Shown here: positions 1 to 57,141 of the stretch, piece after piece
Layout of the letters: the number at the start of each line of letters is the position of its first letter
How positions within the stretch are numbered: position 1 is the first letter of the stretch
Origin: Gammaproteobacteria bacterium
GTDB lineage: Bacteria > Pseudomonadota > Gammaproteobacteria > SURF-13
DNA length: 57,141 nt
Direction of reading: 5' to 3'
Assembly (NCBI GenBank): GCA_038924245.1
Contig: JBCKVB010000004.1
Span: forward strand, 1-57,141
Position numbers and translations under genes: made by a program
The notes under the pieces: generated by a model
The model's database searches: none
Told to the model about the DNA's origin: nothing
What the model saw: only the letters and a program-made list of their open reading frames with translations

Positions 1-191
1 AGTTGGGTATGTCATTCCGGTTTATCTTGGATGGCGGCGGGTGTGACCCGCACTACGCTTGCTTTTATGCTACGTTGATAGACCTGACCCTGTGCTTCTG
101 CTCAATGGTCTGGACATGGAGAGACAGTATCACAAAATCGGCGGAGGCAAAAGACAAGACCTGACCCCCTATTTCTGCTCCAGTTGTAGTT

Positions 192-222
192 GTAGGGTGG
201 GCAAAAGCGCAGCGTTGCCCAC
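192..222 (+). repeat. REP-like palindrome (GTAG-type)
   Basis: GTAGG followed by hairpin GTGGGCAA(197-204)...TTGCCCAC(215-222); nearby GACCTGACCC motifs at ~80 and ~157. Confidence 0.6.
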
Positions 223-355
223 GGTTGCGCACATCAAACATCCGCGTGGGCAGATGAAGCTTGTCCACCCTTGCTCAGGTGGACTCCATCCCGAGATCAT
301 TGCATGTCTGAATTACTTTCGCGCGCAACTCCCGCGCCACACTTCCTCACGCGCC

Positions 356-826
356 TCAGCCAGGGCGGGGTGTCGTTGATCCTTTCAGGCCGTGGTCGCT
401 GACCGCGTCCTTGAGACCATAATCGTTGCTGCCCTTGAGGCCGCCGTCGTTTGGGGAAATGGAGGTGCCGATTGAGCCCTTGAGCGGAGTTGCGTCGCGA
501 TCGCGAATGAAGGCGGCTTGCCTTTCGGCATCTTCTTTGATGCGGCGCTCTTCGGCCTGACGCTGGCGCTCGGCCTCAGCCGCCGCTTCCGCCGCCGCCG
601 CTTCTTATTGGCGGCGCTCGGCTTCGTAGTCGCGGGTTGGGGGAGTGTAGCCACCGGAACCGGAGCTGGAACCGCCAGAAGAAGAACAAGGATCGTGCGT
701 TGACTCGCAATCAACGTTAGGTCGGCTCCCATCCGGACAATAGACTGTGCATGTCGCCGCAATTGCGGTACCTGACGCCACACTCGACAGAATGAAAATC
801 GATACCAGGATCAGGATATTTTTCAT
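356..826 (-). pseudogene. Secreted Cys-containing protein interrupted by an in-frame TAA (605-607)
   Basis: Signal peptide MKNILILVSIFILSSVASGTAIA; the same frame continues after the TAA with an EAAAAEAAAEAERQRQ coiled-coil and LKG repeats to TGA at 356-358. Confidence 0.55.
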
Positions 827-1079
827 ATCGAATTACTCCTCATTGAAGGATGCTCAGTACGAATGGCACCATGCAATAAAACTGCGGCGCAGTCTGACAT
901 GATGTGATGGCTTTGCGAAGGTGAATGCGCCGTTTTAAACACCTTATCAAACTCTACTTTTGTTTCGCTTCTCCCTAATTAAATTACCATAAGGGTATCT
1001 CTAAAAAAGGGAGAAGGTTGGGATGAGGGGATAAGGGAGAGGGGATGTTTAGAGGTGTCCTAAACCCTTTCGCTGTTTT

Positions 1080-2993
1080 TTAATGCTCACTCGCCGCGCC
1101 GCCGATCTTGCCTTCCGGCTTGGCAGGTGTTTCACCCGTGGCGCGGCGTCCGTCCGCCTTGGGCGGGGTGGGCTCGCTCTCCTGCGGCGGACGCGGCGGC
1201 CGGCCGGCCATGACGTCATTAATCTGCTGCGCATCGAGCGTCTCGTACTGGATGAGCGCCTCGGCCATGAGGTGCAGCTTGTCGAGGTTATCCGTGAGGA
1301 TTTTTCTGGCGCGCTGATAATTGCGATCCACGATGGAGCGGATTTCCCCGTCTATTGCGTGCGCGGTATCGTCCGACACCATCTTGTGCCGGGTCACGCT
1401 GTGACCCAGGAACACCTCGCCCTCCTCGTCGCTGTAGGTAAGTGGGCCGAGCTTCTCGGACAGGCCCCACTTGGTCACCATGTTGCGCGCGATTTCAGTG
1501 ATGCGCTGGATGTCGTTGGAAGCGCCCGTGGTCACCTTTTCCGCGCCGAAGATAATCTCCTCCGCGACACGGCCGCCAAACATGCCGCAGATCTGGCTCT
1601 CCAGGCGTTCCTTGCTGTAGCTGTAACGATCCTGTTCCGGGAGGAACATGGTCACGCCCAGCGCGCGCCCACGCGGGATGATGCTCACCTTATAGACCGG
1701 GTCGTGCGCGGGGACGGAAAGCCCCACAATCGCATGGCCGGCCTCGTGATAAGCGGTGAGCTTCTTTTCCTCGTCGCTAATCACCATGGAGCGGCGTTCC
1801 GTGCCCATCATGATCTTGTCCTTGGCCTTCTCGAAGTGCTCCATGCGCACCGTGCGATTGTTGCTGCGCGCGGCGAACAGGGCGGCCTCGTTCACCAGAT
1901 TGGCGAGGTCGGCGCCGGAAAAGCCCGGCGTGCCGCGCGCGATGATGGCCGGCTCGACGTTTTCATCCAGCGGCACCTTGCGCATGTGCACTTTCAGAAT
2001 TTGCTCGCGTCCGCGCACGTCCGGCAGCGGCACCACCACCTGGCGGTCGAAGCGGCCGGGGCGCAGCAACGCGGGATCCAACACGTCGGGACGGTTGGTG
2101 GCGGCGATCACGATCACTCCTTCGTTGCCCTCGAAGCCGTCCATCTCGACCAATAATTGATTCAGGGTCTGCTCGCGCTCGTCATGTCCGCCACCCAGCC
2201 CCGCGCCGCGATGACGGCCCACGGCGTCAATTTCATCTATGAAGATGATGCACGGCGCATGTTTTTTTGCCTGCTCGAACATGTCGCGCACGCGCGAGGC
2301 GCCCACGCCGACGAACATCTCGACGAAATCCGATCCGGAGATGGAAAAGAACGGCACCTTGGCCTCGCCCGCAATGGCCTTGGCGAGCAAGGTCTTGCCG
2401 GTGCCGGGATTGCCGATCATGAGCACGCCGCGCGGAATCCTGCCGCCCAGCTTCTGGAACTTGCCTGGATCGCGCAGGAATTCCACCAGTTCCGAAACCT
2501 CTTCCTTGGCCTCGTCCACGCCCGCGACATCGGCGAAGGTGATTTTGATCTGATCCTCGCCCACCATGCGCGCACGGCTCTTGCCGAACGAGAGCGCGCC
2601 GCGCGGGCCACCACCCTGCATCTGGCGCATGAAAAATATCCACACGCCGATGAGCAGCAGCATGGGGAACCAGGAGATGAAGAGTTGCATCAGCAGACCC
2701 TGCTGCTCGGGCGGGCGCGCGTCAATCTGCACGTTGTTTGTGAGCAGGTCGTTGATCAAACCGGGGTCATCGGGGCTATACGTGGTGAAGGTCTCGTTGT
2801 TTTGCATGATGCCGCGGATGGTGCGCCCTTCGATGGTCACCTTCTGTACCTTGCCCTCTTTCACGTCGGCGATGAACCGCGAGTACTCCAAGGGCTTGGC
2901 GGGCGTCTGACGCGGGCCAAAGTTGTTGAACACCGACATCAAGACGATGGCGATGACCACCCACAGAACCAGATTTTTTGCGATGTCGTTCAA
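1080..2993 (-). CDS. ftsH: ATP-dependent zinc metalloprotease FtsH
   Basis: 2 TM helices, Walker [25 protein letters not shown] zinc motif. Confidence 0.99.
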
Positions 2994-3056
2994 ATCCTGA
3001 TACCTCTTTAAATATTGCTATTAGCTTATCACAAATCAGCCTAAGCTGATTAGACT

Positions 3057-3680
3057 CTACCGGCCCCGAAAGTTTCGGGCCAGCACATACAATTCCGGGC
3101 TGCGCGCGCGCGAGGCCTTGGGTTTGCGCACCTTGACTTCCTTGAAGGATAGACGCAATTCCTTCATGATCGAGGTAAATCCCGCGCCTTGGAACAGCTT
3201 GAGCAATAAATCGCCGCCCGGCGCCAGCACCTGCCGCGCGAATTCGAGCGCCAGTTCGGCCAGATACATGCCGCGCGGCTGATCCACGGACTTCATCCCG
3301 CTGATATTGGGGGACATGTCCGACATTACAAGGTGTATCGGCGCACCCTTCAAGTCCTGTAGTAATTTGTCCAGCGTCCCGGCCTCGGTAAAGTCGGCCT
3401 GCATGAACTCCACGCCCGGCAACGGTTCCATGGGCAGGAGATCGAGCGCAATCACTCGTCCGCGCGGGCCGGCCAATTTGGCCGCCTCCTGCGCCCAGCC
3501 GCCCGGCGTGCTGCCCAGGTCCACCACGGTCATGCCCGGCTTCAGAATCCGGTCGCGCGCGTTGATCTCTTGCAGCTTGAAGACGGCGCGCGAGCGGTAG
3601 CCCTTTTGCTGGGCTTCTTTTACGTAAGGGTCGGTGAAGTGCTCGCGCAGCCAGCGCTGGCTGCTTTTACTGCGCGCCAT
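3057..3680 (-). CDS. rlmE: 23S rRNA Um2552 methyltransferase RlmE
   Basis: MARSKSSQRWLREH start, YRSRAVFKL, VDLGSTPGGW, SDMSPN; canonical position upstream of ftsH; start moved from 3707. Confidence 0.97.
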   Translation of the reverse strand: MARSKSSQRWLREHFTDPYVKEAQQKGYRSRAVFKLQEINARDRILKPGMTVVDLGSTPGGWAQEAAKLAGPRGRVIALDLLPMEPLPGVEFMQADFTEAGTLDKLLQDLKGAPIHLVMSDMSPNISGMKSVDQPRGMYLAELALEFARQVLAPGGDLLLKLFQGAGFTSIMKELRLSFKEVKVRKPKASRARSPELYVLARNFRGR

Positions 3681-3683
3681 AAG

Positions 3684-3718
3684 TAAGTGACAAGTGGCAA
3701 GTGGCAAGTAGCAAGTGG
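3684..3718. repeat. Heptamer tandem repeat (CAAGTGG)x5, imperfect
   Basis: taagtga caagtgg caagtgg caagtag caagtgg. Confidence 0.9.
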
Positions 3719-3728
3719 GACGTGACGG

Positions 3729-4193
3729 CTATGATGAAGCCGGATTTTTCCTACCCAGCCCAAACGCCACCAACGCCAGTCCGGATAGGCTGGTTGCGAG
3801 GTACAACAACGCCGAGATGCCGTGTAGCATGCTAAAGCGCGCGGCCTCCGGCGTGCCGGGCGTAAAGCCCTGCGGGCTGGCCATTTTGAGCCCCTGCATC
3901 AGGGGTTGCAGCACAAATTCCATGGCCACGATCAGCACCAGCATCGCCACCAGCGCCCAGACCTGCCAGTGACGCCGCCACCCAGCGCCGGTTTGATAAA
4001 TCACCGAGGCCAGCAGTAGCGCGCCGCAAACCAGGCCGAGGGTGTTCACCGCCGTGAACATCACGCCCGCGATGCCGCCCGCGACAAAACGTTCAAAGAT
4101 GACGCTGAACAGAACCGGCACGGCGATATAACCTATCGCCCACAGCGCGCCCACCCAGAGGGTGAGCAGGATGCGTTGTCCGACGTTGACCAT
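3729..4193 (-). CDS. DUF4149-like inner membrane protein
   Basis: Four hydrophobic segments, RFSMLHGIS motif, typical position downstream of greA. Confidence 0.75.
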   Translation of the reverse strand: MVNVGQRILLTLWVGALWAIGYIAVPVLFSVIFERFVAGGIAGVMFTAVNTLGLVCGALLLASVIYQTGAGWRRHWQVWALVAMLVLIVAMEFVLQPLMQGLKMASPQGFTPGTPEAARFSMLHGISALLYLATSLSGLALVAFGLGRKNPASS

Positions 4194-4194
4194 G

Positions 4195-4670
4195 TTATGC
4201 ATAACGCACGGCGGTGATTTCATATTCCTTCACCCCGCCCGGCGTCTGCACCGCCGCGATGTCGCCTTCCTCCTTGCTGATCAGCGCGCGCGCGATGGGC
4301 GAGCTGATGGAGATCATGCCCTGCTTGATGTCCGCCTCGTCGTCGCCCACGATCTGGTAGGTCACTTTGTCGCCGGTCTCTTCGCTGATCAGGTCCACGG
4401 TCGCGCCGAACACCACCCGGCCGTGCGCGTTGAGCCTGGAAACGTCTATGATTTCGGCGTTGCCGAGCTTGCCTTCAATCTCGGCGATGCGGCCTTCGAT
4501 GAAGCTCTGCTGCTCCTTGGCGGCGTGATATTCGGCGTTTTCCTTCAGATCGCCGTGCGCGCGCGCCTCGGTGATGGCGGTGATGACGCGCGGACGCGCC
4601 ACGGTTTTCAATTCATGCAATTCGTCGCGCAGTTTTTGCGCGCCTTTAACCGTGATCGGCACCATGTTGC

Positions 4671-4674
<4 letters not shown>
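4195..4674 (-). CDS. greA: Transcription elongation factor GreA
   Basis: [27 protein letters not shown]. Confidence 0.98.
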
Positions 4675-7873
<3,199 letters not shown>

Positions 7874-7895
<22 letters not shown>

Positions 7896-9028
7896 GACTT
7901 CATAAGCTGAATAAATTTATCGAACAAATAATGCACATCATGCGGACCGGGGCAGTCTTCCGGATGGCCCTGGAAGCTGAACGCCGGGCAATCGGTGCGC
8001 TCCACGCCCTGCAGCGAACCGTCAAACAGCGAGCGATGCGTGGCGCGCAAGTTTTTCGGCAGCGTCGTCTCGTCCACCGCAAAACCGTGATTCTGGCTGG
8101 TAATCAGCACGCGTCCGCCGGAGAGCTCCTGCACCGGATGGTTGGCGCCGTGGTGGCCGAACTTCATCTTGACCGTCCTGGCGCCGCTCGCCAACCCCAG
8201 CAGTTGATGGCCCAGACAGATGCCGAATACCGGCACGCGCGCCTGCAAAATCTCGCGTATCGCCGTGATGGCGTAATCACACGGCTCCGGGTCGCCGGGG
8301 CCGTTGGAGAGAAATACGCCATCGGGCTTGAGCGCCAGCGCCTCCTGCGCGGGCGTCCTGGCGGGCAGCACCGTGACCCGGCAGCCGCGATCCGCCAGGC
8401 GGTTTAAAATGCCGCGCTTGATGCCGTAATCATACGCCGCCACGTGCCAGGGGAGTTCATCCGCCGCGCGGGGCGCGGGCACGCCCTGCTCCAGCGTCCA
8501 ACTGCCCTGCCGCCACTCATATTGTTTAGATGTGGTGACTTCCTGAGCCAAGTCCATGCCCTTGAGTCCGGGGAAGTCACGCGCCGCCTTGAGCGCTGCG
8601 GCCTCATTGATGTTATCGCCCGCCACGATGCAGCCATTCTGCGCACCCTTTTCGCGCAAAATCCTGGTCAACCTGCGCGTGTCTATCCCGGCTATCGCCA
8701 CCACGCGCTGCTGTTGCAGATACTCCGCCAGGCTTAGCTCGGCGCGCCAGTTGCTGGTGGTCAGGGACAAGTCGCGGATCACCAGGCCCGTGGCCCACAC
8801 CTTGTTCGCGTTGGCGTCGGCGCGGTTCACCCCCACGTTACCGATGTGCGGAGTGGTGAAGGTGACGATCTGCTTATAATAGGAAGGGTCGGTGAGGATT
8901 TCCTGATAGCCGGTGATCGCGGTATTAAATACCACCTCGCCCACGGCCTGCCCCGCCACGCCGACGGACTCGCCCCAAAACAGGCTCCCATCTTGCAGCG
9001 CTAACAGGGCAGGCTTGCGCGCACTCAT
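7874..9028 (-). CDS. carA: Carbamoyl-phosphate synthase small chain
   Basis: [28 protein letters not shown] (catalytic Cys), FQGHPE. Confidence 0.98.
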
Positions 9029-9045
9029 TTCTCACTCCAGATGTG

Positions 9046-9078
9046 AAAACGGGAAGGCCTGCTGGACAGCCTTCCCGT
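9046..9078 (-). terminator. Terminator-like hairpin in carA leader (candidate attenuator)
   Basis: 10-bp stem ACGGGAAGGC/GCCTTCCCGT plus a short U run, 17 nt upstream of the carA start. Confidence 0.55.
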
Positions 9079-9459
9079 CTCCGTTGTCACGTCTTGAACT
9101 ATGCAGTAAATTTTACTTGATGAGGTGTGCAGTGTCCATTACATCGCACTGCGTAACGCGCTCGCCCGCACCCTGAATCTGAAAAATTTCTCTACTCGCA
9201 GTGTATGTTTATAACGTTAATAACGGGCCAGTCTTATCATTAATAAATATAACTAAATCAAATATATACAATAATATATTAATTAATTACTTTAATACTC
9301 CGCGTGGCTGGGGTCAAGGCGGCGGCTGAGCAGAGCGGCCCGCCGCCGCGCGCATGCGTGGTGTTCGGGCGAGCTACTCGTCGCCAAGACCGGCCCTTTT
9401 CCGTCATTGGCCCAAAGCTCACCGTGCCCGGCCCTCGCGGCTGCAGGTCAGGAGATGCA

Positions 9460-10437
9460 CTAAGGCGCGCTTAAATAATGCAGGCTAAACAGTTGCTGCT
9501 CGTCTACCCAAGCCTGATCGGCCTTGAACCCGGCCGCTTCGGCCATGCTCCGAAATTCTTCCAGGGTATATTTATATGAATTTTCCGTGTGGATGCTCTC
9601 ACCTTCGCTGAAGTAAATCGGCACATCATTCACGCTTGCGGTTTGTTGTTTCAAACTCACCAGATGCATCTCGATACGGCCGTGTTCTTTATTGTAAAAC
9701 GCATGATGGCGGAAATCGGCCAGGCAAAAGTCAGCGTCAAGTTCGTTGTTGATACGCGTTAGCATATTCAAATTAAATTCGGCGGTGATACCGCGCGAGT
9801 CATTGTAGGCAGCGTGCAAGATTGTGATATCTTTCTTCAGGTCAACGCCGACCAGCATGCCGCCACCGGGCCCGACCAGTTTCAAGGCATTTTTGAGCAG
9901 GCGTATGGCCTCCATCGGCTTGCAATTACCTATCGTCGAGCCGGGGAAGAAGATCGCCTTTTTTGTGTTCTGGAATTTACCGCCTTGGGGCAGCGCCGTT
10001 AGCCGCATGTAGTCGGCACAGATGGCAACCACCTCCAAATTCTCATGCGACGCGGCAATACGGCTGGAGGAAGGCAGCAAATACTCCTTGCAGATATCGA
10101 TCGGCATATACGCAAGCGGGGTTTGCAGCGCCTCTAGCAAGATCGAGGTCTTGCGGCTACTGCCGCTGCCGTATTCTACCAGGAGACAGTTCTGTCCCAA
10201 GGCAGCGGCGATCTCGGCGCGGTGCTTTTCCAGCAGGCCGATTTCCGTGCGCGTGAGATAGTATTCTTCCAACCCGCTGATCTGATCGAATAAGGCAGAG
10301 CCACGCTCATCATAGAAGTATTTGGCAGAAATTTCTTTTTGAGTTTCGCCGAGACCTGCCAGCACCTCCTGCAAAAAATCATCGCGCTCGGGATGGAAGT
10401 CATGGAAGGCAATCGCCGCGTTGGTCTGGATTTTCAT
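9460..10437 (-). CDS. egtD: L-histidine N-alpha-methyltransferase EgtD
   Basis: KYFYDERGS, EYYLTRTE, EYGSGS, FPGSTIGN, HTENSYKY; ATGA overlap with egtB stop gives start 10437. Confidence 0.93.
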   Translation of the reverse strand: MKIQTNAAIAFHDFHPERDDFLQEVLAGLGETQKEISAKYFYDERGSALFDQISGLEEYYLTRTEIGLLEKHRAEIAAALGQNCLLVEYGSGSSRKTSILLEALQTPLAYMPIDICKEYLLPSSSRIAASHENLEVVAICADYMRLTALPQGGKFQNTKKAIFFPGSTIGNCKPMEAIRLLKNALKLVGPGGGMLVGVDLKKDITILHAAYNDSRGITAEFNLNMLTRINNELDADFCLADFRHHAFYNKEHGRIEMHLVSLKQQTASVNDVPIYFSEGESIHTENSYKYTLEEFRSMAEAAGFKADQAWVDEQQLFSLHYLSAP

Positions 10438-11729
10438 GCGTCTTCCGTCAAACGTAAGCCGGAGAACTGCCAGCGTGTCTCGGGCGGGAAAAAGTTTCGG
10501 TAGCTGGCGCGCAAATGACTCGCTGAAGTAACGCAGGAACCCCCACGCAAGGTCATCTGGTTGCACATGAACTTGCCGTTATATTCACCTAGCGAACCCG
10601 CACCAGGCTGATAACCGGGATAAGGCGTATAGGGGCTTTGCGTCCATTCCCAAACATCGCCGAACATCTGTGCGGGCAAACAGGCATCAGCGGTTATCGC
10701 TGTGGGGTGCAAAATACCCGACTCGAGCAAATTCCCCGCTACAGGAATCTGCGTTGCCGCATTCTCCCACTCGGCCTCTGTAGGCAATCGCTTCCCGGCC
10801 CAGCGTGCATAGGCATCAGCCTCGTAATAACTGATGTGGCTGACCGGCTCTGCTGTAACGAGTTCGCGCATTCCGGACAACGTCATCAGTGACCAGCGTC
10901 CGTCATGGCGTTCCCAATAAAGCGGCGTCTGCCAGTGCTGCGTTTGCACGGCCTGCCATCCGGCAGACAACCAATATTCCGCCTTACCATACCCGCCAGC
11001 CTCGATAAATTCCAAATACTCACCGTTGGTAACGAGGCGCGCGGCGAGGCGGTAATTTTCCAGATAAACACGATGGCGCGGCATTTCGTTATCGAATGCG
11101 AATTCGTCACTGTTATGGCCGATTTGACGGATGCCGCCGTGATAACCCAGCCATTGAAACGGGACGATGGGCTCTGCATTTGCGACATCCGCTGAGCGAT
11201 AAGCAGGACGCAGCGGATTCATGGCGAAGATGTGCTTAATGTCGGTCAGCAATAATTCCTGGTGCTGCTGCTCGTGATGAAAGCCCAGGGTTATCAATGG
11301 CGCGATGACATGCCATTGCCCGGCATCAACGCTAGCGACCAATTCCCCCATGAAGCGGTTTACATGACTGCGGTAATCGTACACCTCTTCCACCGTCGGC
11401 CGCGACAACAGGCCGCGATGCGTGCGCGGGTGGAAGCTGCCCACCGTTTCATAATACGAATTGAACAAGTAGCCGAACTCGGGATGGAAGGGTTGGTAAG
11501 CGGGAAGGTGAGGTACTAACAGAAAGTTTTCAAAAAACCAGCTGGTATGCGCCAGGTGCCATTTGGGCGGGCTGACATCGGGCATGGTCTGGATAACATA
11601 ATCTTCGATGGCGAGCGGCTGGCACAGCGACTCGGTCAGTCCGCGCACTTCAAGGTAGCGATTCCACACGTGCTCTCTGCGCAGGCATGGCGGCGTCAGG
11701 CTTGATAATGGTGTAGCTGTTGCTGTCAC
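10434..11729 (-). CDS. egtB: Ergothioneine sulfoxide synthase EgtB
   Basis: SPPKWHLAHTSWFFE, FNSYY, HEQQHQE iron motif, FGE-sulfatase domain (RLPTEAEWE, GDVWEWT); GTG start after GGAGG inferred. Confidence 0.92.
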   Translation of the reverse strand: MTATATPLSSLTPPCLRREHVWNRYLEVRGLTESLCQPLAIEDYVIQTMPDVSPPKWHLAHTSWFFENFLLVPHLPAYQPFHPEFGYLFNSYYETVGSFHPRTHRGLLSRPTVEEVYDYRSHVNRFMGELVASVDAGQWHVIAPLITLGFHHEQQHQELLLTDIKHIFAMNPLRPAYRSADVANAEPIVPFQWLGYHGGIRQIGHNSDEFAFDNEMPRHRVYLENYRLAARLVTNGEYLEFIEAGGYGKAEYWLSAGWQAVQTQHWQTPLYWERHDGRWSLMTLSGMRELVTAEPVSHISYYEADAYARWAGKRLPTEAEWENAATQIPVAGNLLESGILHPTAITADACLPAQMFGDVWEWTQSPYTPYPGYQPGAGSLGEYNGKFMCNQMTLRGGSCVTSASHLRASYRNFFPPETRWQFSGLRLTEDA

Positions 11730-11945
11730 GAGGCCTCCATTTTGGACAAAACCCAGCAACTCCCTGCCGTCCATCAATGTGTCAATCTACGCTTGGGTTT
11801 GAGGTAAGCGCCCGAACAAATGGGGGTACCTCAGACTCGACTTAACGAGGAAGAACGCCATTTAATCGAGTCTGACCCCTTTTGTTGCCTTTAATGAATT
11901 ACTTTACTAACAAACGTCGAAATCATTCGCAAGAAATAAAGTGAT

Positions 11946-12773
<828 letters not shown>

Positions 12774-13907
12774 TCATTGACGCAAATCCTCGAAGAATTT
12801 CTTGATGCCATCCATCCAGGAGCTGGCGCGCGGGCTGTGCTTTCTGCCGCCTTCGCGCAGCGACTGCTCCAGCTCGGTGAGTAGCGCCTTTTGCCGCGCA
12901 CTGAGACTGACCGGCGTTTCCACCGTGACGCGGCACAACAGATCGCCCACCTCGCCGCCGCGCACCGGGCGCACGCCCTTGCCGCGCAGACGGAACAGTT
13001 TATTGGATTGGGTCTCCGGCGGGATTTTCAGCTTCACGCGCCCGCCCAGCGTCGGCACTTCAATCTCGCCGCCCAGCGCCGCCGTGGTCAGCGAGATCGG
13101 CACCTCGCACAGCAGATCGCTGCCGTCGCGGGTAAAAATAGAATGCGCGCGCACGTTGATATGCACGTACAAGTCGCCCGGCGGCCCGCCCTTGAAACCC
13201 ACCTCGCCTTCGCCGCTGAGACGAATGCGGTCGCCGTTGTCCACGCCAAGGGGAATTTTGACCGACAGGGTCTTCGGTTCCTGGATACGCCCCATGCCGC
13301 GACAAGTCGGGCACGGGTCACTGATGAGTTCGCCGCTGCCGCGGCAGCGCGGACAGGTCTGTTGCAGCGAGAAAAAGCCCTGCTGCATGCGCACCTGGCC
13401 CTGGCCGGAACAGGTCGGACAGGTTACCGGTTTGGTGCCGGGTTTCGCGCCGCTGCCGCCGCAGGCGCGGCACGCGGTTTGCGCGGGGACGCGGATGTTG
13501 ACGGTGGTGCCGTGCACCGCATCTTCCAGGCTGACGTCCAGGTTGTAACGCAGGTCGGCGCCCGCATGCACCGCGCCCGCTCCGGTGCGCCCGCCGCCGA
13601 AGATATCGCCGAACACGTCATTGAAAATGTCGGTGAAACCGGCCCCGCGTCCATGCGCCGCACCCGCCCCGGCCGCAGCGGCACTCACACCCGCGTGGCC
13701 GAACTGGTCGTAGGCGCTGCGCTTGCGCGCGTCGCTCAAGACTTCGTAGGCCTCCTTGGCCTCCTTGAATTTTTCCTCGGCCGATTTGTCGTCAAGGTTG
13801 CGGTCGGGATGGAGTTTCATGGCCAAACGGCGATAGGCCTTTTTGATTTCCTCATCGCTGGCGTTGCGCGCCACGCCAAGCGTTTCGTAGTATTCGCGTT
13901 TTGCCAT
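12774..13907 (-). CDS. dnaJ: Chaperone DnaJ
   Basis: J domain with HPD, G/F region, four CxxCxGxG repeats. Confidence 0.99.
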
Positions 13908-13945
13908 GGTGCTATTTTAGTTAAAAAATTCCGGCCCGGAAACGA

Positions 13946-13972
13946 AAACGCAGAGCACACTGCTCTGCGTTT
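13946..13972. terminator. Perfect 12-bp hairpin between dnaK and dnaJ
   Basis: AAACGCAGAGCA-cac-TGCTCTGCGTTT. Confidence 0.6.
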
Positions 13973-14008
13973 GTACTGCCCTACATTTTAACATCAAATA
14001 CGAACCGC

Positions 14009-15934
14009 TTACTTCTTGTTGTTGTCCTTCACCTCTTCAAATTCCGCGTCCACCACGTCGCCCTCCGCGCTCTTTTTTTCCGTCTCCGGCTGGGTGGCGG
14101 ATGCGCCCGCGGCGGGCTGCTGCGCGTACAGGCGTTCGGCCATCTTGCCCGAAGCCTCGGCCAGCAGCTTGGTCTTGGTTTCGATCACCGCGGGATTGTT
14201 GCCCTTCACCGCCTCTTTCAAGTCGCTGATCGCGGCCTCGATAGCGGCGCGCTCACTGCCCTCCAGCTTGTCGCCCAGCTCGGTCACGGACTTGGTGGTG
14301 GCGTGAATCAGGTTGTCCGCCTGATTGCGCGCGGTCACCAGGATATGAAACTTCTTGTCTTCCTCGGCGTGCGCTTCGGCGTCCTTCACCATGCGCTTGA
14401 TCTCGTCTTCGGACAAACCGCTGGAGGCCTTGATGACGATGGACTGCTGTTTACCGGTCGCCTTGTCCTTGGCCGACACGTTCAGAATACCGTTGGCGTC
14501 TATGTCGAACATCACCTCGACCTGCGGCATGCCGCGCGGCGCGGGCGGGATATCCGCCAGATCAAAACGCCCCAGCGACTTGTTGGCCGCAGCCTGCTCG
14601 CGCTCGCCCTGCAATACGTGCACCGTGACCGCGGCCTGATTGTCGTCTGCGGTGGAAAACACCTGCGTGGCCTTGGTCGGGATGGTGGTGTTCTTCTCGA
14701 TCAGCTTGGTCATCACGCCACCCAGCGTCTCGATGCCGAGCGACAGCGGCGTCACATCCAGCAGCAGCACGTCCTTCACCTCGCCGCCCAGCACGCCGCC
14801 CTGAATCGCGGCGCCCACCGCAACCGCCTCGTCCGGGTTTACGTCCTTGCGCGGCTCCTTGCCGAACAGATTCTTCACCGCCTCCTGCACCTTGGGCATG
14901 CGCGTCTGGCCGCCCACCAAAATTACGTCGCTGATCTGGTCCGCGCTTAAACCGGCGTCTTTCAACGCGATTTTGCACGGCTCGATGGTGCGCGCAATGA
15001 GATCCTCGACCAGGGACTCCAGCTTAGCGCGCGTGACCTTGACGTTAAGATGCTTGGGGCCGCTCGCGTCGGCGGTGACGTAGGGCAGATTCACATCGGT
15101 CTGCTCGCGCGAGGAGAGTTCGATCTTGGCCTTTTCCGCCGCGTCCTTCAGGCGCTGCAAGGCGAGCGGGTCTTTCTTGAGATCAATGCCGCTGTCCTTT
15201 TTGAATTCCTCGACCAGGTAATCAATCAGGCGATGATCGAAGTCTTCACCGCCGAGGAAGGTGTCGCCGTTGGTGGAGAGCACTTCGAATTGGTGCTCGC
15301 CATCCACCTCGGCGATCTCGATGATGGAAATGTCGAACGTGCCGCCGCCGAGATCATATACCGCGATCTTGGCGTCGCCGCGCTTCTTGTCCATGCCGTA
15401 GGCCAGCGCCGCGGCGGTGGGCTCGTTGATGATGCGTTTGACTTCGAGGCCCGCGATCTTGCCCGCGGCCTTGGTCGCCTGGCGCTGCGAGTCGTCGAAA
15501 TAGGCGGGCACGGTGATCACCGCTTCCGTCACCGGCTCGCCCAGATAGTCCTCGGCGGTCTTTTTCATTTTCATCAGCACGCGCGCGGAGACTTCGGGCG
15601 GGGCCATCTTCTTGCCCTGCACCTCCACCCAGGCATCGCCGTTGTCGGCGGGCACGATGCCGTACGGCACCAGCTTGATGTCCTTCTGCACCACGGCGTC
15701 GGTGAAGCGGCGGCCGATGAGGCGCTTCACGGCATAGAGAGTGTTCTTGGGGTTGGTCACGGCCTGGCGCTTGGCGGACTGACCCACCAGCACCTCGCCG
15801 TCGTTGGTAAAGGCGACGACGGAGGGCGTGGTGCGGTCGCCCTCGCTGTTTTCAATCACGCGCGGCTTGCCCCCCTCCATCACCGCGACGCAGGAATTCG
15901 TGGTGCCCAAATCTATGCCGATAATCCTGCCCAT
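14009..15934 (-). CDS. dnaK: Chaperone DnaK
   Basis: [29 protein letters not shown] tail. Confidence 0.99.
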
Positions 15935-15998
15935 GTTGGTGTCTCCTTGATAAATAACGGCATGTGCGACTTTTGCGCACCCTGCCGGGATAGGGGGT

Positions 15999-16027
15999 AT
16001 ATGAGGTTGGCCCAGCGTGGTTTCAAG
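15999..16027 (-). promoter_or_regulatory. sigma32 promoter upstream of dnaK
   Basis: CTTGAAA-N14-CCTCATAT on the minus strand. Confidence 0.7.
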
Positions 16028-16550
16028 CCCCGGCGGGCGCCTTGGCTACAATCACCAACGCCGGACGGATCAGCCGGTCGTGCAACAGATAACCCTTTTG
16101 ACACACGGTGAGCACGGTGTCCGGCGCGGCGTCATCAGACTCCAGCGCCGACATCGCCTGATGCAGCTTGGGATCGAACTTTTGCCCCACCGGGTCGAGC
16201 GTCTTGACGTTGAATTTTTCCAATACGTTGCCGAGCAGCTTGTGCGTGAGCGTCATGCCCTCCAGCAGCTTATCCGCCGCGCCTTGCTCCGCCGCCGCGC
16301 TCAAGCCCGACTCCAGACTGTCCTGCACCGGCAACAGTTCACCGATAATGCGCTCCAGACCGTATTTGTGCGCGCTCTCGATGTCGCGCTCGGCGCGTTT
16401 TCTAAAATTCTCCAGCTCGGCGCGCGCGCGCAACACCTGGTCCCAGTGCACGTCCGCCTTGGCGCGTGCGTCTTCGAGCAACAGGTGAACGTCTTGTGCG
16501 GACTCGGGCGGGGGAACCGGCTGTTCGTCGTTGGATGTTGCGTTGGTCAT
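16023..16550 (-). CDS. grpE: Nucleotide exchange factor GrpE
   Basis: [35 protein letters not shown]. Confidence 0.97.
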
Positions 16551-16597
16551 GGGTCGCTCTAAAAATAAAATTCAGGAACAGTAGACATGCGGGCGCT

Positions 16598-17641
16598 TCA
16601 GCGCTGGGTCAAGGCCGCGCCGAGCAGTTTGGCGGTGATATCCACCAGCGGTATCATGCGCTCATAACCCATGCGCGTCGGCCCCACCACGCCCAGCACG
16701 CCCGCCACCTGGCCGCGCGCCTCGTAGGGGGCGGTAATCAGGCTGTAATCCTCCAGCGCGTCATAGCCCGACTCCGCGCCGATGAAGATTTGCACCCCCT
16801 TGGCGTGCAGACATTGATTGAGCAGGTGCAAGATGTCGCGCTTCTCATTGAACACCTCGAACAACTGGCGCAGCTTTTCCACGCTGTCGGTTTCCGCGCG
16901 CGACAGCAGGTGCGCCTGCCCCTTGACCACGTAATCCGGCGTGGGCTCCGGCATGGCGAACGCCTTGTCCGCCATCTCGATGGCCAGGCGCATCATGTCA
17001 TTCATGCGCTCGCGCGTCTCCTGCATCTCCTTGAGCAAGGTCTCGCGCACCTTGTGCAAATCCTGTCCCGCGCACAGGCTGTTCAGATAATTCGCCGCCT
17101 GTTGCAGCTCGGACGGGCTATATTGGCGCGCGGTGTGGACGATGCGATTCTGCACCTCGCGTTCGTTGGTGACGAGTATCACCAGCACGCGGTTTTCCGA
17201 CAGCGGCAAAAATTCCACCTGGCGCAGCACCGGCTGGAAACGGCGCGGCAGCAGCACCAGGCTCGCCAGCTTGCTCACCTCGGACAGCACGTTGGAGGCG
17301 GTTTCCATGAGATCGCCGATAGCCTTGTCCGGGTCGAGCTCGCTGCGCAGGCGCTGCACCTCGCCGCTGGCCAGCGGTTGCATGGTAAGCAGGCTGTCCA
17401 CGAAAAAACGGTAGCCCTGCGTGGTGGGGATGCGCCCGGCCGAGGTATGCGGCGCGCAGATGAGGCCCATATCCTCCAGATCGGCCATCACGTTGCGGAC
17501 GGTCGCCGGGCTCAGATCAAAGCCCATATCGCGCGCCAGCGCGCGCGAACTCACCGGCTGACCCTCGCTGATATAACGCTCCACCAGCACGCGCAACAGA
17601 TGCCGCGCACGGTCGCTGATGATGGCCGGATTACTCATCAT
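16598..17641 (-). CDS. hrcA: Heat-inducible repressor HrcA
   Basis: SPATVRNVMADLEDMG, PHTSAGRIPT, GVVGPTRM. Confidence 0.97.
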   Translation of the reverse strand: MMSNPAIISDRARHLLRVLVERYISEGQPVSSRALARDMGFDLSPATVRNVMADLEDMGLICAPHTSAGRIPTTQGYRFFVDSLLTMQPLASGEVQRLRSELDPDKAIGDLMETASNVLSEVSKLASLVLLPRRFQPVLRQVEFLPLSENRVLVILVTNEREVQNRIVHTARQYSPSELQQAANYLNSLCAGQDLHKVRETLLKEMQETRERMNDMMRLAIEMADKAFAMPEPTPDYVVKGQAHLLSRAETDSVEKLRQLFEVFNEKRDILHLLNQCLHAKGVQIFIGAESGYDALEDYSLITAPYEARGQVAGVLGVVGPTRMGYERMIPLVDITAKLLGAALTQR

Positions 17642-17676
17642 AACACCCTGACTTTACTGATAAATTCAGTGTCATT

Positions 17677-17703
17677 TTAGCACTCTCAGGAGGCGAGCGC
17701 CAG
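17677..17703. promoter_or_regulatory. CIRCE operator (one arm degenerate)
   Basis: TTAGCACTC-N9-GAGCGCCAG directly upstream of hrcA. Confidence 0.75.
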
Positions 17704-17905
17704 ACCAACAGCAGGTGACCGATGGACAGACCACGGTTTTCCATCACTCCTGAAACAGTTTACTTGATTGCGGTTCCAGTATCTTGCGTGGTCTCCCTGA
17801 TTTTCCGGGCGCCACACGCTAATGAAGCTCTACAAAGACACGCCCAATCTCCTCGGCGCCACATTGCCCACCTCATCGCCACTACCCTGCTAAGCTATAG
17901 CCATT

Positions 17906-18913
17906 ATGCGGGTGGATGACAATGAAAATACGCAAACCGCGCCCTATGCCGGGCTCACGCCGGACTGTGCGCTGGATGCGCTGGAAAGCGTCGGGTTGCG
18001 TAGCGACGGGCGTCTGCTTGCCCTGAACAGCTATGAAAATCGCGTCTATCAAATCGGCATGGAGCACGGAGCGCCGTGTGTGGCCAAGTTTTACCGCCCT
18101 GGGCGCTGGTCTGACGCCGCCATCCTTGAAGAACATGCCTTTGTGCAGGAACTTGCCGAGAGTGAAATCCCGGTCGTAGCGCCACTACCCCTCGCCGGCG
18201 GACAAACGCTACACACCTTCGGGGCGTTTCGTTTCGCCGTTTATCCGCGCCAAAGCGGCCGCGCGCCTGAATTGCAGGATCGCAACACCCTGGAATGGAT
18301 GGGACGCTTCATCGGGCGCATACACGCGGTCGGCGCGTTGCAACCGTTCGTCGCACGCCCTGCGCTGGACATCGCCAGCTTCGGCGCCGAGCCGCGCGAT
18401 TACCTGCTCGCGCACGACTTCATCCCGGCGGAGCTGCGCGCTGCGTGGGAAAGCGTGGTGACGCAGGCGCTGCACGGCGTGCAACGCTGCTACGGGCGCG
18501 CCGGTAACGTGCGCAGCGTGCGCCTGCACGGCGACTGTCATCTCGGCAACGTGCTGTGGGCCGATGACGGCCCGCATTTCGTGGACTTTGACGACAGCCG
18601 CATGGGGCCCGCGATGCAGGACTTATGGATGCTGCTCTCCGGCGAAGCGCCCGACATGGCGGGTCAACTGGCTGACATACTCAGCGGCTATGAGGACTTT
18701 TGCGAGTTCGATACGCGCGAACTCAACCTCATCGAGGCGTTACGCACCCTGCGCCTGATTCACTACTCGGCCTGGCTGGCGCGGCGCTGGGGCGACCCCG
18801 CCTTCCCCGCCGCGTTCCCCTGGTTCAACACCCAGCGCTACTGGCAGGATCGCATCCTTGAACTGCGCGAGCAGGTTGCGCTTATGGACGAGCCACTGCT
18901 CGCGCCTGCGTGA
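17906..18913 (+). CDS. srkA: Stress response Ser/Thr kinase SrkA (RdoA/YihE)
   Basis: LNSYENRVY, KFYRPGRW, LHGDCHLGN, VDFDD, FPWF. Confidence 0.95.
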   Translation: MRVDDNENTQTAPYAGLTPDCALDALESVGLRSDGRLLALNSYENRVYQIGMEHGAPCVAKFYRPGRWSDAAILEEHAFVQELAESEIPVVAPLPLAGGQTLHTFGAFRFAVYPRQSGRAPELQDRNTLEWMGRFIGRIHAVGALQPFVARPALDIASFGAEPRDYLLAHDFIPAELRAAWESVVTQALHGVQRCYGRAGNVRSVRLHGDCHLGNVLWADDGPHFVDFDDSRMGPAMQDLWMLLSGEAPDMAGQLADILSGYEDFCEFDTRELNLIEALRTLRLIHYSAWLARRWGDPAFPAAFPWFNTQRYWQDRILELREQVALMDEPLLAPA

Positions 18914-19212
18914 CAAAGGGAGATCAATGCTCCAGTGCTTGAAGCGACTACTGGATGGGGGTTGATATGACCGAATTGATCCCCTTCAGAAGGTGAGTTA
19001 TGTCCAGCGCCGAGACCCTCGCCCAGACTTCTATAGCCCCATCCCTTGCGCGCGATCACCGGACGCTACTCATCGCGTTGATGATTCTTGCCGGTCTGTG
19101 AGGTTTAAGGCAATATCTAACTCATCAAGATACCTATTACATAGGCACGCAGGCCTTCGCGGAAGATTCCGTCCGTAGCTGCACAAAATAACCCACTCCT
19201 TAAGGAGTGTTT

Positions 19213-19443
19213 ATGGAAAAGATTGTGCATGCGCATCTCGAGAAACTGCCGGACGGCGTGTATCTCGCCACCTCGGAAGAAATCCAGGGACTGATTGCTC
19301 AAGGGCGCACGATCCAGGAAACCCTCGATATCGCGCGCGATGTGGCGAAGAAGCTGATCGAGGCGCGCCAAGAACGCGAAGAGACATCGCCACTTTCTCC
19401 CGCGGGCGATGCCTTGGATTATCCGCTGATCGTTAACGCCTGA
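19213..19443 (+). CDS. HicB-family antitoxin (short form)
   Basis: YLATSEEIQGLIAQGRTIQE fold; AAGGAG SD; coupled to a hicA-like gene. Confidence 0.75.
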   Translation: MEKIVHAHLEKLPDGVYLATSEEIQGLIAQGRTIQETLDIARDVAKKLIEARQEREETSPLSPAGDALDYPLIVNA

Positions 19444-19675
19444 TGGGGCGACTCGCGGGGTTCAAATACCGGGAGATCGTCAAGCGCTTAAAGCGGCATG
19501 GATTTACCTTCGACCGGCAGGCGGCCGGCAGTCAGTCATGAGATAGGGTACCACCCGCAAACACGCCGCTACACCACCCTTCCCAATCACCCTGGGGGAT
19601 ATGCCGGAGGGCACGCTGCGGGCGATTCTGCGGCAGGCTGGAATTGAGCCGGAGGAGTTTTTGAGGGGGAAGTGA
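19443..19675 (+). pseudogene. HicA-family toxin, doubly frameshifted
   Basis: MGRLAGFKYREIVKRLK...GSHE...NHPGDMPEGTLRAILRQAGI is restored by removing a 4-bp AGTC duplication and one extra G in a G5 run. Confidence 0.8.
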
Positions 19676-19690
19676 AGATGGTGGCGCTAT

Positions 19691-19945
19691 CACTACTGTC
19701 CGGTTAATACGCGAATAGATTCAGTTGATTACTGCGGGTGGCATTGTCAGAAATGTAGTCACTGCCCGCAAAGGCTTGCTGGATGGGCATCTTCTCGAAC
19801 AAGGTGAGCGAGAAAATCTGCAGAAAAGTGTAAAGCGATGCCTCCAGATTGAGGCGTTTTTTCCAGATAGCCCGATCCATGACGTAGATCGCTCCGGCCT
19901 CCAGTACCAGCACATCGAGCACATTCATTTAACCGGACAGCAGTG
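19691..19945 (-). mobile_element. Internally deleted IS4-family element (MITE-like)
   Basis: 17-bp terminal IRs CACT(A/G)CTGTCCGGTTAA; interior encodes fused transposase pieces (IYVMDR; SLYTFLQIFSLTLFEKMP...NQLNLF). Confidence 0.8.
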
Positions 19946-19960
19946 ATAAATTGAGAGGAT

Positions 19961-20299
19961 TTATGCTATCACTACCAGTGCGTCAATCTTCGCCGCGCAG
20001 ATGAAGTCGTTTTCAGTGAGCCCTTTGACGGCGTGCGTGGTATAGCGCACGCGGCATTTGTTGTAACTCACCTCTAAATCGGGGTGGTGGTCTTCCTGGT
20101 GCGCGATCCAGGCTAAGGCATTAACAAAGGCCATGGTTTTATAATAGTTTTTGAACTCGAAGATACGGCTGATTTCCGTGCCGCCGTCATTTAATGTCCA
20201 GCCGCTGGTTTGTTTGAGCAATTCTTGGGCCTGTTCCGCGTTGAGCGGTGGGGTGCCGCCTTCGCAGACCTTGCAGTGTTTGGTCGTTAAACCGCTCAT
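19961..20299 (-). CDS. phhB: Pterin-4-alpha-carbinolamine dehydratase
   Basis: EDHHPDL, THAVKGLTENDFICAAKID. Confidence 0.93.
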   Translation of the reverse strand: MSGLTTKHCKVCEGGTPPLNAEQAQELLKQTSGWTLNDGGTEISRIFEFKNYYKTMAFVNALAWIAHQEDHHPDLEVSYNKCRVRYTTHAVKGLTENDFICAAKIDALVVIA

Positions 20300-20328
20300 G
20301 GTATCACCTCACTTAAAATTGTAGTTGA

Positions 20329-20389
20329 GTAGCGTGCGCTGCGCGCACGACAAGTAGCGAATAAAAATCGTGCGCGCAGCGCACGCTAC
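20329..20389. repeat. Inverted REP doublet (GTAG-type)
   Basis: Perfect 22-bp IR GTAGCGTGCGCTGCGCGCACGA ... TCGTGCGCGCAGCGCACGCTAC. Confidence 0.8.
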
Positions 20390-20396
20390 AATACTG

Positions 20397-20431
20397 CCCT
20401 CACCCCAGCCCTCTCCCTGCAAGGGAGAGGG
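20397..20431 (+). repeat. CCCTCACCCCAGCCCTCTCCC...GGGAGAGGG palindromic element
   Basis: Hairpin CCCTCTCCC/GGGAGAGGG; a decayed relative lies at ~1005-1045. Confidence 0.65.
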
Positions 20432-20438
20432 TAGTAAG

Positions 20439-20723
20439 TTATTTGAATTTATAGAACGCTTCATTGAGATAGGCGATCACGTCCTCGATTTGCTCGTCCT
20501 GCCACTTCAGGCGCGCATTCGTTTCGCAAAAGCGCACGCGCTTTTCCAGCGCATTCAGCGAAGGGATGATGCTGTTGGGCCGCGTGTGGACGGAGGTGTC
20601 GTGGCAACCCGTGCAGTTGGCTTGATAGAGCGCTTCGCCGCGCTTGGCGTCGGCGGCTTGGGTCATGCCGCTGCACAGCATTAACGTGGCGCTTATCATA
20701 AGTAAATGCGTTGAATGTTTCAT
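20439..20723 (-). CDS. Periplasmic monoheme cytochrome c
   Basis: Signal peptide and CTGCH heme motif. Confidence 0.85.
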   Translation of the reverse strand: MKHSTHLLMISATLMLCSGMTQAADAKRGEALYQANCTGCHDTSVHTRPNSIIPSLNALEKRVRFCETNARLKWQDEQIEDVIAYLNEAFYKFK

Positions 20724-20739
20724 GGCTGATCTCCGTAAT

Positions 20740-21987
20740 TCATACTGTGACTTTAGATAACAGATGGCTCACCCTGACCAGCGCGGGCGGGTGCGAGTCG
20801 TGGAACGCGGAATACACGGGGTCGGGGGTGAGCGTGTTGGCGTTTTCCTTGTAGAGCTTGACCAGCGCCTCGGCCAGGGCGCGCGCATCGCTCTGCTCGG
20901 CGGCGAAGTCGTCCGCCTCGAATTCATCCTTGCGTGAGAGCCAGGCGAACACCGGTTGCAGGAACAGGCTGAACACGGGCACGACCAGCAGGAACAGCAC
21001 CAGCGCGGCGTAAAGGGAGGGTTGCTGCACGCCCAGGCCGGTGTAAAACCAGTGTTGGGCGATCAGCCAGCCGAGCAGCGCCAGGCCGAGCAGGCTGAAG
21101 ACCAGGCCCTGGAACATGCGTTTTTGCACGTGCTTGCGCTTGAAGTGCCCCAACTCATGCGCCAGCACGGCCTCGATCTCGGCGGGTTGCAGGTGGGTCA
21201 TCAAGGTGTCGAAAAACACGATGCGTTTGTTGCGGCCGAGGCCGGTGAAATAGGCGTTGCCGTGTCCGCTGCGGCGCGAGCCGTCCATGACGAAGATGCC
21301 GTTGCTGGTGAAGCCGCACTTTTGCAACAGGGTCTGGATGCGCTGACGCAAGGCCTCGTCCGTCAAGGGATTGAATTTGTTGAATAGCGGCGCGATGAAG
21401 GCGGGATAGGCCCACATCATGAGTAGGCCGAAACCCGACCATACCAGCCAGACATACAGCCACCATAAATCGCCCGAGGTTTGCATCAGCCACAGCACCA
21501 GCGCGGATAACGGCACACCCAGGGCGAGCAATAACAGTGTTTGTTTGAGCAGATCGGTGATAAACAGGCGCGGCGTGGTGCGGTTGAAGCCGAAGCGCTG
21601 TTCGATGACAAAGGTGCGATACAGGGAGAACGGCAAGTCCAACAGCGCCATGATGGCCACGATACTGATGATAAAGGCGATGCCGGTCGCCAACGGCCCC
21701 CATGCGAGCGCGCGCCACAACTGGTCCAGCCAGTTGAGCCCGCCGCCCAGCGTCCACAGGCTCAGCCACAATACCCCCGCTATCAGTTCGATCTCCCCCA
21801 GACGCAGCTTGGCCGCGGTGTAGTCGGCGGCCTTGTGGTGGGTTTGCAGGGGAATCTGCGCGCGGAAGGCCTCCGGCACCTCGGCGCGGTGCGCCAGCAC
21901 GTGGGCCTGCTGGCGGCGCATGAGCCAGAGCTGTAAAAGCAGCCCGGCCATCAAGGCCGCGATGAAAATCCAGGAAAAGTTGTTCAT
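20740..21987 (-). CDS. M48 family (Ste24-like) membrane metallopeptidase
   Basis: GHGNAYFTG, HELGH, EFEAD, SHP; multiple TM segments. Confidence 0.93.
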   Translation of the reverse strand: MNNFSWIFIAALMAGLLLQLWLMRRQQAHVLAHRAEVPEAFRAQIPLQTHHKAADYTAAKLRLGEIELIAGVLWLSLWTLGGGLNWLDQLWRALAWGPLATGIAFIISIVAIMALLDLPFSLYRTFVIEQRFGFNRTTPRLFITDLLKQTLLLLALGVPLSALVLWLMQTSGDLWWLYVWLVWSGFGLLMMWAYPAFIAPLFNKFNPLTDEALRQRIQTLLQKCGFTSNGIFVMDGSRRSGHGNAYFTGLGRNKRIVFFDTLMTHLQPAEIEAVLAHELGHFKRKHVQKRMFQGLVFSLLGLALLGWLIAQHWFYTGLGVQQPSLYAALVLFLLVVPVFSLFLQPVFAWLSRKDEFEADDFAAEQSDARALAEALVKLYKENANTLTPDPVYSAFHDSHPPALVRVSHLLSKVTV

Positions 21988-22065
21988 AGGCACACCGGAG
22001 TTCGACGCGCTCAGCATAGCCTCTGGTACAATGCCTCGCAAGCAGTTTTATAACAAAGGAACCCC

Positions 22066-22626
22066 ATGGCGCAAAATTCCAATAATTTGATCTGGATAGA
22101 CCTGGAAATGACTGGGCTCAATACCGACACCGACCGCATCATCGAAATCGCCACCATCGTCACCGACAGCGGACTGAATATCATCGAGGAAGGGCCGGTG
22201 TTCGCCATCCATCAAAGCGAGGAGATGCTGGCCGGTATGGATGACTGGAATACGCAGCAGCATAACCAGTCCGGATTGGTGGAGCGCGTGCGCGCCAGCC
22301 TGGTTAACGAAATAGAGGCCGAGCAACGAACCTTGGAATTCCTGCAAAAGCACGTGCTGCGCAACAAATCGCCCATGTGCGGCAACAGCATCTGCCAAGA
22401 CCGGCGCTTTTTATACCGCGCCATGCCGGATCTGGAAAAACACTTCCACTACCGCAATCTGGACGTGAGCACCGTGAAGGAACTGGCGCGGCGCTGGGTG
22501 CCCGCGCTCGCCGACGGCTTCGTGAAAATCCCCGCGCACCTTGCCTTGGAAGACGTGCGCGATGCGATCCGCGAACTTAAATATTACCGCGACACGTTCT
22601 TCAAGCTCCCCGGCATGCCGCAATAA
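22066..22626 (+). CDS. orn: Oligoribonuclease
   Basis: [30 protein letters not shown]. Confidence 0.97.
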
Positions 22627-22638
22627 GGAACCTCTGAT

Positions 22639-22988
22639 TTATTCAGGGGCGCCGTATGACGCCTGATGGGTCTTCACATCGCCGCGCTGCTGGCGCGCGT
22701 AACCCTCGTGTGGCGCCCCGCTGCGTTGAAGGCGTCACGTAGCGCAACATAGACATCCTCATCCGGCTGGCGATTCACCGCGATCTCTCCGCCCGGCACG
22801 GTGATATCAAGGCGCACGTTATAAAGTTTTCCCTGATGATGATGTTTCTGGGGAACCTCCACCACCACCCGGCAGCCCATGATGCGGTCATAAAACGATT
22901 CCAGCTTTTTCGCCTTTTGCCGGATACGCTCCTCCACGGCCGGTGAAGGAGGCATGTCACGAAAGGTAATTTGCAGCGGGGTCTGCAT
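22639..22988 (-). pseudogene. HPF/RaiA-family ribosome-associated protein with frameshifted C-terminus
   Basis: MQTPLQITFR...DVYVALRDAF; the expected tail EGYARQQRGDVKTH is in another frame ending at 22639. Confidence 0.65.
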
Positions 22989-23226
22989 GGCATCGCTCCT
23001 TGTTTTCTTACGGCTTTCATTCTAAGGCAGCAAGAATTGTCAATCTTTGATCTAGCGCAAGGTTTGATTTCCCGCGTCCCTTAAAATTCAGACTGCGTGC
23101 TGGATGGGGCCGGTGTTGAATCTGGACTTGTGCAATGCCGGGCATGGTATACAATAAACCGGCACGCTCAGAGACAAGTTTTTTCATGCATTGATGCCTT
23201 GAAATGTCATAAACATTGAGGTCACC

Positions 23227-24525
23227 ATGAAGAAGGACAAAGCGACGGCGCTGAATATTTCCGGCGTAACCCACGGCATCCCCACTCATCGTACCACCCC
23301 CAACCACTCCTCTAACGCCTTGGAGCGATGGGTGGCACGCACACTGCTGACGGCTGTCGGCAACCCGCCGTTCCGACTGGTGTTGTGGGACGGCAAAGAA
23401 ATCGCGAACTCCTCCTCCGCCCCGCCTGTCGCGCGCGTGATCATTCACCAGCGCACGGCGCTGCATAAGCTGCTCATCAATCCCGACTTGCATTTTGGAG
23501 ACCTTTACAGCACGGGTAGCGTGGAGGTGGAGGGAGACTTGCCTGAATTTCTGAAAGCCCTGTATCGCTCGATCTCGTCGAAATTCGCCCTACTGAAAAA
23601 AATCCAGACGCAATTGTTCAATCGCCCGCGCTCCAACACGCTGTCCAGCTCGTCCACCAACATTCATCACCATTACGATCTGAGCAATGAATTTTATGAA
23701 CTGTGGCTGGACCAGGAAATGCAGTACACCTGCGCCTACTTCCCCTCTCCCGCCATAACGCTGGAGCAGGCGCAATTCGCCAAGATGGATCACGTATGCC
23801 GCAAGCTGCGCCTGCAACCCGGCGAACGCGTGGTCGAGGCCGGCTGCGGCTGGGGCGGGCTGGCGCGCCACATGGCGCGCCACTACGGGGTGACGGTGCG
23901 CTCCTATAATATTTCCAAGGAACAAGTCCGTTATGCGCGCGAGCGCGCCAAGGCCGAGGGCCTGAGCGGAATCGAGTATATCGAGGACGATTACCGCAAC
24001 ATCTCCGGCAAGTACGATGCCTTCGTGTCGGTGGGCATGCTGGAGCACGTCGGCATGGATCATTATCATGGGCTGGGAGACGTTATTCACCGCTCACTCA
24101 CGGAACACGGGCGCGGTCTGATTCACTCCATCGGGCGCAACCAGCCAGGACTGATAAATGCGTGGATCGAAAAACGCATCTTCCCCGGCGCCTATCCGCC
24201 CACCCTCGCGGAAATGATGGACATCTTCGAGCCACATGACTTTTCCGTGCTCGACGTGGAAAATCTGCGCTTGCATTACGCCAAGACGCTGGAGCACTGG
24301 CTGATGCGCTTCGATCAGCATGCCGGGACGGTGGAAAATATGTTCGACGAAAGGTTTGTGCGTGCCTGGCGGCTCTATCTCGCGGGCTCGATCGCCTCGT
24401 TCAGCACCGGCTTTTTGCAATTATTCCAGGTGGTGTTCACGCGCGGGGCCAACAATCAAATCCCCTGGTCGCGCGCGCATCTTTATGAAGCAAACTCGCG
24501 TGACCAGCCCGCCAAGGCCGCCTGA
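23227..24525 (+). CDS. Cyclopropane-fatty-acyl-phospholipid synthase-family methyltransferase
   Basis: HHYDLSNEFY, YTCAYF, EAGCGWG, VSVGMLEHVG, IFPG, HYAKTL. Confidence 0.92.
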   Translation: MKKDKATALNISGVTHGIPTHRTTPNHSSNALERWVARTLLTAVGNPPFRLVLWDGKEIANSSSAPPVARVIIHQRTALHKLLINPDLHFGDLYSTGSVEVEGDLPEFLKALYRSISSKFALLKKIQTQLFNRPRSNTLSSSSTNIHHHYDLSNEFYELWLDQEMQYTCAYFPSPAITLEQAQFAKMDHVCRKLRLQPGERVVEAGCGWGGLARHMARHYGVTVRSYNISKEQVRYARERAKAEGLSGIEYIEDDYRNISGKYDAFVSVGMLEHVGMDHYHGLGDVIHRSLTEHGRGLIHSIGRNQPGLINAWIEKRIFPGAYPPTLAEMMDIFEPHDFSVLDVENLRLHYAKTLEHWLMRFDQHAGTVENMFDERFVRAWRLYLAGSIASFSTGFLQLFQVVFTRGANNQIPWSRAHLYEANSRDQPAKAA

Positions 24526-24539
24526 GTAACGCACCTTAA

Positions 24540-25676
24540 ATGCAACACCATGATGCAGTCATCGTAGGCGGCGGGCCGGGCGGCTCCACCGCAGCGTGGA
24601 AGCTTAAACGCGCGGGCCTCGACGTAGTGGTGCTGGATAAAAAAACCTTTCCGCGCGACAAGGTGTGCGCGGGCTGGATCACGCCCAAGGTTGTGGATGC
24701 GCTGGAGCTTGATCTGGATGAATACCGCGCGGGCCGCGTGCTGCAATCCTTCACCGGCTTTCGCACCGGTTGCCTGGGGCAGGACGGGATTGAAACGGCC
24801 TATGGCGAGCCGATGAGCTACGGCATACGCCGCTGTGAATTCGATCACTATTTGTTACAACGCTCAGGCGCGCGGCTCAAGCTCGGCGAACCCTTGCAAT
24901 CGCTGCGCCGTGAAAACGGCGAATGGGTCATCAATGAATCGCTGCGCGCGCCGCTGCTGATCGGCGCGGGCGGGCACTTCTGCCCGGTGGCGCGCCACTT
25001 GGGCGCCAAACTGGGCGGTGCTGAATCGGTGGTCGCCGCGCAGGAAATCGAGTTCGCCATGAGCGAACATCAGAGGCGGGAATGCCGCGTGGCGGAGCAA
25101 ACGCCGGAGTTGTTTTTCTGCGCCGACCTTAAAGGCTACGGCTGGGCGGTGCGTAAAGGCAACTATCTCAATATCGGCCTGGGGCGCGAGGACAATCACA
25201 AACTTTCCGCGCACGTGGAGGCGTTCTGCGCGCTCCTTAAGCAACAAGGCAAGATTCCGCGGGACATCCCGGATCATTTCAACGGCCACGCCTATCTGCT
25301 GTACGCGCACACGCCCAGAAAAATCGTGGACGACGGCATGCTGCTGATCGGCGACGCCGCCGGGCTGGCCTACCCACAGAGCGGCGAAGGCATACTGCCC
25401 GCGATTGAGTCCGCCCTGCTCGCCGCCGATGCGATAATGGCCGCAAAGGGCGATTATTCGCGCGCCGGACTTCTGCCCTATGAGGGCAAACTTATTGCCC
25501 GCTTCGGCCGGCGCATCGGCAGCCGCAGGCCCTACGCCGTGATCGAGAAACTGAAGCGGATCGCCGGCAGAAAATTGCTCGCCACGCGCTGGTTTTCACG
25601 TCGCGTGGTGATTGAGCGCTGGTTCCTGCATTCCGATCTGCCCCCTTTGCAGGTCAGCCAGTTCCTCACGCGATAG
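24540..25676 (+). CDS. Geranylgeranyl-reductase-like FAD oxidoreductase
   Basis: VGGGPGGS, FPRDKVCAG, IGDAAG, GEGI. Confidence 0.85.
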   Translation: MQHHDAVIVGGGPGGSTAAWKLKRAGLDVVVLDKKTFPRDKVCAGWITPKVVDALELDLDEYRAGRVLQSFTGFRTGCLGQDGIETAYGEPMSYGIRRCEFDHYLLQRSGARLKLGEPLQSLRRENGEWVINESLRAPLLIGAGGHFCPVARHLGAKLGGAESVVAAQEIEFAMSEHQRRECRVAEQTPELFFCADLKGYGWAVRKGNYLNIGLGREDNHKLSAHVEAFCALLKQQGKIPRDIPDHFNGHAYLLYAHTPRKIVDDGMLLIGDAAGLAYPQSGEGILPAIESALLAADAIMAAKGDYSRAGLLPYEGKLIARFGRRIGSRRPYAVIEKLKRIAGRKLLATRWFSRRVVIERWFLHSDLPPLQVSQFLTR

Positions 25677-26325
25677 CCAGCAGCGCCGTGTCCTGTTGCA
25701 GATCGGCTTTATTATTGCGCGCGCGCAGCAAGGTCCAGTAATCGAAAAGATTCACCGGCGTCTGCTCGATAACCTCCAGCCCGGTGTCATCCAGAAAATC
25801 TTCCAGGGAAAAATCCGGGTGAAATCCCAAAAGCCGGGACAGCGGCGCGATAAGGCGCTCCACACCGCCGATCACGGGATTGGCGTGCCGGAAGTGATTC
25901 ACGATGTACAACTCGCCGTCCGGCTTGCACACCCGGCGCATCTCATCCACCAGGCGCGCGGGATACGGCACCACGGAGGCCACATACATCGCCACCACCT
26001 TATCGAAGCTGTCGTCGGCAAAACGCATCTGTTCCGCGTTCATCTTGTGCAGCGCCGCAACGTGATGCAAGCCGTCGTTTTTGGCGCGCGTCCTGGCGCG
26101 CGCCAGCATCTCGTCCGATACGTCTATGCCTGTGATTTGCACCTCGCGCGGGTAAAGCGGCAGGGACAATCCGGTGCCGACACCCACTTCCAGAATGCGC
26201 TGCCCCGGCCGGCAGTTCATCTGCTCGATGACCGCGCGCCTGCCCGGCTCAAACAACGCGCCGAAATAAAAGTCATAACGCTGAGCGTAACGCCGGTAAA
26301 CCTTTTCGACGGCTTCGATATCCAT
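25666..26325 (-). CDS. Phosphatidylethanolamine N-methyltransferase-like (PmtA) class I MTase
   Basis: VYRRYAQRYD, LEVGVGTGLSL, VNHF. Confidence 0.75.
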   Translation of the reverse strand: MDIEAVEKVYRRYAQRYDFYFGALFEPGRRAVIEQMNCRPGQRILEVGVGTGLSLPLYPREVQITGIDVSDEMLARARTRAKNDGLHHVAALHKMNAEQMRFADDSFDKVVAMYVASVVPYPARLVDEMRRVCKPDGELYIVNHFRHANPVIGGVERLIAPLSRLLGFHPDFSLEDFLDDTGLEVIEQTPVNLFDYWTLLRARNNKADLQQDTALLAIA

Positions 26326-26402
26326 GCAGGCCACCTCGCTGTTATCAGGCTTCAAGTATATTTTCGGGAACAGCACAAAACAAGCAAGCGCGAATCAAGC
26401 CA

Positions 26403-26702
26403 TCAGCGCACCCTGCACTCGTTTACCACGTCCTGCAACGCCATGCACATGCGCTGCATGTCTTCATCCGGATAGGGAGTTCGGGTGAGAAATGTTTTAT
26501 CCTGCACGCTGATCAGTCCGGCAGGCAACTCTTCGGCGCGGCTGATTTCATCATAAACAATGGCCCCGCCCCTCACGCGCGGCCCCACCACGCGGTAACC
26601 GCGCGCGCGCAGTGTTTGAATCAAGACATCAAGCTGACTCCGCTTCAGCAGCCCCGCCCCTGGCATGACCGGTTCTCCATTCACCGTGCCCAGCATAGCC
26701 AA
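26403..26702 (-). pseudogene. N-terminal fragment of a sulfhydrogenase-beta/AsrA-like subunit fused to unrelated sequence
   Basis: LDVLIQTLRARGYRVVGP...GAIVYDEI...LPAG resembles the N-terminus of this family; no Fe-S cysteines follow. Confidence 0.5.
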
Positions 26703-26816
26703 CTCCGCACGGCCTGTCCTGATCTATATCAAATAAATTTATCTAAGGCGATTGTGAGCCGCACAGGGAGGCGCGCGGCACAGCGGAAAGGAATTGAGAA
26801 ATATGCTACTGTATTT

Positions 26817-26903
26817 TGGTACCGAGGGTCGGAATCGAACCGACACGGTGTCACCACCACCGGATTTTGAGTCCGGCGCGTCTACCAGTTCCGCCACCCC
26901 GGC
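26817..26903 (-). tRNA. tRNA-Leu(CAA)
   Basis: Cloverleaf with long variable arm, CCGGA-CT-CAA-AA-TCCGG, GGTTCGATTCC, encoded CCA. Confidence 0.96.
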
Positions 26904-26953
26904 TTTTTGGCATTATAGCATGCCGTTTCTTTTCAAGGCCGCCCCAAACATCC

Positions 26954-29108
<2,155 letters not shown>

Positions 29109-29145
29109 TTAACGCACCGTTTGCAAATAACAATCAGGTACTCCC

Positions 29146-29475
29146 ATGAACTTCTTCATATCCGACGCTTACGCACAAGCCGCCCCCGCCGGCGGTGAAA
29201 CCGGGCTGCTGACCTTTTTGCCCATCATCATCCTGTTTGTGATCTTTTATTTCCTGCTGATGCGCCCGCAAATGAAGCGCGCCAAGGAACACAAAAACCT
29301 GCTCGCCTCGCTCGCCAAGGGCGATGAGGTGGTGACCAGCGGCGGCCTGCTGGGGCGCGTCACCGAAATGGGCGAGGACTTTATCAGTGTCGAGATCGCG
29401 CCCGGCGTGGTCAGCAAGCTGCAAAAGCACGCCGTCTCCGCCGTCATGCCTAAAGGCACGCTGAAAGACGCCTGA
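29146..29475 (+). CDS. yajC: Preprotein translocase subunit YajC
   Basis: FYFLLMRPQ, GDEVVTSGG. Confidence 0.96.
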   Translation: MNFFISDAYAQAAPAGGETGLLTFLPIIILFVIFYFLLMRPQMKRAKEHKNLLASLAKGDEVVTSGGLLGRVTEMGEDFISVEIAPGVVSKLQKHAVSAVMPKGTLKDA

Positions 29476-29497
29476 GCAGCCGCTCTCCGCCCTGATT

Positions 29498-31354
29498 ATG
29501 AACCAGTATCCCCCGTGGAAATATGCGCTGATCTTCCTCGTGGTCGCGGTGGGCGTGTTATACAGCCTGCCCAATCTCTACGGCTCTGATCCAGCGCTGC
29601 AAATCTCGGCCACACGCGCCGCCAAGGTGGATGTCACGACGCAAAGTAAAGTCGAAGAGGCGCTCCAACAGGCTGGATTAACCTATAAATCCATCGTTCT
29701 GGAAGGCCCCGCTTTACTGGCGCGCTTCACCGACACCGACACCCAACTCAAGGCCCAGGACGCGGTCAAGGCCGGTTTGGGCGAGAATTACGTGGTGGCC
29801 CTGAATCTCGCCCCACGCACCCCGGGCTGGCTGCTCAAGCTCAACGCCCAGCCCATGTACCTCGGCCTCGATTTGCGCGGCGGCGTCCACTTCCTCATGG
29901 AAGTGGACATGGATGCGGCGCTCGCCCGGGTGCAAGAGCGTTACGTGAGCGACATCCGCACCCTGCTGCGCGATAAAAAGCTGCGCTATGTCACCATCGC
30001 GCGCGGCGACCAGGGCGTGGAAGTGAAATTCCGCAGCGCCGAGGAACGTAACCTGGCGCATGACGTAGTGCGCAATGATTTCCGCAACCTGCTGCTCAAG
30101 GAACAGGACAGCGCGGACAATTTTTACCTCATCGCCAACCTGAGCGAGACGGAAATGCGCGACGAACGCAAGTTCGCGCTGCAGCAAAACATCACCACGC
30201 TGCGCAACCGTGTTAACGAACTGGGTGTGGCCGAGCCCGTCATCCAGCAGCAGGGCGACAGCCGTATCGTGGTGCAACTGCCCGGCGTGCAGGACACGGC
30301 GCGCGCCAAGGAAATTCTGGGCGCCACCGCCACCCTGGAGTTCCGCCTGGTGGATGAAACCAACAGCGTCGCTGAGGCGGTGGCGGGCCAGGTACCCATA
30401 GGCTCCAAGCTGTATAGGGTACGCGACGGCGGTAACACGCTGTTGAAAAATCAGGTGATGCTCACCGGCGAATCGATCATAGACGCCGCCTCCGGCCTGG
30501 ACCAGCAAGGCGGCGGCCCGGCGGTGTTCATCACCCTGGACGGCCAGGGCGCGGCCATGATGAGCAATGCCACCAAGGACAACATCGGCAAACAGATGGC
30601 GGTGGTGTTCATCGAAAGCAAGAGCGAGACGCGCATCGTGGACGGCCGGCCGGTGAAGATCAAGGGCAAGAAGGAAGAGGTCATCAACCAAGCGGTGATC
30701 CGCGACCGCCTGGGCAAACGCTTCCAGATCACCGGCCTGGATAGCACCGAGGAGGCGCGCGACCTGGCCCTGCTGCTGCGCGCGGGCGCGCTGACCGTCC
30801 CCATCGAGATCGTCGAGGAACGCACCGTCGGCCCCAGCATGGGTGCGGAAAATATCCAACAGGGCTTTAACTCCACGCTCATCGGCTTCGCCGCCATCGC
30901 CGTGTTCATGACGATTTACTATTATTTCTTCGGCGTCATCGCCAGCATCGCGCTCAGCGTCAACCTCATCCTGCTGCTCGCGGTGATGTCCATGCTGCAA
31001 GCCACGCTCACCCTGCCCGGCATCGCCGGTATCGCGCTCACCGTGGGCATGGCGATAGACGCCAACGTGCTGATCTATGAACGCATCCGCGAGGAGTTGC
31101 GCAATGGCAACAGCCCGCAGGCCAGCATCGCCGCCGGTTACGACCGCGCGCTGACCACCATCATAGATGCCAACATTACCACTCTGATCGCGGGCTTCGC
31201 CCTGTTCATGCTGGGCTCCGGCCCGATACGCGGCTTTGCCGTGACTCTCTGTATCGGCATACTCACCACCATGTTCAGCGCGGTGCTGGTGTCGCGCGCC
31301 ATGGTCAACCTCATCTATGGCAAGCGGCGCAAGCTCGCCAGACTGGTCATTTAA
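29498..31354 (+). CDS. secD: Protein translocase subunit SecD
   Basis: LGLDLRGG, RNRVNELGVAEP, GMAIDANVLIYERIREE. Confidence 0.98.
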   Translation: MNQYPPWKYALIFLVVAVGVLYSLPNLYGSDPALQISATRAAKVDVTTQSKVEEALQQAGLTYKSIVLEGPALLARFTDTDTQLKAQDAVKAGLGENYVVALNLAPRTPGWLLKLNAQPMYLGLDLRGGVHFLMEVDMDAALARVQERYVSDIRTLLRDKKLRYVTIARGDQGVEVKFRSAEERNLAHDVVRNDFRNLLLKEQDSADNFYLIANLSETEMRDERKFALQQNITTLRNRVNELGVAEPVIQQQGDSRIVVQLPGVQDTARAKEILGATATLEFRLVDETNSVAEAVAGQVPIGSKLYRVRDGGNTLLKNQVMLTGESIIDAASGLDQQGGGPAVFITLDGQGAAMMSNATKDNIGKQMAVVFIESKSETRIVDGRPVKIKGKKEEVINQAVIRDRLGKRFQITGLDSTEEARDLALLLRAGALTVPIEIVEERTVGPSMGAENIQQGFNSTLIGFAAIAVFMTIYYYFFGVIASIALSVNLILLLAVMSMLQATLTLPGIAGIALTVGMAIDANVLIYERIREELRNGNSPQASIAAGYDRALTTIIDANITTLIAGFALFMLGSGPIRGFAVTLCIGILTTMFSAVLVSRAMVNLIYGKRRKLARLVI

Positions 31355-31356
31355 TC

Positions 31357-32292
31357 ATGGAATTTTTCCGCATCCAACGCGACATCCCGTTCATGCGCTC
31401 GGCGCGCACGACGATACTTATCTCCACGCTGGTCTTCGCCGTCGCGATTGTGCTGCTCATCGCACGCGGCTTGAATTTAAGCATTGAGTTCACCGGCGGC
31501 ACACTGATCGAGGCGCGCTATGCCCAGTCCGCGCAGCTCGACCCCATCCGTGAAGCACTGGCAAAAAACGGCTTCAAGGATGTCTCGGTGCAAAGTTTTG
31601 GTTCGATACGCGATGTGCTGATACGCCTGCCCAGCCAGGAAGGGATCAGCGGCGCACAACTGAGTGAAAGGGTATGGGAAACCCTGCGCGCGCAGGACAG
31701 TTCCGTGGAATTGCGGCGCGTGGAGTTTGTCGGCCCGCAGATTGGTGAGGAGCTGGTGAACGACGGCGGCCTGGCCCTGATTCTGGCGTCCATCGGCATC
31801 ATGCTGTATCTCGCCATGCGCTTTGAATGGAAATTCTCGGTCGGCGCCATCGTCGCCACCGCGCACGACGTGGTGATTGTTCTTGGCCTGTTCGCGCTGT
31901 TTCAGTGGGAATTTTCCCTTTCCGTGCTGGCCGCGGTGCTCGCCATCTTGGGCTATTCGGTGAACGACACGGTGGTGGTATTCGACCGCATCCGCGAAAA
32001 CTTCCGCAAGATGCGCACGGGCACGGTAGCGGAGATCATGGACAACGCCATCACGCGCACCTTGAGCCGCACCATCATGACCGCCTTCACCACGCAATTG
32101 ATGGTGCTCGCCATCCTGTTCCTGGGCGGCGAGACGCTGTTTTATTTCGCGCTCGCGCTCGCCATCGGCATCATGGTGGGCATCTTTTCCTCGGTGCTGG
32201 TGGCCAGTCCCATCGTCCTGTGGCTCGGCATCTCGCGCGCCGACCTCATGCCCGCCAAAAAGGAAGGCGAAGGCGATGCACAGCCGCCTTAA
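31357..32292 (+). CDS. secF: Protein translocase subunit SecF
   Basis: [22 protein letters not shown]. Confidence 0.98.
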
Positions 32293-33731
32293 GTCCTGCG
32301 CCAGGTGGTTCCCGTGGGGCCGTCCTCTAAAACAATATTCCGCGCCTTGAGCAAATCACGGATACGATCCGATTCAGCCCATTTTTTGTTTTCGCGCGCG
32401 GCGTTGCGCTGCTCTATGAGTTCCTGAATGGCTTCATTACTGTAGCCGGTAGCATTTAAGGTTAAACTTTGCAGGCTGCCGGAGAGCGTGCCAGCCGTGC
32501 CTTGCAGATAGCTGTCCGCATCGCCCTGCAGCAGCCCCACTATTCCGCCCAACTCGCTCAAGCGCGCGCCCAACTGCGCCGCCTGCTGTGCAGCATCCTG
32601 GGCGCGCAGGGTGTTGATTTGGCGCGCAAGGTCAGACAACACCGCGAACGCCTTGGGGGTGTTGAAATCATCGTCCATGGCGGCCATGAAGCGTCTGCTG
32701 TACTCATCTCCTGAGCCGAGGACTGAGGACTGAGGACTGAGTATCGCCCCAGGCAAACCACGCAGGGCGGTGTAAAAGCGCGTCAAGGCGGCGCGCGCGT
32801 TGAGCAGGTGTTCCTCGGTGTAGTTCAGCGGGCTGCGGTAGTGGCTGGACAGAATAAAATACCGCACCTCTTCGGGATGATAATGCTTCAGCACCTCGCG
32901 CACGGTGAAAAAATTACCCAGCGATTTGGACATCTTTTCCTCGTCCACCTGCACGAAGCCGTTGTGCATCCACACGTTAACGAACTTGTGTCCGGTGGCC
33001 GCCTGCGATTGCGCGATCTCGTTCTCATGGTGCGGGAACTGCAAATCCAGCCCGCCGCCGTGGATGTCGAAGTGCTCCCCAAGGCAGTGCATGGACATGG
33101 CCGAGCATTCGATATGCCAGCCCGGCCGGCCCGCACCCCAGGGCGACTCCCAGCTCGGCTCGCCCGGCTTGGCGGACTTCCACAGCACAAAGTCCAGAGG
33201 ATCGTCCTTGGCCTCATCCACGGCGACGCGCGCGCCGGCGCGCAGGTCTTCCAGTTGCTTGCCCGACAAGGCGCCATAAGATTTAAAGCGGCTCACGTCG
33301 TAATACACATCGCCGTTGTGCGCCTGATAGGCGTAGCCCTTGTCCAGTAATTTTTGAATCAGGGCGATGATCTCGCCGATGTGCCGCGTGGCGCACGGCT
33401 CGTGATCGGGGCGCAACACGCCCAGACGGTCACCATCTTCGTGCATCGCCTGGATAAAGCGCGCGGTGAGCACGCTGTAGTCTTCGTGATTTTCCTCTGC
33501 GCGGCGGATGATTTTGTCGTCAATATCGGTGATATTGCGCACGTAAATCACTTTATAGCCGAGCTGGCGCAAGTAACGCACCACGCTGTCAAACACCACC
33601 AGCACGCGCGCGTGGCCCAAATGGCAATAGTCGTACACCGTCATGCCGCACACGTACAGGCGCACCTCGCCCGGCGTGATGGGTTTAAACGGCTGCTTGG
33701 ATCGGGTCAGGCTATTGTGAATGTATAACAT
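32289..33731 (-). CDS. cysS: Cysteine-tRNA ligase
   Basis: [28 protein letters not shown]. Confidence 0.98.
32711..32741. repeat. Heptamer repeat (GAGGACT)x3+ inside cysS
   Basis: ctgagcc gaggact gaggact gaggact gag; encodes [10 protein letters not shown] in frame. Confidence 0.85.
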
Positions 33732-33759
33732 GCGGGATTATTTTGATTGATGATTAGGA

Positions 33760-35169
33760 TTATTGTGCGGCGGCGAGCAGGCGCCGCCCGGTGCGTTCCA
33801 CGCCGAGCAGGGGCAGGATATGCGCCATCTCCGGCCCGTCCAGCTCGCCGGTCAATGCCGCGCGCAGCGGCTGATACAACGTCTTCCCGCTCTTGCCCGT
33901 CAGTATCTTGACTTCATGGGCGAGCGCCTTGAAGTCATCGGGGTACTTTCTGAATGCGGCGGCGGCGTGTTGGAAGAACTCATGGCCCGCATGCGCTATC
34001 ACCTCGCGCGCAGTCTGGCTCAGTTCCAGATGATCGTCAAACAGGATCCGCGCCCATAACAGGGCGTGCTCCGGCAGCGTGATGTTATGGCGCACTGCCT
34101 GCACAAACGCGCTGCGCTGTGCGTCCGGCGCCTTTTCGTGCACCTTGCAGCCCATCCACGCCCACAACTCATCGGTATCGGCGCGCCCCAGCGCCAGTTG
34201 CTGCCAGTGCTGCAACTGGGCATTGTCGAAGCGCACCGGCGAACGGCCTAAATGAATCAGATCGAATCCCGCCGCCAGGTCATCGAAACCCAGCAGTTCA
34301 TTGCTCTCATAATGATGGCCGAGGCGCGCCAGATAATTAATAACCGCCTCCGGAAGATAACCGGACTCGCGCAGCTCATGCACGCTGCGGCTGCCGTGGC
34401 GTTTTGACAAAGGCGCGCCGTCCGGGCCGACAATCATGGATAAATGCGCGTAGTGCGGAATGTCGAGCCGCAAGGCTTGCAGCAACAGCATCTGGCGCGG
34501 CGTGTTGCTGAGATGATCCTCGCCGCGCAGCACGTGGGTGACGCCCATGAGCGCATCATCAACCGCGTTGCTGAAGAAAAACGCCGGCGTGCCGTCGGCG
34601 CGGCGGATGATGAAGTCGCCGATGTCGCCGCTGGCAAAGCTTTGCGGCCCGCGCACCAAATCCTCAAACTGCACCGTCACCCCCGCCGGTATGCGGAAGC
34701 GCAACGTGGGCTGCAAGCCCCGCTCCAGCCTGGATTGTATTTCCGCCGCGGACAGGTGCTCGCAGACACCGGCATAACGCGGCGGCCGTCCGCTCGCCAA
34801 CTGCACCTTGCGCGACAGCGCAAGCTCCTGGGCGCTGCAAAAGCAGGGGTAGGCCAAACCCTGTTCCTCCAGCATGTTGAAGTAGCGCTGGTAAATATCG
34901 AGGCGCTGTGACTGGTGGTAGGGGCCGTGCGGCCCGCCCGCCTCCGGCCCCTCCTGCCACGCCAGGCCCAGCCAGCGCAGGTCTTCCTTCAGCGCCTCGC
35001 CATAGCGCTCCGCGCTGCGCTCCAGGTCGGTATCTTCGATACGCAGCAGAAAAATTCCCCGGCGGTGGCGCGCGTACAGCGCGCTGAACAACGCCACACG
35101 GGTATTGCCCATGTGTATATGGCCGGTGGGGCTGGGGGCGAAGCGGGTCTTGACGAGGGCAGGCAACAT
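33760..35169 (-). CDS. gltX: Glutamate-tRNA ligase (probably a GluRS2-type paralogue)
   Basis: RFAPSPTG, HMGN, RIEDTD, RGEDH, LSKR, PLRAALTG. Confidence 0.92.
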   Translation of the reverse strand: MLPALVKTRFAPSPTGHIHMGNTRVALFSALYARHRRGIFLLRIEDTDLERSAERYGEALKEDLRWLGLAWQEGPEAGGPHGPYHQSQRLDIYQRYFNMLEEQGLAYPCFCSAQELALSRKVQLASGRPPRYAGVCEHLSAAEIQSRLERGLQPTLRFRIPAGVTVQFEDLVRGPQSFASGDIGDFIIRRADGTPAFFFSNAVDDALMGVTHVLRGEDHLSNTPRQMLLLQALRLDIPHYAHLSMIVGPDGAPLSKRHGSRSVHELRESGYLPEAVINYLARLGHHYESNELLGFDDLAAGFDLIHLGRSPVRFDNAQLQHWQQLALGRADTDELWAWMGCKVHEKAPDAQRSAFVQAVRHNITLPEHALLWARILFDDHLELSQTAREVIAHAGHEFFQHAAAAFRKYPDDFKALAHEVKILTGKSGKTLYQPLRAALTGELDGPEMAHILPLLGVERTGRRLLAAAQ

Positions 35170-35255
35170 AGGCTATTAATTATAACTTCAAAAGGCATTC
35201 CGGCGGGCCTAAACTGAACTATCCGGTCCGCGAACGTACTAGCGAGGCGTGGCAC

Positions 35256-35921
35256 ATGAAAATCCTTATCGCCGGAGCAACCTGTCTGCTGTTCAGCGCC
35301 TGGCTTTACGCCGAACCGCTCGATGAGCGCTACCCTGTCGTGCGCATCCAGACCAGCCAGGGGGATATCGTATTGCAGCTTGACCGCGAGAAGGCGCCCA
35401 AGACCGTGAAGAATTTTTTAACCTACGTAAGTGTAGGGGCTTATGATGGCACGCTGTTTCACCGCGTCAGCAAGGATTTCATCGTCCAGGGCGGAATCTA
35501 TGACAGCGGCTACAAACTCCGTCCCGCCCATGCTCCCATTGAAACAGAGGCCATGAACGGGCTGAAAAACAAGCGCGGCGCCATCGCCATGGCGCGCGAC
35601 TATGAGCCCAACACCGCCACCAACCAGTTCTTCATCAACCTCGCCGACAACATGACGCTCGACCATCACGCCCCGGAACCGGGCTACTGGGGTTATACCG
35701 TGTTCGGCAAGGTTATCCAGGGCATGGATGTGCTGGAGCGTATCGCCGCTATCCCCTCCGGGGCGGCGGGTGCTTTTGAAAAGGAGGCCCCGCTTAGCCC
35801 CATCATCGTCAGCAAAATTAATACGGAATCCTCCACCGTGGCCGGACTTGACACGGAAAAACCGCCCAGGATGAGCCCTGAGCGCATCGCGTCTAAAGCC
35901 TCTTCCAAAGCCAAAAAATAA
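35256..35921 (+). CDS. Cyclophilin-type peptidyl-prolyl isomerase with signal peptide
   Basis: APKTVKNF, FHRV, AMAR, QFFIN, GYTVFGKV. Confidence 0.93.
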   Translation: MKILIAGATCLLFSAWLYAEPLDERYPVVRIQTSQGDIVLQLDREKAPKTVKNFLTYVSVGAYDGTLFHRVSKDFIVQGGIYDSGYKLRPAHAPIETEAMNGLKNKRGAIAMARDYEPNTATNQFFINLADNMTLDHHAPEPGYWGYTVFGKVIQGMDVLERIAAIPSGAAGAFEKEAPLSPIIVSKINTESSTVAGLDTEKPPRMSPERIASKASSKAKK

Positions 35922-35985
35922 CCTCACTTTCACCCCCTGCGCGCGGCGCCATTACACCGCCGCGCGCAGGGGGGGCCGGCATCCC

Positions 35986-36711
35986 ATGACCCTGTTTATC
36001 TCCGATCTCCATTTATGCGCAGAGCGCCCGGCGATCACGCAATTGTTCATCGAGTTCCTCGCCCAACAAACCAGGGGCTGCGATGCTTTATATATACTGG
36101 GAGATTTATTTGAAGCCTGGCTGGGAGATGATGCTGACGCGCCGGACAGCGCGCGCATCATCTCCGCGCTGCGCGCGCTGCGCGACGGCGGCACCATGAT
36201 CTATTTTATGCGCGGCAACCGTGACTTTCTGATTGGCGAAAAATTCGCGGCGCTGAGCGGCTGCCGGTTATTGCCCGATCCCAGCGTGATTGACCTCAAC
36301 GGCGTCCCCACCCTGCTCATGCACGGCGACACCTTGTGCACGGATGACGCAAGCTATCAGCGTTTCCGCCGTCTGGTACGCAACCGTTGCAGTCAATGGC
36401 TGTTTCTGAAACTGCCGCTGGCACTACGCCGCCGCATCGCGCGCCACCTGCGCGCGCAAAGCATGAGCCGCACGCGGGGAAAGCCCCCCGCCATCATGGA
36501 CGTAAACGCACATAGCGTGGCGGCGGTGATGCGTCAACACCGGGTCACGCGTTTGATACACGGCCACACGCACCGCCCGGCGGTGCACGATTTCGAGCTG
36601 GACGGCAAACCGGCACAGCGCATTGTTCTGGGCGATTGGTACACGCAGGGCAGCGTGTTGCGCTGCGACGCGCGCGGCCTGCAGCTCACCACCTTGCCCG
36701 TGCCTAGCTGA
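35986..36711 (+). CDS. lpxH: UDP-2,3-diacylglucosamine hydrolase
   Basis: FISDLHL, LGDLFE, GNRDF, HGD, HGHTH. Confidence 0.96.
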
Positions 36712-37637
36712 TGGCGCTCATGCAAACCTTGATCGAAAAAGCCCTGCCGCAGTTGCACACCCTGCGCGACCTCATCCGCTTCGGCGCGAGCCGCTTCAAC
36801 GAGGCCGGATTGTTTTTCGGGCACGGTACCGGCAACGCTCTGGACGAAGCCGCCTGTCTGGTGCTGCACGCGCTGCACCTGCCGCCCAAAATCCCCGATG
36901 AATACCTGCGCGCGCACCTTACTGAAGACGAGAAACGCAGCATCGCCGCGCTCTTCCAGCGGCGCATCGAAGAACGTCTGCCCGCGCCCTACCTCACGCA
37001 CGAGGCGTGGTTCGCGGGCTTGAGCTTTTACGTGGATGAGCGCGTGCTGGTGCCGCGCTCGCCCATCGCGGAACTGATCGAGCGCGGTTTTGCGCCCTGG
37101 ATTGAGGAAGGCCACGTAGCGCGCATCCTTGATATCGGCACCGGCAGCGGTTGCATCGCCATCGCCTGCGCGCACGCCTTCCCTCATGCCGAGGTGGACG
37201 CCACCGACATCTCCCAGGATGCCCTGGCGGTGGCGCAAATCAACATTGAACACCACGGATTGGAAAACCGTGTGCACACCGTACAGTCCGATTTATTCAG
37301 CGCGCTCACGGGGCAGAGGTACGACCTCATCGTCAGCAATCCGCCTTACGTGGACGCCACCGACATGACCTGCCTGGCGGAGGAATTCCGGCGTGAGCCC
37401 GCCATGGCGCTCGCCGCCGGGCAGGACGGCCTGGACTGCGCGGCGCATATCCTGCAACAGGCGCGCGATCATCTCACCCCGCATGGCATCCTGGTGGTGG
37501 AAGTCGGCAACAGCCAGCCCGCGCTCACGCAGCGTTATCCTGAGATACCTTTCGTGTGGCTGGAATTCGAGCGCGGCGGCGGCGGCGTGTTCCTGCTCAC
37601 CGCGCAACAGCTTACGCAGTATCACGCGCATTTCTAA
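36711..37637 (+). CDS. prmB: Ribosomal protein L3 glutamine methyltransferase
   Basis: FGHGT, LVPRSPI, DIGTGSG, SNPPY. Confidence 0.96.
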
Positions 37638-37697
37638 ATCGGTAAACCCGCCTGCGTACCGGAGCTTTATGCAGCAACAACCGGGGGCAATCAGAGC

Positions 37698-38009
37698 TCA
37701 ACAACCATAACAACCGTGAAAAGCGCTCGGCACGGGCGGCACGCCTGACGTGTCTTCCACCGTCACCTGCGCGCGCAGCCGTTCGATGCCCTTTTTACCG
37801 AATCCCTTCACCTTATCCAGCTCATCAACATTCTTGAATTTGCCGTGCTTCCGACGGTGCTCGATGATGGCCTGAGCCATTTTTGGGCCTATACCGTTTA
37901 TTGACTCCAATTGCTTCTGGCTGGCGGTATTGATATTCACCAAGGCATCCGCCTGCGCCAAACCGGTCAATACAAAGCAGGCGAGCAGCACGAATAATGG
38001 TTTTTGCAT
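37698..38009 (-). CDS. ComEA-family helix-hairpin-helix DNA-binding protein
   Basis: Signal peptide, VNINTAS, GIGPKMA, VKGFG. Confidence 0.9.
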   Translation of the reverse strand: MQKPLFVLLACFVLTGLAQADALVNINTASQKQLESINGIGPKMAQAIIEHRRKHGKFKNVDELDKVKGFGKKGIERLRAQVTVEDTSGVPPVPSAFHGCYGC

Positions 38010-38104
38010 GGCCCCTTCCTGAATTTCGTTGGTTATATCCCTGAACACACCGGACAACGTGCAGTGTAAGTCCCTCTTGGCGTACCGTACAAGCCGTTTT
38101 ACTA

Positions 38105-38133
38105 TTGACCAGTATCAGGCGGCAGCCTATGAT
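38105..38133 (+). promoter_or_regulatory. sigma70 promoter of tRNA-Asn
   Basis: TTGACC-N17-TATGAT. Confidence 0.75.
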
Positions 38134-38147
38134 ACGTGGTTTTGCAT

Positions 38148-38223
<76 letters not shown>

Positions 38224-38387
38224 TTTTTTAGTCCAGCAACATCCAGTACCGTCCGAAACCACTTGTTTTTCAAGCCTTTTCTGTACTTCTCGTGGCTCAT
38301 GCCGTCCAGTCTCATCCATTGACATACCGTCACTTTGACGGTATGTTTGACGGTATGTCAACCATGTTAAAAGGGACATACCGTCAA

Positions 38388-39599
38388 ATGGCACTTTCCG
38401 ATGCGGCAGTACGTAACAGCAAGGCGACCGACAAACCGCGCAAGCTGAGTGATGGGCGCGGGCTATATCTGTTGGTCACCAAAGCTGGCAAGTATTGGCG
38501 TTTCGACTATCGCCATGATGGCAGGCGCCGCACGTTGGCCGTTGGCGTGTATCCCGATGTAACGCTGGCACAAGCCCGCGAGCGACGCGATCAGGCGCGC
38601 GCGCTGTTGGCGGACGGCACAGACCCTAGCGCAGTGAAGCAGGCCCGCAAGGCGGCCACAGAGAACAGCTTCGAGGCGGTAGCACGCGAGTGGCACGCCA
38701 AGTTTTCACCGGGCTGGGTTCCACATCACGCCGACAAGATCATCAAACGCTTCGAGCGTGAAGTCTTTCCGTGGATCGGCAACCGGCCCATTGCCGGCAT
38801 CTCCGCCCCTGACCTGTTGGCGGTGCTGCGCCGCATTGAGGCCCGCAACGCACTCGACTCCGCGCACCGTGTGCATCAAAACTGCGGGAAGGTGTTCCGG
38901 TATGCCGTGGCCACCGGTCGCGCCCTACGCGACCCCTCCGGTGATCTGCGCGGTGCGATACCGCCCGCGGTCGAACGCCACCACCCCACCATCACCGAAC
39001 CCAAGCGCGTAGGTGAACTGTTGCGCGCCATTGCCGGGTATAGCGGCTCGTACATCACCCGGTATGCACTGCAACTGGCGCCGCTGGTCTTCGTGCGCCC
39101 CGGTGAACTGCGCAAGGCGGAGTGGTCGGAGTTCGATCTGGATAAGGCCGAGTGGCGCATACCGGCGCACAAGATGAAAATGAAGGCCGTTCACATCGTG
39201 CCACTGTCCATACAAGCCCTGGCCATCCTGGCCGAACTGCACGCGCTGACCGGCGACGGCAAATATGTTTTCCCAGGAGCACGTACCGATGACCGCCACA
39301 TGAGCGAGAACACCGTCAACGCGGGACTTCGTCGGCTTGGCTACGCGGTGGGCGACATGACCGGCCACGGCTTCCGCAGCATGGCGTCCACCCTGCTCAA
39401 CGAACAAGGCTGGAACCGAGACGCCATCGAACGGCAACTCGCACACGCGGAACGCGACGACATTCGCGCCGCCTACAACTACGCCGAACACCTACCGGAA
39501 CGCCGCAAGATGATGCAGGCGTGGGCGGACTATCTGGATAAGCTCAAGACTGGGGCGGTCGTGATACCGCTGCACAAAAAGGATAGCCTACAGAAGTAA
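38388..39599 (+). CDS. P4-like tyrosine integrase
   Basis: Arm domain (KLSDGRGLYL, GVYPDVTLAQAR), RPGELR, HGFR...H...Y. Confidence 0.96.
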   Translation: MALSDAAVRNSKATDKPRKLSDGRGLYLLVTKAGKYWRFDYRHDGRRRTLAVGVYPDVTLAQARERRDQARALLADGTDPSAVKQARKAATENSFEAVAREWHAKFSPGWVPHHADKIIKRFEREVFPWIGNRPIAGISAPDLLAVLRRIEARNALDSAHRVHQNCGKVFRYAVATGRALRDPSGDLRGAIPPAVERHHPTITEPKRVGELLRAIAGYSGSYITRYALQLAPLVFVRPGELRKAEWSEFDLDKAEWRIPAHKMKMKAVHIVPLSIQALAILAELHALTGDGKYVFPGARTDDRHMSENTVNAGLRRLGYAVGDMTGHGFRSMASTLLNEQGWNRDAIERQLAHAERDDIRAAYNYAEHLPERRKMMQAWADYLDKLKTGAVVIPLHKKDSLQK

Positions 39600-39704
39600 C
39601 TACAGGACTTTCTGGGGCAGCTTGCCGCCTCCCCTTCGGCGAAGACGTTGCGGATGTGCTGGGCATAGCTGGCGTCATAGATGTCTCGCCCGGTGTACTT
39701 GCTC

Positions 39705-39806
39705 GACGACTATGCAGATGAAAAGCGCGAGGCGTGGAACAAGCTAGGCGATAGACTGGAAGCGATTCTTGGCGCATCCAATGTTGTCAGCTTGAAAAGT
39801 GCTTAA
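39705..39806 (+). pseudogene. C-terminal tail of a second integrase
   Basis: DDYADEKREAWNKLGDRLEAIL...NVVSL resembles an integrase end. Confidence 0.5.
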
Positions 39807-39877
39807 CCGCACCGCACACCTCGCCGAACGCCGCCTTAATTGCCTTGGGATTCTTCAGGGTAAAGCGGCCGCACATC

Positions 39878-40510
39878 TCAATTCACCTTTGGCAGGTCTT
39901 CCCAGCGGGTCGTGTATGCCGGGGACATGTGATCGCGCTTCATCTGCCACGACTTCTTCGCCCCCTCGACGGCCAGCCTGAGCGTGCCGCGACCCCACCT
40001 GGCATTGGCCCGGTCCATTACCTGCATGAGAGCAGGCCGGCCCGGGCTGGTTGTGCCGAACAACACGCCCTGTGTTTGGCCGGCGGAGTGCAAGTCCATC
40101 AGCATCACCCCAGCCTTCTGGTAGGCAAAGCCTGGCCGGTAGATGCGCTTCAGCCCCCATAGTGCTGCACGAGTCAGTCTCACCGTGTCGCTGGTGGCCT
40201 GGGTGAGCGGCACGGTGATCGCCTGCTGATACTGAGGATGGTTTTCGTTGAAGGGATTGGTGCGGATGAACACCTGGACAGCTTCGGCCACCGATCCCTG
40301 GCGACGCAGCTTTTCGGCGGCGCGGGCCAGGTAGGTAGATACCGCCTCATCCAGTTCGGGCAGGGTGTGGATGCAGGCGCCAAAGGAACGAGAGGACATG
40401 ATCTGCTTTTTAGCAGGTGCCAGCTCTTCCAACTCAAGGCAGGAGAACCCGCGCAGTTCCAGCACTGTGCGTTCGAGCACTACCGAGAACTCGCGGCGAA
40501 GCGGACAGCG
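39878..40510 (-). pseudogene. umuC: 5'-truncated UmuC (Pol V) C-terminal half
   Basis: FSVVLERTVLELRG, KKQIMSSRSFG, YQKAGVML, WQMKRDHMSPAYTTRW; the catalytic N-terminus is absent. Confidence 0.88.
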
Positions 40511-40520
40511 CGCTTTTTGC

Positions 40521-40549
40521 GCTGCGCATAATCCGGCGTTATGTTCCAT
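40521..40549 (+). other. dif-like Xer/tyrosine-recombinase site
   Basis: GCTGCGCATAA-TCCGGCG-TTATGTTCCAT vs E. coli dif GGTGCGCATAA-N6-TTATGTTAAAT. Confidence 0.55.
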
Positions 40550-41086
40550 TGCCGAATACCGAACATGGTTGGGCAGGTAGCACCGAACGGCGAACGAAGT
40601 CTGGAACATACGCGGGCGGGAAAGCGTAGCGCCGTGCGGGGACGCGGCAGGCTGAGCGAAGCTGAGCCTACCGCTGGACTCGCGCAAGCGGCAACGAAGG
40701 GGGCCATGCTTGCCGAAGCTGCTGAGGGCATTGCGGAGGTGGCGAAGGCCGTCACTTTGCCGTAGCCGCCGGAGCATTGCCCGGTGCGTCAGATTGGCAC
40801 TGCACTAGCCCGGCGCGATGTTTGCGCATTTGCTTTATGCAAGCAGCGTGACGGGGGGTAAGATGGGCTGTTACTAGTGGAATAGTGAGGAGGGGGGTGT
40901 TCTTGGTATTTTTTATTGGATCCGTAAGTTCTGAACTCATACACCTTTTGAAAATTCTCGCAATTCCTAAGTTCATAATTATTTTTTTCCAAAAAAAATA
41001 TTAGAAATTTCCCTATTCCGCGATTGAATTACTATGGAGCTCAGACTCCATTGATTTTGAGGGGCGACCGGGGGTCAAGATCAATT

Positions 41087-41983
41087 CTAATTGCAATTGA
41101 GCGCTTTGCGCCAACCTGCGGTTTGAGCATCCGTCTCCGAACAGAACCAGCGCTCGCCATGGCCTCTATCAATCTTTGTCTTCTCGTACCAACCGCACCC
41201 CGGAAGATGATATATTTTCTCGCCTGACGAACTAATATTGCCCTTGATCAAACAGCCGGCAAACCCCTGCTCGGCGGGTTTGGTCGGGGAGGGCATGGCG
41301 GACTGAGGTGTGGGAAGCGCACTTGGGGCGGCTACCGGGCGAAACCTTTCACTCTGCCAGACGATTAACATTACGAGCCCGAATATAAGTGCGGTAAATG
41401 ATGCGACGGTGTACTTCATGACGGATGTGTCCTTGATGAGATGCTCAATGGTTTCCTTAAATGATGCGACGGTGTACTTTATGGCGGCATTGTCCTTGAT
41501 GAGCTGCCCAATGGCTTCCACTTGTGCTTTAGTCAGTGCGTCCAGTCGTTTTTTTTCTTCGGCGCTCAGTTCCTTGTTCGATCGGTTGCTCCTTGATCGC
41601 TTGAGCAGCAGACTGATGTGCTCAGCACAGTGTTGAGGGTTGTCTCTGACATCAGTGTTGGCAAAGCGCAATACATACCAGCCTTGCGAGGTCAGTGCAG
41701 ACTGTCGGCGCTGCCAGTCAATAAATTCACTATGGGACATTCCCATGCCCGTGCCGCGTTTGTCATAGCCGTCAATTTCTATCGCGATGCGAACATCGTC
41801 ATTTTCCAGGATAACAAAATCACAATATCGCTGTTTTTTATCCATATCCTGAAACGGATATTGAACTGCAATCGAGTCCAAGCTGAGCGCTGCAACAAGC
41901 GGCAACACATTTTCTGCAAACAAGATTTCATAATCACTGCCAAATTTTGGCCTGTTTGTCTCCAACCATTCATTAAGGTTCAT
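41087..41983 (-). CDS. DUF559-like endonuclease + TM + C-terminal CxIKGN nuclease-associated domain
   Basis: DFVI...AIEIDG...GWYVLRF; TM ALIFGLVMLIVW; CLIKGNISSSGEKIYHLPGC...ERWFCSE. Confidence 0.7.
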   Translation of the reverse strand: MNLNEWLETNRPKFGSDYEILFAENVLPLVAALSLDSIAVQYPFQDMDKKQRYCDFVILENDDVRIAIEIDGYDKRGTGMGMSHSEFIDWQRRQSALTSQGWYVLRFANTDVRDNPQHCAEHISLLLKRSRSNRSNKELSAEEKKRLDALTKAQVEAIGQLIKDNAAIKYTVASFKETIEHLIKDTSVMKYTVASFTALIFGLVMLIVWQSERFRPVAAPSALPTPQSAMPSPTKPAEQGFAGCLIKGNISSSGEKIYHLPGCGWYEKTKIDRGHGERWFCSETDAQTAGWRKALNCN

Positions 41984-42037
41984 TCAAGTTAATCCATCGG
42001 AAATATAAATTTGAATCACTTTAATCTGCTTTCTATG

Positions 42038-42403
42038 TCACTCATTCATTAAACGCAGAAACTGAGGATTTTTGATTATTATCTGTAGACTGCTTTTATA
42101 TTGAGTAATTTTCCCACGTGCGCATGCACGTCTATTTTCAAATACTTTAAGACTGCCAAATCTATCTAAAAAATCACTTTCTTGATCATTCCAAATGGTC
42201 ACGCTGATGTGCTGCTTCGGATATTTAGCACCGAAATTTAAATATGTTCCATTTTTGAAATCAGTAACTTCTTTTATTGAACCACAAACCATTACTGTTT
42301 CTCCCACATGAAAAGCAGCTTTGCTAGAGTCAATCGTGGATTCCGCAGAAATTGCCAAGCATGAAGCCCCCACCAATAAGAAGAAGAATGCTATTTTTCT
42401 CAT
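42038..42403 (-). CDS. Secreted small OB-fold-like protein
   Basis: Signal peptide MRKIAFFFLLVGA; HVGETVMVCG, YLNFGAKYP pattern. Confidence 0.6.
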   Translation of the reverse strand: MRKIAFFFLLVGASCLAISAESTIDSSKAAFHVGETVMVCGSIKEVTDFKNGTYLNFGAKYPKQHISVTIWNDQESDFLDRFGSLKVFENRRACARGKITQYKSSLQIIIKNPQFLRLMNE

Positions 42404-42404
42404 T

Positions 42405-43403
42405 TTAAACCTCGCGGATTGAAATTCGAAGTGCAAAAACCCATGTCGGTTTGGTGTAACGCACCGACTTCGTAAAGAATACCTCAAACGGCGTTCTGAA
42501 CCCCGGCACTTTTCTGGGGCGATGGTTCAGGCGGCGCACTGCTCGCGGCACCTGTTTCTCTGTCATGTCAGTCAACTCCATACTCTTGTGGATATACTGC
42601 ACCATGACCTTTGGGAGTAAAAACGTGCCGCCACCAAGGTAGCGCATATCCGGTAGAAAATCTATCCCTGTCCGTTGCACCAATTCCTTGTAGCCAATTG
42701 GCTTCCCTGCTCTGGCCTCATCTGTGTTGTCTAGCCAGTGCGCCCATGCACGGCGGCTAGAAGGGTCATAGACCAGCTTAAACAAGTGCTGTGGCACCCA
42801 GACCTTGCCAGCGCCGATTGTCGCTGGATTGGCAGCATACACCGGGCCGGTTATCACATACACATCACCCGCAGCACGCATTACATATTTGCGCGTGTCA
42901 TTCTCGATCTTTGCCCATGTCTTGCGGTTATTGATTGGAGCCTGTGGAACAATGTTGGCTAATGAGAAACTCTGTGCCATTGCCTCGTCAGTTCCCATGT
43001 CAGCAGCGGGCGCCATGTGTCCTCGGTCAAAGCCAGAACCCTTGTAATCATCAAGCGTTGCACGTTCTGCCCTGGGTAATCGTGCCTCTTCGTAGAAGTG
43101 GTCACCACGATCAATATCCTTTTCGATAATCGCTCTATTCAATCGTTCAGAGACGTAGATGGGGGTGCGACTTTTACCTGAGTGAAGTATTGCAAACGCC
43201 TCGAAGCATAGCGCCCTTGGCTGCATGTCTTGTTGGCGTTGAATTACCGGGGGCTTGCCATTCGCAAAGTGCTGTCGGCATTGGGCGAAATCATTCCCTT
43301 CCGCGTAGGCCATGTCGGCCACCGGAAGAAAAACAATAAATGCCAATACAACGATGGCAGCTTTGTTCAGGATTCTGCTAAGATCACATACCTTCATCAG
43401 CAA
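42405..43403 (-). CDS. DNA/RNA non-specific endonuclease (NucA/EndA family) with IS30-derived tail
   Basis: Signal peptide, DRGHMAPAAD, SFSLANIVPQ, NRKTW. Confidence 0.9.
   Translation of the reverse strand: MLMKVCDLSRILNKAAIVVLAFIVFLPVADMAYAEGNDFAQCRQHFANGKPPVIQRQQDMQPRALCFEAFAILHSGKSRTPIYVSERLNRAIIEKDIDRGDHFYEEARLPRAERATLDDYKGSGFDRGHMAPAADMGTDEAMAQSFSLANIVPQAPINNRKTWAKIENDTRKYVMRAAGDVYVITGPVYAANPATIGAGKVWVPQHLFKLVYDPSSRRAWAHWLDNTDEARAGKPIGYKELVQRTGIDFLPDMRYLGGGTFLLPKVMVQYIHKSMELTDMTEKQVPRAVRRLNHRPRKVPGFRTPFEVFFTKSVRYTKPTWVFALRISIREV
42417..42610 (-). mobile_element. IS30-family transposase 3' remnant
   Basis: QYIHKSMELTDMTEKQV...LNHRPRKVPGFRTPFEVF...FALRI. Confidence 0.75.
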
Positions 43404-43411
43404 AGACTACC

Positions 43412-43690
43412 ATGACAGACCTTTCGGCTTTTGCACAATACAACAAGCTTGCCGATATGCTCATCGCTCAAGCATCCAAAGACCAGATTGCAGAGTGTGC
43501 AAGGCTGCTTGCCCTCAATGTTGCCCACTACCAAATGAAGTATGGCGATTTGCCGTTAGAGGAGACACTCGCCATGGTTGACGCCGACGAGCCAAATGAC
43601 AACCAAGCTGTGTTGCTTGCTCACGGCATGGAGAACTTGGTTGGCGTGCTTGGCGCGGTATGCAGTGGGCTGGGAGAGGCGAAGCATTAG
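43412..43690 (+). CDS. Hypothetical protein (92 aa, helical)
   Basis: Clean ORF with plausible codon usage; no family recognised. Confidence 0.6.
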   Translation: MTDLSAFAQYNKLADMLIAQASKDQIAECARLLALNVAHYQMKYGDLPLEETLAMVDADEPNDNQAVLLAHGMENLVGVLGAVCSGLGEAKH

Positions 43691-43938
43691 ATAATCAAAG
43701 GCGCAGAATGTCCCGAATCTGTTGCCTATGCCATTTCATAATCAAACCGCAGCAAATTCCAAAAAAGATATTTTCTATGAGGCCACTCCAGAACTCGGGG
43801 ATCGGGCTCGTCCAACAACCAGTTTAGATCGTGGCTTCGCACGATCTAAACTTATTCGCTGGGCGGATTACTTCCCTTTATTTGTGATCCAGATTCAAGA
43901 TGAAAATAGGCTTCCACTTGCCACCGAAAAAGCTTCGG

Positions 43939-46047
43939 TTACACCTTTCTGAACCCTTCATCCTCGCAAGCCTGCTTTATTTCCAGAAGCTTCCGCCAGT
44001 CTTTTTCCGTGTTTATTTTCATGAAACCGGAGAGGGTGCTGGCCCTGATTAGCAAATTGCGTTCTGGCGATGATATATAGTTTGAAGCTTTTGGCCACCT
44101 GAGTAATGCCTCAAAATATCCGCTAGTCGAAAGTTGTAGAATGGTTTTCTGAAGGGCGATTCCATCATCCAGCCCCCCCTGCTTCCGCCCATCTGACTTC
44201 ACTCTCCTGAAATCGTCCTTGCTTACCATCCACTGATCGAGCTTCTTGGATAATGTAATTGGGATCTGCTTAATTTTGTCCCAGCAGGGCTCTTTCTTCG
44301 ACCACTCTCCTACATTCGTCATGCCCGCAGGCGGGTTGAGAATGACATTCTGCACGGCAATTGCAAGATCCCTCATACAGTCTTCTATTGCACTTTCAAC
44401 ATCCTGTTTCATCCATATCTGATCGAGGTCGAATTCCATTTCTTTCAAGCGGAAAGAGTGGAAGAGCAACGACAGGGAATACGTAACAATCTGAGGTCTG
44501 TAATCCCCTCCGTACCAAGTTCCTCGTCCAGCAGATACGATTCTCTCCGTCCGTTTCCACAAAATAGCCACCGCAACGATCTGCTGGTAGTAGGCATCTC
44601 CGTAATTTGGGCTAATCGAGTTCCAGTATTCGCTTTCAGTCACCTCCGGTTTAGCGCTGGAAAACTGCGCCGCAAACTTGGCGAAGTTCTTTTGGGCAGC
44701 GAGACTCACCCAATGAGGTTTTTCGCGCCAAGTACTATCATATTTTGCAAGTTCGGTTTTGTTGATGACCTGATCACTCGGGTACTCCAGATCAAAGGCG
44801 TTTTTCTTCGATTCCGTAAGGTACAAGCGCTCGTTCTGAAACTGGCCACGAGCGCGCTCGTAAAACCATTTGCTCTGAATTCTTGTTCCAGCTCGTGCTG
44901 GCACCTGAAGGCGCCGTGAAATCTCCTCGATCTTTCGATGGAACTGGTGGTTCGCAAAGAAATCAGCCGCTGCGATCTTGTTCTGCGTATTTGCAAACTG
45001 GGCAATCCTAGGTATCAGATCATGAGCATCATCACGACTTACCTCCGTCAGCTTCACCTGAACGGATACTCCTTCCAGCGACAGACGATCCTTCTTGCGG
45101 GCATTGAGAATACTTGCGGTCGTCTGGCCCCCATTGACGATCTGTAGATCAACCAGGTCGGTGATAAGATTCCTGCCATCAACAATCTCGACGGTCACGC
45201 TTGAAGCTGTTGCAGCAATCCCGTTGTTGTAGGCAAAAAAAAGTGACGGAGCATCCTGTATGGTTGTACGAATACCCTTGTTAATTCCCCCCCTCATCCC
45301 AAGAAAGGAACGGACGTTACCCTCAAGCAGTCTGCTACCATAACGCTCGAAAAGATCTGCAAGCAATGCCCCCTCAATAACACACAGGAAGGATCTCAGC
45401 TTGTCCGTCCGAGCAGCTTCTATGCACGGAATACCATCTGAACCGAAGTCCGACAGCCTGATTTCTACAGTCTCGCGTTCACGGGAAGACTCATACATGG
45501 CCTTCAACCGCTGTAAATCCCAGACATGCCTCTCGATTGGAATTCCGGCGATATTTCCGCACAATTCCTCCTTGAATTTCTGACTCAGGAGCTGGTTCGA
45601 AAAGATGTGCATGCGGATACGGGACACCTTGGTGCCGAGTTCACGCAAAAGGCTCGCCAGTTCGTAGGCAGGATTCGCCTCGGTGATTCGTTCATTCAGC
45701 CCCCCCTCGACGGACTCAACAATAAAATTTTCCAGCCACCCGGAAAGTTGATTTACCGTTGCCGTTGTCAGAGTTTCCGGATCCTCCGTATCAGTCCATT
45801 TCCCAATGACCAGACCTATCGTCCCGTCAGATTCATCCAGTTCAGTGAACCCATGAATCCTAAGCTGCCTGCTTCTGGCGCCCGTTCCAGAATATTCCAC
45901 TTGAACAAATTCTCCGAACACGGGATCCTCTTCGAGACGCTCGGCAACCTCAGCCACAAAGGCCATTGTATCGACGAGATTCATCGAGGCAGCTCGCCTG
46001 ATGACGATTTGCCTAAGTTCTTCCATGAATGCCTTGTCATCCATCAT
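43939..46047 (-). CDS. AIPR family protein (MzaD-like)
   Basis: LLEGNVRSFLG, FFAYNNGI, QIVNGGQTTAS, ANTQN. Confidence 0.92.
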   Translation of the reverse strand: MMDDKAFMEELRQIVIRRAASMNLVDTMAFVAEVAERLEEDPVFGEFVQVEYSGTGARSRQLRIHGFTELDESDGTIGLVIGKWTDTEDPETLTTATVNQLSGWLENFIVESVEGGLNERITEANPAYELASLLRELGTKVSRIRMHIFSNQLLSQKFKEELCGNIAGIPIERHVWDLQRLKAMYESSRERETVEIRLSDFGSDGIPCIEAARTDKLRSFLCVIEGALLADLFERYGSRLLEGNVRSFLGMRGGINKGIRTTIQDAPSLFFAYNNGIAATASSVTVEIVDGRNLITDLVDLQIVNGGQTTASILNARKKDRLSLEGVSVQVKLTEVSRDDAHDLIPRIAQFANTQNKIAAADFFANHQFHRKIEEISRRLQVPARAGTRIQSKWFYERARGQFQNERLYLTESKKNAFDLEYPSDQVINKTELAKYDSTWREKPHWVSLAAQKNFAKFAAQFSSAKPEVTESEYWNSISPNYGDAYYQQIVAVAILWKRTERIVSAGRGTWYGGDYRPQIVTYSLSLLFHSFRLKEMEFDLDQIWMKQDVESAIEDCMRDLAIAVQNVILNPPAGMTNVGEWSKKEPCWDKIKQIPITLSKKLDQWMVSKDDFRRVKSDGRKQGGLDDGIALQKTILQLSTSGYFEALLRWPKASNYISSPERNLLIRASTLSGFMKINTEKDWRKLLEIKQACEDEGFRKV

Positions 46048-46048
46048 A

Positions 46049-47014
46049 TCAGTCTGTTAATTCCTTGTGTCCTTCAATGGATTCCAGCGAAATTGCATAA
46101 TTTGCACTGACTATCCCCTGAGAGACTGTGTCGGCCGAAATCTTCGGGAAAGCCTCGTCTACACTATAGGAATACTGTGCAACTGCTTCAAAGAGTATCG
46201 TGTCATAGAATTCGTGTTCGACATAGAATGCTTCAAGCAGACGATCATTAAACACCCTTAACGCCTCCGGGTTGGAAGCAATTGCCCCCTCGATTCTCGC
46301 CACTAGCGAATTTATGGTGACAGCCACCGCTTCTTCGGGTGTCGCCTCCCTGAGCACCATGACGACGAGACTCATCGGTACCGCACAATCAAGTTGTCCC
46401 AATGAAGAGATCGTTACGCAGTCCGCTCCAAGCCTTATGGCCTTCACTTCGATTGCGCTGTCTGAAAACAGGAAATCCTGATCAGCACCCAAGGGTCCTA
46501 CCCAGCCGACAACCGTTTCAAGGTAATCTCTCTTCCCGGATCCGATCAACGACTCCAGAACAAGTAGCTCTGCAATCAGTCCCTTGATCTGGTGAACCTG
46601 CAAAAGTCCGTTTCCTCCATCCTGAAAAAGCCTTTTCCACAGATTCAGCCGTTCCTTGAACAGAGCGATCAATGCCTCCTCTCCTGCAACATTACTTGAG
46701 GCATCAACCAGATCTTGGCAAAGGCGGCCGAATACAGCTTCAAGCCCTCTCTGCCTCAGTCTCAATACCATCAGCCATGACCCGTCTTGTCGCTGCTGTC
46801 TGAAATAGTCCAGCGAAGATGACTCCATGGCAATGTTCGGAGGCCTAACGTGAATGCCGATCGCAAGGAGCACGAAAGGTGAGGCATCAACACCTGCATA
46901 GATGTCGAAACGAGTCTCCGGATCTATCCTGGTCAGACGAAATCCATTTTCCTCTATCGGACGACTCCCAATCTGACGAAGTGATTCAGCCCAAAGCACC
47001 TCAATCTTCGTCAT
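46049..47014 (-). CDS. DUF4420 PD-(D/E)XK protein (MzaC-like)
   Basis: KGLIAEL, WVGPLGADQDF, AIEVKA. Confidence 0.88.
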   Translation of the reverse strand: MTKIEVLWAESLRQIGSRPIEENGFRLTRIDPETRFDIYAGVDASPFVLLAIGIHVRPPNIAMESSSLDYFRQQRQDGSWLMVLRLRQRGLEAVFGRLCQDLVDASSNVAGEEALIALFKERLNLWKRLFQDGGNGLLQVHQIKGLIAELLVLESLIGSGKRDYLETVVGWVGPLGADQDFLFSDSAIEVKAIRLGADCVTISSLGQLDCAVPMSLVVMVLREATPEEAVAVTINSLVARIEGAIASNPEALRVFNDRLLEAFYVEHEFYDTILFEAVAQYSYSVDEAFPKISADTVSQGIVSANYAISLESIEGHKELTD

Positions 47015-49745
47015 CGTCTTCCTGATCCGGGATCATTCCCATGGTGCGCAGTGCAACATTGTTGAACCGGTAAGGCACAGGGGCCGATTCTGTGTCGCCA
47101 AAATTTGGAAACGACAGGCTGACAGCCACCAGTGCCTTGGGTTCGATTTCGCTGGCCATCATCATGCGGCCTAAACGTTTGGCATCTTGCTTGGCATCTC
47201 GCTTTGGATTTGGTTTTGGATCACACGGCTCGATGACGTGAATGGTGAGCAAAGGTCTCTTCCGATATCGCCTGTAGACGTAACCTGGCACGGTACTGCC
47301 CTTTTCTGGATCTCGCTTTCTTTCTTCTTCCCACTCCAATTTTGCCGCTTCGATGTCTGGTTTCTCGATATCCACAGTCTCGTCGCCGATCTCGCCAACG
47401 CGCTGCTTGTTGAGTTTCAGGTAGTCCGCCCCCTTAGGAACTTTTTCAAATTGCCGTTGCCGCGCACGAATATTGCGGACGACACCATCCAAGCTTTTAA
47501 TGCTGAGATCTCGCAGCTCATCCCCGTCCCCTTGCGGCAAACAGATGTCCCATTCATCAAGCAATTTGACATCATTCCGCCCGATGAAGGAAAGAATAGG
47601 ACGCTCATTTCCCGATATGTCCAGCATAAACTCCATGTTCATGTTCGAAATCTCGAGCCTCCGAAGAAAGTCTGCCACTTCTGTTGCCTTAACGCCTCTC
47701 CAGTAACATCTGTTTCCGATCATATTTGCCGGGCCCCGACCAGAAAGGAACTGACTGACGTATGCCAAGTTTTTATTATTAGGCTCGACTTCCCTCGGAA
47801 GGAGCGCTGTTTCCGCACCACATTCGCTGAATGAGACCGCAACCTCGATTTGTTGCGAGTTTCTCATCTTGTTAAGCGCTGTGACGGTCAAGGCATTAGG
47901 GTGAGACCTGACACGCATTCCAAATTTGACGGGAGGTTGTTTGTTCGCATGCATTCTTCTAATGTCCAGACGCAGTTCACCAACTACGTCAGCAATATGA
48001 GCAAACCAGTCCTGCACGTCCGGATCCATCCATACCCTGCAAAGATCTTCATAGCCTGGACGATATCCAAACCAGCGCCCCATCTGAAGCAGGGTGTCAT
48101 ATGCTTTGGAATTCCGGAAGAAATAGCTGACACACAATCCTTCCAACGTCAGGCCGCGTGAAAGGGTTAGACCACCCACCGCAACGATACGCCTACCCTT
48201 TTCAGAGTTCTTGTAGAGTCCATAATTCAACCGGTCAGCCGCATCGCTCTTCTGGTTGATTGTCACGACCTTGACTGATGCAACCGAGTCGAACAAATTC
48301 CTTCTCACCTGATCCCAGCTGAATCCACACTCTGCATAGTGCTCTGCCCAGATTGCATACAGCCTAGAGAGGCGCGCATGACCGTCCCAGAGCTCATCGT
48401 CCGCCAGATATTGCTTTATGTCTTCCGTAAGGACGTAAAGGTAGCTCTTGATGACTGCTGCAAGCCGACCCTGCACATCCGTGAAGCGAGTAGCATTCAC
48501 CAGCATAGATCGATGCCTCATAGGCTCCTTCCTGAGATCACGAATCGCGCAAGATAGAAGGAAGGCACTCAAGGCTTCCTCCAACGAAGGTGGTAGCGTC
48601 GTAATGAGCAGATCCTTCTTGTGTTTGTCCGGGAAAACGCTGTCGGCATCGTTGATGTCGACCAGTTGGTACTGATGGCGCCCCGATTCGGAAAATATGC
48701 CAGATACACCAATGTAATTGGTTGGAGTGTTCAGGCAATAGACGAAATTCGACGGGAACAGATCATCGTTGTCCGGGTTGATAAAGACGTTTGCAAATGG
48801 GGTTGCCGTATAGGCAGCATAGGTCGACTTTCCAAAGCGGTTGAGAATCTCCCGTATAAGCTTGTTGATCTTCGCCGGATCCTCATCCTTTTTTGCATTG
48901 ACGGAAGCATTGTCAGCCTCGTCGTCAATCAGCAACAGAGGCAAGTCAATCTGATTGGCCCCCTTCCTCATCTGGGAATCAAGAAAGGCAATCAGGTTTG
49001 CAAGAGGCGAGTGATTTTTTTTCATCACGAGCAAGACCGGCTCGTTGATGTTTTCCAGTGGAATGCCTCCCAGCGCACGCTTGTTCGCCATCAGAAAATC
49101 AGAGTCGATCGATGTTAGGACATTTGGGATGGAAAGACGGAATCGCCCTGCGCCGATGACCGTTTTTTGGCGCTCATAATCGAGAAGGTCACGGCTATCC
49201 CGCCCGACAAAACCCTCGTCAAGCCGCTCCTGAGTCTGTGCCCGCAACACCTCAATCATGCCTGTAAGCAGGACAATAAACTTGTACCCAGCATCGGCTG
49301 CCTTGTTGATCAATCCGCAATAGCTCGCCGTTTTGCCGGACTGCACGTCACCCATGACTAGCCCTTTCACCTTCCATCCGTGAGTCAACTGCGGATTCCC
49401 GCACTCGTTCAGGATGTTGTCTGTATCTTCATCCAGGACACGAACGACTTCCCGCCCAAACCCGCTCGACTTGAGCTGGTTCACATAAGCATCCCAGTAG
49501 TTCCACTTGATTGTTGCCTTTACCTCCTCGAGCCACGGCTGCTGGTCGCCACCATGCAGCCCTTCCCCAGACATCATGCTAACGCCTATTGATGACTCAA
49601 GCTGTTTCCGAACCCTGTCGAGGGTGCCGGCATCAATTCCAGGGGTGATCTTCGATAGCATACCGATGACCTCATTAAGGAGTTCATCCGTCAACTCCTG
49701 TGTTCCGATGATTCCGACGGCAATCAGAAATGGGTCACTTTTCAT
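47001..49745 (-). CDS. Z1-domain SF2-helicase-like protein (MzaB-like)
   Basis: GDVQSGKT, IDDEADNAS, SRGLTLEGL, DTLLQMGRWFGYR. Confidence 0.92.
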   Translation of the reverse strand: MKSDPFLIAVGIIGTQELTDELLNEVIGMLSKITPGIDAGTLDRVRKQLESSIGVSMMSGEGLHGGDQQPWLEEVKATIKWNYWDAYVNQLKSSGFGREVVRVLDEDTDNILNECGNPQLTHGWKVKGLVMGDVQSGKTASYCGLINKAADAGYKFIVLLTGMIEVLRAQTQERLDEGFVGRDSRDLLDYERQKTVIGAGRFRLSIPNVLTSIDSDFLMANKRALGGIPLENINEPVLLVMKKNHSPLANLIAFLDSQMRKGANQIDLPLLLIDDEADNASVNAKKDEDPAKINKLIREILNRFGKSTYAAYTATPFANVFINPDNDDLFPSNFVYCLNTPTNYIGVSGIFSESGRHQYQLVDINDADSVFPDKHKKDLLITTLPPSLEEALSAFLLSCAIRDLRKEPMRHRSMLVNATRFTDVQGRLAAVIKSYLYVLTEDIKQYLADDELWDGHARLSRLYAIWAEHYAECGFSWDQVRRNLFDSVASVKVVTINQKSDAADRLNYGLYKNSEKGRRIVAVGGLTLSRGLTLEGLCVSYFFRNSKAYDTLLQMGRWFGYRPGYEDLCRVWMDPDVQDWFAHIADVVGELRLDIRRMHANKQPPVKFGMRVRSHPNALTVTALNKMRNSQQIEVAVSFSECGAETALLPREVEPNNKNLAYVSQFLSGRGPANMIGNRCYWRGVKATEVADFLRRLEISNMNMEFMLDISGNERPILSFIGRNDVKLLDEWDICLPQGDGDELRDLSIKSLDGVVRNIRARQRQFEKVPKGADYLKLNKQRVGEIGDETVDIEKPDIEAAKLEWEEERKRDPEKGSTVPGYVYRRYRKRPLLTIHVIEPCDPKPNPKRDAKQDAKRLGRMMMASEIEPKALVAVSLSFPNFGDTESAPVPYRFNNVALRTMGMIPDQEDDDED

Positions 49746-51211
49746 TTTGTTAGCTCCAAGCGTAGTTTTTCATGATGTTGCGGATGGCGAACGATGGGGT
49801 CGATGTTCAATACTTGATTAACACCAAGACCAGTTATCTCGAGAAGATTCGTTGCTATCTCAAGTAGCTCCGTGAATGTTTCCAATTCGTCTGCCCCTCT
49901 ATGATCTGAACACATGTCGGCGTAGATCGACTCAAACGGCAAAGTGTCTCCAAACATGCTCAACAACATCTGAAAATACCGTTGATTTTCCTCGCCGAAT
50001 TTAGACGAGAGTGACTGAATCACGGGGTGTTCCATGTTCAGCTCGTATCGGAATGAATCGCGCTTTGGCTCAATTCTTGACCAGAGTGGAACGAATCCAT
50101 TGTTCTTTTGCTTTCGTCCAGGATACGTCACCGTATTCCTGCTGGTGTTGGCAAAATGGGGAATGAGTTCCTTCAGTCGAGACCTGATCGATTCAGGCGG
50201 ATAAGCGACCGATTTCTTGATGTCCAAGGCCCACAGATCATCGAAGGAGTTTGGAATATCGACCTGTATTCTGGTCAGCTTGAAAAACTCATTCTTTGGC
50301 ACGAGCCTGAACCATGTGCCCCAGATAACAAGTCGACGATTGCGGTAGATGTAGAACCCCTGGGTTCCTCTAAGACCCTCCTTGCCCCCGGCCAGATTTA
50401 TTTCATCCAGAGACAGGTGACTGACAGGCGGCAGGATAAAAGGGCATACATTCACATTCCCTCTCTCATGCCTGATTACCTGCCCTTCTAAAGGCTGCCG
50501 GAAAGTGTTGTCTCTTAGAAAAGGGTCACGTGGAGGTATCTGCAATCCATTAGCTACGATCCTGATCGGACTGAATCCATCCTCCTTTTGCGTAAAGCGA
50601 TGAAAAACAAGGGCGAGGTGCTCGTACAGAGATGTCAGTTTCGTTGTCATTTCGGACTGAGGGTCGGCTGCACCAGCAGTGAGCCGATCAAGATCCTGCC
50701 AAACAACCAAGGTGCCAGAATCCAAACCTTGAAGGCGGGAAAACATGGGCAGGGATTCAAGATCCCTTTGTGCAGGGACGACCACCAGCCATCGTCCAGA
50801 CTCTAGTACGACATCGAGATCCCACCGCCTTGCACTGGTGACGCCCTCTTTCTTGCTCACTACTGTGAGCTTTCTACATTGGGACAAAGATGCCGTCTTC
50901 AAACCGAGGCCAAACCTGCCCAGATCTGAAACATCCCGTACATCGGTTGGATTACAGCTGCCATACCGCATGGCATTGGTCAACTCATTGGGAGCCATCC
51001 CCCAGCCGTTGTCCAGAATTGCAACAAAAGGATCTTCTGATGCGCCGTACTTAACTTCAATGCAATCTGCCGTTGCAGAGATACTGTTGTCAATTAAATC
51101 AGCAATTGCTGCCTCAGCTGTGTAGCCGACTGCTCGCATTGCCTCGATCAGGGAAATCGGATCAGGGATGACCTCCAATGTTTCCATTGCTTCCACGTTA
51201 GCCTCTAGCAT
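49742..51211 (-). CDS. MORC/MutL-type GHKL ATPase (MzaA-like)
   Basis: AIADLIDNSI, DNGWGM, GRFGLGLKTAS. Confidence 0.92.
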   Translation of the reverse strand: MLEANVEAMETLEVIPDPISLIEAMRAVGYTAEAAIADLIDNSISATADCIEVKYGASEDPFVAILDNGWGMAPNELTNAMRYGSCNPTDVRDVSDLGRFGLGLKTASLSQCRKLTVVSKKEGVTSARRWDLDVVLESGRWLVVVPAQRDLESLPMFSRLQGLDSGTLVVWQDLDRLTAGAADPQSEMTTKLTSLYEHLALVFHRFTQKEDGFSPIRIVANGLQIPPRDPFLRDNTFRQPLEGQVIRHERGNVNVCPFILPPVSHLSLDEINLAGGKEGLRGTQGFYIYRNRRLVIWGTWFRLVPKNEFFKLTRIQVDIPNSFDDLWALDIKKSVAYPPESIRSRLKELIPHFANTSRNTVTYPGRKQKNNGFVPLWSRIEPKRDSFRYELNMEHPVIQSLSSKFGEENQRYFQMLLSMFGDTLPFESIYADMCSDHRGADELETFTELLEIATNLLEITGLGVNQVLNIDPIVRHPQHHEKLRLELTK

Positions 51212-51280
51212 CCCTGTACTATCCTCCCTAACGGAATTTTCTTCAACATGACAAATTATCTATGCATATATAGGCCAACA

Positions 51281-51452
51281 CAGTAGTGTCCGGTTAATCT
51301 GAGACGAAGTTCGTGGAAAGCCTTTATTCATGCGGTTCTTCGACATTTTCAAGGTGATGCCGATTTTAGCTCACGCTTGAAATTCACGCCCAATTGAATT
51401 AGATGGTTGCGAGAAGAATCGGGCCTATTTTTTCGTCAACCGGACAGTAGTG
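51281..51452. mobile_element. 172-bp miniature element with IS4-type ends
   Basis: Ends CAGTAGTGTCCGGTTAA and TCAACCGGACAGTAGTG, same IR family as 19691-19945. Confidence 0.7.
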
Positions 51453-52785
51453 ATTCGCAATATGCTGTTACATCCACTAGATTTACATTCACATAGAGGC
51501 TATTCAGGCCTCTCAGCTTGACTCTGAACTGGCTACGCCTTTTTGTCGTCGGGCTGACATCGTTTATGCCCTCTAGCTTAATGCCGGGATCGTAGTACAC
51601 CATTTGTGACTCAATCGCTTTCAGCAAATACAAAGGGTCGGTGCCCTCACCTAGCCTTACTATATTTCCATAGGTATATTGGTTTTTCGGGTCTGTTCGG
51701 TGTTCGCTGGGAACATAAACTGCATTGCGGTGCTTGCGATTCCAGTGCTTCAGAATTCCGGTGAATGCCCAAAATGCAGCCAGCGTTCCATCATCAGATG
51801 ACATGGCTATCCCACCATCTGCATCAGTGATCTTCCCTGATAAACTGTCATACCCATGAAGCGTTATCGTCAGCCCCGTATTGGGATGTTTTTGGTTACA
51901 AAAATGGGCGCCACCGAAGTTCATTCTGTCAGCCCTGCCCAGACGATCCATGTACCCAAAGGTTCTTACGAACTCCTCCACACCTCGCTCAACGTAAAAA
52001 CCTCCGGTTGGCTCAGGGGTCATGAGGGTCAGCACATTGCTGCCATGCTGCTTCACTTCCCAGCCTTGGAAATCCGGCTCTGACCTTCCGTTTGGTGTAA
52101 TGCCCAACTCTGCTTCAAGAGTATACCCACCACACTGAGTGGCATTGCAGGGAAGAATGCTTCTCGTGGCATCAAGGCGCTTGGAGTTGATCCATCCCAG
52201 CCTGTGTATACGACATAACTCCGTAAGCAGAGCAGTTCGTGGATCACTTCCAACGCCCAGAAAAACCGAAGTAACAATCTCGGAGAAAATTTCTGTAGCT
52301 TTTACCAGCCCTGCGCTAATCCCCATAGCCTGTCGACAAACAGAACTCTCAGGCTCAAAAACAGAACCAATGATCCGCCCCTGATTATCTGTTCCTAGAA
52401 AGAGTATTCGACCAGGAATTCGGCTGTTCATGAGTGTTCGAGTTGAGTCTAGTCGAGACCTGTCACAGCCCCTGAGGAAACCTGAGAACCTGATTTCCGG
52501 ATACTGCGGATAGAGAATTATTTGTGCGGACGGTGCATTTACCAGCGAGGTGTCATCGCCAATCCAGCAGAAGTCGACCCCCGCCTTGAAAATTGGATTA
52601 TCCCCACTAGGGTCTGGATAAACGTCCCCAGTCGGAAAAAGCGTGAGAGCTTTGAAGCCTGGACCGAAGTAGACCTGATTCTTGGAGTTGTCGTTAGCCG
52701 CCAGGAATTTAATGTAAACCTTTTCTACGCGATGATCGGCGTAGTACTGAATCAGACTCTGAAGCGACTGAATGGAAGTGGACAA
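51436..52785 (-). CDS. MvaI/BcnI-family restriction endonuclease
   Basis: GYTLEAELGITPNGRSEPDFQGWEVK, LTLMTPEP; linked to vsr-dcm. Confidence 0.85.
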   Translation of the reverse strand: MSTSIQSLQSLIQYYADHRVEKVYIKFLAANDNSKNQVYFGPGFKALTLFPTGDVYPDPSGDNPIFKAGVDFCWIGDDTSLVNAPSAQIILYPQYPEIRFSGFLRGCDRSRLDSTRTLMNSRIPGRILFLGTDNQGRIIGSVFEPESSVCRQAMGISAGLVKATEIFSEIVTSVFLGVGSDPRTALLTELCRIHRLGWINSKRLDATRSILPCNATQCGGYTLEAELGITPNGRSEPDFQGWEVKQHGSNVLTLMTPEPTGGFYVERGVEEFVRTFGYMDRLGRADRMNFGGAHFCNQKHPNTGLTITLHGYDSLSGKITDADGGIAMSSDDGTLAAFWAFTGILKHWNRKHRNAVYVPSEHRTDPKNQYTYGNIVRLGEGTDPLYLLKAIESQMVYYDPGIKLEGINDVSPTTKRRSQFRVKLRGLNSLYVNVNLVDVTAYCESLLSG

Positions 52786-52830
52786 TTTGAACTCCTATTG
52801 GAAGCTTGACATGAATCACCTCAGCTACGA

Positions 52831-53250
52831 TCAGGTAGAGAGATTGCCTCTGATTTTGCCACACAGGCGGCTGATTAGCTTTGGATTGTCTTTTTCACAC
52901 TCCCATACAACAATACATTTCCAGCCCTGAGTCGCAAATGCCGCAAGAACTTTCCCATCGCGCTCAATGTTTCCCTGAAGTTTGTTTCTCCAGAAGTCCG
53001 TGTTGCTCTTGGGCATTACTGCATACTTGCAGCCTGGATGCTGATGCCAGAAGCAGCCATGGACGAAGATAGCTGTTCGATATTTTGGGAGAACAATGTC
53101 CGGCTTTCCCGGAAGGTCTTTGACGTGAAGTCGAAATCTAAAGCCCTTAGCATGTAGACCCTTCCGAACATGAAGTTCTGGCTTTGTGTTTTTGCTACGG
53201 ATACCGGACATCATCCGGCTACGCGTTGTCCGGTCAACGACATCAACCAT
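52831..53250 (-). CDS. vsr: Very-short-patch repair endonuclease
   Basis: RSRMMSGIRSKNTKPE, LPGKPDIV, FVHGCFWH, VWEC. Confidence 0.96.
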   Translation of the reverse strand: MVDVVDRTTRSRMMSGIRSKNTKPELHVRKGLHAKGFRFRLHVKDLPGKPDIVLPKYRTAIFVHGCFWHQHPGCKYAVMPKSNTDFWRNKLQGNIERDGKVLAAFATQGWKCIVVWECEKDNPKLISRLCGKIRGNLST

Positions 53251-53283
53251 CAGGCATCAAACTGTCCGAGAGCGGCAGTCTCC

Positions 53284-54561
53284 TTATGCATTTGCATAAC
53301 GAAGCGGTAACTCAGGCTCCAGGGTATCCGTTTCCAGCATAGGCTGCATCAACCTTGCAACATGAGACATAACATCAACAACAACAGAATTTCCAAATTG
53401 CTTGTAAGAGCGAGTATCCGAAACAGGGATTTTGAAATTATCCGGGAAGCCCATCAGTCGCGCGCATTCTCTGGGCGTCAATCTGCGCGGGCTTTTGCGC
53501 TTGCCTTGGTAGATAAGGATTTCCGAGCCGTCCTTGTAGTAGCGCGCTGAAAGCGTGCGGGCGGTATTTTCCGGGGTAACTAGGCCAAAGCCGAACCCGT
53601 TGCCCTTGGCGCGGTGCTTCGCGGCGTAATTCTGCAAGTAGAGCCAGAGGTGATCGGAGAGGGTGTATTTATTCTGCACACGCTGTTTTTTGTGGTCGAA
53701 GAATCTTCCTTCGTCCCATTCCAGAACAGGCTCTGAACCATCGGTGCGGTGCAAAATGTCCTTGAGCTTGCGCTTGTTCTTGGGTGGCAGGGGCAGGGCA
53801 TTGAAATCGAATGCAACCGGCTCGCGAAAACCGACGATGAGAATGCGTTCGCGGTGTTGTGGGACGAAGTGCGCACCGTCAATAATGCGCCAGTGAATGT
53901 GGTAACCCAACTCCTCGGTCAAGGTGCGGCGGATAACTTCGAAGGTGCGACCCTTGTCATGCGATTGCAGATTCTTCACATTTTCCAGCAGGAAAGCGCG
54001 TGGGCGCTTGGCTGCAATGATGCGTGCCACGTCGAAGAACAGCGTCCCTTGGGCTTCGCAGGCGAAGCCGTGCGCCTTGCCCAGCGCATTTTTCTTGGAC
54101 ACTCCGGCAATAGAAAAAGGTTGGCAGGGAAATCCGGCCAGCAATACGTCATGGTCGGGAATGTGGGCAGCATCTATCTGAGTGATGTCACCATGAATTG
54201 GATGGCCGTCGCGGAAATTTTCGGCATAGGTTTTCTGGGCATAGCTGTCCCACTCGCTGGTGAACACGCAACGCCCGCCGATGTTCTCGAACGCCTTGCG
54301 AATACCGCCGATGCCCGCAAACAGATCAATGAAATTGAAATTGCCCTCCTCGGTATTTTTCGTTCCGAACGGGAGCAGTTGCTGCAATGCGGGAACCAGA
54401 TAGGCGGGGGGCTGCGATTGCCTCACTTCCCATCGTCTGATGGTGCGGACGTTAATTCCCAAATGACGGGCAATTACAGCTTGTGTGTTGTGTTTACGTG
54501 CCTCGGCAAGGTAGGTAAATACAGCTTCCTGATCGTCGGCGGTGCTTAGGATGGTAATCAT
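53284..54561 (-). CDS. dcm: C5-cytosine DNA methyltransferase, Dcm/EcoRII/SsoII-like, with N-terminal HTH
   Basis: [35 protein letters not shown]; [22 protein letters not shown]. Confidence 0.93.
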
Positions 54562-54591
54562 GGGTGCTTTATTATCTGGGAGCTTTTGCGG

Positions 54592-54620
54592 ACAATATGG
54601 CATTTTATAGTCCCTGTCAA
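54592..54620 (-). promoter_or_regulatory. sigma70 promoter of the dcm operon
   Basis: TTGACA-N17-TATTGT, 30 nt before ATG 54561. Confidence 0.7.
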
Positions 54621-54986
54621 ATGACCAGGGCATATACCGCCCCCGCTGGCGTAGTCATCAGGAAATGCGAGAAATTGGACTGTCACCTTTTCTGCTGATC
54701 AGAGCCAAGGCTCCTCCCTCATTCCCATGCTTTTGCAGGAATCCTAACATTAAGGTAACCGTGAGCGTCTTTACGGGTGTAGTGCGCGGAATCGTCTTCG
54801 TAACAGAGACTCATAGGGTCAGACTCCATGGACACTCCCTTGATTACAAGGTATCGGAACTAGCTTAACAAGATTACCGTCCGCACCCGATGGTGCCCGG
54901 CAATGGTTACATTGTATCGGCGCTACTTGTAATGCGTTACATATGCGTTACAATATGTGGGTATCAGGTAGGTCCACGAGTGAAGC

Positions 54987-55181
54987 ATGCCCCCGACAAA
55001 AACCGCCACCTTAAATCTGCGCATTGACCCGATACTGAAGGGGGCGGCGCAAGGGGCCGCCCTGCGCGAACAGCGCAGTGTCGCCAACCTGATTGAGGTA
55101 CTGATTCGAAAGCATTGTGCGGAGGTGGGCATCCCCATCCCGGAACAGCGATCCTTATTCAGGGAGGACGATGATGAATGA
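54987..55181 (+). CDS. Ribbon-helix-helix (Arc/CopG-like) DNA-binding protein
   Basis: TATLNLRIDP beta strand, RSVANLIEVLI helix. Confidence 0.75.
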   Translation: MPPTKTATLNLRIDPILKGAAQGAALREQRSVANLIEVLIRKHCAEVGIPIPEQRSLFREDDDE

Positions 55182-55428
55182 GAAGACTCTGCGCGCCTTG
55201 GTGGATGCGGGCGCTGTACGGCGCATCCGCATCATCGCTAATGGCGCCCGTTTCCACATAGAGGCCGATACCCCGACGGGTTCCATTACGGCCTTCACCC
55301 TCAAGGGCACCGTCAAGACCTGGGGTTCACTGGATGCCGCCGCCAAGTGGGTGCGTTCACTCGGCATCGGCACGGCGCAGCTCGATGTGGCCAAGTGGCA
55401 GCCGGAACAGAAGGGCTTGAGACTGTAA
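55174..55428 (+). CDS. Small mobile-element protein resembling RK2 ParC-like family
   Basis: TLRALVDAGAVR...WGSLDAAAKWVRSLGI pattern; GGAGG SD; overlaps RHH stop. Confidence 0.55.
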   Translation: MNEKTLRALVDAGAVRRIRIIANGARFHIEADTPTGSITAFTLKGTVKTWGSLDAAAKWVRSLGIGTAQLDVAKWQPEQKGLRL

Positions 55429-55569
55429 TGATCCGGCGATCCATTGATGGCCCCGGCATGAAGTATACCGGGGGCCACATCCGTTTTCTCCGTATCCAGC
55501 CGGGCGCGCCCGGAGAGATAAATCTGGGGCACTGGGAATCAATAGTAACCCCGCCTTAACGTAGAACTA

Positions 55570-55689
55570 ACCGGCGGCGGCAACCGGGCTACCGCTCTGT
55601 CCTTGTAGGTTTGTCCGTATCGAGCCATTTCTGTTCTCCTTCGCCGCCCCCAGGTTCTTGGTTCTATTGAGGCGACAACTATTCTGACA
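55570..55689 (-). mobile_element. IS3-family left-end remnant
   Basis: TGTCAGAATAGTTGTCGCC end, AAGGAG SD, MARYGQTYKDRAVARLPP start at 55628. Confidence 0.6.
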
Positions 55690-55712
55690 CGGGGGGGTAT
55701 GACACGGGGGGA

Positions 55713-55742
55713 TTGACAAACTCATGCCTTGGGTAGTAGTCT
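55713..55742 (+). promoter_or_regulatory. sigma70 promoter feeding the riboswitch array
   Basis: TTGACA-N18-TAGTCT; predicted +1 near 55749, just before aptamer 1. Confidence 0.7.
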
Positions 55743-55750
55743 GTGTACGT

Positions 55751-55802
55751 AGCGCCGATTTGAGCTTCAGCTTGCGGGCGCTTTATAAATGCGGCTAAAG
55801 CG
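55751..55802 (+). ncRNA. SAM-II-type riboswitch aptamer 1
   Basis: P1 AGCGCC/GGCGCT, loop GATTTGA...TTGC, linker ATAAAT, 3' GCTAAAGCG. Confidence 0.8.
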
Positions 55803-55806
55803 GATC

Positions 55807-55843
55807 AAACCCGTTCTAGCGCGCAAGCCGGACCGGGTTTTTT
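55807..55843 (+). terminator. Intrinsic terminator after aptamer 1
   Basis: AAACCCG...CGGGTTT stem followed by T6. Confidence 0.7.
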
Positions 55844-55856
55844 GTTGTCTGTAGTG

Positions 55857-55909
55857 TCGCCGATTTAACGCACAACTTGCGGGGCGAATCATAAATACCG
55901 CTAAAGCGT
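55857..55909 (+). ncRNA. SAM-II-type riboswitch aptamer 2
   Basis: P1 TCGCC/GGCGA, GATTTAA, TTGCGG pairs with CCGC(T)AA, ACGC pairs with GCGT. Confidence 0.82.
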
Positions 55910-55971
55910 CGCTCGCTTCTCCTCCCCCTGGAAGCCGGCCACGCCGGAAACGCAGGGGAAAGGAGTTTCAC

Positions 55972-56259
55972 ATGTCAAAGCTTGAAGTTGGTGACATTTG
56001 TGTTACGCAAAACAATAGGATGAGTCTGCTCAACAACGGCCTGTTGGTAGAGATTATTGCGATCTGTTCGATCTCAGCTACCCCCTACCTAGTCCACCGC
56101 ATTGATGGGCACCGAGCCCCAGTGACGGAGCACCTTGGAGTTGTAAGTTTTTTCGCGTGTGACAATGCCTGGACGACAGCGCACCGGCTGCGCCGTGTTG
56201 ATCCCGGGGACACTCCCAGTTACGCGGAAGATGCTGAACGCTTGACCGAGCATGCCTGA
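55972..56259 (+). CDS. Small phage-like hypothetical protein ORF1
   Basis: AAGGAG SD; beta-rich N-terminus similar to ORF2. Confidence 0.75.
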
Positions 56260-56269
56260 TCGGAAGACC

Positions 56270-56423
56270 GGATGGGCATCGTCCACTTTTTGCTGATGTT
56301 GTTCAACGCCAGGTAAAACAGCTTGGTCACGGCTTCGTCGGTCGGAAACGAGGCGCGGGTTTTGATCACCTTGCGCAGACTCATGTTAATCGACTCGATG
56401 GCGTTGGTCGTATAGATTACCTT
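56270..56423 (-). mobile_element. IS256-family transposase internal fragment
   Basis: [40 protein letters not shown]. Confidence 0.85.
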
Positions 56424-56512
56424 AGTTAAACGTTTATGCGCGGTGAGGAAATAAACCGCGCAATGACATTGCAACGAGATGCACATGCATCGGAGTGGCC
56501 CACCTTACGGGC

Positions 56513-56571
56513 CGGGGGGATTTGATCCAGATTGCCGTCCCCGACGCATCGTCAAAACGGCTAAACAGGAG
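56513..56571 (+). ncRNA. SAM-II/SAM-V-type riboswitch aptamer 3 (translational)
   Basis: P1 CGGGGG/TCCCCG, GATTTGATCC, TTGCCG/CGGC(T)AA, TCC pairs with GGA of SD CAGGAG. Confidence 0.75.
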
Positions 56572-56578
56572 ACTAGCA

Positions 56579-56899
56579 ATGTCATTACTCAAACCTGGCA
56601 CACTCTGTGTCATCGTTGGTGGCTGCCCAGAAAATATTGGCCTCATCGTCGAAGTTCTTGCCCACCTCGGGCCACGCCCTCCCCGTGCTGACGCGTACAG
56701 CATACGAACCTCCAGTGGCCGGCCTTTTCCTCAGCTATGGGGCCTAGGCGGCCGCCTTGAACGCGGCTACACCAATGAGGCCATTACGGATCGGCACAAA
56801 CTTGCCCCCCTGGTTGATTCCAAGGATGAGTCCGAAGTGCGAAGCCGCGCCGTAAAGCGTGTGCCGGGCAGAAAGCGCGAACTGGAGACCTGCCACTAA
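56579..56899 (+). CDS. Small phage-like hypothetical protein ORF2 (paralogue of ORF1)
   Basis: MSLLKPGTLCVIVGGCPENIGLIVEV; SD AGGAG 7 nt upstream. Confidence 0.78.
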   Translation: MSLLKPGTLCVIVGGCPENIGLIVEVLAHLGPRPPRADAYSIRTSSGRPFPQLWGLGGRLERGYTNEAITDRHKLAPLVDSKDESEVRSRAVKRVPGRKRELETCH

Positions 56900-56982
56900 G
56901 TGACCCGGGGCAGCACCACCGGCCACTAACTTTTCAGAATATACGAATACGGCTTGATCCACCGCCCTCGCGGGGAACGGAT

Positions 56983-57039
56983 CGGGGGGATTTGATCCAG
57001 ATTGCCGCCCCGACACATCGTCAAACGGCTAAATAGGAG
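56983..57039 (+). ncRNA. SAM-II/SAM-V-type riboswitch aptamer 4 (translational)
   Basis: Near-copy of aptamer 3: CGGGG/CCCCG, TTGCCG/CGGC(T)AA, SD TAGGAG. Confidence 0.75.
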
Positions 57040-57045
57040 AACGAA

Positions 57046-57141
57046 ATGTCGTACACAAATGAAGAAGTAATTAGTGCACTTATCCCGCACCCCCGGGGGA
57101 TTCAGGCTCTTCGGGAGGCGCTGCGCATCCAGCCGGAGTAT
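57046..57141 (+). CDS. Hypothetical ORF3, truncated by window end
   Basis: MSYTNEEVISALIPHPRGIQALREALRIQPEY; SD 6 nt upstream. Confidence 0.65.
   Translation, partial: MSYTNEEVISALIPHPRGIQALREALRIQPEY

Follow-up and report, generated by a model that had tools for sequence, protein, structure and literature searches.

The textbook role of SAM riboswitches is to control genes for the synthesis of methionine and SAM. MoxR AAA+/vWA activase pairs are encoded beside their client enzymes, as with CbbQ/CbbO and Rubisco or NorQ/NorD, and the SAM lyase of phage T3 is an anti-restriction and anti-BREX factor. [quoted passage not shown] Such 'bi-mechanism' tandems are a known arrangement (review PMC9481103), and the T3 SAM lyase is mentioned in PMC11580459.

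Here we describe an array of candidate SAM riboswitches at the end of a 57,141-nucleotide contig (C4) of a gammaproteobacterial MAG; "the window" means this whole stretch of DNA. Our best explanation, which we hold as probable, is that the array forms the leading part of a mobile low-SAM regulon and not a dedicated sensor of the neighboring restriction/Mza operon. What is unusual is the repeated recruitment of three SAM riboswitch classes to non-metabolic cargo genes of integrative elements, in dense arrays of four to six switches with spare MetK copies within, in a host lineage otherwise devoid of SAM riboswitch use.

Candidate SAM aptamers and the genes behind them

Four aptamers span 55742-57049 on the plus strand. 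Aptamer 1 begins 1.1 kb away from the start codon of a Dcm-type methylase and is divergent to it, which bears out a sequence-only reading that had placed the array about 1.2 kb from, and divergent to, a Dcm-headed restriction/Mza operon. The features are as follows.

55713-55718, plus strand: promoter-like TTGACA before aptamer 1, as read from the sequence only
55742-55820, plus strand: aptamer 1, SAM-II-like (SAM_alpha 32.7 bits; model R2 77.7 bits)
55807-55843, plus strand: terminator-like hairpin and U-run after aptamer 1 (fold -17.7 kcal/mol)
55846-55925, plus strand: aptamer 2, SAM-II-like (R2 62.8 bits)
55919-55965, plus strand: hairpin burying the ORF A SD, 3' of aptamer 2 (-32.4 kcal/mol, z -2.83, CUCC:GGAG paired)
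55972-56259, plus strand: ORF A, 95 aa (7 homologues), distant paralogue of ORF B
56220-56486, minus strand: C-terminal fragment of an IS256/Mutator-family transposase (PF00872 4.9e-10, profile positions 319-377 of 379)
56509-56582, plus strand: aptamer 3, SAM-V-like (R1 90.5 bits; SAM_V 21.4 bits), SD directly 3' of CUAAA
56579-56899, plus strand: ORF B, 106 aa, small SH3/KOW-like protein conserved on betaproteobacterial islands (358 homologues, E <= 0.01)
56979-57049, plus strand: aptamer 4, SAM-V-like (R1 85.7 bits; SAM_V 33.3 bits)
57046-57141, plus strand: ORF C, first part of a TPR protein truncated at the contig end, probably continuing in the TPR repeats that open contig C23

At the gathering threshold, Rfam finds only two tRNAs in the window, and the aptamers surface only under E-value thresholds: the SAM_alpha (RF00521) score is 32.7 against a gathering cut-off of 36, the SAM_V (RF01826) scores are 33.3 and 21.4 against 41, and aptamer 2 is unmatched in Rfam. 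With R1 and R2, two purpose-built aptamer models, the window copies score 63-90 bits, and a SAM-II homologue at L014:9117-9193 passes Rfam gathering (36.6 versus 36). Across 24 homologues, pairing reaches 96%, as against 30-60% in slid controls, and compensatory changes occur in each of P1, P2 and P3. P1 pairs at 90.7%, although it is absent from the search model, P2 at 98.6% (CG/GC 11:9, GC/AU 14:7) and P3, in the homologue alignment, at 100% (AU/CG 10:10). These 24 homologues have the form of an H-type pseudoknot, in which P1 is a hairpin and P2 joins the P1 loop to the 3' tail.

The motifs GAUUUGA, AUUGC and GCUAAA occur in aptamers 1, 3 and 4, and aptamer 2 has GAUUUAA. In the SAM-V structure, the contacts are made by UUU in the third strand, by UU in the 5' strand of P2 and by the U-A-A-A within CUAAA (PMC6061858), and these triplex and ligand-contact nucleotides are kept in the window aptamers. 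Further SAM-V features are P3 itself, which is missing from aptamers 1 and 2, as in SAM-II, and a near-invariant UCC linker and AGGAG 3' of CUAAA, where the SD can pair with the linker (P2a). Aptamers of the same type stand upstream of metK on two other contigs of the same MAG (C23 and C33) and in loci L014, L061 and L062, and the region of aptamer 3 (56425-56572) shares 85% identity with the leader of the C23 metK.

Because the same type precedes two metK genes of the MAG, because of the R1 and R2 scores and because of the covariation, we regard the aptamers as beyond chance; the data support SAM-II/SAM-V-type elements that are predicted OFF switches, in line with the earlier claim that such switches would turn on when SAM falls. 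Random GC-rich repeats were rejected on covariation and metK context, and one R2 match (C3:642-739), located within a TolC-like gene, was set aside as a chance hit. The elements could instead have decayed, or their ligand could be a molecule other than SAM, so that no SAM is sensed, a reading suggested by the sub-gathering scores of all four window copies and by altered third strands in some homologues (CUUUAUU in L021, AGUUAAA in L029). We consider this extremely improbable: contact nucleotides are conserved and helices covary, the same aptamer precedes three metK genes (C23, C33 and L014), the L014 copy reaches Rfam gathering, and two other SAM classes stand before the same gene family.

That family is represented in the window by ORF B and, more distantly, by ORF A (hhalign against the ORF B family, 91%, E 1e-6). 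Similar arrays are found again on other islands of betaproteobacteria, where three SAM riboswitch classes stand before ORF B homologues: SAM-V-like in L014, L020, L021, L022 and L045, SAM-II-like in L019, L040, L046 and L053, and SAM-I/IV in L028 (71 bits, above gathering). ORF A, too, is preceded by tandem SAM-II in L062, L021 and L045. The best explanation would be that the SAM link belongs to the gated genes themselves.

The sequence-only reading had proposed these ORFs as abortive effectors, restriction-alleviation factors or mobility functions. We found no informative match for ORF A or ORF B in Pfam, PHROGs or PADLOC, and no toxin, effector or defence model; these searches were likewise uninformative for a 176-aa protein and for most genes downstream of aptamers. 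The AF2 model of ORF B (pLDDT 81) has an SH3/KOW-like fold, a generic barrel for which a PDB fold search returned only generic SH3/KOW/CAP-Gly-like matches (E >= 0.01), none of them functional. No match to ORF B was obtained by tblastn against sequenced plasmid and phage collections. The proposal of effectors, toxins or anti-restriction proteins thus found no backing in these searches.

The island and its MetK genes

The array sits on an integrative island at a tRNA-Asn gene. Three features define its left end and the gap before the array.

38148-38220, plus strand: tRNA-Asn, anticodon GUU (Rfam tRNA 69.1 bits), its 3' end being the island's left attachment repeat
38292-39599, plus strand: tyrosine integrase encoded on the island (domains Arm-DNA-bind_3, Phage_int_M, Phage_integrase)
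54987-55428, plus strand: pair of small genes separating operon from array, one RHH-like (54987-55181; weak RHH_5 match) and one of 84 aa (55174-55428)

The island, of ~34 kb, runs from window position 38199 to the contig end and on through C23:1-14948, with a GC content of 52-55% against 59.7% for the genome. We infer the continuation from C4 into C23 from the sequences, because the window end matches TPR repeats at C23:6-258 (86-92%), because the 18-nt repeat of the tRNA-Asn 3' end, GGTTCGAGTCCGTCCCGG, recurs on the same strand at C23:14931-14948 and because gene order is contiguous from the array through to MetK in L061 and L062. The RHH-like/84-aa pair is a repeated module, with ~95% identical copies at C23:22109-22646 and L014:18816-19353 and further copies beside the arrays of L061 and L062; it is these two unrelated small genes that separate the operon from the array. 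Locus L048 is no nucleotide relative of the window.

Five full SAM-II/SAM-V switches and one partial switch lie on the island. On C23, an aptamer (2549-2621) is followed by metK and then by a cassette (4023-8366) encoding, in order, an AAA_5/MoxR protein, a 155-aa protein, a DUF2201_N/DUF2201 (vWA) protein and a MetK paralogue. The same row of MoxR, small protein, DUF2201-vWA and MetK-like genes is found in L014, L052, L028 and L061. The MetK-like protein is without the GAG of GAGDQG and without a loop segment, and the divergent MetK copies show 66% and ~30% identity. A third metK, on C9, has no SAM riboswitch match and is taken to be the housekeeping copy. The DUF3293-metK locus on C33 was considered as core and rejected, same-genus genomes being without its riboswitches; DUF3293 is also found fused to an M20 peptidase.

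Among 19 further genomes of this family or order, R1, R2 and SAM-I/IV matched just one (at the level of the GTDB order the search took in no genomes beyond the 20 of the family), and 41 class-level genomes gave no match. Because of this single match, the lack of a riboswitch at the C9 metK and the low GC of the island, the riboswitches are best explained as accessory and outside the core regulation of the lineage.

In the mobile low-SAM regulon that we favor, each switch would gate a gene of its own: ORF A, ORF B, two TPR proteins and the second metK, the last followed by the MoxR AAA+/small protein/DUF2201-vWA/MetK-like operon. SAM binding, as sequence and covariation suggest, would lock the H-type pseudoknot and its triplex; on the model of the SAM-V crystal structure, the locked state would favor the terminator after aptamer 1 and occlude the SD at aptamers 2-4. 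If these are OFF switches, the gated genes would be expressed only at low SAM, and the set would restore or protect the SAM supply, with the small SH3-like ORF A and ORF B proteins as presumed accessory factors. It is the MetK, MetK-like and DUF3293 partners, and these only, that would point to 'SAM homeostasis'. MetK, the MetK-like gene and DUF3293 are steady array partners, and MetK-like, MoxR or DUF3293 neighbors occur at 7 of 12 aptamer-bearing loci versus none of the aptamer-less ones (loci L019-L048).

The neighboring defence operon

Divergent to the array, a minus-strand operon runs from 54633 to 43939, with Pfam and PADLOC agreeing on a complete set of MzaB, MzaC, MzaD and MzaE homologues within it.

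53284-54633, minus strand: Dcm-type C5 cytosine DNA methyltransferase, operon head (PF00145 1.8e-85; PADLOC MTase_II 1.9e-155)
52831-53250, minus strand: Vsr very-short-patch repair endonuclease (PF03852 9.2e-32)
51436-52785, minus strand: MvaI/BcnI-family restriction nuclease, N-terminally extended by ~180 residues (PF15515 9e-41, residues 188-431)
49742-51211, minus strand: MzaB/HATPase_c_3, MutL-like ATPase (PF13589 1.7e-31; MzaB 7.1e-79)
47001-49745, minus strand: MzaC/Z1-domain protein (PF10593 6e-73; MzaC 1.4e-111)
46049-47014, minus strand: MzaD/DUF4420, PD-(D/E)XK-like (PF14390 4.7e-52; MzaD 5.7e-25)
43939-46047, minus strand: MzaE/AIPR protein (PF10592 1.5e-90, AIPR_N; PADLOC MzaE 8.6e-64)

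The central proposal of the sequence-only reading was that the array is a SAM-depletion sensor guarding this operon, its ORFs serving as backup abortive effectors or restriction-alleviation factors under attack by a phage SAM lyase. The predicted OFF logic, with an SD or terminator under aptamer control, would suit such a guard, as would the divergent C5-methylase restriction systems beside the array, both in the window and in L062, the closest syntenic relative, which carries an LlaJI-type system in the same slot, and the MzaBCDE genes 9 kb from the array of Polynucleobacter bastaniensis. However, the idea fails its own co-occurrence test. Candidate DNA methylases, in a scan based on motifs and not on profiles, lie within ~10 kb of 4 of 16 riboswitch-bearing loci versus 3 of 16 riboswitch-less loci of the same family; Z1/Mza is found in only 1 of 12 array-bearing genomes, and the syntenic sister P. 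hallstattensis has the array of P. bastaniensis without the Z1 gene or Mza. Four loci, L014, L051, L053 and L063, lack any DNA methylase inside 10 kb, no signature of a toxin or of defence is seen in the ORFs, and the strongest partners are MetK and DUF3293. What stands is mobile DNA beside methylase-based defence, in L062 as here; a specific functional tie to the restriction/Mza operon is unsupported because the co-occurrence check failed, and we rate the guard as very improbable.

The Dcm-Vsr-MvaI-MzaBCDE operon is best explained as separate cargo in a variable defence slot beside the array, which looks like a hotspot, and any gain of its methylase from an island-borne SAM supply would be indirect at most. 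The cargo near other arrays includes the methylase-independent Qat, OLD+UvrD and DndB/TGT, and EcoO109I and MmeI-type RM. A defence-related role of the arrays may exist, because several other arrays adjoin defence genes. As observations in their own right, these neighborhoods, the directly divergent C5-methylase restriction systems of the window and L062 and the Mza genes near the P. bastaniensis array weigh against the regulon reading.

The same surroundings could reflect a general anti-phage SAM alarm, untied to restriction, in which the MetK copies and the MoxR/vWA/MetK-like set rebuild SAM after a SAM lyase or MetK inhibitor and ORF A and ORF B neutralize such phage proteins. Integrative elements beside Mza and such varied defence cargo would fit this, as would several divergent MetK copies and the accessory nature of the riboswitches. 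Nonetheless, we think it unlikely: PADLOC is blank for MoxR, DUF2201, MetK-like, ORF A and ORF B save for a trivial P-loop match, the ORF B family is missing from sequenced phage and plasmid collections, and the DUF3293-M20 peptidase fusion points to metabolism.

Comparison with known systems

The proposed low-SAM regulon and its surroundings touch four described systems. The T3 SAM lyase offers a logic whereby a fall in SAM signals infection and disables methylase-dependent defence, although its link to the window locus and its relatives is conceptual only. Taken further, this logic would make the arrays a SAM-depletion alarm regulon on betaproteobacteria-like islands, with a switch per gene and a variable restriction/defence slot alongside, in which SAM synthetases that are spare and resistant to inhibitors, together with a MoxR/vWA 'reactivase' and small SH3-like proteins, keep methylase-dependent defence and self-protection working once a phage SAM lyase or MetK inhibitor collapses the SAM pool, a scheme that we regard as quite unlikely. 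Like the Mza candidate system (PADLOC-DB MzaA-E), the window has MzaB-E in one operon behind a DNA methylase; unlike in it, the stretch between methylase and MzaB also holds an MvaI/BcnI-family nuclease and Vsr, and the methylase matches generic MTase_II and DrmMII models, with DruM models, and not MzaA among the best 25 of 59 PADLOC families.

As with CbbQ/CbbO and NorQ/NorD, the C23 MoxR and DUF2201-vWA genes stand in a row with a possible client, the MetK paralogue, but here the client is presumed to be a MetK-like enzyme without the GAG of GAGDQG. Within the library covered, a search of the literature on MoxR/vWA with SAM synthetase found no published description, and one on SAM riboswitches on mobile elements, DUF3293 and SAM lyase with a riboswitch found no earlier description; one on Mza gave nothing relevant. 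The array provides a tractable entry to this cassette and to the conserved small-protein family, and suggests that mobile elements can import their own metabolite-sensing regulon.

[quoted passage not shown] The known tandems come from marine Alphaproteobacteria or Bacteroidetes, whereas this lineage is betaproteobacteria-like, and the window copies score under the Rfam cut-offs. Most of the genes gated on the island are not methionine or SAM enzymes but small SH3-like proteins and TPR/Sel1 proteins, joined in relatives by RadC and HD_4, and, in place of a tandem, the island carries its full and partial switches in a row, one per cistron, on mobile DNA.

Aptamers in the window

At its gathering threshold, Rfam gave no aptamer match on the plus strand of the window. 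With E-value thresholds, it returned three of the aptamers listed here, and one further copy was seen by eye.

Aptamers in the window, numbered 1 to 4 in this order
55742-55819, plus strand: SAM_alpha, Rfam with E-value thresholds, 32.7 bits against 36
55846-55925, plus strand: fourth copy to be recognized, seen by eye; 62.8 bits with R2, our own SAM-II-like model
56507-56574, plus strand: SAM_V, Rfam with E-value thresholds, 21.4 bits against 41
56976-57042, plus strand: SAM_V, Rfam with E-value thresholds, 33.3 bits against 41

An aptamer of the SAM-V-like type found here lies directly before metK on C23, another contig of the same metagenome-assembled genome (MAG), and before another metK on its contig C33, where a neighbouring DUF3293 gene, immediately 5' of metK, is itself led by a SAM-I/IV aptamer (58.5 bits, above Rfam gathering). 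Our SAM-V-like model R1, built from four copies, found 24 in this MAG and the fetched relatives. In the 24-copy alignment, 96% of cells pair, against 30–60% in slid controls; helix P1 is 90.7% paired, though absent from the model, compensatory pair types are balanced at two positions of P2, and P3 shows an A-U to C-G exchange at 10:10. The nucleotides that carry the SAM contacts in the SAM-V crystal structure (PMC6061858) are conserved: the U-run of the third strand, UU in the 5' strand of P2, and UAAA in the 3' strand. Because of the metK context, the pairing and covariation, and the kept contact nucleotides, we conclude that, Rfam score apart, the window aptamers are putative SAM-II/SAM-V members, predicted to act as OFF switches.

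Directly 3' of aptamer 1 come a hairpin and a U-run, and 3' of aptamer 2 a hairpin of -32.4 kcal/mol in which CUCC is paired with the GGAG of the ORF A Shine–Dalgarno (SD) sequence; in aptamers 3 and 4, AGGAG stands immediately 3' of CUAAA, with the ATG 6–8 nt further on. A terminator copy followed in tandem by an SD-controlling copy is a known bi-mechanism design (PMC9481103), and aptamers 1 and 2 have this same layout.

C33:1387-3220 (minus strand) joins two SAM riboswitch classes within a single leader region, in a block (SAM-I/IV with terminator, DUF3293, SAM-V-like aptamer, metK) that is 91–95% identical to parts of L014, a relative's locus in which an inserted ORF B separates DUF3293 from metK. 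On contig C49 of the MAG (2322-2400, minus strand), the gene for a Tat-signal protein is preceded by a shortened copy of aptamer 1, which breaks off after P1 and shares the TTGACA promoter region. Rfam Bp2_287, a Burkholderia candidate sRNA, has sub-threshold matches antisense to SAM-II-like aptamers (L014:9079-9205, plus strand, 41.9 bits; window 55718-55842, minus strand), and what it describes may be a SAM-II leader in reverse complement.

A mobile island and its lineage

The window is the complete contig C4 of a 1.38-Mb MAG, and its last bases, the start of a TPR gene, match the TPR repeats with which C23 begins. In order, C23 carries a partial aptamer, a TPR_12 protein, a 176-aa protein, a full aptamer, MetK (399 aa), AAA_5/MoxR, a 155-aa protein, a DUF2201_N/DUF2201 protein, a divergent MetK paralogue and a DUF2779 protein. 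A tRNA-Asn gene (window 38148-38220) adjoins an integrase, and 18 nt of its 3' end recur on the same strand at C23:14931, a repeat for which we estimate a chance expectation of about 4e-5 matches in the genome. We therefore place a putative island of about 34 kb between the tRNA-Asn 3'-end repeats, with the join between the two contigs itself inferred. Island GC is 52–55%, against 59.7% for the genome. Two close relatives keep the array order on single contigs: L062 (GCA_038923925.1) has an RHH pair, tandem SAM-II, ORF A, SAM-V, ORF B, SAM-V, a Sel1 protein, SAM-V and MetK, and L061 goes on through MoxR, a vWA protein, MetK-like and DUF2779.

Aptamers found by R1, R2 or the Rfam SAM-I/IV models occur in 1 of 19 other genomes of the same family or order and in none of 41 class-level genomes. 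The third full-length metK of the MAG, on contig C9, is followed by a 468-aa ORF and has no SAM riboswitch; we take it to be the presumed housekeeping copy. This riboswitch-free gene and the rarity of the aptamers in the lineage are consistent with a report that none of the known methionine regulators controls metK in beta-proteobacteria (PMC4239095), and the SAM-sensing regulon was thus probably brought in with mobile DNA.

An RHH-like gene with an overlapping 84-aa gene forms a repeated module, about 95% identical at three sites (window 54901-55439; C23:22109-22646; L014:18816-19353) and present also beside the arrays of L061 and L062; the module is a candidate boundary marker for a cargo slot, or possibly a small gene pair of regulatory or toxin–antitoxin-like type. 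In L062 (11045-12070), the first ~28 residues of a SAM-V-led Sel1-repeat protein match the MetK N-terminus (PF00438 positions 3-24), and window 56425-56572 shares 85% identity with the metK leader of C23, which suggests a possible 'leader capture', with metK leaders and first codons copied in front of other genes.

The adjoining defence operon

The sequence-only reading described the array as near, and divergent to, a Dcm-type methyltransferase heading a restriction/Mza-like operon, and both points are borne out. The Dcm start lies 1.1 kb from aptamer 1, with two unrelated small genes in between, and the seven genes, named from Pfam and PADLOC matches, form a single tight operon.

Genes of the operon (window 54633 to 43939, minus strand)
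Gene 1, minus strand: C5 cytosine methylase (PF00145, E 1.8e-85)
Gene 2, minus strand: Vsr
Gene 3, minus strand: MvaI/BcnI-family nuclease
Genes 4-7, minus strand: MzaB, MzaC, MzaD and MzaE (PADLOC models; Pfam HATPase_c_3, Z1, DUF4420 and AIPR)

The MvaI/BcnI-family nuclease (51436-52785, minus strand) has ~180 additional N-terminal residues without a domain match; MvaI itself is not known to be inhibited by Dcm-type C5 methylation. Between integrase and Mza genes lie three items (39878-40777, 41087-41983 and 42038-43403, minus strand): a UmuC C-terminal fragment (IMS_C, DUF4113), a DUF559/MTES_1575-like nuclease, and a gene for a non-specific nuclease (Endonuclease_NS), with an overlapping 149-aa ORF whose product is a candidate inhibitor of this last nuclease.

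From this proximity came the proposal that the array is a SAM-depletion sensor guarding the RM/Mza operon, and the slot beside the array does hold C5-methylase systems both here and in L062, the nearest of the syntenic relatives that have a left flank, where a LlaJI-type system takes the same place and includes two C5 methylases. The proposal, however, did not pass its own co-occurrence check against methylation-based defence: one motif scan, applied alike to both locus sets, found candidate DNA methylases at 4/16 aptamer-bearing loci (260 kb) and 3/16 aptamer-less ORF B loci (203 kb), and the Pfam-annotated neighbourhoods of four relatives' loci (L014, L051, L053, L063) contain none. Of 12 array-bearing genomes, only that of Polynucleobacter bastaniensis has the Z1 domain, hallmark of Mza. 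There, MzaBCDE (L060:1863-9111, with an adjoining second MzaB-like gene) lies 9 kb from an array consisting of a SAM-V aptamer/ORF B/DUF3293 module, with no Dcm-like gene within the 20 kb fetched around both; the related P. hallstattensis carries this array and no Z1 gene. Defence genes beside other arrays (Qat, OLD+UvrD, DndB/TGT) are methylase-independent, and the array ORFs match no defence or toxin model. We therefore give the guard function a small probability; what stands of the proposal is a predicted SAM-repressed gene set in a defence-rich island. As the L062 system indicates, the slot is a putative variable defence hotspot, occupied by C5-methylase systems in two cases, which we read as shared island cargo.

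Gated genes and proposed role

The family of ORF B (106 aa; 56579..56899), with 358 matches from Rhodocyclales, Nitrosomonadaceae, Polynucleobacter and other Burkholderiales, is very well conserved. Residues C10, C16 and H73 never vary and H29 hardly does, which makes them candidate metal ligands. The family has no Pfam domain, and the predicted structure of ORF B, an SH3/KOW-like barrel, found no informative neighbour in the PDB; ORF A (55972..56259) is a distant paralogue. About half of the homologous loci with upstream sequence have an aptamer before the gene, which is SAM-V-like, SAM-II-like or SAM-I/IV, depending on the genome. That three aptamer classes have been recruited to a single family strongly indicates that expression at low SAM would matter for the ORF B-family gene itself. 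Such aptamers also precede genes for a RadC-like JAB protein, DUF3293, HD_4, several ORFans and MetK. Among loci L019-L048 from relatives, MetK-like/MoxR/DUF3293 neighbours occur at 7 of 12 aptamer-bearing loci and at no aptamer-less locus; DUF3293 ranks first in the Pfam tally of neighbours, and L061 encodes it as a fusion with an M20 peptidase.

With aptamer class, expression-platform elements, gene order and associations established, we propose that bound SAM would repress each cistron and that the regulon would serve SAM supply, through MetK and through the MetK-like protein with a MoxR/vWA helper, a role for which activases of the CbbQ/CbbO type offer the analogy. Accessory factors would be the part of ORF A and ORF B, and the natural trigger may be starvation for methionine or sulfur, or an attack by phage on the SAM pool. 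In the literature searched, we found no description of dense SAM riboswitch arrays on mobile islands. The riboswitch classes are already known, and it is their context that is new: dense, one-per-gene arrays, carried on mobile islands and predicted to control non-metabolic small proteins together with spare copies of MetK.

Follow-up and report, generated by a model that had tools for sequence, protein, structure and literature searches.

The right-hand end of a 57,141-nucleotide gammaproteobacterial contig (JBCKVB010000004.1; the window, meaning this whole stretch) raises the question of why a mobile island should carry four SAM-type aptamers in front of small genes that do not belong to methionine or SAM biosynthesis. 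Whether these aptamers are functional, what they sense, and which set of genes they serve are considered in turn. The features of the region are as follows.

54987-55181, + strand: RHH (CopG-like) gene with weak RHH_5 and Arc-like matches
55174-55428, + strand: 84-aa ORF (p84), which together with the RHH gene forms the conserved left border of the module
55713-55742, + strand: putative promoter, inferred from TTGACA (55713-55718), an 18-nt spacer, and TAGTCT (55737-55742)
55751-55799, + strand: aptamer 1, canonical SAM-II type, with P1 AGCGCC/GGCGCU, GAUUUGA, UUGC, and GCUAAA
55807-55843, + strand: terminator-like stem, read from the sequence as the expression platform of aptamer 1, AAACCCG/CGGGUUU with a T6 run
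55857-55905, + strand: aptamer 2, SAM-II type, with P1 UCGCC/GGCGA, GAUUUAA, and P2 UUGCGG/CCGC-U-AA
55918-55965, + strand: predicted hairpin burying the Shine-Dalgarno (SD) sequence of ORF A, in which CUCCUCCCCCUG pairs with CAGGGG..AGGAG
55972-56259, + strand: ORF A, 95 aa, no Pfam family, 7 homologues
56280-56456, - strand: C-terminal fragment of an IS256/Mutator-family transposase (Transposase_mut E 5e-10, profile positions 319-377 of 379)
56497-56571, + strand: aptamer 3, SAM-V-like, including its SD AGGAG at 56567-56571 (aptamer proper 56497-56565)
56579-56899, + strand: ORF B, 106 aa, conserved SH3/KOW-like small protein, 358 homologues
56956-57039, + strand: aptamer 4, SAM-V-like, including its SD AGGAG at 57035-57039 (aptamer proper 56956-57033)
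57046-57141, + strand: 5′ part of a TPR-repeat gene, truncated where the contig stops

Identity of the four aptamers

All four signature copies located by a sequence-only reading of this DNA are present. The AUUU, UUGC, and GC-U-AAA blocks are invariant columns in the alignment of copies 1-4; in the SAM-V crystal structure, AUUU is the triplex strand, the UU of UUGC forms U:A.U triples, and the bulged U is the adenine-pairing nucleotide (PMC6061858). Every pair of an H-type pseudoknot, in which the UUGC in the loop of the P1 hairpin pairs with the 3′ GC-U-AA, can form in each copy. The stem pairing proposed earlier was right except in P2 of copy 1, where a G.G mismatch at the fifth position leaves UUGC/GC-U-AA and one more G-C pair. 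The expression GATTTRA..TTGC..GCTAAA occurs at five sites in the whole 1.38 Mb genome (the four in the window and one before metK on contig C23), and a pseudoknot descriptor has nine matches in the genome versus zero to one in shuffled genomes.

A scan of the window at Rfam gathering thresholds (36 bits for SAM_alpha, RF00521; 41 bits for SAM_V, RF01826) returned two tRNAs and no aptamer. In the proposed check against these two models, run in E-value mode, SAM_alpha matches copies 1, 4, and 3 at 32.7, 18.3, and 12.9 bits and SAM_V matches copies 4 and 3 at 33.3 (E 0.004) and 21.4 bits, all below threshold, while copy 2 has no Rfam match at E<=10. With R3, a model built from 31 aptamers upstream of metZ, metX, metN, or metF in other genomes and free of sequences of the window and the module, copy 1 obtains 79.0 bits (E 2e-22) and copy 2 obtains 50.0 bits (E 2e-13), whereas copies 3 and 4 obtain only 9.5 and 14.3 bits. 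The scores obtained with models R2 (75 bits for copy 1, 72.7 for copy 2) and R1 (83.3 bits for copy 3, 74.7 for copy 4) carry no weight for the window copies because these copies sit in the respective seeds. The core blocks, the R3 scores of copies 1 and 2, and the covariation described below bear out the assignment to SAM-II/SAM-V-type pseudoknots. By sequence, copies 1 and 2 are of the SAM-II type and copies 3 and 4 are a SAM-V-like variant; all four would be expected to bind SAM and to act as OFF switches.

Of 300 genomes of the class, 145 carry the II-type aptamer, in most cases as a single copy upstream of met genes, and both aptamer types elsewhere precede metZ, metX, metN, metF, and metK. 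In the window, however, the genes behind the four copies are ORF A, ORF B, and the TPR gene rather than methionine or SAM biosynthesis genes, in the gene-by-gene arrangement proposed before. A third aptamer-like variant, (A/U)AUUU(A/C)G..CACUUGC..CUAAACGGGG, was observed at C49:2262-2307, at L018:1878, and before ORF B in the related loci L019 and L041; the “GC” of P2 is kept in some cases only.

Conservation, covariation, and ligand

Among 19 V-type sequences, P2 pair 29-53 is CG in 8, GC in 8, UG in 2, and UA in 1, P2 pair 30-52 is GC in 12, AU in 5, and GU in 2, and L3 pair 37-45 is CG in 9, AU in 7, UA in 2, and GC in 1. Paired cells make up 97% of the V-type alignment versus 87% in shuffles, and 0 of 500 shuffles reach the observed value. 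For the II type, P1 pair 5-41 is GC in 9 and UA in 6 sequences, 97% of cells are paired, and 0 of 500 shuffles are equally high. Covariation thus backs P1, P2, and the L3 hairpin. A UCC/GGA pairing (P2a) can also form in the V type; both of its sides are nearly invariant (the SD differs in one row), hence it gives no covariation signal. In copies 3 and 4, AGGAG begins 1-2 nt past GCUAAA, as it does in 18 of 19 aligned relatives, the other having AGGAA. In minimum free energy (MFE) folding, copies 3 and 4 do not exceed shuffled sequences in stability, which is unsurprising for pseudoknots but lends the assignment no support.

Such conservation bears on the possibility that the copies are non-functional relics, left behind by leader duplication and IS-mediated rearrangement and regulating nothing. 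This history would account for the IS256 transposase fragment between ORF A and aptamer 3, for the decapitated aptamer remnants at C23:450-491 and in the related locus L112, and for the leader of aptamer 3 (from ~56425), which is 85% identical to the metK2 leader at C23:2467-2612 and appears to be a copy of it. However, every core block and both helices are intact in all four copies, compensatory substitutions distinguish the copies from one another and recur across Beta- and Gammaproteobacteria, SD spacing is kept, and the tandem leader of copies 1 and 2 is far better conserved than the downstream ORF (in the Sulfuritalea and Rhodocyclaceae loci, ~90% identity for the leader and just 37% for ORF A). 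Decay on this scale is therefore very improbable.

The likeness to SAM-II (RF00521) comprises the H-type pseudoknot, the GAUUUGA third strand, the UUGC and GC-U-AAA strands of P2, and the expected OFF polarity. The window copies differ in scoring below the alpha-proteobacterial threshold of Rfam, and copies 1 and 2 in preceding a small SH3-like ORF on a mobile island, not a methionine gene. For copies 3 and 4 the best Rfam family is SAM-V (RF01826), with which they share the pseudoknot, the ligand-contact nucleotides (structure in PMC6061858), and an SD directly 3′ of the aptamer, pointing to translational control. In contrast to SAM-V, their P1 is longer and G+C-rich, a covarying 5′ P0 hairpin and an L3 hairpin are present, and the hosts are freshwater Beta- and Gammaproteobacteria rather than marine Pelagibacter. 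Aptamer 3 consists of P0 GGCCC/GGGCC, P1 CGGGG/CCCCG, the segment GAUUUGAUCC, P2 UUGCCG/CGGC-U-AA, and L3 GACG/CGUC; aptamer 4 has a long P0 (GAUCC...GGAUC) with the same P1 and P2 pairings.

These departures could mean that copies 3 and 4 sense S-adenosylhomocysteine (SAH) or a sulfonium compound made by a divergent MetK-like enzyme of the module. The sub-threshold SAM_V scores, the P0 and L3 hairpins absent from the Rfam consensus, and the retention of the GHPDK, GxTGRK, and GGGAxSGK motifs by this second adenosyltransferase-like protein are consistent with a new ligand, and close aptamer variants with new ligands are known, such as the spermidine class derived from a SAM aptamer (PMC10853860). 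Nevertheless, the nucleotides that contact the adenine, sulfonium, and amino-acid ends of SAM in SAM-V are all present, and the variant precedes bona fide MetK genes (TIGR01034 at 558 bits) and also MetK in the related loci L017 and L113, which makes a change of ligand improbable and leaves SAM as the preferred one.

Expression platforms and downstream genes

Each unit had been described as standing before an SD or a terminator, and this placement is confirmed, with a stem and T-run after copy 1, an SD-burying hairpin after copy 2, and AGGAG after copies 3 and 4. Upstream of the tandem, the TTGACA of the putative promoter is kept in four of five aligned leaders; a consensus promoter scan of the window region called no promoter. 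The terminator-like stem has 7 pairs and a 20-nt loop, the latter being the reason why a terminator scan did not call it. Its position is kept in the Sulfuritalea and Rhodocyclaceae leaders, and L019 has a perfect 11-bp stem there. In the MFE fold, GCGGCUAAAG alternatively pairs with downstream sequence. Aptamer 2 is near-identical in Sulfuritalea. The hairpin over the SD of ORF A appears in both the MFE and centroid folds of 55854-55980 (z -1.9 for the whole 127-nt stretch), and its segment is kept in four of five leaders; it is predicted with or without SAM, and no convincing anti-anti-SD was found in the folds.

Tandem arrangements of this kind have precedents. Sherlock et al. [quoted passage not shown] Here, however, two to three more single aptamers stand on successive genes of a mobile module. 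The earlier impression that no system of this design had been described therefore does not hold for the terminator-then-RBS tandem but does hold for the module, of which the literature searched contains no description, nor any of SAM riboswitches in defence or mobile elements. Leyn et al. (2014) presented a metXZ RNA element of beta-proteobacteria, consisting of a pseudoknot followed by a terminator and found once per genome before metX/metZ (PMC4239095). It was treated as a new element rather than as SAM-II and placed before metX/metZ only; its position agrees with the II-type aptamers found here before metZ and metX, and both are probably the same RNA.

We consider it likely that the four elements, pseudoknots of the SAM-II/SAM-V kind, bind SAM and work as OFF riboswitches at the front of a rare mobile metK module. 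Copies 1 and 2 would be SAM-II aptamers of the ordinary beta/gamma-proteobacterial sort, taken over from methionine genes and set in tandem: with SAM bound, copy 1 would permit the terminator to form, and copy 2 would then keep the SD of ORF A locked in its hairpin. In copies 3 and 4 the SD starts 1-2 nt after GCUAAA, and a P2 triplex that closes on SAM would be expected to occlude it and block translation of ORF B and the TPR protein. The whole module would be silent at high SAM and opened gene by gene as SAM drops.

The AF2 model of ORF B (pLDDT 81) has a fold that matches L24/KOW, YorP, CAP-Gly, and uncharacterised phage proteins, and ORF A is probably its distant paralogue, aligned to the ORF B family by hhalign with 70% probability and E 4e-5, collinear across 83 columns. 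The description of these genes as phage-like stands as far as the SH3-like fold and a weak PHROG match go, but searches of phage records, plasmids, and IMG/VR with ORF B returned no match. ORF B was likewise found in 0 of 400 other genomes of the class; it adjoins metK in L017, in L113, and in the P0011 context. No informative match to Pfam, NCBIfam, or PHROGs was obtained for ORF A, ORF B, the 155-aa protein p155, or a TAT-signal ORF. In addition to ORF B and the TPR protein, the genes behind the V-type variant include accessory metK, RadC, and DUF3293.

The accessory metK module and its possible role

The last 21 residues of the TPR gene match a 102-bp TPR tandem repeat that opens contig C23. 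The gene and the array probably run on from the window contig (C4) into C23, a join inferred from the TPR repeat common to both. The prediction that the array continues past the window is supported by C23, L112, and L113, which carry further aptamers up to metK. The array of L113 reads II, II, ORF A, V, ORF B, V, 341-aa gene, V, MetK; in L112 these parts are arranged differently, and MetK, MoxR, p155, DUF2201-like, MetK-like, and DUF2779 genes come after them. In both, an RHH-p84 pair precedes the array, and a second copy of this pair (96% identical) lies at C23:22106-22661. Close relatives have five aptamers within 2.5 kb, the last before metK. The common order is RHH, p84, a few aptamer-gated small genes, aptamer-metK, a MoxR AAA+ gene, p155, a DUF2201/VWA-like gene, the divergent MetK-like gene, and a DUF2779 nuclease-like gene. 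Judged by this gene order, the array forms the leading part of a module that is rare, moves horizontally, and runs on into an extra metK operon. In R1 searches of 60 relative genomes, G004 was the only genome of the window’s own family with V-type matches (in a II-then-V tandem); three other genomes of the class gave weak matches, of which two proved to be SAM-II before met genes.

Since the array heads an accessory metK-MoxR-VWA-MetK-like module, a SAM-cycle gene belongs to the regulon. The regulon proposed as non-metabolic is so for ORF A, ORF B, and the TPR gene but includes accessory metK, an extra imported copy. The genome has four MetK-type genes in 1.4 Mb, two of them accessory metK genes (on C23 and C33) directly behind V-type aptamers. 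The C33 gene was considered as the housekeeping metK with a native aptamer leader and rejected; the housekeeping gene is the aptamer-free metK on C9 (60% identity, orthologous to the single copy of relatives, nearly all of which lack the aptamer). By this comparison, the extra aptamer-bearing metK is imported, not native.

The view of the surroundings as a mobile defence island was correct. The island is tRNA-integrated and low in GC (0.48-0.56 versus 0.60 for the rest of the window) and carries MzaB-E and a type II Dcm/Vsr/REase system. Our best guess is that the module would provide a backup SAM supply and helper proteins for adjoining SAM-dependent methyltransferase/restriction systems.

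A more far-reaching proposal is that the module is an alarm that detects phage SAM lyases or MetK inhibitors, its switches opening when SAM collapses. SAM lyases with which phages overcome restriction and BREX are on record (PMC11842806), OFF switches do open when SAM drops, and the four MetK-type genes fit such a role, as does the company that the arrays keep: Mza and the type II system in the window, a different Dcm/LlaJI-type system in L113, and OLD and UvrD genes in the P0011 context. Defence islands, however, gather unrelated cargo, which makes adjacency weak evidence; PADLOC assigned the module proteins to no system and no known defence family, and other loci lie on integrase- and primase-bearing elements with no defence gene directly adjoining. 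The alarm is thus possible but rather unlikely, and the same doubt attaches to its two conceivable outcomes, namely that extra MetK restores SAM for Dcm-type restriction and Mza or that the SH3-like, TPR, and MoxR-VWA proteins arrest growth. We hold with equal reserve the wider idea of a mobile-element SAM-depletion sensor, in which a phage SAM lyase, a MetK inhibitor, or severe methionine starvation would open about five switches together and thereby induce the extra SAM synthetase, a MoxR-VWA-MetK-like machine, and the small SH3-like and TPR proteins, which would either rescue the adjoining SAM-dependent restriction and Mza systems or halt the infected cell.

A riboswitch regulon is one of the few clues to the function of uncharacterised genes that sequence alone can give. 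Here, a SAM sensor would tag a mobile gene set as “needed when SAM is low”: two small SH3-like proteins, TPR, RadC, and DUF3293 proteins, a MoxR ATPase, a VWA-like protein, and a second adenosyltransferase-like enzyme. A mobile element appears to have taken up the SAM-II aptamers of methionine genes and increased their number, to as many as five in 2.5 kb. A SAM-V-like variant, moreover, escapes current Rfam thresholds. Bacterial sensing of phage attack on the SAM pool becomes testable by simple reporters. If the array is indeed a SAM-depletion sensor, it would represent a riboswitch-triggered layer of anti-phage immunity and give the ORF A/B, DUF3293, and MetK-like families their first functional context.

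Aptamer identity at the end of the island

The contig (C4) belongs to a 78-contig metagenome-assembled genome of 1.38 Mb and 60% GC, whose contigs C9, C23, C33 and C49 also figure below. Reading the sequence confirms the four motif copies where the sequence-only reading had placed them. By regular expression, GATTTRA..TTGC..GCTAAA occurs at five sites in the whole genome, four of them in the window and the fifth (C23:2559-2605) immediately upstream of a metK gene. A descriptor combining helix P1, the AUUU strand, UUGC and GCUAA has nine hits in the genome vs 0-1 in shuffled genomes; the repetition is thus not due to chance.

Features of the window
38148-38220, tRNA at the island start
38292-39599, integrase at the island start
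54886-55441, RHH and p84, left-border gene pair of the module
55751-55799, aptamer 1, type II (SAM-II)
55807-55843, terminator-like stem of copy 1 (AAACCCG..CGGGUUU plus six T)
55857-55905, aptamer 2, type II
55972-56259, ORF A
56280-56456, minus strand, IS256/Mutator transposase C-terminal fragment between ORF A and aptamer 3
56497-56565, aptamer 3, type V (SAM-V-like)
56579-56899, ORF B
56956-57033, aptamer 4, type V
57046 to contig end, TPR gene

The tRNA and integrase, a GC content of 0.48-0.56 vs about 0.60 in the core, and the presence of MzaB-E, a type II MTase, Vsr and REase justify the earlier label of a defence island. The stretch from the integrase to the Mza genes (39878-43403) contains a truncated umuC-like gene (only IMS_C and DUF4113), a DUF559-type endonuclease-like gene and one for a non-specific DNA/RNA endonuclease.

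The proposed search with Rfam SAM_alpha and SAM_V succeeds only in part. None of the four copies is called at curated thresholds, and E-value mode yields sub-threshold matches for copy 1 (SAM_alpha, 32.7 bits, threshold 36) and copies 4 and 3 (SAM_V, 33.3 and 21.4 bits, threshold 41); copy 2 has no Rfam match even in this mode. R3, an independent model seeded with 31 met-gene aptamers and none from the window or module, provides the covariance-model match for copy 1 (79.0 bits, E 2e-22) and copy 2 (50.0 bits, E 2e-13), and scores copies 3 and 4 low (9.5 and 14.3 bits). Copy 1 is nearly a letter-for-letter match to the met-gene consensus yet falls below the SAM_alpha threshold, so the type II clade may be under-annotated. 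In a class-wide sample of 300 genomes, R2, a type II model with the window's own copies in its seed, has matches in 145, usually a single one each; most of its best 29 loci lie upstream of metZ, metN or metF and two upstream of module genes. Two further aptamers, detected with the corresponding type V model R1, precede metZ and metX. Across Beta- and Gammaproteobacteria the type II aptamer is common upstream of metZ, metX, metN and metF (class-wide loci L073-L104); it is probably the same as the "metXZ" element, a pseudoknot plus terminator reported in beta-proteobacteria (PMC4239095).

Copies 3 and 4 constitute a second type, which has the core blocks in common with type II and carries in addition a small hairpin in loop L3 and another, P0, immediately 5′ of P1. 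Type V directly precedes two full-length MetK genes in this genome, C23:2620-3819 (TIGR01034, 558 bits) and C33:1384-2559 (three S-AdoMet synthetase domains, seen on its 96%-identical copy at locus L017). By sequence and structure, all four copies are true members of the SAM-II/SAM-V structural kind.

Covariation, ligand contacts and expression platforms

In 19 aligned type V sequences, taken from this genome and from loci of beta-proteobacteria, 97.3% of cells are paired vs 86.7% in shuffles, none of 500 shuffles being as high. The freely varying pairs, which are not demanded by sequence selection, are 29-53 (CG 8, GC 8, UG 2, UA 1) and 30-52 (GC 12, AU 5, GU 2) in helix P2 and 37-45 (CG 9, AU 7, UA 2, GC 1) in L3; in type II, P1 pair 5-41 is GC in nine sequences and UA in six. 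A view of the copies as relics has to be read beside this pairing, and is unlikely. P0 is present at 56497-56513, 56956-56983 and 20 related loci, and covaries (GGCCC/GGGCC, GGCUC/GAGCU, GGCCG/CGGCU), with an alternative longer form, GAUCC...GGAUC, whose 3′ arm could alternatively pair with a loop sequence of the aptamer, GAUCC. No P0 hairpin appears in the Rfam SAM_V consensus.

The AUUU, UUGC and GC-U-AAA blocks are invariant and correspond to the ligand-contact nucleotides of the SAM-V crystal structure, which features a third strand, U:A.U triples around the sulfonium, a U pairing with the SAM adenine and an A holding the amino-acid end (PMC6061858). Judged by sequence, the four copies would bind the ligand; an altered ligand for the type V variant is improbable.

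Each unit occupies a regulatory position, as had been proposed. The terminator-like stem after copy 1 was missed by a terminator scan because its loop is 20 nt; its position is conserved, and at locus L019 it is occupied by a perfect stem of 11 bp. In the MFE fold of this region, GCGGCUAAAG pairs with downstream sequence, plausibly forming an antiterminator that SAM binding would prevent. Copy 2 is followed by a predicted hairpin in which CUCCUCCCCCUG pairs with CAGGGG..AGGAG, burying the Shine-Dalgarno (SD) of ORF A (127 nt folded, z -1.9); no route by which free aptamer 2 opens this hairpin was found in the folded stretch. The terminator-then-RBS arrangement predicted here has been described for tandem SAM-II aptamers (44 doublets; PMC9481103). 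In copies 3 and 4, AGGAG lies 1-2 nt past GCUAAA and ATG 6-7 nt further, the layout of SAM-V for translational control.

Two other forms occur. Decapitated type V aptamers (C23:450-491, locus L013; L112:5165-5207; R1 30-32 bits) retain only the P1 3′ strand, L3, the P2 3′ strand, SD and ATG, and the C23 remnant is in frame inside a TPR reading frame open from the contig start to 1815. A third, aptamer-like variant, (A/U)AUUU(A/C)G, CACUUGC, xCUAAACGGGG, in which "GC" before the bulged U is sometimes lost, is found at C49:2262-2307 (L016, minus strand; preceded by a copy of the 5′ half of aptamer 1 and followed by a TAT-signal ORF), at L018:1878-1924 and, in L019 and L041, upstream of ORF B. 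Decay or a change of specificity could account for it.

Putatively gated genes and the array in other genomes

Neither ORF A (95 aa) nor ORF B (106 aa) matches a Pfam family. The family of ORF B is well conserved and counts at least 358 proteins, and the predicted model of ORF B (pLDDT 81) is an SH3/KOW-like barrel resembling L24, YorP, CAP-Gly and uncharacterised phage proteins; ORF A is probably its distant paralogue (hhalign probability 70%, E 4e-5). The third gated gene, encoding a TPR protein, is cut by the end of C4, and C23 begins within the same 102-bp TPR repeat. The claim that non-metabolic ORFs are gated is supported for these three genes, but the putatively controlled set also includes metK on C23. 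The suspicion that the array goes on past the window is supported by contiguous versions in close relatives (L112, L113, L017), which run to MetK.

Gene order at array loci (II and V, aptamer types)
C23: TPR, decapitated aptamer remnant, TAT-signal ORF, V, metK, MoxR-type AAA+, 155-aa protein, DUF2201/VWA-like protein, divergent MetK-like protein, DUF2779 protein
L113 (five aptamers within 2.5 kb): Dcm/LlaJI-type restriction genes, RHH, p84, II, II, ORF A, V, ORF B, V, 341-aa gene, V, MetK
L112: RHH, p84, II, 158-aa gene, V, ORF B, V, ORF A, M20-DUF3293, aptamer remnant, MetK, MoxR, p155, DUF2201-like protein, MetK-like, DUF2779
L017: DUF3293, V, ORF B, V, MetK, MoxR and remaining module, HD_4 gene further downstream; opposite strand, II-II tandem ahead of a 101-aa cysteine-rich ORF
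Sulfuritalea and Rhodocyclaceae: II, II, ORF A, V, RadC, V, ORF B; element also bears an integrase and DUF3987 primase

The tandem leader is about 90% identical between the window and the Sulfuritalea/Rhodocyclaceae loci, ORF A only 37%. A Rhodocyclales MAG carries three aptamers, ahead of a small ORF, ORF B and bpMoxR, and genome G049 a II-II doublet upstream of MoxR. G288 (5.1 Mb, same class) has ten type II aptamers in five II-II doublets (L105-L109), suggesting several copies of one element; the doublet examined, L079, lies ahead of a gene for a 74-aa ORF A-like protein. Aptamer-gene pairings are reshuffled among genomes, and the units thus behave as cassettes.

Import and possible role of the module

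Four intact SAM-II/V-type aptamers in regulatory positions head a conserved mobile metK-MoxR-VWA-MetK-like module, which adjoins Dcm-type restriction genes. The module is imported, not native. Type V aptamers occur in six of 400 genomes of the class, and within the window's own family in G004 only; ORF B is absent from all 400 other class genomes searched, is found at 29 loci among species genomes and has no match in phage, plasmid or IMG/VR records. Within 56425-56572, identity to the metK2 leader on C23 (85%) starts at about 56425; the start of the leader common to both loci thus falls within the IS remnant or at its end. A second copy of the RHH-p84 pair (C23:22106-22661; 96% identity, inverted) lies near the far end of C23, where it adjoins a UvrD-like helicase and no aptamer follows.

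This genome, of about 1.4-1.7 Mb, has four MetK-type genes (C9, C23, C33). C9:7570-8694 is the housekeeping metK, orthologous to the relatives' single metK and without an aptamer; the others are two aptamer-controlled accessory metK genes and the divergent 357-aa MetK-like protein, which retains the GHPDK, GxTGRK and GGGAxSGK motifs.

SAM-II and SAM-V themselves are known. Their tandems have also been described (149 SAM-II/SAM-V cases; PMC9481103). Full-text searches of the literature gave no description of arrays in which four to five aptamers serve consecutive genes, in keeping with the earlier statement that no system of this design was known; their capture by a mobile element, a non-biosynthetic regulon of SAM-II/V aptamers, and a type V variant that bears hairpins P0 and L3 and is missed by Rfam thresholds likewise appear to be undescribed.

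High SAM would close the pseudoknots, so that transcription would terminate after copy 1 and the SDs of metK and of the genes behind copies 2-4 would be hidden; as SAM falls, the whole gene set would be made. A role in detecting phages that attack the SAM pool fits the neighbourhoods in three contexts, and is nevertheless rather doubtful. The simplest purpose of the module would be a feedback-controlled additional SAM supply with helper proteins.

Follow-up and report, generated by a model that had tools for sequence, protein, structure and literature searches.

The question raised by this locus is whether a small gene of no assigned family is switched twice by the same metabolite, and what such double control would say about the gene product. 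The window analysed here is the whole of contig C4 (57,141 bp) from a metagenome-assembled genome of 1.38 Mb with 60% GC, and reading the sequence of positions 55400-57141 gave the order promoter, aptamer 1, terminator, aptamer 2, SD hairpin and ORF1 (Table 1). We consider it probable that the leader is a tandem SAM-II riboswitch of the bi-mechanism type, by which the ORF1 operon is shut off in two steps when S-adenosylmethionine (SAM) is plentiful. The initial annotation had proposed the same elements, including the T6 terminator and the SD-burying hairpin, and all of them were found at their coordinates; the architecture that it described, with a terminator platform first and an SD-sequestering hairpin second, was borne out by the sequence and by the folds.

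Table 1. Features of the tandem leader and its first gene (positions in the window)
Feature	Position	Strand	Details
Sigma-70-type promoter	55713..55742	+	-35 TTGACA 55713-18, 18-nt spacer, -10 TAGTCT 55737-42
Aptamer 1, SAM-II type	55751..55803	+	Rfam SAM_alpha; pair counts in alignment A3
Aptamer 1 P1	55751-56 with 55777-82	+	AGCGCC/GGCGCT
Aptamer 1 triplex strand	55757-61	+	GAUUU
Aptamer 1 P2	55772-76 with 55794-99	+	5' strand UUGCG, 3' strand GCUAAA
Aptamer 1 L3	55783-93	+	
Aptamer 1 tail	55800-03	+	GCGG
Antiterminator	55793..55821	+	Tail GGCUAAAGCGG 55793-803 with CCGUUCUAGCG 55811-21; 9/10 pairs, 7-nt loop
Intrinsic terminator	55807..55843	+	AAACCCG 55807-13 / CGGGUUU 55834-40, partly paired 20-nt interior, U6 55838-43
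Terminator arm		+	CCGUUCUAGC
Aptamer 2, SAM-II type	55857..55909	+	Same core motifs as aptamer 1
Aptamer 2 P1	55857-61 with 55883-87	+	UCGCC/GGCGA
Aptamer 2 triplex strand	55862-66	+	GAUUU
Aptamer 2 P2	55877-82 with 55898-904	+	UUGCGG with CCGC-U-AA
Aptamer 2 candidate P2a	55868-71 with 55906-09	+	ACGC with GCGU
Expression platform of aptamer 2	55910..55965	+	Folds, covariation, aligned platforms
Platform, linker	55910-18	+	
Platform, anti-SD	55919-23	+	CUCCU
Platform, C-run	55925-30	+	
Platform, purine block	55930-34	+	GGAAG
Platform, apical hairpin	55935-47	+	Invariant ACGC 55941-44
Platform, 3' G-run	55953-58	+	CAGGGG
Platform, SD	55961-65	+	AGGAG
ORF1	55972..56259	+	95 aa, no family assigned; first gene under the tandem leader; ATG 55972

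Promoter and aptamer class

The consensus promoter scan made no call at 55713-55742, because the -10 hexamer agrees with the consensus at 3/6 positions only. The promoter of the initial annotation is nonetheless conserved in place, since TTGAC is kept 40-44 nt 5' of the aptamer GATTT in 29 of the 35 distinct tandem leaders. The +1 is predicted near 55749, which would place the start of transcription about 2 nt before aptamer 1, immediately 5' of its P1.

At the gathering thresholds of Rfam, nothing was found in the leader region. Under permissive thresholds, aptamer 1 matched SAM_alpha (RF00521) end to end with 32.7 bits (E 3.9e-05) and aptamer 2 with 12.6 bits, both below the gathering score of 36, while two copies further downstream (56507-74 and 56976-57042) matched SAM-V (RF01826) with 21.4 and 33.3 bits (gathering 41). 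The series GAUUU...UUGC...GCUAAA is common to all four copies in the window. Aptamers 1 and 2 have an unpaired L3 of 10-11 nt and no SD 3' of GCUAAAG, so that the features of SAM-V are absent from them; both downstream copies (56510-75 and 56980-57043) carry these features, namely a P3 mini-hairpin in L3 and an SD in or next to P2a.

The alignment of 50 type A aptamers (A3) was compared with the pseudoknot formed by P1 and P2, and 98.5% of its cells were paired, against 40-52% in controls with slid partners. Compensatory changes were found in 6 of the 12 pairs, in P1 as well as in P2, and none of 500 shuffles was as good, with the caveat that five P1 pairs (columns 4-8) had been pre-filtered for pairing. 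Covariation extends to unfiltered pairs, namely the closing pair (columns 3-38; AU 32, GC 9, CG 1, UA 1) and the P2 pairs 31-50 and 32-49, and aptamer 2 aligns column for column with the 49 other type A aptamers. SAM-II and SAM-V aptamers share a pseudoknot, a triplex and conserved pocket nucleotides (PMC6061858), and the corresponding motifs GAUUU, UUGC and GCUAAA are invariant in both aptamers of the window and in all 50 aligned sequences, an invariance that is partly by construction because most of these sequences were collected with patterns requiring the pocket motifs. A P2a helix joins the 3' part of L1 to the sequence just 3' of GCUAAA (PMC6061858); in 49 L1/tail pairs the candidate helix measured 4.41 nt within sequences versus 4.19 +/- 0.09 between sequences, a modest excess that was reached by 8 of 500 shuffles. 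Since the sequences behind these statistics are mutually related and were collected with patterns fixing parts of the aptamer, the p-values given here are indicative only. We conclude that both segments are H-type pseudoknot aptamers of the SAM-II type, belonging to a subtype that is under-scored by the Rfam model.

We infer that SAM is the ligand of both aptamers from the conservation of their pocket nucleotides and from the recurrent linkage of such aptamers to metK. Drift of a variant subclass to another ligand (SAH, decarboxy-SAM, a polyamine or other SAM-related metabolite) would explain the sub-threshold scores, which extend to all copies of these aptamers in the genome, together with a cargo of non-metabolic genes, given that the genes behind aptamer 2-plus-hairpin switches mostly have no Pfam family or encode AAA_5 ATPases; SAM-I variants that sense spermidine provide a precedent (PMC10853860). 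We hold such a change of ligand to be very unlikely, considering that the triplex and pocket nucleotides of SAM-II/V (PMC6061858) are all present and invariant, that the same subtypes repeatedly control metK, and that the aptamer 1 type controls metE, metZ and metN. Moreover, a SAM-I/IV aptamer scoring above its gathering threshold heads the metK operon on contig C33, which also carries a type B aptamer.

Expression platforms and their coupling to the aptamers

For aptamer 1, a standard antiterminator, coupled to the terminator by mutually exclusive pairing, is well supported. The antiterminator pairing excludes both P2 and the terminator stem, and the hairpin appears in the minimum free energy (MFE) fold of 55745-55850. 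In the window, the duplex between the aptamer tail and the 5' arm of the terminator reaches -12.8 kcal/mol (reversed control -5.2), and across 60 distinct aptamer-plus-T-run units drawn from relatives and metagenomes the mean was -11.1 kcal/mol versus -5.7 for the reversed arm (Wilcoxon p 1.4e-10). The terminator hairpin itself has a dG of -15.5 to -16.9 kcal/mol and, taken alone, is no better than shuffles (z -1.2); its form, AAACCCG...CGGGUUUUUU, is kept in relatives (G004, L049, L052, L053, L054, L165, L184), some of which repeat the tail letter for letter in the 3' arm, as does L040 (GCUAAAGCGGG). In the absence of SAM, the tail GGCUAAAGCGG would occupy the 5' half of the terminator by pairing with it, so that RNA polymerase would read through; with SAM bound, the tail would be locked in the P2 triplex pseudoknot, the terminator would form and transcription would stop.

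The second platform is of a different kind. The segment CTCCT/CCCCTG (55919-30) pairs with CAGGGG/AGGAG (55953-65), ending 6 nt 5' of the ATG, and the resulting hairpin has a dG of -27.5 kcal/mol, a z of -2.3 to -2.7 (the latter on a tighter segment) and a probability of the SD being unpaired of 0.02-0.03. Over 40 distinct leaders the median z was -2.69 relative to dinucleotide shuffles, and 75% fell below -2. The hairpin sequences vary widely while the plan is kept, with CUCC, a C-run, the purine block, an apical tetraloop-type hairpin, a G-run, an A-rich spacer and GGAG, and a compensatory change is seen between CUCCU/AGGAG in the window and CUCCA/UGGAG in L165 and L231. The apical ACGC and the GCGU of the aptamer tail are invariant in 18 aligned platforms. 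Given that the MAFFT alignment of the platforms (A4) was out of structural register, per-sequence folds were used instead. A stability far beyond that of shuffles, together with the compensatory changes in its pairs, shows the SD hairpin to be a genuine and conserved expression platform of the aptamer 2 subtype. Among the loci listed, this subtype is followed by the anti-SD/SD hairpin in 55 unique leaders and by a terminator in 20. A mini-hairpin, AAGCG/CGCUU, was rejected as a functional element since it is not conserved (L053).

How aptamer 2 would act on the SD is less evident. Nearest-neighbour folding, which leaves out the pseudoknot, the triplex and the ribosome, gave nearly the same equilibrium probability of an unpaired SD for the apo state and for a mimic of the holo state (median 0.13 vs 0.12; window 0.026 vs 0.022). 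The cost of opening the stretch from SD to AUG was likewise similar in the window (6.6 vs 6.4 kcal/mol), and the median over 40 leaders was 6.6 vs 7.4 kcal/mol, with a rise of at least 2 kcal/mol in 11 of them. The G-run of the aptamer (GCGGGGCGA) was considered as an anti-anti-SD and rejected as a general mechanism, being no better than the reversed control; complementarity between the 5' arm of the platform and the aptamer core was 6.55 against 6.58 when reversed, and the G-run paired with the platform in only 5 of 39 truncated folds. As a side observation, the polarity with C on the 5' arm (164:93) is suggestive, yet phylogenetically confounded.

Folds of nascent transcripts truncated before the G-run gave a different picture. 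In 29 of 39 such MFEs, the apical region is paired with at least 4 nt of the 3' strand of P2/P2a, and this pairing encloses a helix between the anti-SD and the purine block; when the aptamer is blocked, the apical hairpin takes its place. For the window itself, the truncated MFE has a near-equivalent form with the linker UCGCUC paired to the 3' strand of P1. The anti-SD and linker can pair with the purine block and, judged by eye, this pairing shifts in step between groups (GCUUC/GAAGC in the window, GCCUC/GAGGC in L156 and L163, GGCUC/GAGCC in L248). The pairing of the tail with the apical region in these modelled folds fits a kinetic switch. Read-through RNA would carry aptamer 2 and then the long imperfect hairpin, whose outer 5-bp helix would pair the SD. 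As long as the nascent RNA has not bound SAM, the linker and the unengaged 3' strand of P2/P2a (CCG...GCGU) may pair with the purine block and the apical ACGC, which would hold the anti-SD in an alternative helix; otherwise a single-stranded stretch of about 30 nt would be left beside the hairpin (~31 nt, 55888-55918) and could act as a ribosome standby site, as has been proposed for the SAM-II switch of Sinorhizobium meliloti metA (PMC9373788). Binding of SAM to aptamer 2 would remove either option and is expected to favour the sequestered SD, an OFF logic that we infer. Alternative pairing of the P2/P2a strand with the platform, or a standby site, is thus the most likely form that the coupling would take.

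That the window shows no thermodynamic coupling of aptamer 2 to the SD bears on an alternative in which only aptamer 1 switches. Aptamer 2 would then be a duplicated relic, or kept for another reason, and the hairpin a SAM-insensitive element, such as a constitutive translational damper, a thermometer, a protein site or an RNase III site; the 12.6 bits of aptamer 2 with Rfam and the ~6.5 kcal/mol needed to free the SD in either state agree with this. We regard it as unlikely, since the aptamer 2-plus-hairpin unit of the 55 unique leaders is often the sole element before a gene, including metK (L193, L242), and the ligand-pocket motifs of aptamer 2 are invariant. Identical or near-identical copies of aptamer 2 are found in at least five ORF1 loci, and across L047, L049-51, L052 and L053 aptamer 2 and its hairpin are near-identical although the ORF1 proteins are only 53-79% identical; such near-identity next to proteins at ~60% identity does not fit a relic. 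The invariance of GCGU and ACGC and the tail-apical pairing in nascent folds also speak against a passive hairpin. The second platform is a conserved and covarying SD hairpin with invariant motifs; simple alternative pairing does not account for its coupling to the aptamer, and it constitutes a tractable case for studies of co-transcriptional folding or of standby sites. A rather doubtful further possibility is that this hairpin, with its invariant ACGC and its purine block, switches in a way undescribed for SAM-II.

Recurrence of the leader and the genes behind it

A pattern scan found the GGGGCGA-P1 subtype in at least 120 metagenome contigs, 80 of which are listed as loci. The 35 distinct tandem units comprise 19 with the order aptamer 1, T-run, aptamer 2, one with both aptamers and no T-run, and 15 in which aptamer 1 and a T-run are followed by a type B aptamer; the full promoter-aptamer-terminator-aptamer-hairpin leader recurs in ~20 distinct sequences, some of them before metK. 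These aptamer subtypes precede metK at C23, C33, L040, L054, L171, L193, L242 and L249. The tandem leader is upstream of metK in L171 (aptamer 1, terminator, aptamer 2, hairpin, metK) and L249, and in L054 with a type B second aptamer (aptamer 1, terminator, type B, metK); the aptamer 2 subtype lies upstream of metK in L171, L193, L242 and L249. Genomes of the same class carry the aptamer 1 type and its terminator upstream of metK, metZ/metB, metN and metE. Within the genome of the window, the signature search placed one copy directly before metK on C23 and one before a second metK on C33, and a copy on C49 shares the promoter and P1 with aptamer 1.

This recurrence also bears on whether the features arose by chance in a GC-rich intergenic region and have no regulatory role. 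Such a view could appeal to the missing promoter call and to the fold of the whole leader, whose MFE is dominated by spurious long-range pairs and is no better than that of shuffles (z -1.2). It is extremely improbable, and already refuted by the covariation, the more than 100 related copies in metagenomes, the antiterminator energies and the conserved positions of promoter, terminator and hairpin in the tandems, to which the metK association can be added.

ORF1 had no match in Pfam, PHROGs, PADLOC or NCBIfam, and its AlphaFold2 model was unusable (pLDDT 43). Neither ORF1 nor ORF2 matched a Pfam or defence family, the sole match of ORF2 being a weak one to a PHROG family without assigned function (E 0.0012). 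Seven homologues of ORF1 were found, at 53-91% identity, each of them preceded by a SAM-II/V-type aptamer and most of them part of an operon of the form ORF1-ORF2-...-metK; a search with the ORF1 alignment found no related loci in the genome contigs or the metagenome contigs. The tandem leader precedes the ORF1 family in the window, L047, L049-53, L165, L184, L220 and L231. In L047, L049-51, L052 and L053, ORF1 stands behind the same promoter, aptamer 1, terminator, aptamer 2 and hairpin, and L165, L184, L220 and L231 carry more diverged ORF1-family genes, still with the tandem leader; in L046 and L048, ORF1 lies behind a single SAM-V-like aptamer with an adjacent SD. The conserved operon ORF1-ORF2-(variable)-metK ends in metK in L046, L047 and L053, the last of which has five aptamers in 4.6 kb, one per cistron.

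In the genome under study, C23 probably carries the continuation of the operon that reaches the end of C4, because matching TPR repeats are present at both contig ends. On C23, metK is followed by four genes, for an AAA_5/MoxR-like ATPase, a 155-aa ORF, a vWA-like protein and a divergent MAT-like protein. The genome contains three full-length metK genes: the copy on C9, without a riboswitch, is of gammaproteobacterial type, and the two riboswitch-controlled copies are closest to those of betaproteobacterial MAGs (84% to a MAG labelled Gallionella sp.). For most of the downstream genes no connection with SAM is known, and the cargo, which includes the ORF1/ORF2 family, TPR proteins and the extra metK with the MoxR/vWA/MAT-like cassette, appears to be undescribed; these genes point to SAM-regulated functions beyond classical methionine metabolism.

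Because tandem leaders also precede metK in other contigs, the double gate is best read, from its genomic contexts, as a generic, portable leader and not as one tailored to ORF1. The initial annotation had taken double gating as the mark of a toxic or costly product; this finds no support, as the same leader precedes metK elsewhere and ORF1 matches no toxin or defence family. The GGGGCGA subtype was present in 2 of 401 sampled genomes of the class, namely that of the window and one of the same family, and the aptamer signature was absent from three genomes of the same genus, which points to horizontal acquisition; with the loose pattern applied to relatives, AT-rich genomes gave noisy results. 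A Dcm-type methyltransferase gene, which heads a restriction-like operon, is located 1.1 kb from the leader in divergent orientation, and methylase/AAA_5 or HATPase_c_3 genes neighbour L047 and L049.

A broader reading, which we put forward as rather doubtful, is that the tandem leader and its promoter form a portable SAM-starvation alarm that moves horizontally, often near restriction or defence genes, and subjects exchangeable accessory cassettes to double control by SAM. The cassettes observed are the ORF1/ORF2 small proteins, the TPR proteins, the extra beta-type MetK and the MoxR-vWA-MAT-like set. On this reading, the alarm would be triggered when the SAM pool collapses, for example through phage SAM lyases or MetK inhibitors, and not by the ordinary economy of methionine, and ORF1 and ORF2 would be effectors or protectors of the SAM supply. 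Overall, the subtype is a sizeable group of SAM-II aptamers that is invisible to the Rfam models, and genome annotation will thus miss these switches and the regulon behind them.

Comparison with known SAM riboswitches

The SAM-II riboswitch (RF00521) reportedly goes back to Corbino 2005, with a structure by Gilbert 2008. Aptamers 1 and 2 share with it the H-type pseudoknot, the GAUUU third strand and a P2 of UUGC and GC-U-AA; the control of Met/SAM genes is shared by the same subtypes elsewhere, and ORF1 itself is no such gene. They differ in falling short of the gathering score and in representing a subtype of gamma- and betaproteobacterial metagenomes. The SAM-II switch of S. meliloti metA offers a likeness to aptamer 2, as the aptamer affects a start codon tens of nt downstream (Scheuer et al. 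2022, PMC9373788); the metA SD is part of the aptamer, whereas that of ORF1 lies in a downstream hairpin and the aptamer tail contains no SD.

The SAM-II/SAM-V tandem of Pelagibacter ubique (Poiata et al. 2009; PMC11508383; PMC9481103) likewise places a SAM-II aptamer with a terminator first and a translational SAM aptamer second, and its logic is followed among relatives of this locus by the series of aptamer 1, terminator and type B in G004, L054 and 13 more. The comparison with this tandem made in the initial annotation was apt as to the layout, but not as to the aptamer classes: both aptamers of the leader are of the SAM-II type, and the SAM-V-like copies are the two further downstream. 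The second aptamer of the window is SAM-II-like: its L3 lacks a P3 hairpin, and the SD, instead of forming part of P2a, is found in a hairpin of its own 55 nt downstream.

The closest counterparts are the tandem SAM-II doublets. Sherlock et al. (2022, RNA Biol 19:1059; PMC9481103) reported 149 SAM-II/SAM-V tandems and 44 SAM-II doublets, among them doublets with mixed platforms, terminator first and RBS second. As in these, the leader has two SAM-II aptamers, the first with an intrinsic terminator, and the control of RBS access by the second aptamer through an anti-RBS would have its equivalent in the conserved anti-SD/SD hairpin. The second platform is a ~47-nt hairpin located ~10 nt 3' of the aptamer, with the invariant ACGC apical motif and the purine block, whereas no detail of such a platform is given in that study (PMC9481103); further differences are that both aptamers are below the Rfam threshold and that the cargo is an operon of small proteins without assigned family. 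Since such doublets have already been described, the architecture itself adds little: the layout of the leader is of a known kind, and only the set of genes placed under its control appears to be new.

SAM-V-like aptamers and the metK complement

Two SAM-V-like aptamers lie downstream of ORF1, a small-protein gene of the leader's operon, and in both of them L3 contains a P3 mini-hairpin and the SD comes right after GCUAAA. In the order listed, they reach 21.4 and 33.3 bits with the Rfam SAM_V model, whose gathering score is 41; judged by eye, P1, P2 and P3 of these aptamers covary across about 30 relatives.

Features in the window and in other contigs of the genome
Feature	Location	Strand	Remarks
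Two small ORFs	window 54987-55428	+	just 5' of tandem leader
Direct repeat TGACACGGGGGG	window 55685-55711	+	two copies 15 nt apart; abuts -35 box
Transposase fragment, C-terminal, Mutator/IS256-type	window 56220-56486	-	88 aa; PF00872, E 4.9e-10
SAM-V-like aptamer (aptamer 3)	window 56507-56575	+	directly 5' of ORF2 (56579-56899)
Second SAM-V-like aptamer	window 56976-57043	+	directly 5' of TPR ORF (57046 onwards)
Type B aptamer; accessory metK and cassette	C23 (L254) 2559-2605; 2620-8366		
SAM-I/IV aptamer	C33 (L256) 3114-3220	-	heads DUF3293 gene; 58.5 bits, gathering 41.1
Type B SAM-V-like aptamer	C33 (L256) 2572-2618	-	after DUF3293 gene, with second accessory metK
Copy of window's promoter, P1 and L1	C49 about 2250-2400	-	90% identity over 71 nt

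The genome (about 1.4-1.7 Mb) harbors three full-length genes for SAM synthetase (MAT), metK, on contigs C9 (7567-8685), C23 and C33, together with one divergent MAT-like gene. The C9 gene lacks a riboswitch and is gammaproteobacterial in type (81% to an uncultured gammaproteobacterium); those under riboswitch control are betaproteobacterial in type, at 84% to a MAG that carries the label Gallionella sp. The aptamer signature was absent from genomes of the same genus. Since the SAM-I/IV aptamer on C33, which scores above gathering, and a type B aptamer both belong to the metK operon there, two SAM riboswitch classes are present in one operon. On C23, the type B aptamer stands ahead of an accessory metK, after which come an AAA_5/MoxR-like ATPase of 467 aa, an ORF of 155 aa, a vWA-like DUF2201 protein of 469 aa and, last, a divergent MAT-like protein of 357 aa. 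At its start C23 has the TPR repeats that also occur at the end of the window, and the window's contig, C4, therefore probably adjoins C23 in the genome.

Mobile-element traces and a variant leader

The transposase fragment is placed between ORF1 and aptamer 3, and over window positions 56425-56520 the sequence shares 85% identity with the metK leader on C23. One of the small ORFs upstream is RHH/Arc-like, with weak RHH_5 and PHROG matches, and the other has weak KorA/ParC-like matches, which fits a neighbourhood of mobile-element or plasmid type. The C49 copy carries an insertion of about 45 nt within L3, 5' of GCUAAA, in the manner of a long-loop variant; downstream lies a TAT-signal protein, and at locus L149 a tandem leader precedes a similar one.

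Downstream genes and leader flanks

Behind A2-plus-hairpin SAM-II switches (aptamer 2 subtype, then anti-SD/SD hairpin) in metagenome loci L134-L251, the genes include metK, an AAA_5 ATPase family (about 475 aa), two families of 140 aa (MANHANIESPLVAGP...) and 64 aa and, among others, ORF1- and ORF2-like proteins. Pfam returned no match for eight of ten such proteins examined; of the other two, one hit AAA_5 and the other had a weak hit to a TAT signal.

The direct repeat at the window's -35 box, present as a single copy in locus L047, might act as an operator bound by a regulatory protein. The SD hairpin (55926-55974, +) weakly matches Rfam Mu-gpT-DE (12.6 bits, gathering 49), another hairpin motif overlapping the SD, and the likeness is probably one of form only.

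Follow-up and report, generated by a model that had tools for sequence, protein, structure and literature searches.

Leaders of probable SAM-V architecture with an additional 5′ hairpin form a mobile family in a gammaproteobacterial genome and in Betaproteobacteria

The window, that is, the whole stretch of DNA analysed (57 141 nt, forward strand of contig JBCKVB010000004.1 from a Gammaproteobacteria bacterium, hereafter C4), ends with two short and closely similar leaders. Each of them is very probably a SAM riboswitch of SAM-V architecture that turns translation off, used as a mobile regulatory module together with an additional 5′ hairpin (P0). The design itself is most likely that of the known SAM-V riboswitches, in a GC-rich form and with P0 as the one extra hairpin.

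Two leaders of one conserved family

Both leaders lie on the plus strand, at 56514–56571 (copy 1) and 56984–57039 (copy 2), and are about 60 nt long. They share an exact core of 24 nt, GGGGGGATTTGATCCAGATTGCCG, which has exactly two matches in the window, at 56514 and 56984 of the plus strand, and a mean of 0.00 matches in 100 shuffles. A repeat search of the window recovers the pair with 91% identity over 35 nt (repeat D9), and 55 of 62 positions (88.7%) are identical over the aptamer and the ribosome-binding site (SD). Each leader is closed by an AGGAG motif (56567–56571 and 57035–57039, respectively), with an ATG 6–7 nt downstream, at 56579 for copy 1 and 57046 for copy 2.

The predicted fold is the same in both. 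In copy 1, P1 pairs 56514–56518 with 56538–56542, the third strand of the putative triplex occupies 56519–56525, and P2 is formed by 56532–56537 with 56558–56564, leaving U56562 bulged. In copy 2, the corresponding elements are 56984–56988 with 57008–57011 (P1), 56989–56995 (third strand) and 57002–57007 with 57026–57032 (P2, bulged U57030). The linker holds a small hairpin, P3 (GACG-CAU-CGUC at 56543–56553 in copy 1; GAC-ACAUC-GUC at 57012–57022 in copy 2), followed by an A-tract, which is AAAA at 56554–56557 and AAA at 57023–57025. A UCC triplet (56526–56528; 56996–56998) faces the GGA of AGGAG (56568–56570 in copy 1) and would form P2a. Minimum free energy (MFE) folding of the leaders gave z-scores of 0.27 and −0.28, without significance; this is expected, since the fold is a pseudoknot and MFE is uninformative for pseudoknots.

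Homologues were gathered with a pattern containing fixed core words, and conservation of the core within the set is therefore partly by construction. The sequences searched contain 94 copies, 89 of them distinct, with a GC content of 47–65%. The covariance model built for the family (R1) scores copy 1 at 91.9 bits and copy 2 at 87.2 bits. Among the 89 distinct copies, the P2 pair 28–81 occurs as GC (36), CG (31), UG (8), AU (7) and UA (7), and the P3 pair 39–68 as AU (42), CG (35), GC (5), UA (2) and UG (1), with none unpaired in either case; changes on both sides are seen at four of the five P1 pairs and two of the six P2 pairs. Overall, 93.9% of the paired cells are complementary, compared with 32–59% when the partners are slid, and none of 500 shuffles reaches the observed values. 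The four copies of this genome alone already contain compensatory changes in P1, P2 and P3. On the alignment evidence, the three predicted helices are backed by compensatory base changes. At each pair of the putative P2a (UCC:GGA), 88 copies have letters and at least 84 of these are complementary; the pairing is invariant and shows no covariation, as expected, since the SD is itself constrained, so that occlusion of the SD rests on the analogy with SAM-V. The pattern-scan copies with a callable open reading frame place the ribosome-binding site 2–3 nt past CUAAA and the ATG 4–9 nt past the SD. In the pattern scan, the element is strand-specific: it always lies on the coding strand, and an SD and ATG always mark its 3′ end.

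Immediately 5′ of P1, a further hairpin (P0) is present on the plus strand in both leaders, and it appears in the MFE folds. In copy 1 (56497–56513) it is a 5-bp hairpin, GGCCC-ACCUUAC-GGGCC, abutting P1; in copy 2 (56956–56983) an outer stem GAUCC/GGAUC surrounds an inner hairpin CCC-UCGC-GGG. This extended type also occurs at loci L029, L056, L108, L130 and, before metK, L134. A 4-bp complement upstream of the aptamer was found in 76 of 82 distinct copies, against 51.7 ± 3.8 (maximum 64) when the 3′ strands were swapped between sequences. In these sequence comparisons P0 is a conserved 5′ hairpin abutting P1, apparently undescribed before.

The first-pass annotation of this DNA had reported the two near-identical stretches, the UCC opposite the GGA of the SD and a separate GC hairpin 5′ of each copy; all are present as it described, and the GC hairpins turn out to be a conserved element of the family. 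It had also named a lack of covariation among homologues as evidence against its reading; the comparison was run, and covariation was found in the 89 distinct copies. Its term ‘duplicated’ is misleading. The nearest relatives of each window copy are in other genomes, at 89–94% identity (up to 93.5%), compared with 88.7% to the neighbouring copy, and the 5′ hairpins of the two copies belong to different sub-types. Judged by these relationships, copies 1 and 2 are two members of a conserved family rather than the products of a recent local duplication.

Relation to SAM-V, SAM-II and other methionine-related leaders

SAM-V is described from marine SAR11-type bacteria, where it controls sulphur-metabolism genes. 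The class (RF01826) includes the metY and bhmT leaders of ‘Candidatus Pelagibacter ubique’, and its crystal structure was reported by Huang & Lilley 2018 (PMC6061858). Both window copies align full-length to Rfam SAM_V, copy 1 with 21.4 bits and copy 2 with 33.3 bits (E = 0.0045), under the gathering cut-off of 41 bits; in SAM_alpha (SAM-II, RF00521), whose cut-off is 36, the pair has scores of only 18.3 and 12.9 bits. In the SAM_V and SAM_alpha alignments, the motifs AUUUGA, AUUG, GC-U-AAA and AGGAG are in register. None of the homologues in 18 loci reaches the SAM_V cut-off of 41 bits, and a further scan of eight loci, six of them among the 18, listed one homologue match at E ≤ 0.05, with 35.7 bits. 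Scores below the cut-offs for both SAM-V and SAM-II are an apparently undescribed trait of this lineage.

The positions that contact SAM in SAM-V (U9, U10, U19, U20, the bulged U47 and A48–A50) and the C14/C15 pairing with the SD are all found in both copies, according to our own mapping through the Rfam consensus onto the numbering of PMC6061858; their conservation across the homologues is partly forced by the search pattern. The likeness extends to the architecture: an H-type pseudoknot with a P1 of 4–5 bp, a major-groove triplex in P2 with a bulged U, a 3-bp P3 stem-loop directly after P1 followed by an A-tract, an identical spacing from G11 to U19, and a short P2a, predicted in our leaders by analogy, in which the turn nucleotides 14–15 pair with the SD, giving translational OFF control. 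According to Huang & Lilley (PMC6061858), P3 is general in SAM-V. The linker hairpin, which had first been taken as an extra feature pointing to a subtype between SAM-II and SAM-V, is therefore the canonical P3. The accompanying proposal of a pseudoknot of SAM-II/SAM-V type that occludes the ribosome-binding site is supported, with UCC:GGA corresponding to the P2a helix of SAM-V and occlusion following by analogy.

The family nevertheless differs from described SAM-V in several respects. It is GC-rich and scores only 21–36 bits against the cut-off of 41; it has the additional conserved P0 5′ of P1, and its P2a has 3 bp (UCC:GGA) instead of 2. Instead of marine SAR11, its main setting is Betaproteobacteria and mobile elements, and it stands mostly before accessory metK and unknown genes, not metY, bhmT or mmuM, often between cistrons.

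SAM-II has the same superfamily fold and the same ligand-contact bases, but has no P3, and its P2a is as a rule a stable, GC-rich helix of about 5 bp accompanied by a terminator. The window copies have P3, a predicted 3-bp P2a overlapping the SD, and no terminator. The rare translational SAM-II type, found before metX, has a 2-bp P2a with the SD (PMC6061858). The SAM-II-like relatives of the family are aptamers 1 and 2 of the same array (see below) and the Hydrogenophaga-type pattern matches.

Tandem arrangements are known. The summary in Sherlock et al. 2022 (PMC9481103) includes the ‘bi-mechanism’ SAM-II/SAM-V tandem of Poiata et al. 2009, and the same paper lists SAM-II doublets and SAM-II paired with SAM-I/IV, whichever comes first. 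G004, too, has a terminator-bearing SAM-II aptamer ahead of a translational aptamer of SAM-V type, as does the window, there with intervening ORFs. Compared with the tandem as summarized there, each aptamer here would gate its own cistron along the operon, L134 packs as many as four aptamers from three classes into 1.4 kb, and the setting is a mobile island whose controlled genes lie outside sulphur metabolism.

A second point of comparison is the metXZ RNA element of Betaproteobacteria (Leyn et al. [quoted passage not shown] Both are methionine-related RNA leaders of Betaproteobacteria, but the window family is, by analogy, translational, is patchy and stands before accessory metK. The short-linker pattern matches in Hydrogenophaga and others may be this metXZ element.

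Neighbouring genes, controlled genes and mobile setting

Two other aptamers precede the leaders on the plus strand. Aptamer 1 (55742–55845) is SAM-II-like, with 32.7 bits in Rfam SAM_alpha (cut-off 36; E = 4e-5), and folds with a terminator hairpin and a U-run, an intrinsic terminator at about 55807–55845. The following segment (55858–56259) is composed of aptamer 2 (about 55858–55912), with the SAM-II-like core GAUUUA...CUUGC...GCUAAAG, and the ORF W95 (55972–56259); the arrangement recurs in a G004 leader. The gap from W95 to the leader of copy 1 holds, on the minus strand, the remnant of a transposase 3′ end (56267–56417, within the minus-strand ORF 56220–56486), which we take to be of the IS256 family. 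The conserved leader 5′ of copy 1 (56438–56491, plus strand) carries two hairpins, GCGCGGU...ACCGCGC at 56438–56461 and GAUGC-ACAU-GCAUC at 56478–56491. Over about 85 nt ahead of P0, the sequence can be aligned both to the leader of the C23 island metK and to a Methylophilaceae locus (L041); similarity to the window ends near 56425, at the start of the IS256-type remnant. This segment may be a candidate promoter/operator or RNA structure.

The gene under copy 1, W106 (56579–56899, plus strand; 106 aa), begins 7 nt after the SD and is predicted to be a small β-barrel of SH3/KOW type. Its 358 homologue clusters are all annotated as ‘hypothetical’ and have no Pfam domain. The structural model (pLDDT 81) has weak matches only (E ≥ 0.01), to KOW-type ribosomal proteins, YorP and CAP-Gly folds; since these are generic SH3/KOW/CAP-Gly barrels, no function is drawn from them. 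W95 resembles W106 over the N-terminal 30 aa (E = 0.002) and is a distant paralogue; homologues of the two are also adjacent in Sulfuritalea (L078). NCBIfam and Pfam searches returned nothing for W95, W106, Tat176 or p155. The gene under copy 2 (57046–57141, plus strand) reads into TPR repeats and is cut by the contig end. Contig C23 has, at its start, a TPR gene that contains the last 31 nt of C4, and is therefore probably the continuation of C4.

Elsewhere in this genome the element directly precedes two metK genes (contigs C23 and C33), and a further 11 loci, among them Nitrosomonas nitrosa and Caballeronia telluris, have it ahead of metK. It thus stands before bona fide metK genes (TIGR01034, 558 bits). 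In each of the three genomes tested, the element-led metK is additional to a native one, which lacks the element; in the present genome the native gene is on contig C9 and has no match to any Rfam family, and the metK of C33, a candidate for the chromosomal gene, proved to be an extra copy. The element is absent from same-genus genomes and from all but one of the family-level genomes searched, and on this ground we reject it as the native metK leader of the lineage.

Most of the other downstream genes are of unknown function, and most controlled genes show no link to methionine or SAM. On islands and a plasmid, over 20 unrelated gene families have the same leader in front of them, and the close relative L134 has an identical intergenic leader before metK where the window has the TPR gene under copy 2. 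These observations bear out the earlier suggestion of a portable riboswitch–RBS module. In 12 loci, 11 of them fetched and the other on contig C33, the element has a SAM-I/IV riboswitch (52–71 bits) 80–600 nt upstream; at L088 a W106 homologue is itself preceded by a SAM-I/IV riboswitch (71 bits), and L134 carries SAM-II, SAM-I/IV and two copies of the element within 1.4 kb. Because the element stands before accessory metK and shares its gene families with SAM-I/IV and SAM-II switches, which alternate with it, the ligand is likely to be SAM and not a new one.

The distribution is patchy: the element is mostly betaproteobacterial, and 10 of 301 Burkholderiales genomes contain it. On the islands and the plasmid that carry it, it lies next to conjugation, satellite-type and transposition genes; one copy is found on plasmid pPNAP04 of the cultured Polaromonas naphthalenivorans CJ2. 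A pattern scan of IMG/VR viral contigs gave 0 matches, and a phage-borne origin is thus unsupported. PADLOC detected no known defence system among the island genes, barring weak mad8 and Cas4-like matches. The literature consulted yielded nothing linking a SAM riboswitch with an integrative conjugative element, and nothing on DUF3293. This patchy occurrence, mostly betaproteobacterial, on islands and a plasmid, often between cistrons and before mostly uncharacterized genes, seems to be undescribed.

Proposed mechanism and alternative readings

The leader would fold as an H-type pseudoknot in which a G run pairs with a C run (P1) and UUGCCG pairs with CGGC(U)AA (P2), with the 3–4 bp P3 hairpin and the A-tract placed between P1 and the 3′ strand of P2. 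The GAUUUGA strand would lie in the major groove of P2, forming the triplex that makes the SAM pocket. Bound SAM would lock the triplex and allow UCC to pair with the GGA of AGGAG (P2a), so that ribosome loading would be blocked and the cistron that follows (W106 for copy 1, the TPR gene for copy 2) would stay untranslated; when SAM falls, P2a would open and translation begin. P0 may insulate the aptamer or stack on it, making its folding independent of upstream coding RNA, and a role as insulator would suit the frequent position between cistrons. Carried on islands and a plasmid and arrayed with SAM-II and SAM-I/IV switches, the module would gate accessory metK, a MoxR/vWA/MetK-like operon and many uncharacterized genes, whose products would be made only when SAM is scarce.

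Sub-cut-off Rfam scores, the additional P0 hairpin and a majority of downstream genes unrelated to methionine could also be expected of a SAM-II/V look-alike that has switched to SAH, MTA, decarboxylated SAM or another sulfonium or adenosyl compound, and there is a precedent in the SAM-I variants that sense spermidine (PMC10853860). We regard such a switch, also raised as altered specificity in the first-pass annotation, as highly improbable and see no sign of it: no SAM-contact position of SAM-V is lost, the U:A.U triples recognizing the sulfonium and the bulged U that is the partner of the adenine being among those retained, bona fide metK genes lie downstream, and standard SAM-I/IV riboswitches alternate with the element on the same gene families. 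It is very unlikely, too, that the window copies are inert relics, carried with rearranged island cargo and now regulating nothing. Such decay would fit the IS256-type remnant directly upstream of the copy 1 leader, the TPR gene now found under copy 2 where L134 has metK, and the same-genus genomes without the element; yet both copies retain all helices, core nucleotides, the SD and the ATG spacing, and both are near the family consensus, with no disabling substitutions seen.

Several copies per locus on mobile DNA might instead suggest a structured leader that senses no metabolite, such as one bound by a protein or small RNA, or else a REP/MITE-like repeat. We give this almost no credence, as the element is strand-specific and always ends at an SD and ATG, has neither inverted terminal repeats nor target duplications, and covaries in agreement with a single pseudoknot whose layout is identical to that of a crystallized SAM aptamer; nor do copies cluster by genome, their nearest relatives being in other genomes. 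A translational SAM switch of SAM-V architecture remains the preferred reading.

A wider reading is more speculative, and we think it rather unlikely. The multi-class SAM riboswitch arrays of the islands could act as a SAM-depletion sensor that unlocks mobile-element cargo cistron by cistron, thereby sensing infection or stress for a defence or counter-defence island instead of giving metabolic feedback. The trigger could be a phage SAM lyase or a MetK inhibitor aimed at neighbouring SAM-dependent restriction–modification and Mza-like systems. If so, the spare metK, the MoxR/vWA/MetK-like operon and the small proteins W106, W95 and DUF3293 would be among the de-repressed genes.

The leaders described here point to a GC-rich lineage of SAM-V architecture with P0 that has been missed by Rfam annotation and is applied to individual cistrons; with a covariance model of its own, elements now missed by Rfam 15 would be annotated. 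Its regulon, which consists largely of protein ‘dark matter’ plus second SAM synthetase genes, would widen the known regulon of SAM riboswitches. It would also provide a handle on dozens of uncharacterized gene families, as genes wanted only at low SAM.

Two SAM-V-type leaders in the window

The window is contig C4 in full, from a source assembly of 1.38 Mb in 78 contigs (82.6% complete). As the first-pass annotation had located them, two near-identical leaders lie on its forward strand, at 56514-56571 (copy 1) and 56984-57039 (copy 2). They share the 24-mer GGGGGGATTTGATCCAGATTGCCG, which occurs exactly twice in the window, at 56514 and 56984 (shuffled mean 0.00 matches), and they form repeat family D9 in a repeat search of the window. 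Both end in the Shine-Dalgarno (SD) sequence AGGAG, with an ATG 6-7 nt further on: ATG 56579 starts a 106-aa ORF (W106) behind copy 1, and ATG 57046 an ORF truncated by the contig end behind copy 2. Reading of the sequence finds at both copies a linker hairpin, a UCC facing the GGA of the SD and a GC hairpin on the 5' side.

At Rfam gathering thresholds the whole window yields two tRNAs and nothing else. At permissive thresholds the SAM-V model aligns with both copies over its full length (33.3 and 21.4 bits; cut-off 41), SAM-II scores are weaker (18.3 and 12.9 bits; cut-off 36), and no other Rfam family matches. The definition of SAM-V came from Pelagibacter and from metagenomes of marine origin (PMC2704228). 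Its crystal structure comprises a 4-bp P1, a 3-nt turn, a stack of three adenines, and a 3-bp P3 stem-loop straight after P1 whose pairing 'is general'; SAM is contacted by bulged U47, which pairs with its adenine, and by U:A.U triples, which read the sulfonium, and turn nucleotides 14-15 form the 2-bp P2a with the SD sequence, giving the OFF state (PMC6061858). Laid on the Rfam consensus, both window copies have all these elements at equal spacing. The linker hairpin reported as extra is therefore the canonical P3, in the same place as in that structure, and UCC:GGA corresponds to P2a. The riboswitch class was rightly recognized, but the proposed form between SAM-II and SAM-V is not borne out, the layout being that of SAM-V as regards the linker hairpin and P2a. 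Judged by its sequence, the element appears to be a riboswitch lineage of SAM-V architecture. It differs from SAM-V in the GC hairpin, a helix (P0) absent from both the Rfam model and the crystal construct.

The two copies are 88.7% identical to each other and up to 93.5% identical to copies in other genomes. Since each is closer to foreign copies than to its neighbour, they are family members assembled together with their cargo, and not the local duplication first proposed. The copy 1 leader is common to the metK copy on contig C23 and to a Methylophilaceae locus; a terminator-like hairpin and an IS256-type remnant separate it from the preceding ORF, W95 (55972-56259). Copy 2 is located in an 84-nt spacer 3' of W106 in which no terminator was found, and most likely acts within a polycistronic mRNA.

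Covariation and the P0 helix

The source genome carries four copies of the element, the window pair plus single copies on C23 and C33, and compensatory changes in P1, P2 and P3 are already found among these. A pattern scan using one genome per species gave at least 117 loci. The matches listed are mostly from Betaproteobacteria (Hydrogenophaga, Rhodoferax, Limnohabitans, Ideonella, Accumulibacter, Nitrosomonas, Methylophilaceae, Caballeronia) and fall into a short-linker SAM-II-type class and a long-linker class, the latter including the present type and numbering at least 82 among them. A covariance model made from the four copies and searched against 80 sources returned 94 matches, 89 of them distinct.

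The covariation among homologues that the first-pass annotation had proposed as a check was seen in P1, P2 and P3. Over the 89 distinct copies, P2 pair 28-81 is GC in 36, CG in 31, UG in 8, AU in 7 and UA in 7, and P3 pair 39-68 is AU in 42, CG in 35, GC in 5, UA in 2 and UG in 1; neither is ever unpaired. Both-sided changes affect four of the five P1 pairs. In an alignment that is itself fitted to the model, 93.9% of cells are paired, versus 32-59% with slid partners, and none of 500 shuffles reached the observed values. Because the core words were set in the scan pattern, the free tests are limited to P1, P3 and the inner pairs of P2. In P2a almost every copy is complementary but the bases do not vary, so covariation speaks neither for nor against this helix.

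The GC hairpin noted ahead of each copy is kept across the family as P0, a conserved helix whose end meets the start of P1 exactly. Its stems vary among copies (GGCCC/GGGCC, GGCUC/GAGCU, GAUCC/GGAUC, GUUCC/GGAAC and others), and some contain a nested inner hairpin. A 4-bp upstream complement is present in 76 of 82 distinct copies; after swapping of the 3' strands among sequences, the number is 51.7 ± 3.8 (maximum 64). For a 5-bp complement the count is 58, versus 31.3 ± 4.0 with the same control. P0 may shield the aptamer against coding RNA on its 5' side, or may stack coaxially on P1.

Genomic settings

A lower-GC island (38148-54633, GC 45-52%) is opened in the window by tRNA-Asn (38148-38223) and a tyrosine integrase gene (38292-39599). 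Its cargo includes Dcm with an N-terminal HTH, Vsr, a MvaI/BcnI-type endonuclease and an ATPase module (HATPase_c_3 ATPase), with further large ORFs at 43939-49745. Two tandem repeats of 62-63 nt, 87% identical (family D4), lie in a low-GC part of the island at 41395-41519. The riboswitch array begins about 1.1 kb past the Dcm gene. Two SAM-II-like aptamers (55742-55970) precede W95: behind the first stands an intrinsic terminator (together 55742-55845; Rfam SAM-II, 32.7 bits), and behind the second a long hairpin pairing CUCCU/CCCCUG with CAGGGG/AGGAG across the SD. The minus-strand segment 56220-56486 (core 56267-56417), lying between W95 and the leader of copy 1, is presumably the C-terminal remnant of an IS256-family transposase, and marks a rearrangement breakpoint near 56425. 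A near copy of the first aptamer, with a longer linker, lies on the short contig C49 (locus L010, 2241-2316, minus strand, 27.8 bits) ahead of a 185-aa protein with a Tat-like signal; an ORF at 6491-7621 (minus strand) of this locus we take, by eye, to encode a P4-type primase. Genome G004 has a SAM-II-like aptamer, a terminator, a SAM-V-type element and a 302-aa ORF in that order.

Contig C4 probably continues into C23, which carries the rest of the TPR gene of copy 2, a 176-aa protein, the third element copy, metK, MoxR (AAA_5), a 155-aa protein, a DUF2201-like protein and a divergent MetK-like protein. The TPR protein is large (>600 aa, many TPR_12/TPR_10 repeats; window 57046-57141 plus 1-1815 of the C23 locus, L008), its repeat probably broke the assembly between the two contigs, and no other locus in the set has a TPR gene behind the element.

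In the relative L134, whose locus adjoins two tRNA genes, W106 is 92% identical. From the integrase onward, L134 comprises integrase, AlpA and Prim-Pol/VapE genes (in our reading a P4-type layout) and two unannotated ORFs; on the opposite strand, a SAM-II aptamer and, downstream of it, an unannotated ORF and an HD_4 gene; SAM-I/IV, then DUF3293; the studied element, then W106; the element again, then metK; and MoxR, a DUF2201-like protein and a MetK-like protein. The spacer from W106 to metK is almost identical to that from W106 to copy 2 in the window, where the TPR gene comes next. This exchange of metK and the TPR gene, together with the island and plasmid settings, upholds the earlier view of a portable riboswitch-RBS module. 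On plasmid pPNAP04 of Polaromonas naphthalenivorans CJ2, an element copy is flanked by a DUF3293 gene and a 75-aa ORF. In Sulfuritalea contigs, a switch-less W106 homologue lies beside the F-type conjugation genes TraN, TrbC and TraU. No match was found among 2.9 million viral contigs. The distribution is patchy: the element is present in 10 of 301 sampled Burkholderiales genomes, in one of 19 genomes of its own family (source genome excluded) and in none of three from the same genus.

Downstream genes and ligand

The genes immediately behind the element belong to recurring, unannotated families: one of 68-158 aa (16 loci), one with a Tat-like N-terminal signal as read by eye (8 loci), a further family of small proteins (8 loci), a 'KPGDLAVIV...NIG' group, apparently related to W106 (6 + 2 loci), and MazE-like antitoxins (3 loci). 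In uncultured gut Sutterella, three loci (L038, L048, L106) have a divergent element (43-46 bits) with a longer P3 before a MazE/PrlF-like antitoxin gene. Pfam (E ≤ 1e-4) on 150 non-redundant ORFs of the downstream gene runs identified MetK (6), AAA_5 (4, three also bpMoxR), SNF2 (3), HD_4 (3) and one each of HicA, HicB, HipA, PIN, ADP-ribosylglycohydrolase and TY-Chap, the remaining families being mostly single matches; eight of ten representative downstream proteins have no Pfam family. The 358 homologue clusters of W106 are all 'hypothetical', and its predicted model, an SH3/KOW-like barrel, has no informative structural neighbour.

DUF3293 genes repeatedly stand between a SAM-I/IV riboswitch (5') and a SAM-V-type element directly 3' (L009 on C33, 2653-3220; L134, 9346-9910; NC_008760.1, 62500-62937); no function is on record for this family, and a literature search turned up no paper that mentions DUF3293 or ties SAM riboswitches to it. 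Downstream of the element-controlled metK on C23 lies an operon (L008, 4023-8366) of a MoxR-like AAA_5 ATPase (467 aa), a 155-aa protein, a DUF2201/VWA-like protein (469 aa) and a divergent MetK-like protein (357 aa; TIGR01034, 163.7 bits versus a cut-off of 309.4). It recurs in L134, L036, L088, L051 and other loci, and PADLOC found no match to it.

The element precedes metK on C23 and C33 and in 11 more loci, and the metK behind it is genuine (TIGR01034, 558 bits). In all three genomes tested (source, Caballeronia telluris, Nitrosomonas nitrosa) this metK is the second one, in addition to a native metK that lacks the element; the native gene of the source genome has no Rfam match at E ≤ 0.05. 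That genome, of about 1.4-1.7 Mb, has three full SAM synthetase genes (C9:7570-8694, C33:1387-2556, C23:2662-3813) and the divergent MetK-like gene (C23:7305-8267). The C9 gene is the sole ortholog of the relatives' single metK and has no riboswitch; each of the two extra copies stands behind the element. Twelve loci (11 fetched ones and C33) have SAM-I/IV 80-600 nt 5' of the element, and in L088 the succession is SAM-I/IV (71 bits), a W106 homologue, the element, an ORF of 69 aa and a MoxR ATPase.

The ligand is likely to be SAM, because its contact nucleotides match those of SAM-V, the element directly precedes genuine SAM synthetase genes, and other SAM riboswitch classes control the same gene families elsewhere. 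The altered ligand specificity suggested as an alternative is, on the same three grounds, highly improbable. A SAM-sensing translational OFF switch is very probably the mechanism.

Arrangements already recorded include SAM-II doublets, SAM-II combined with SAM-I/IV in both orders, and a SAM-II with a terminator in tandem with a SAM-V that acts on translation (PMC9481103). In Betaproteobacteria, a terminator-type metXZ element has been described, and the same study found no regulator of metK (PMC4239095). No paper connecting conjugative elements with SAM riboswitches turned up in our literature search. That the arrays are SAM-depletion sensors arming island cargo is conceivable, though rather unlikely. 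Three features of this lineage are new: it has the P0 helix, it goes unannotated by Rfam, and it is used in a mobile manner, one cistron at a time, before accessory metK and uncharacterised genes.
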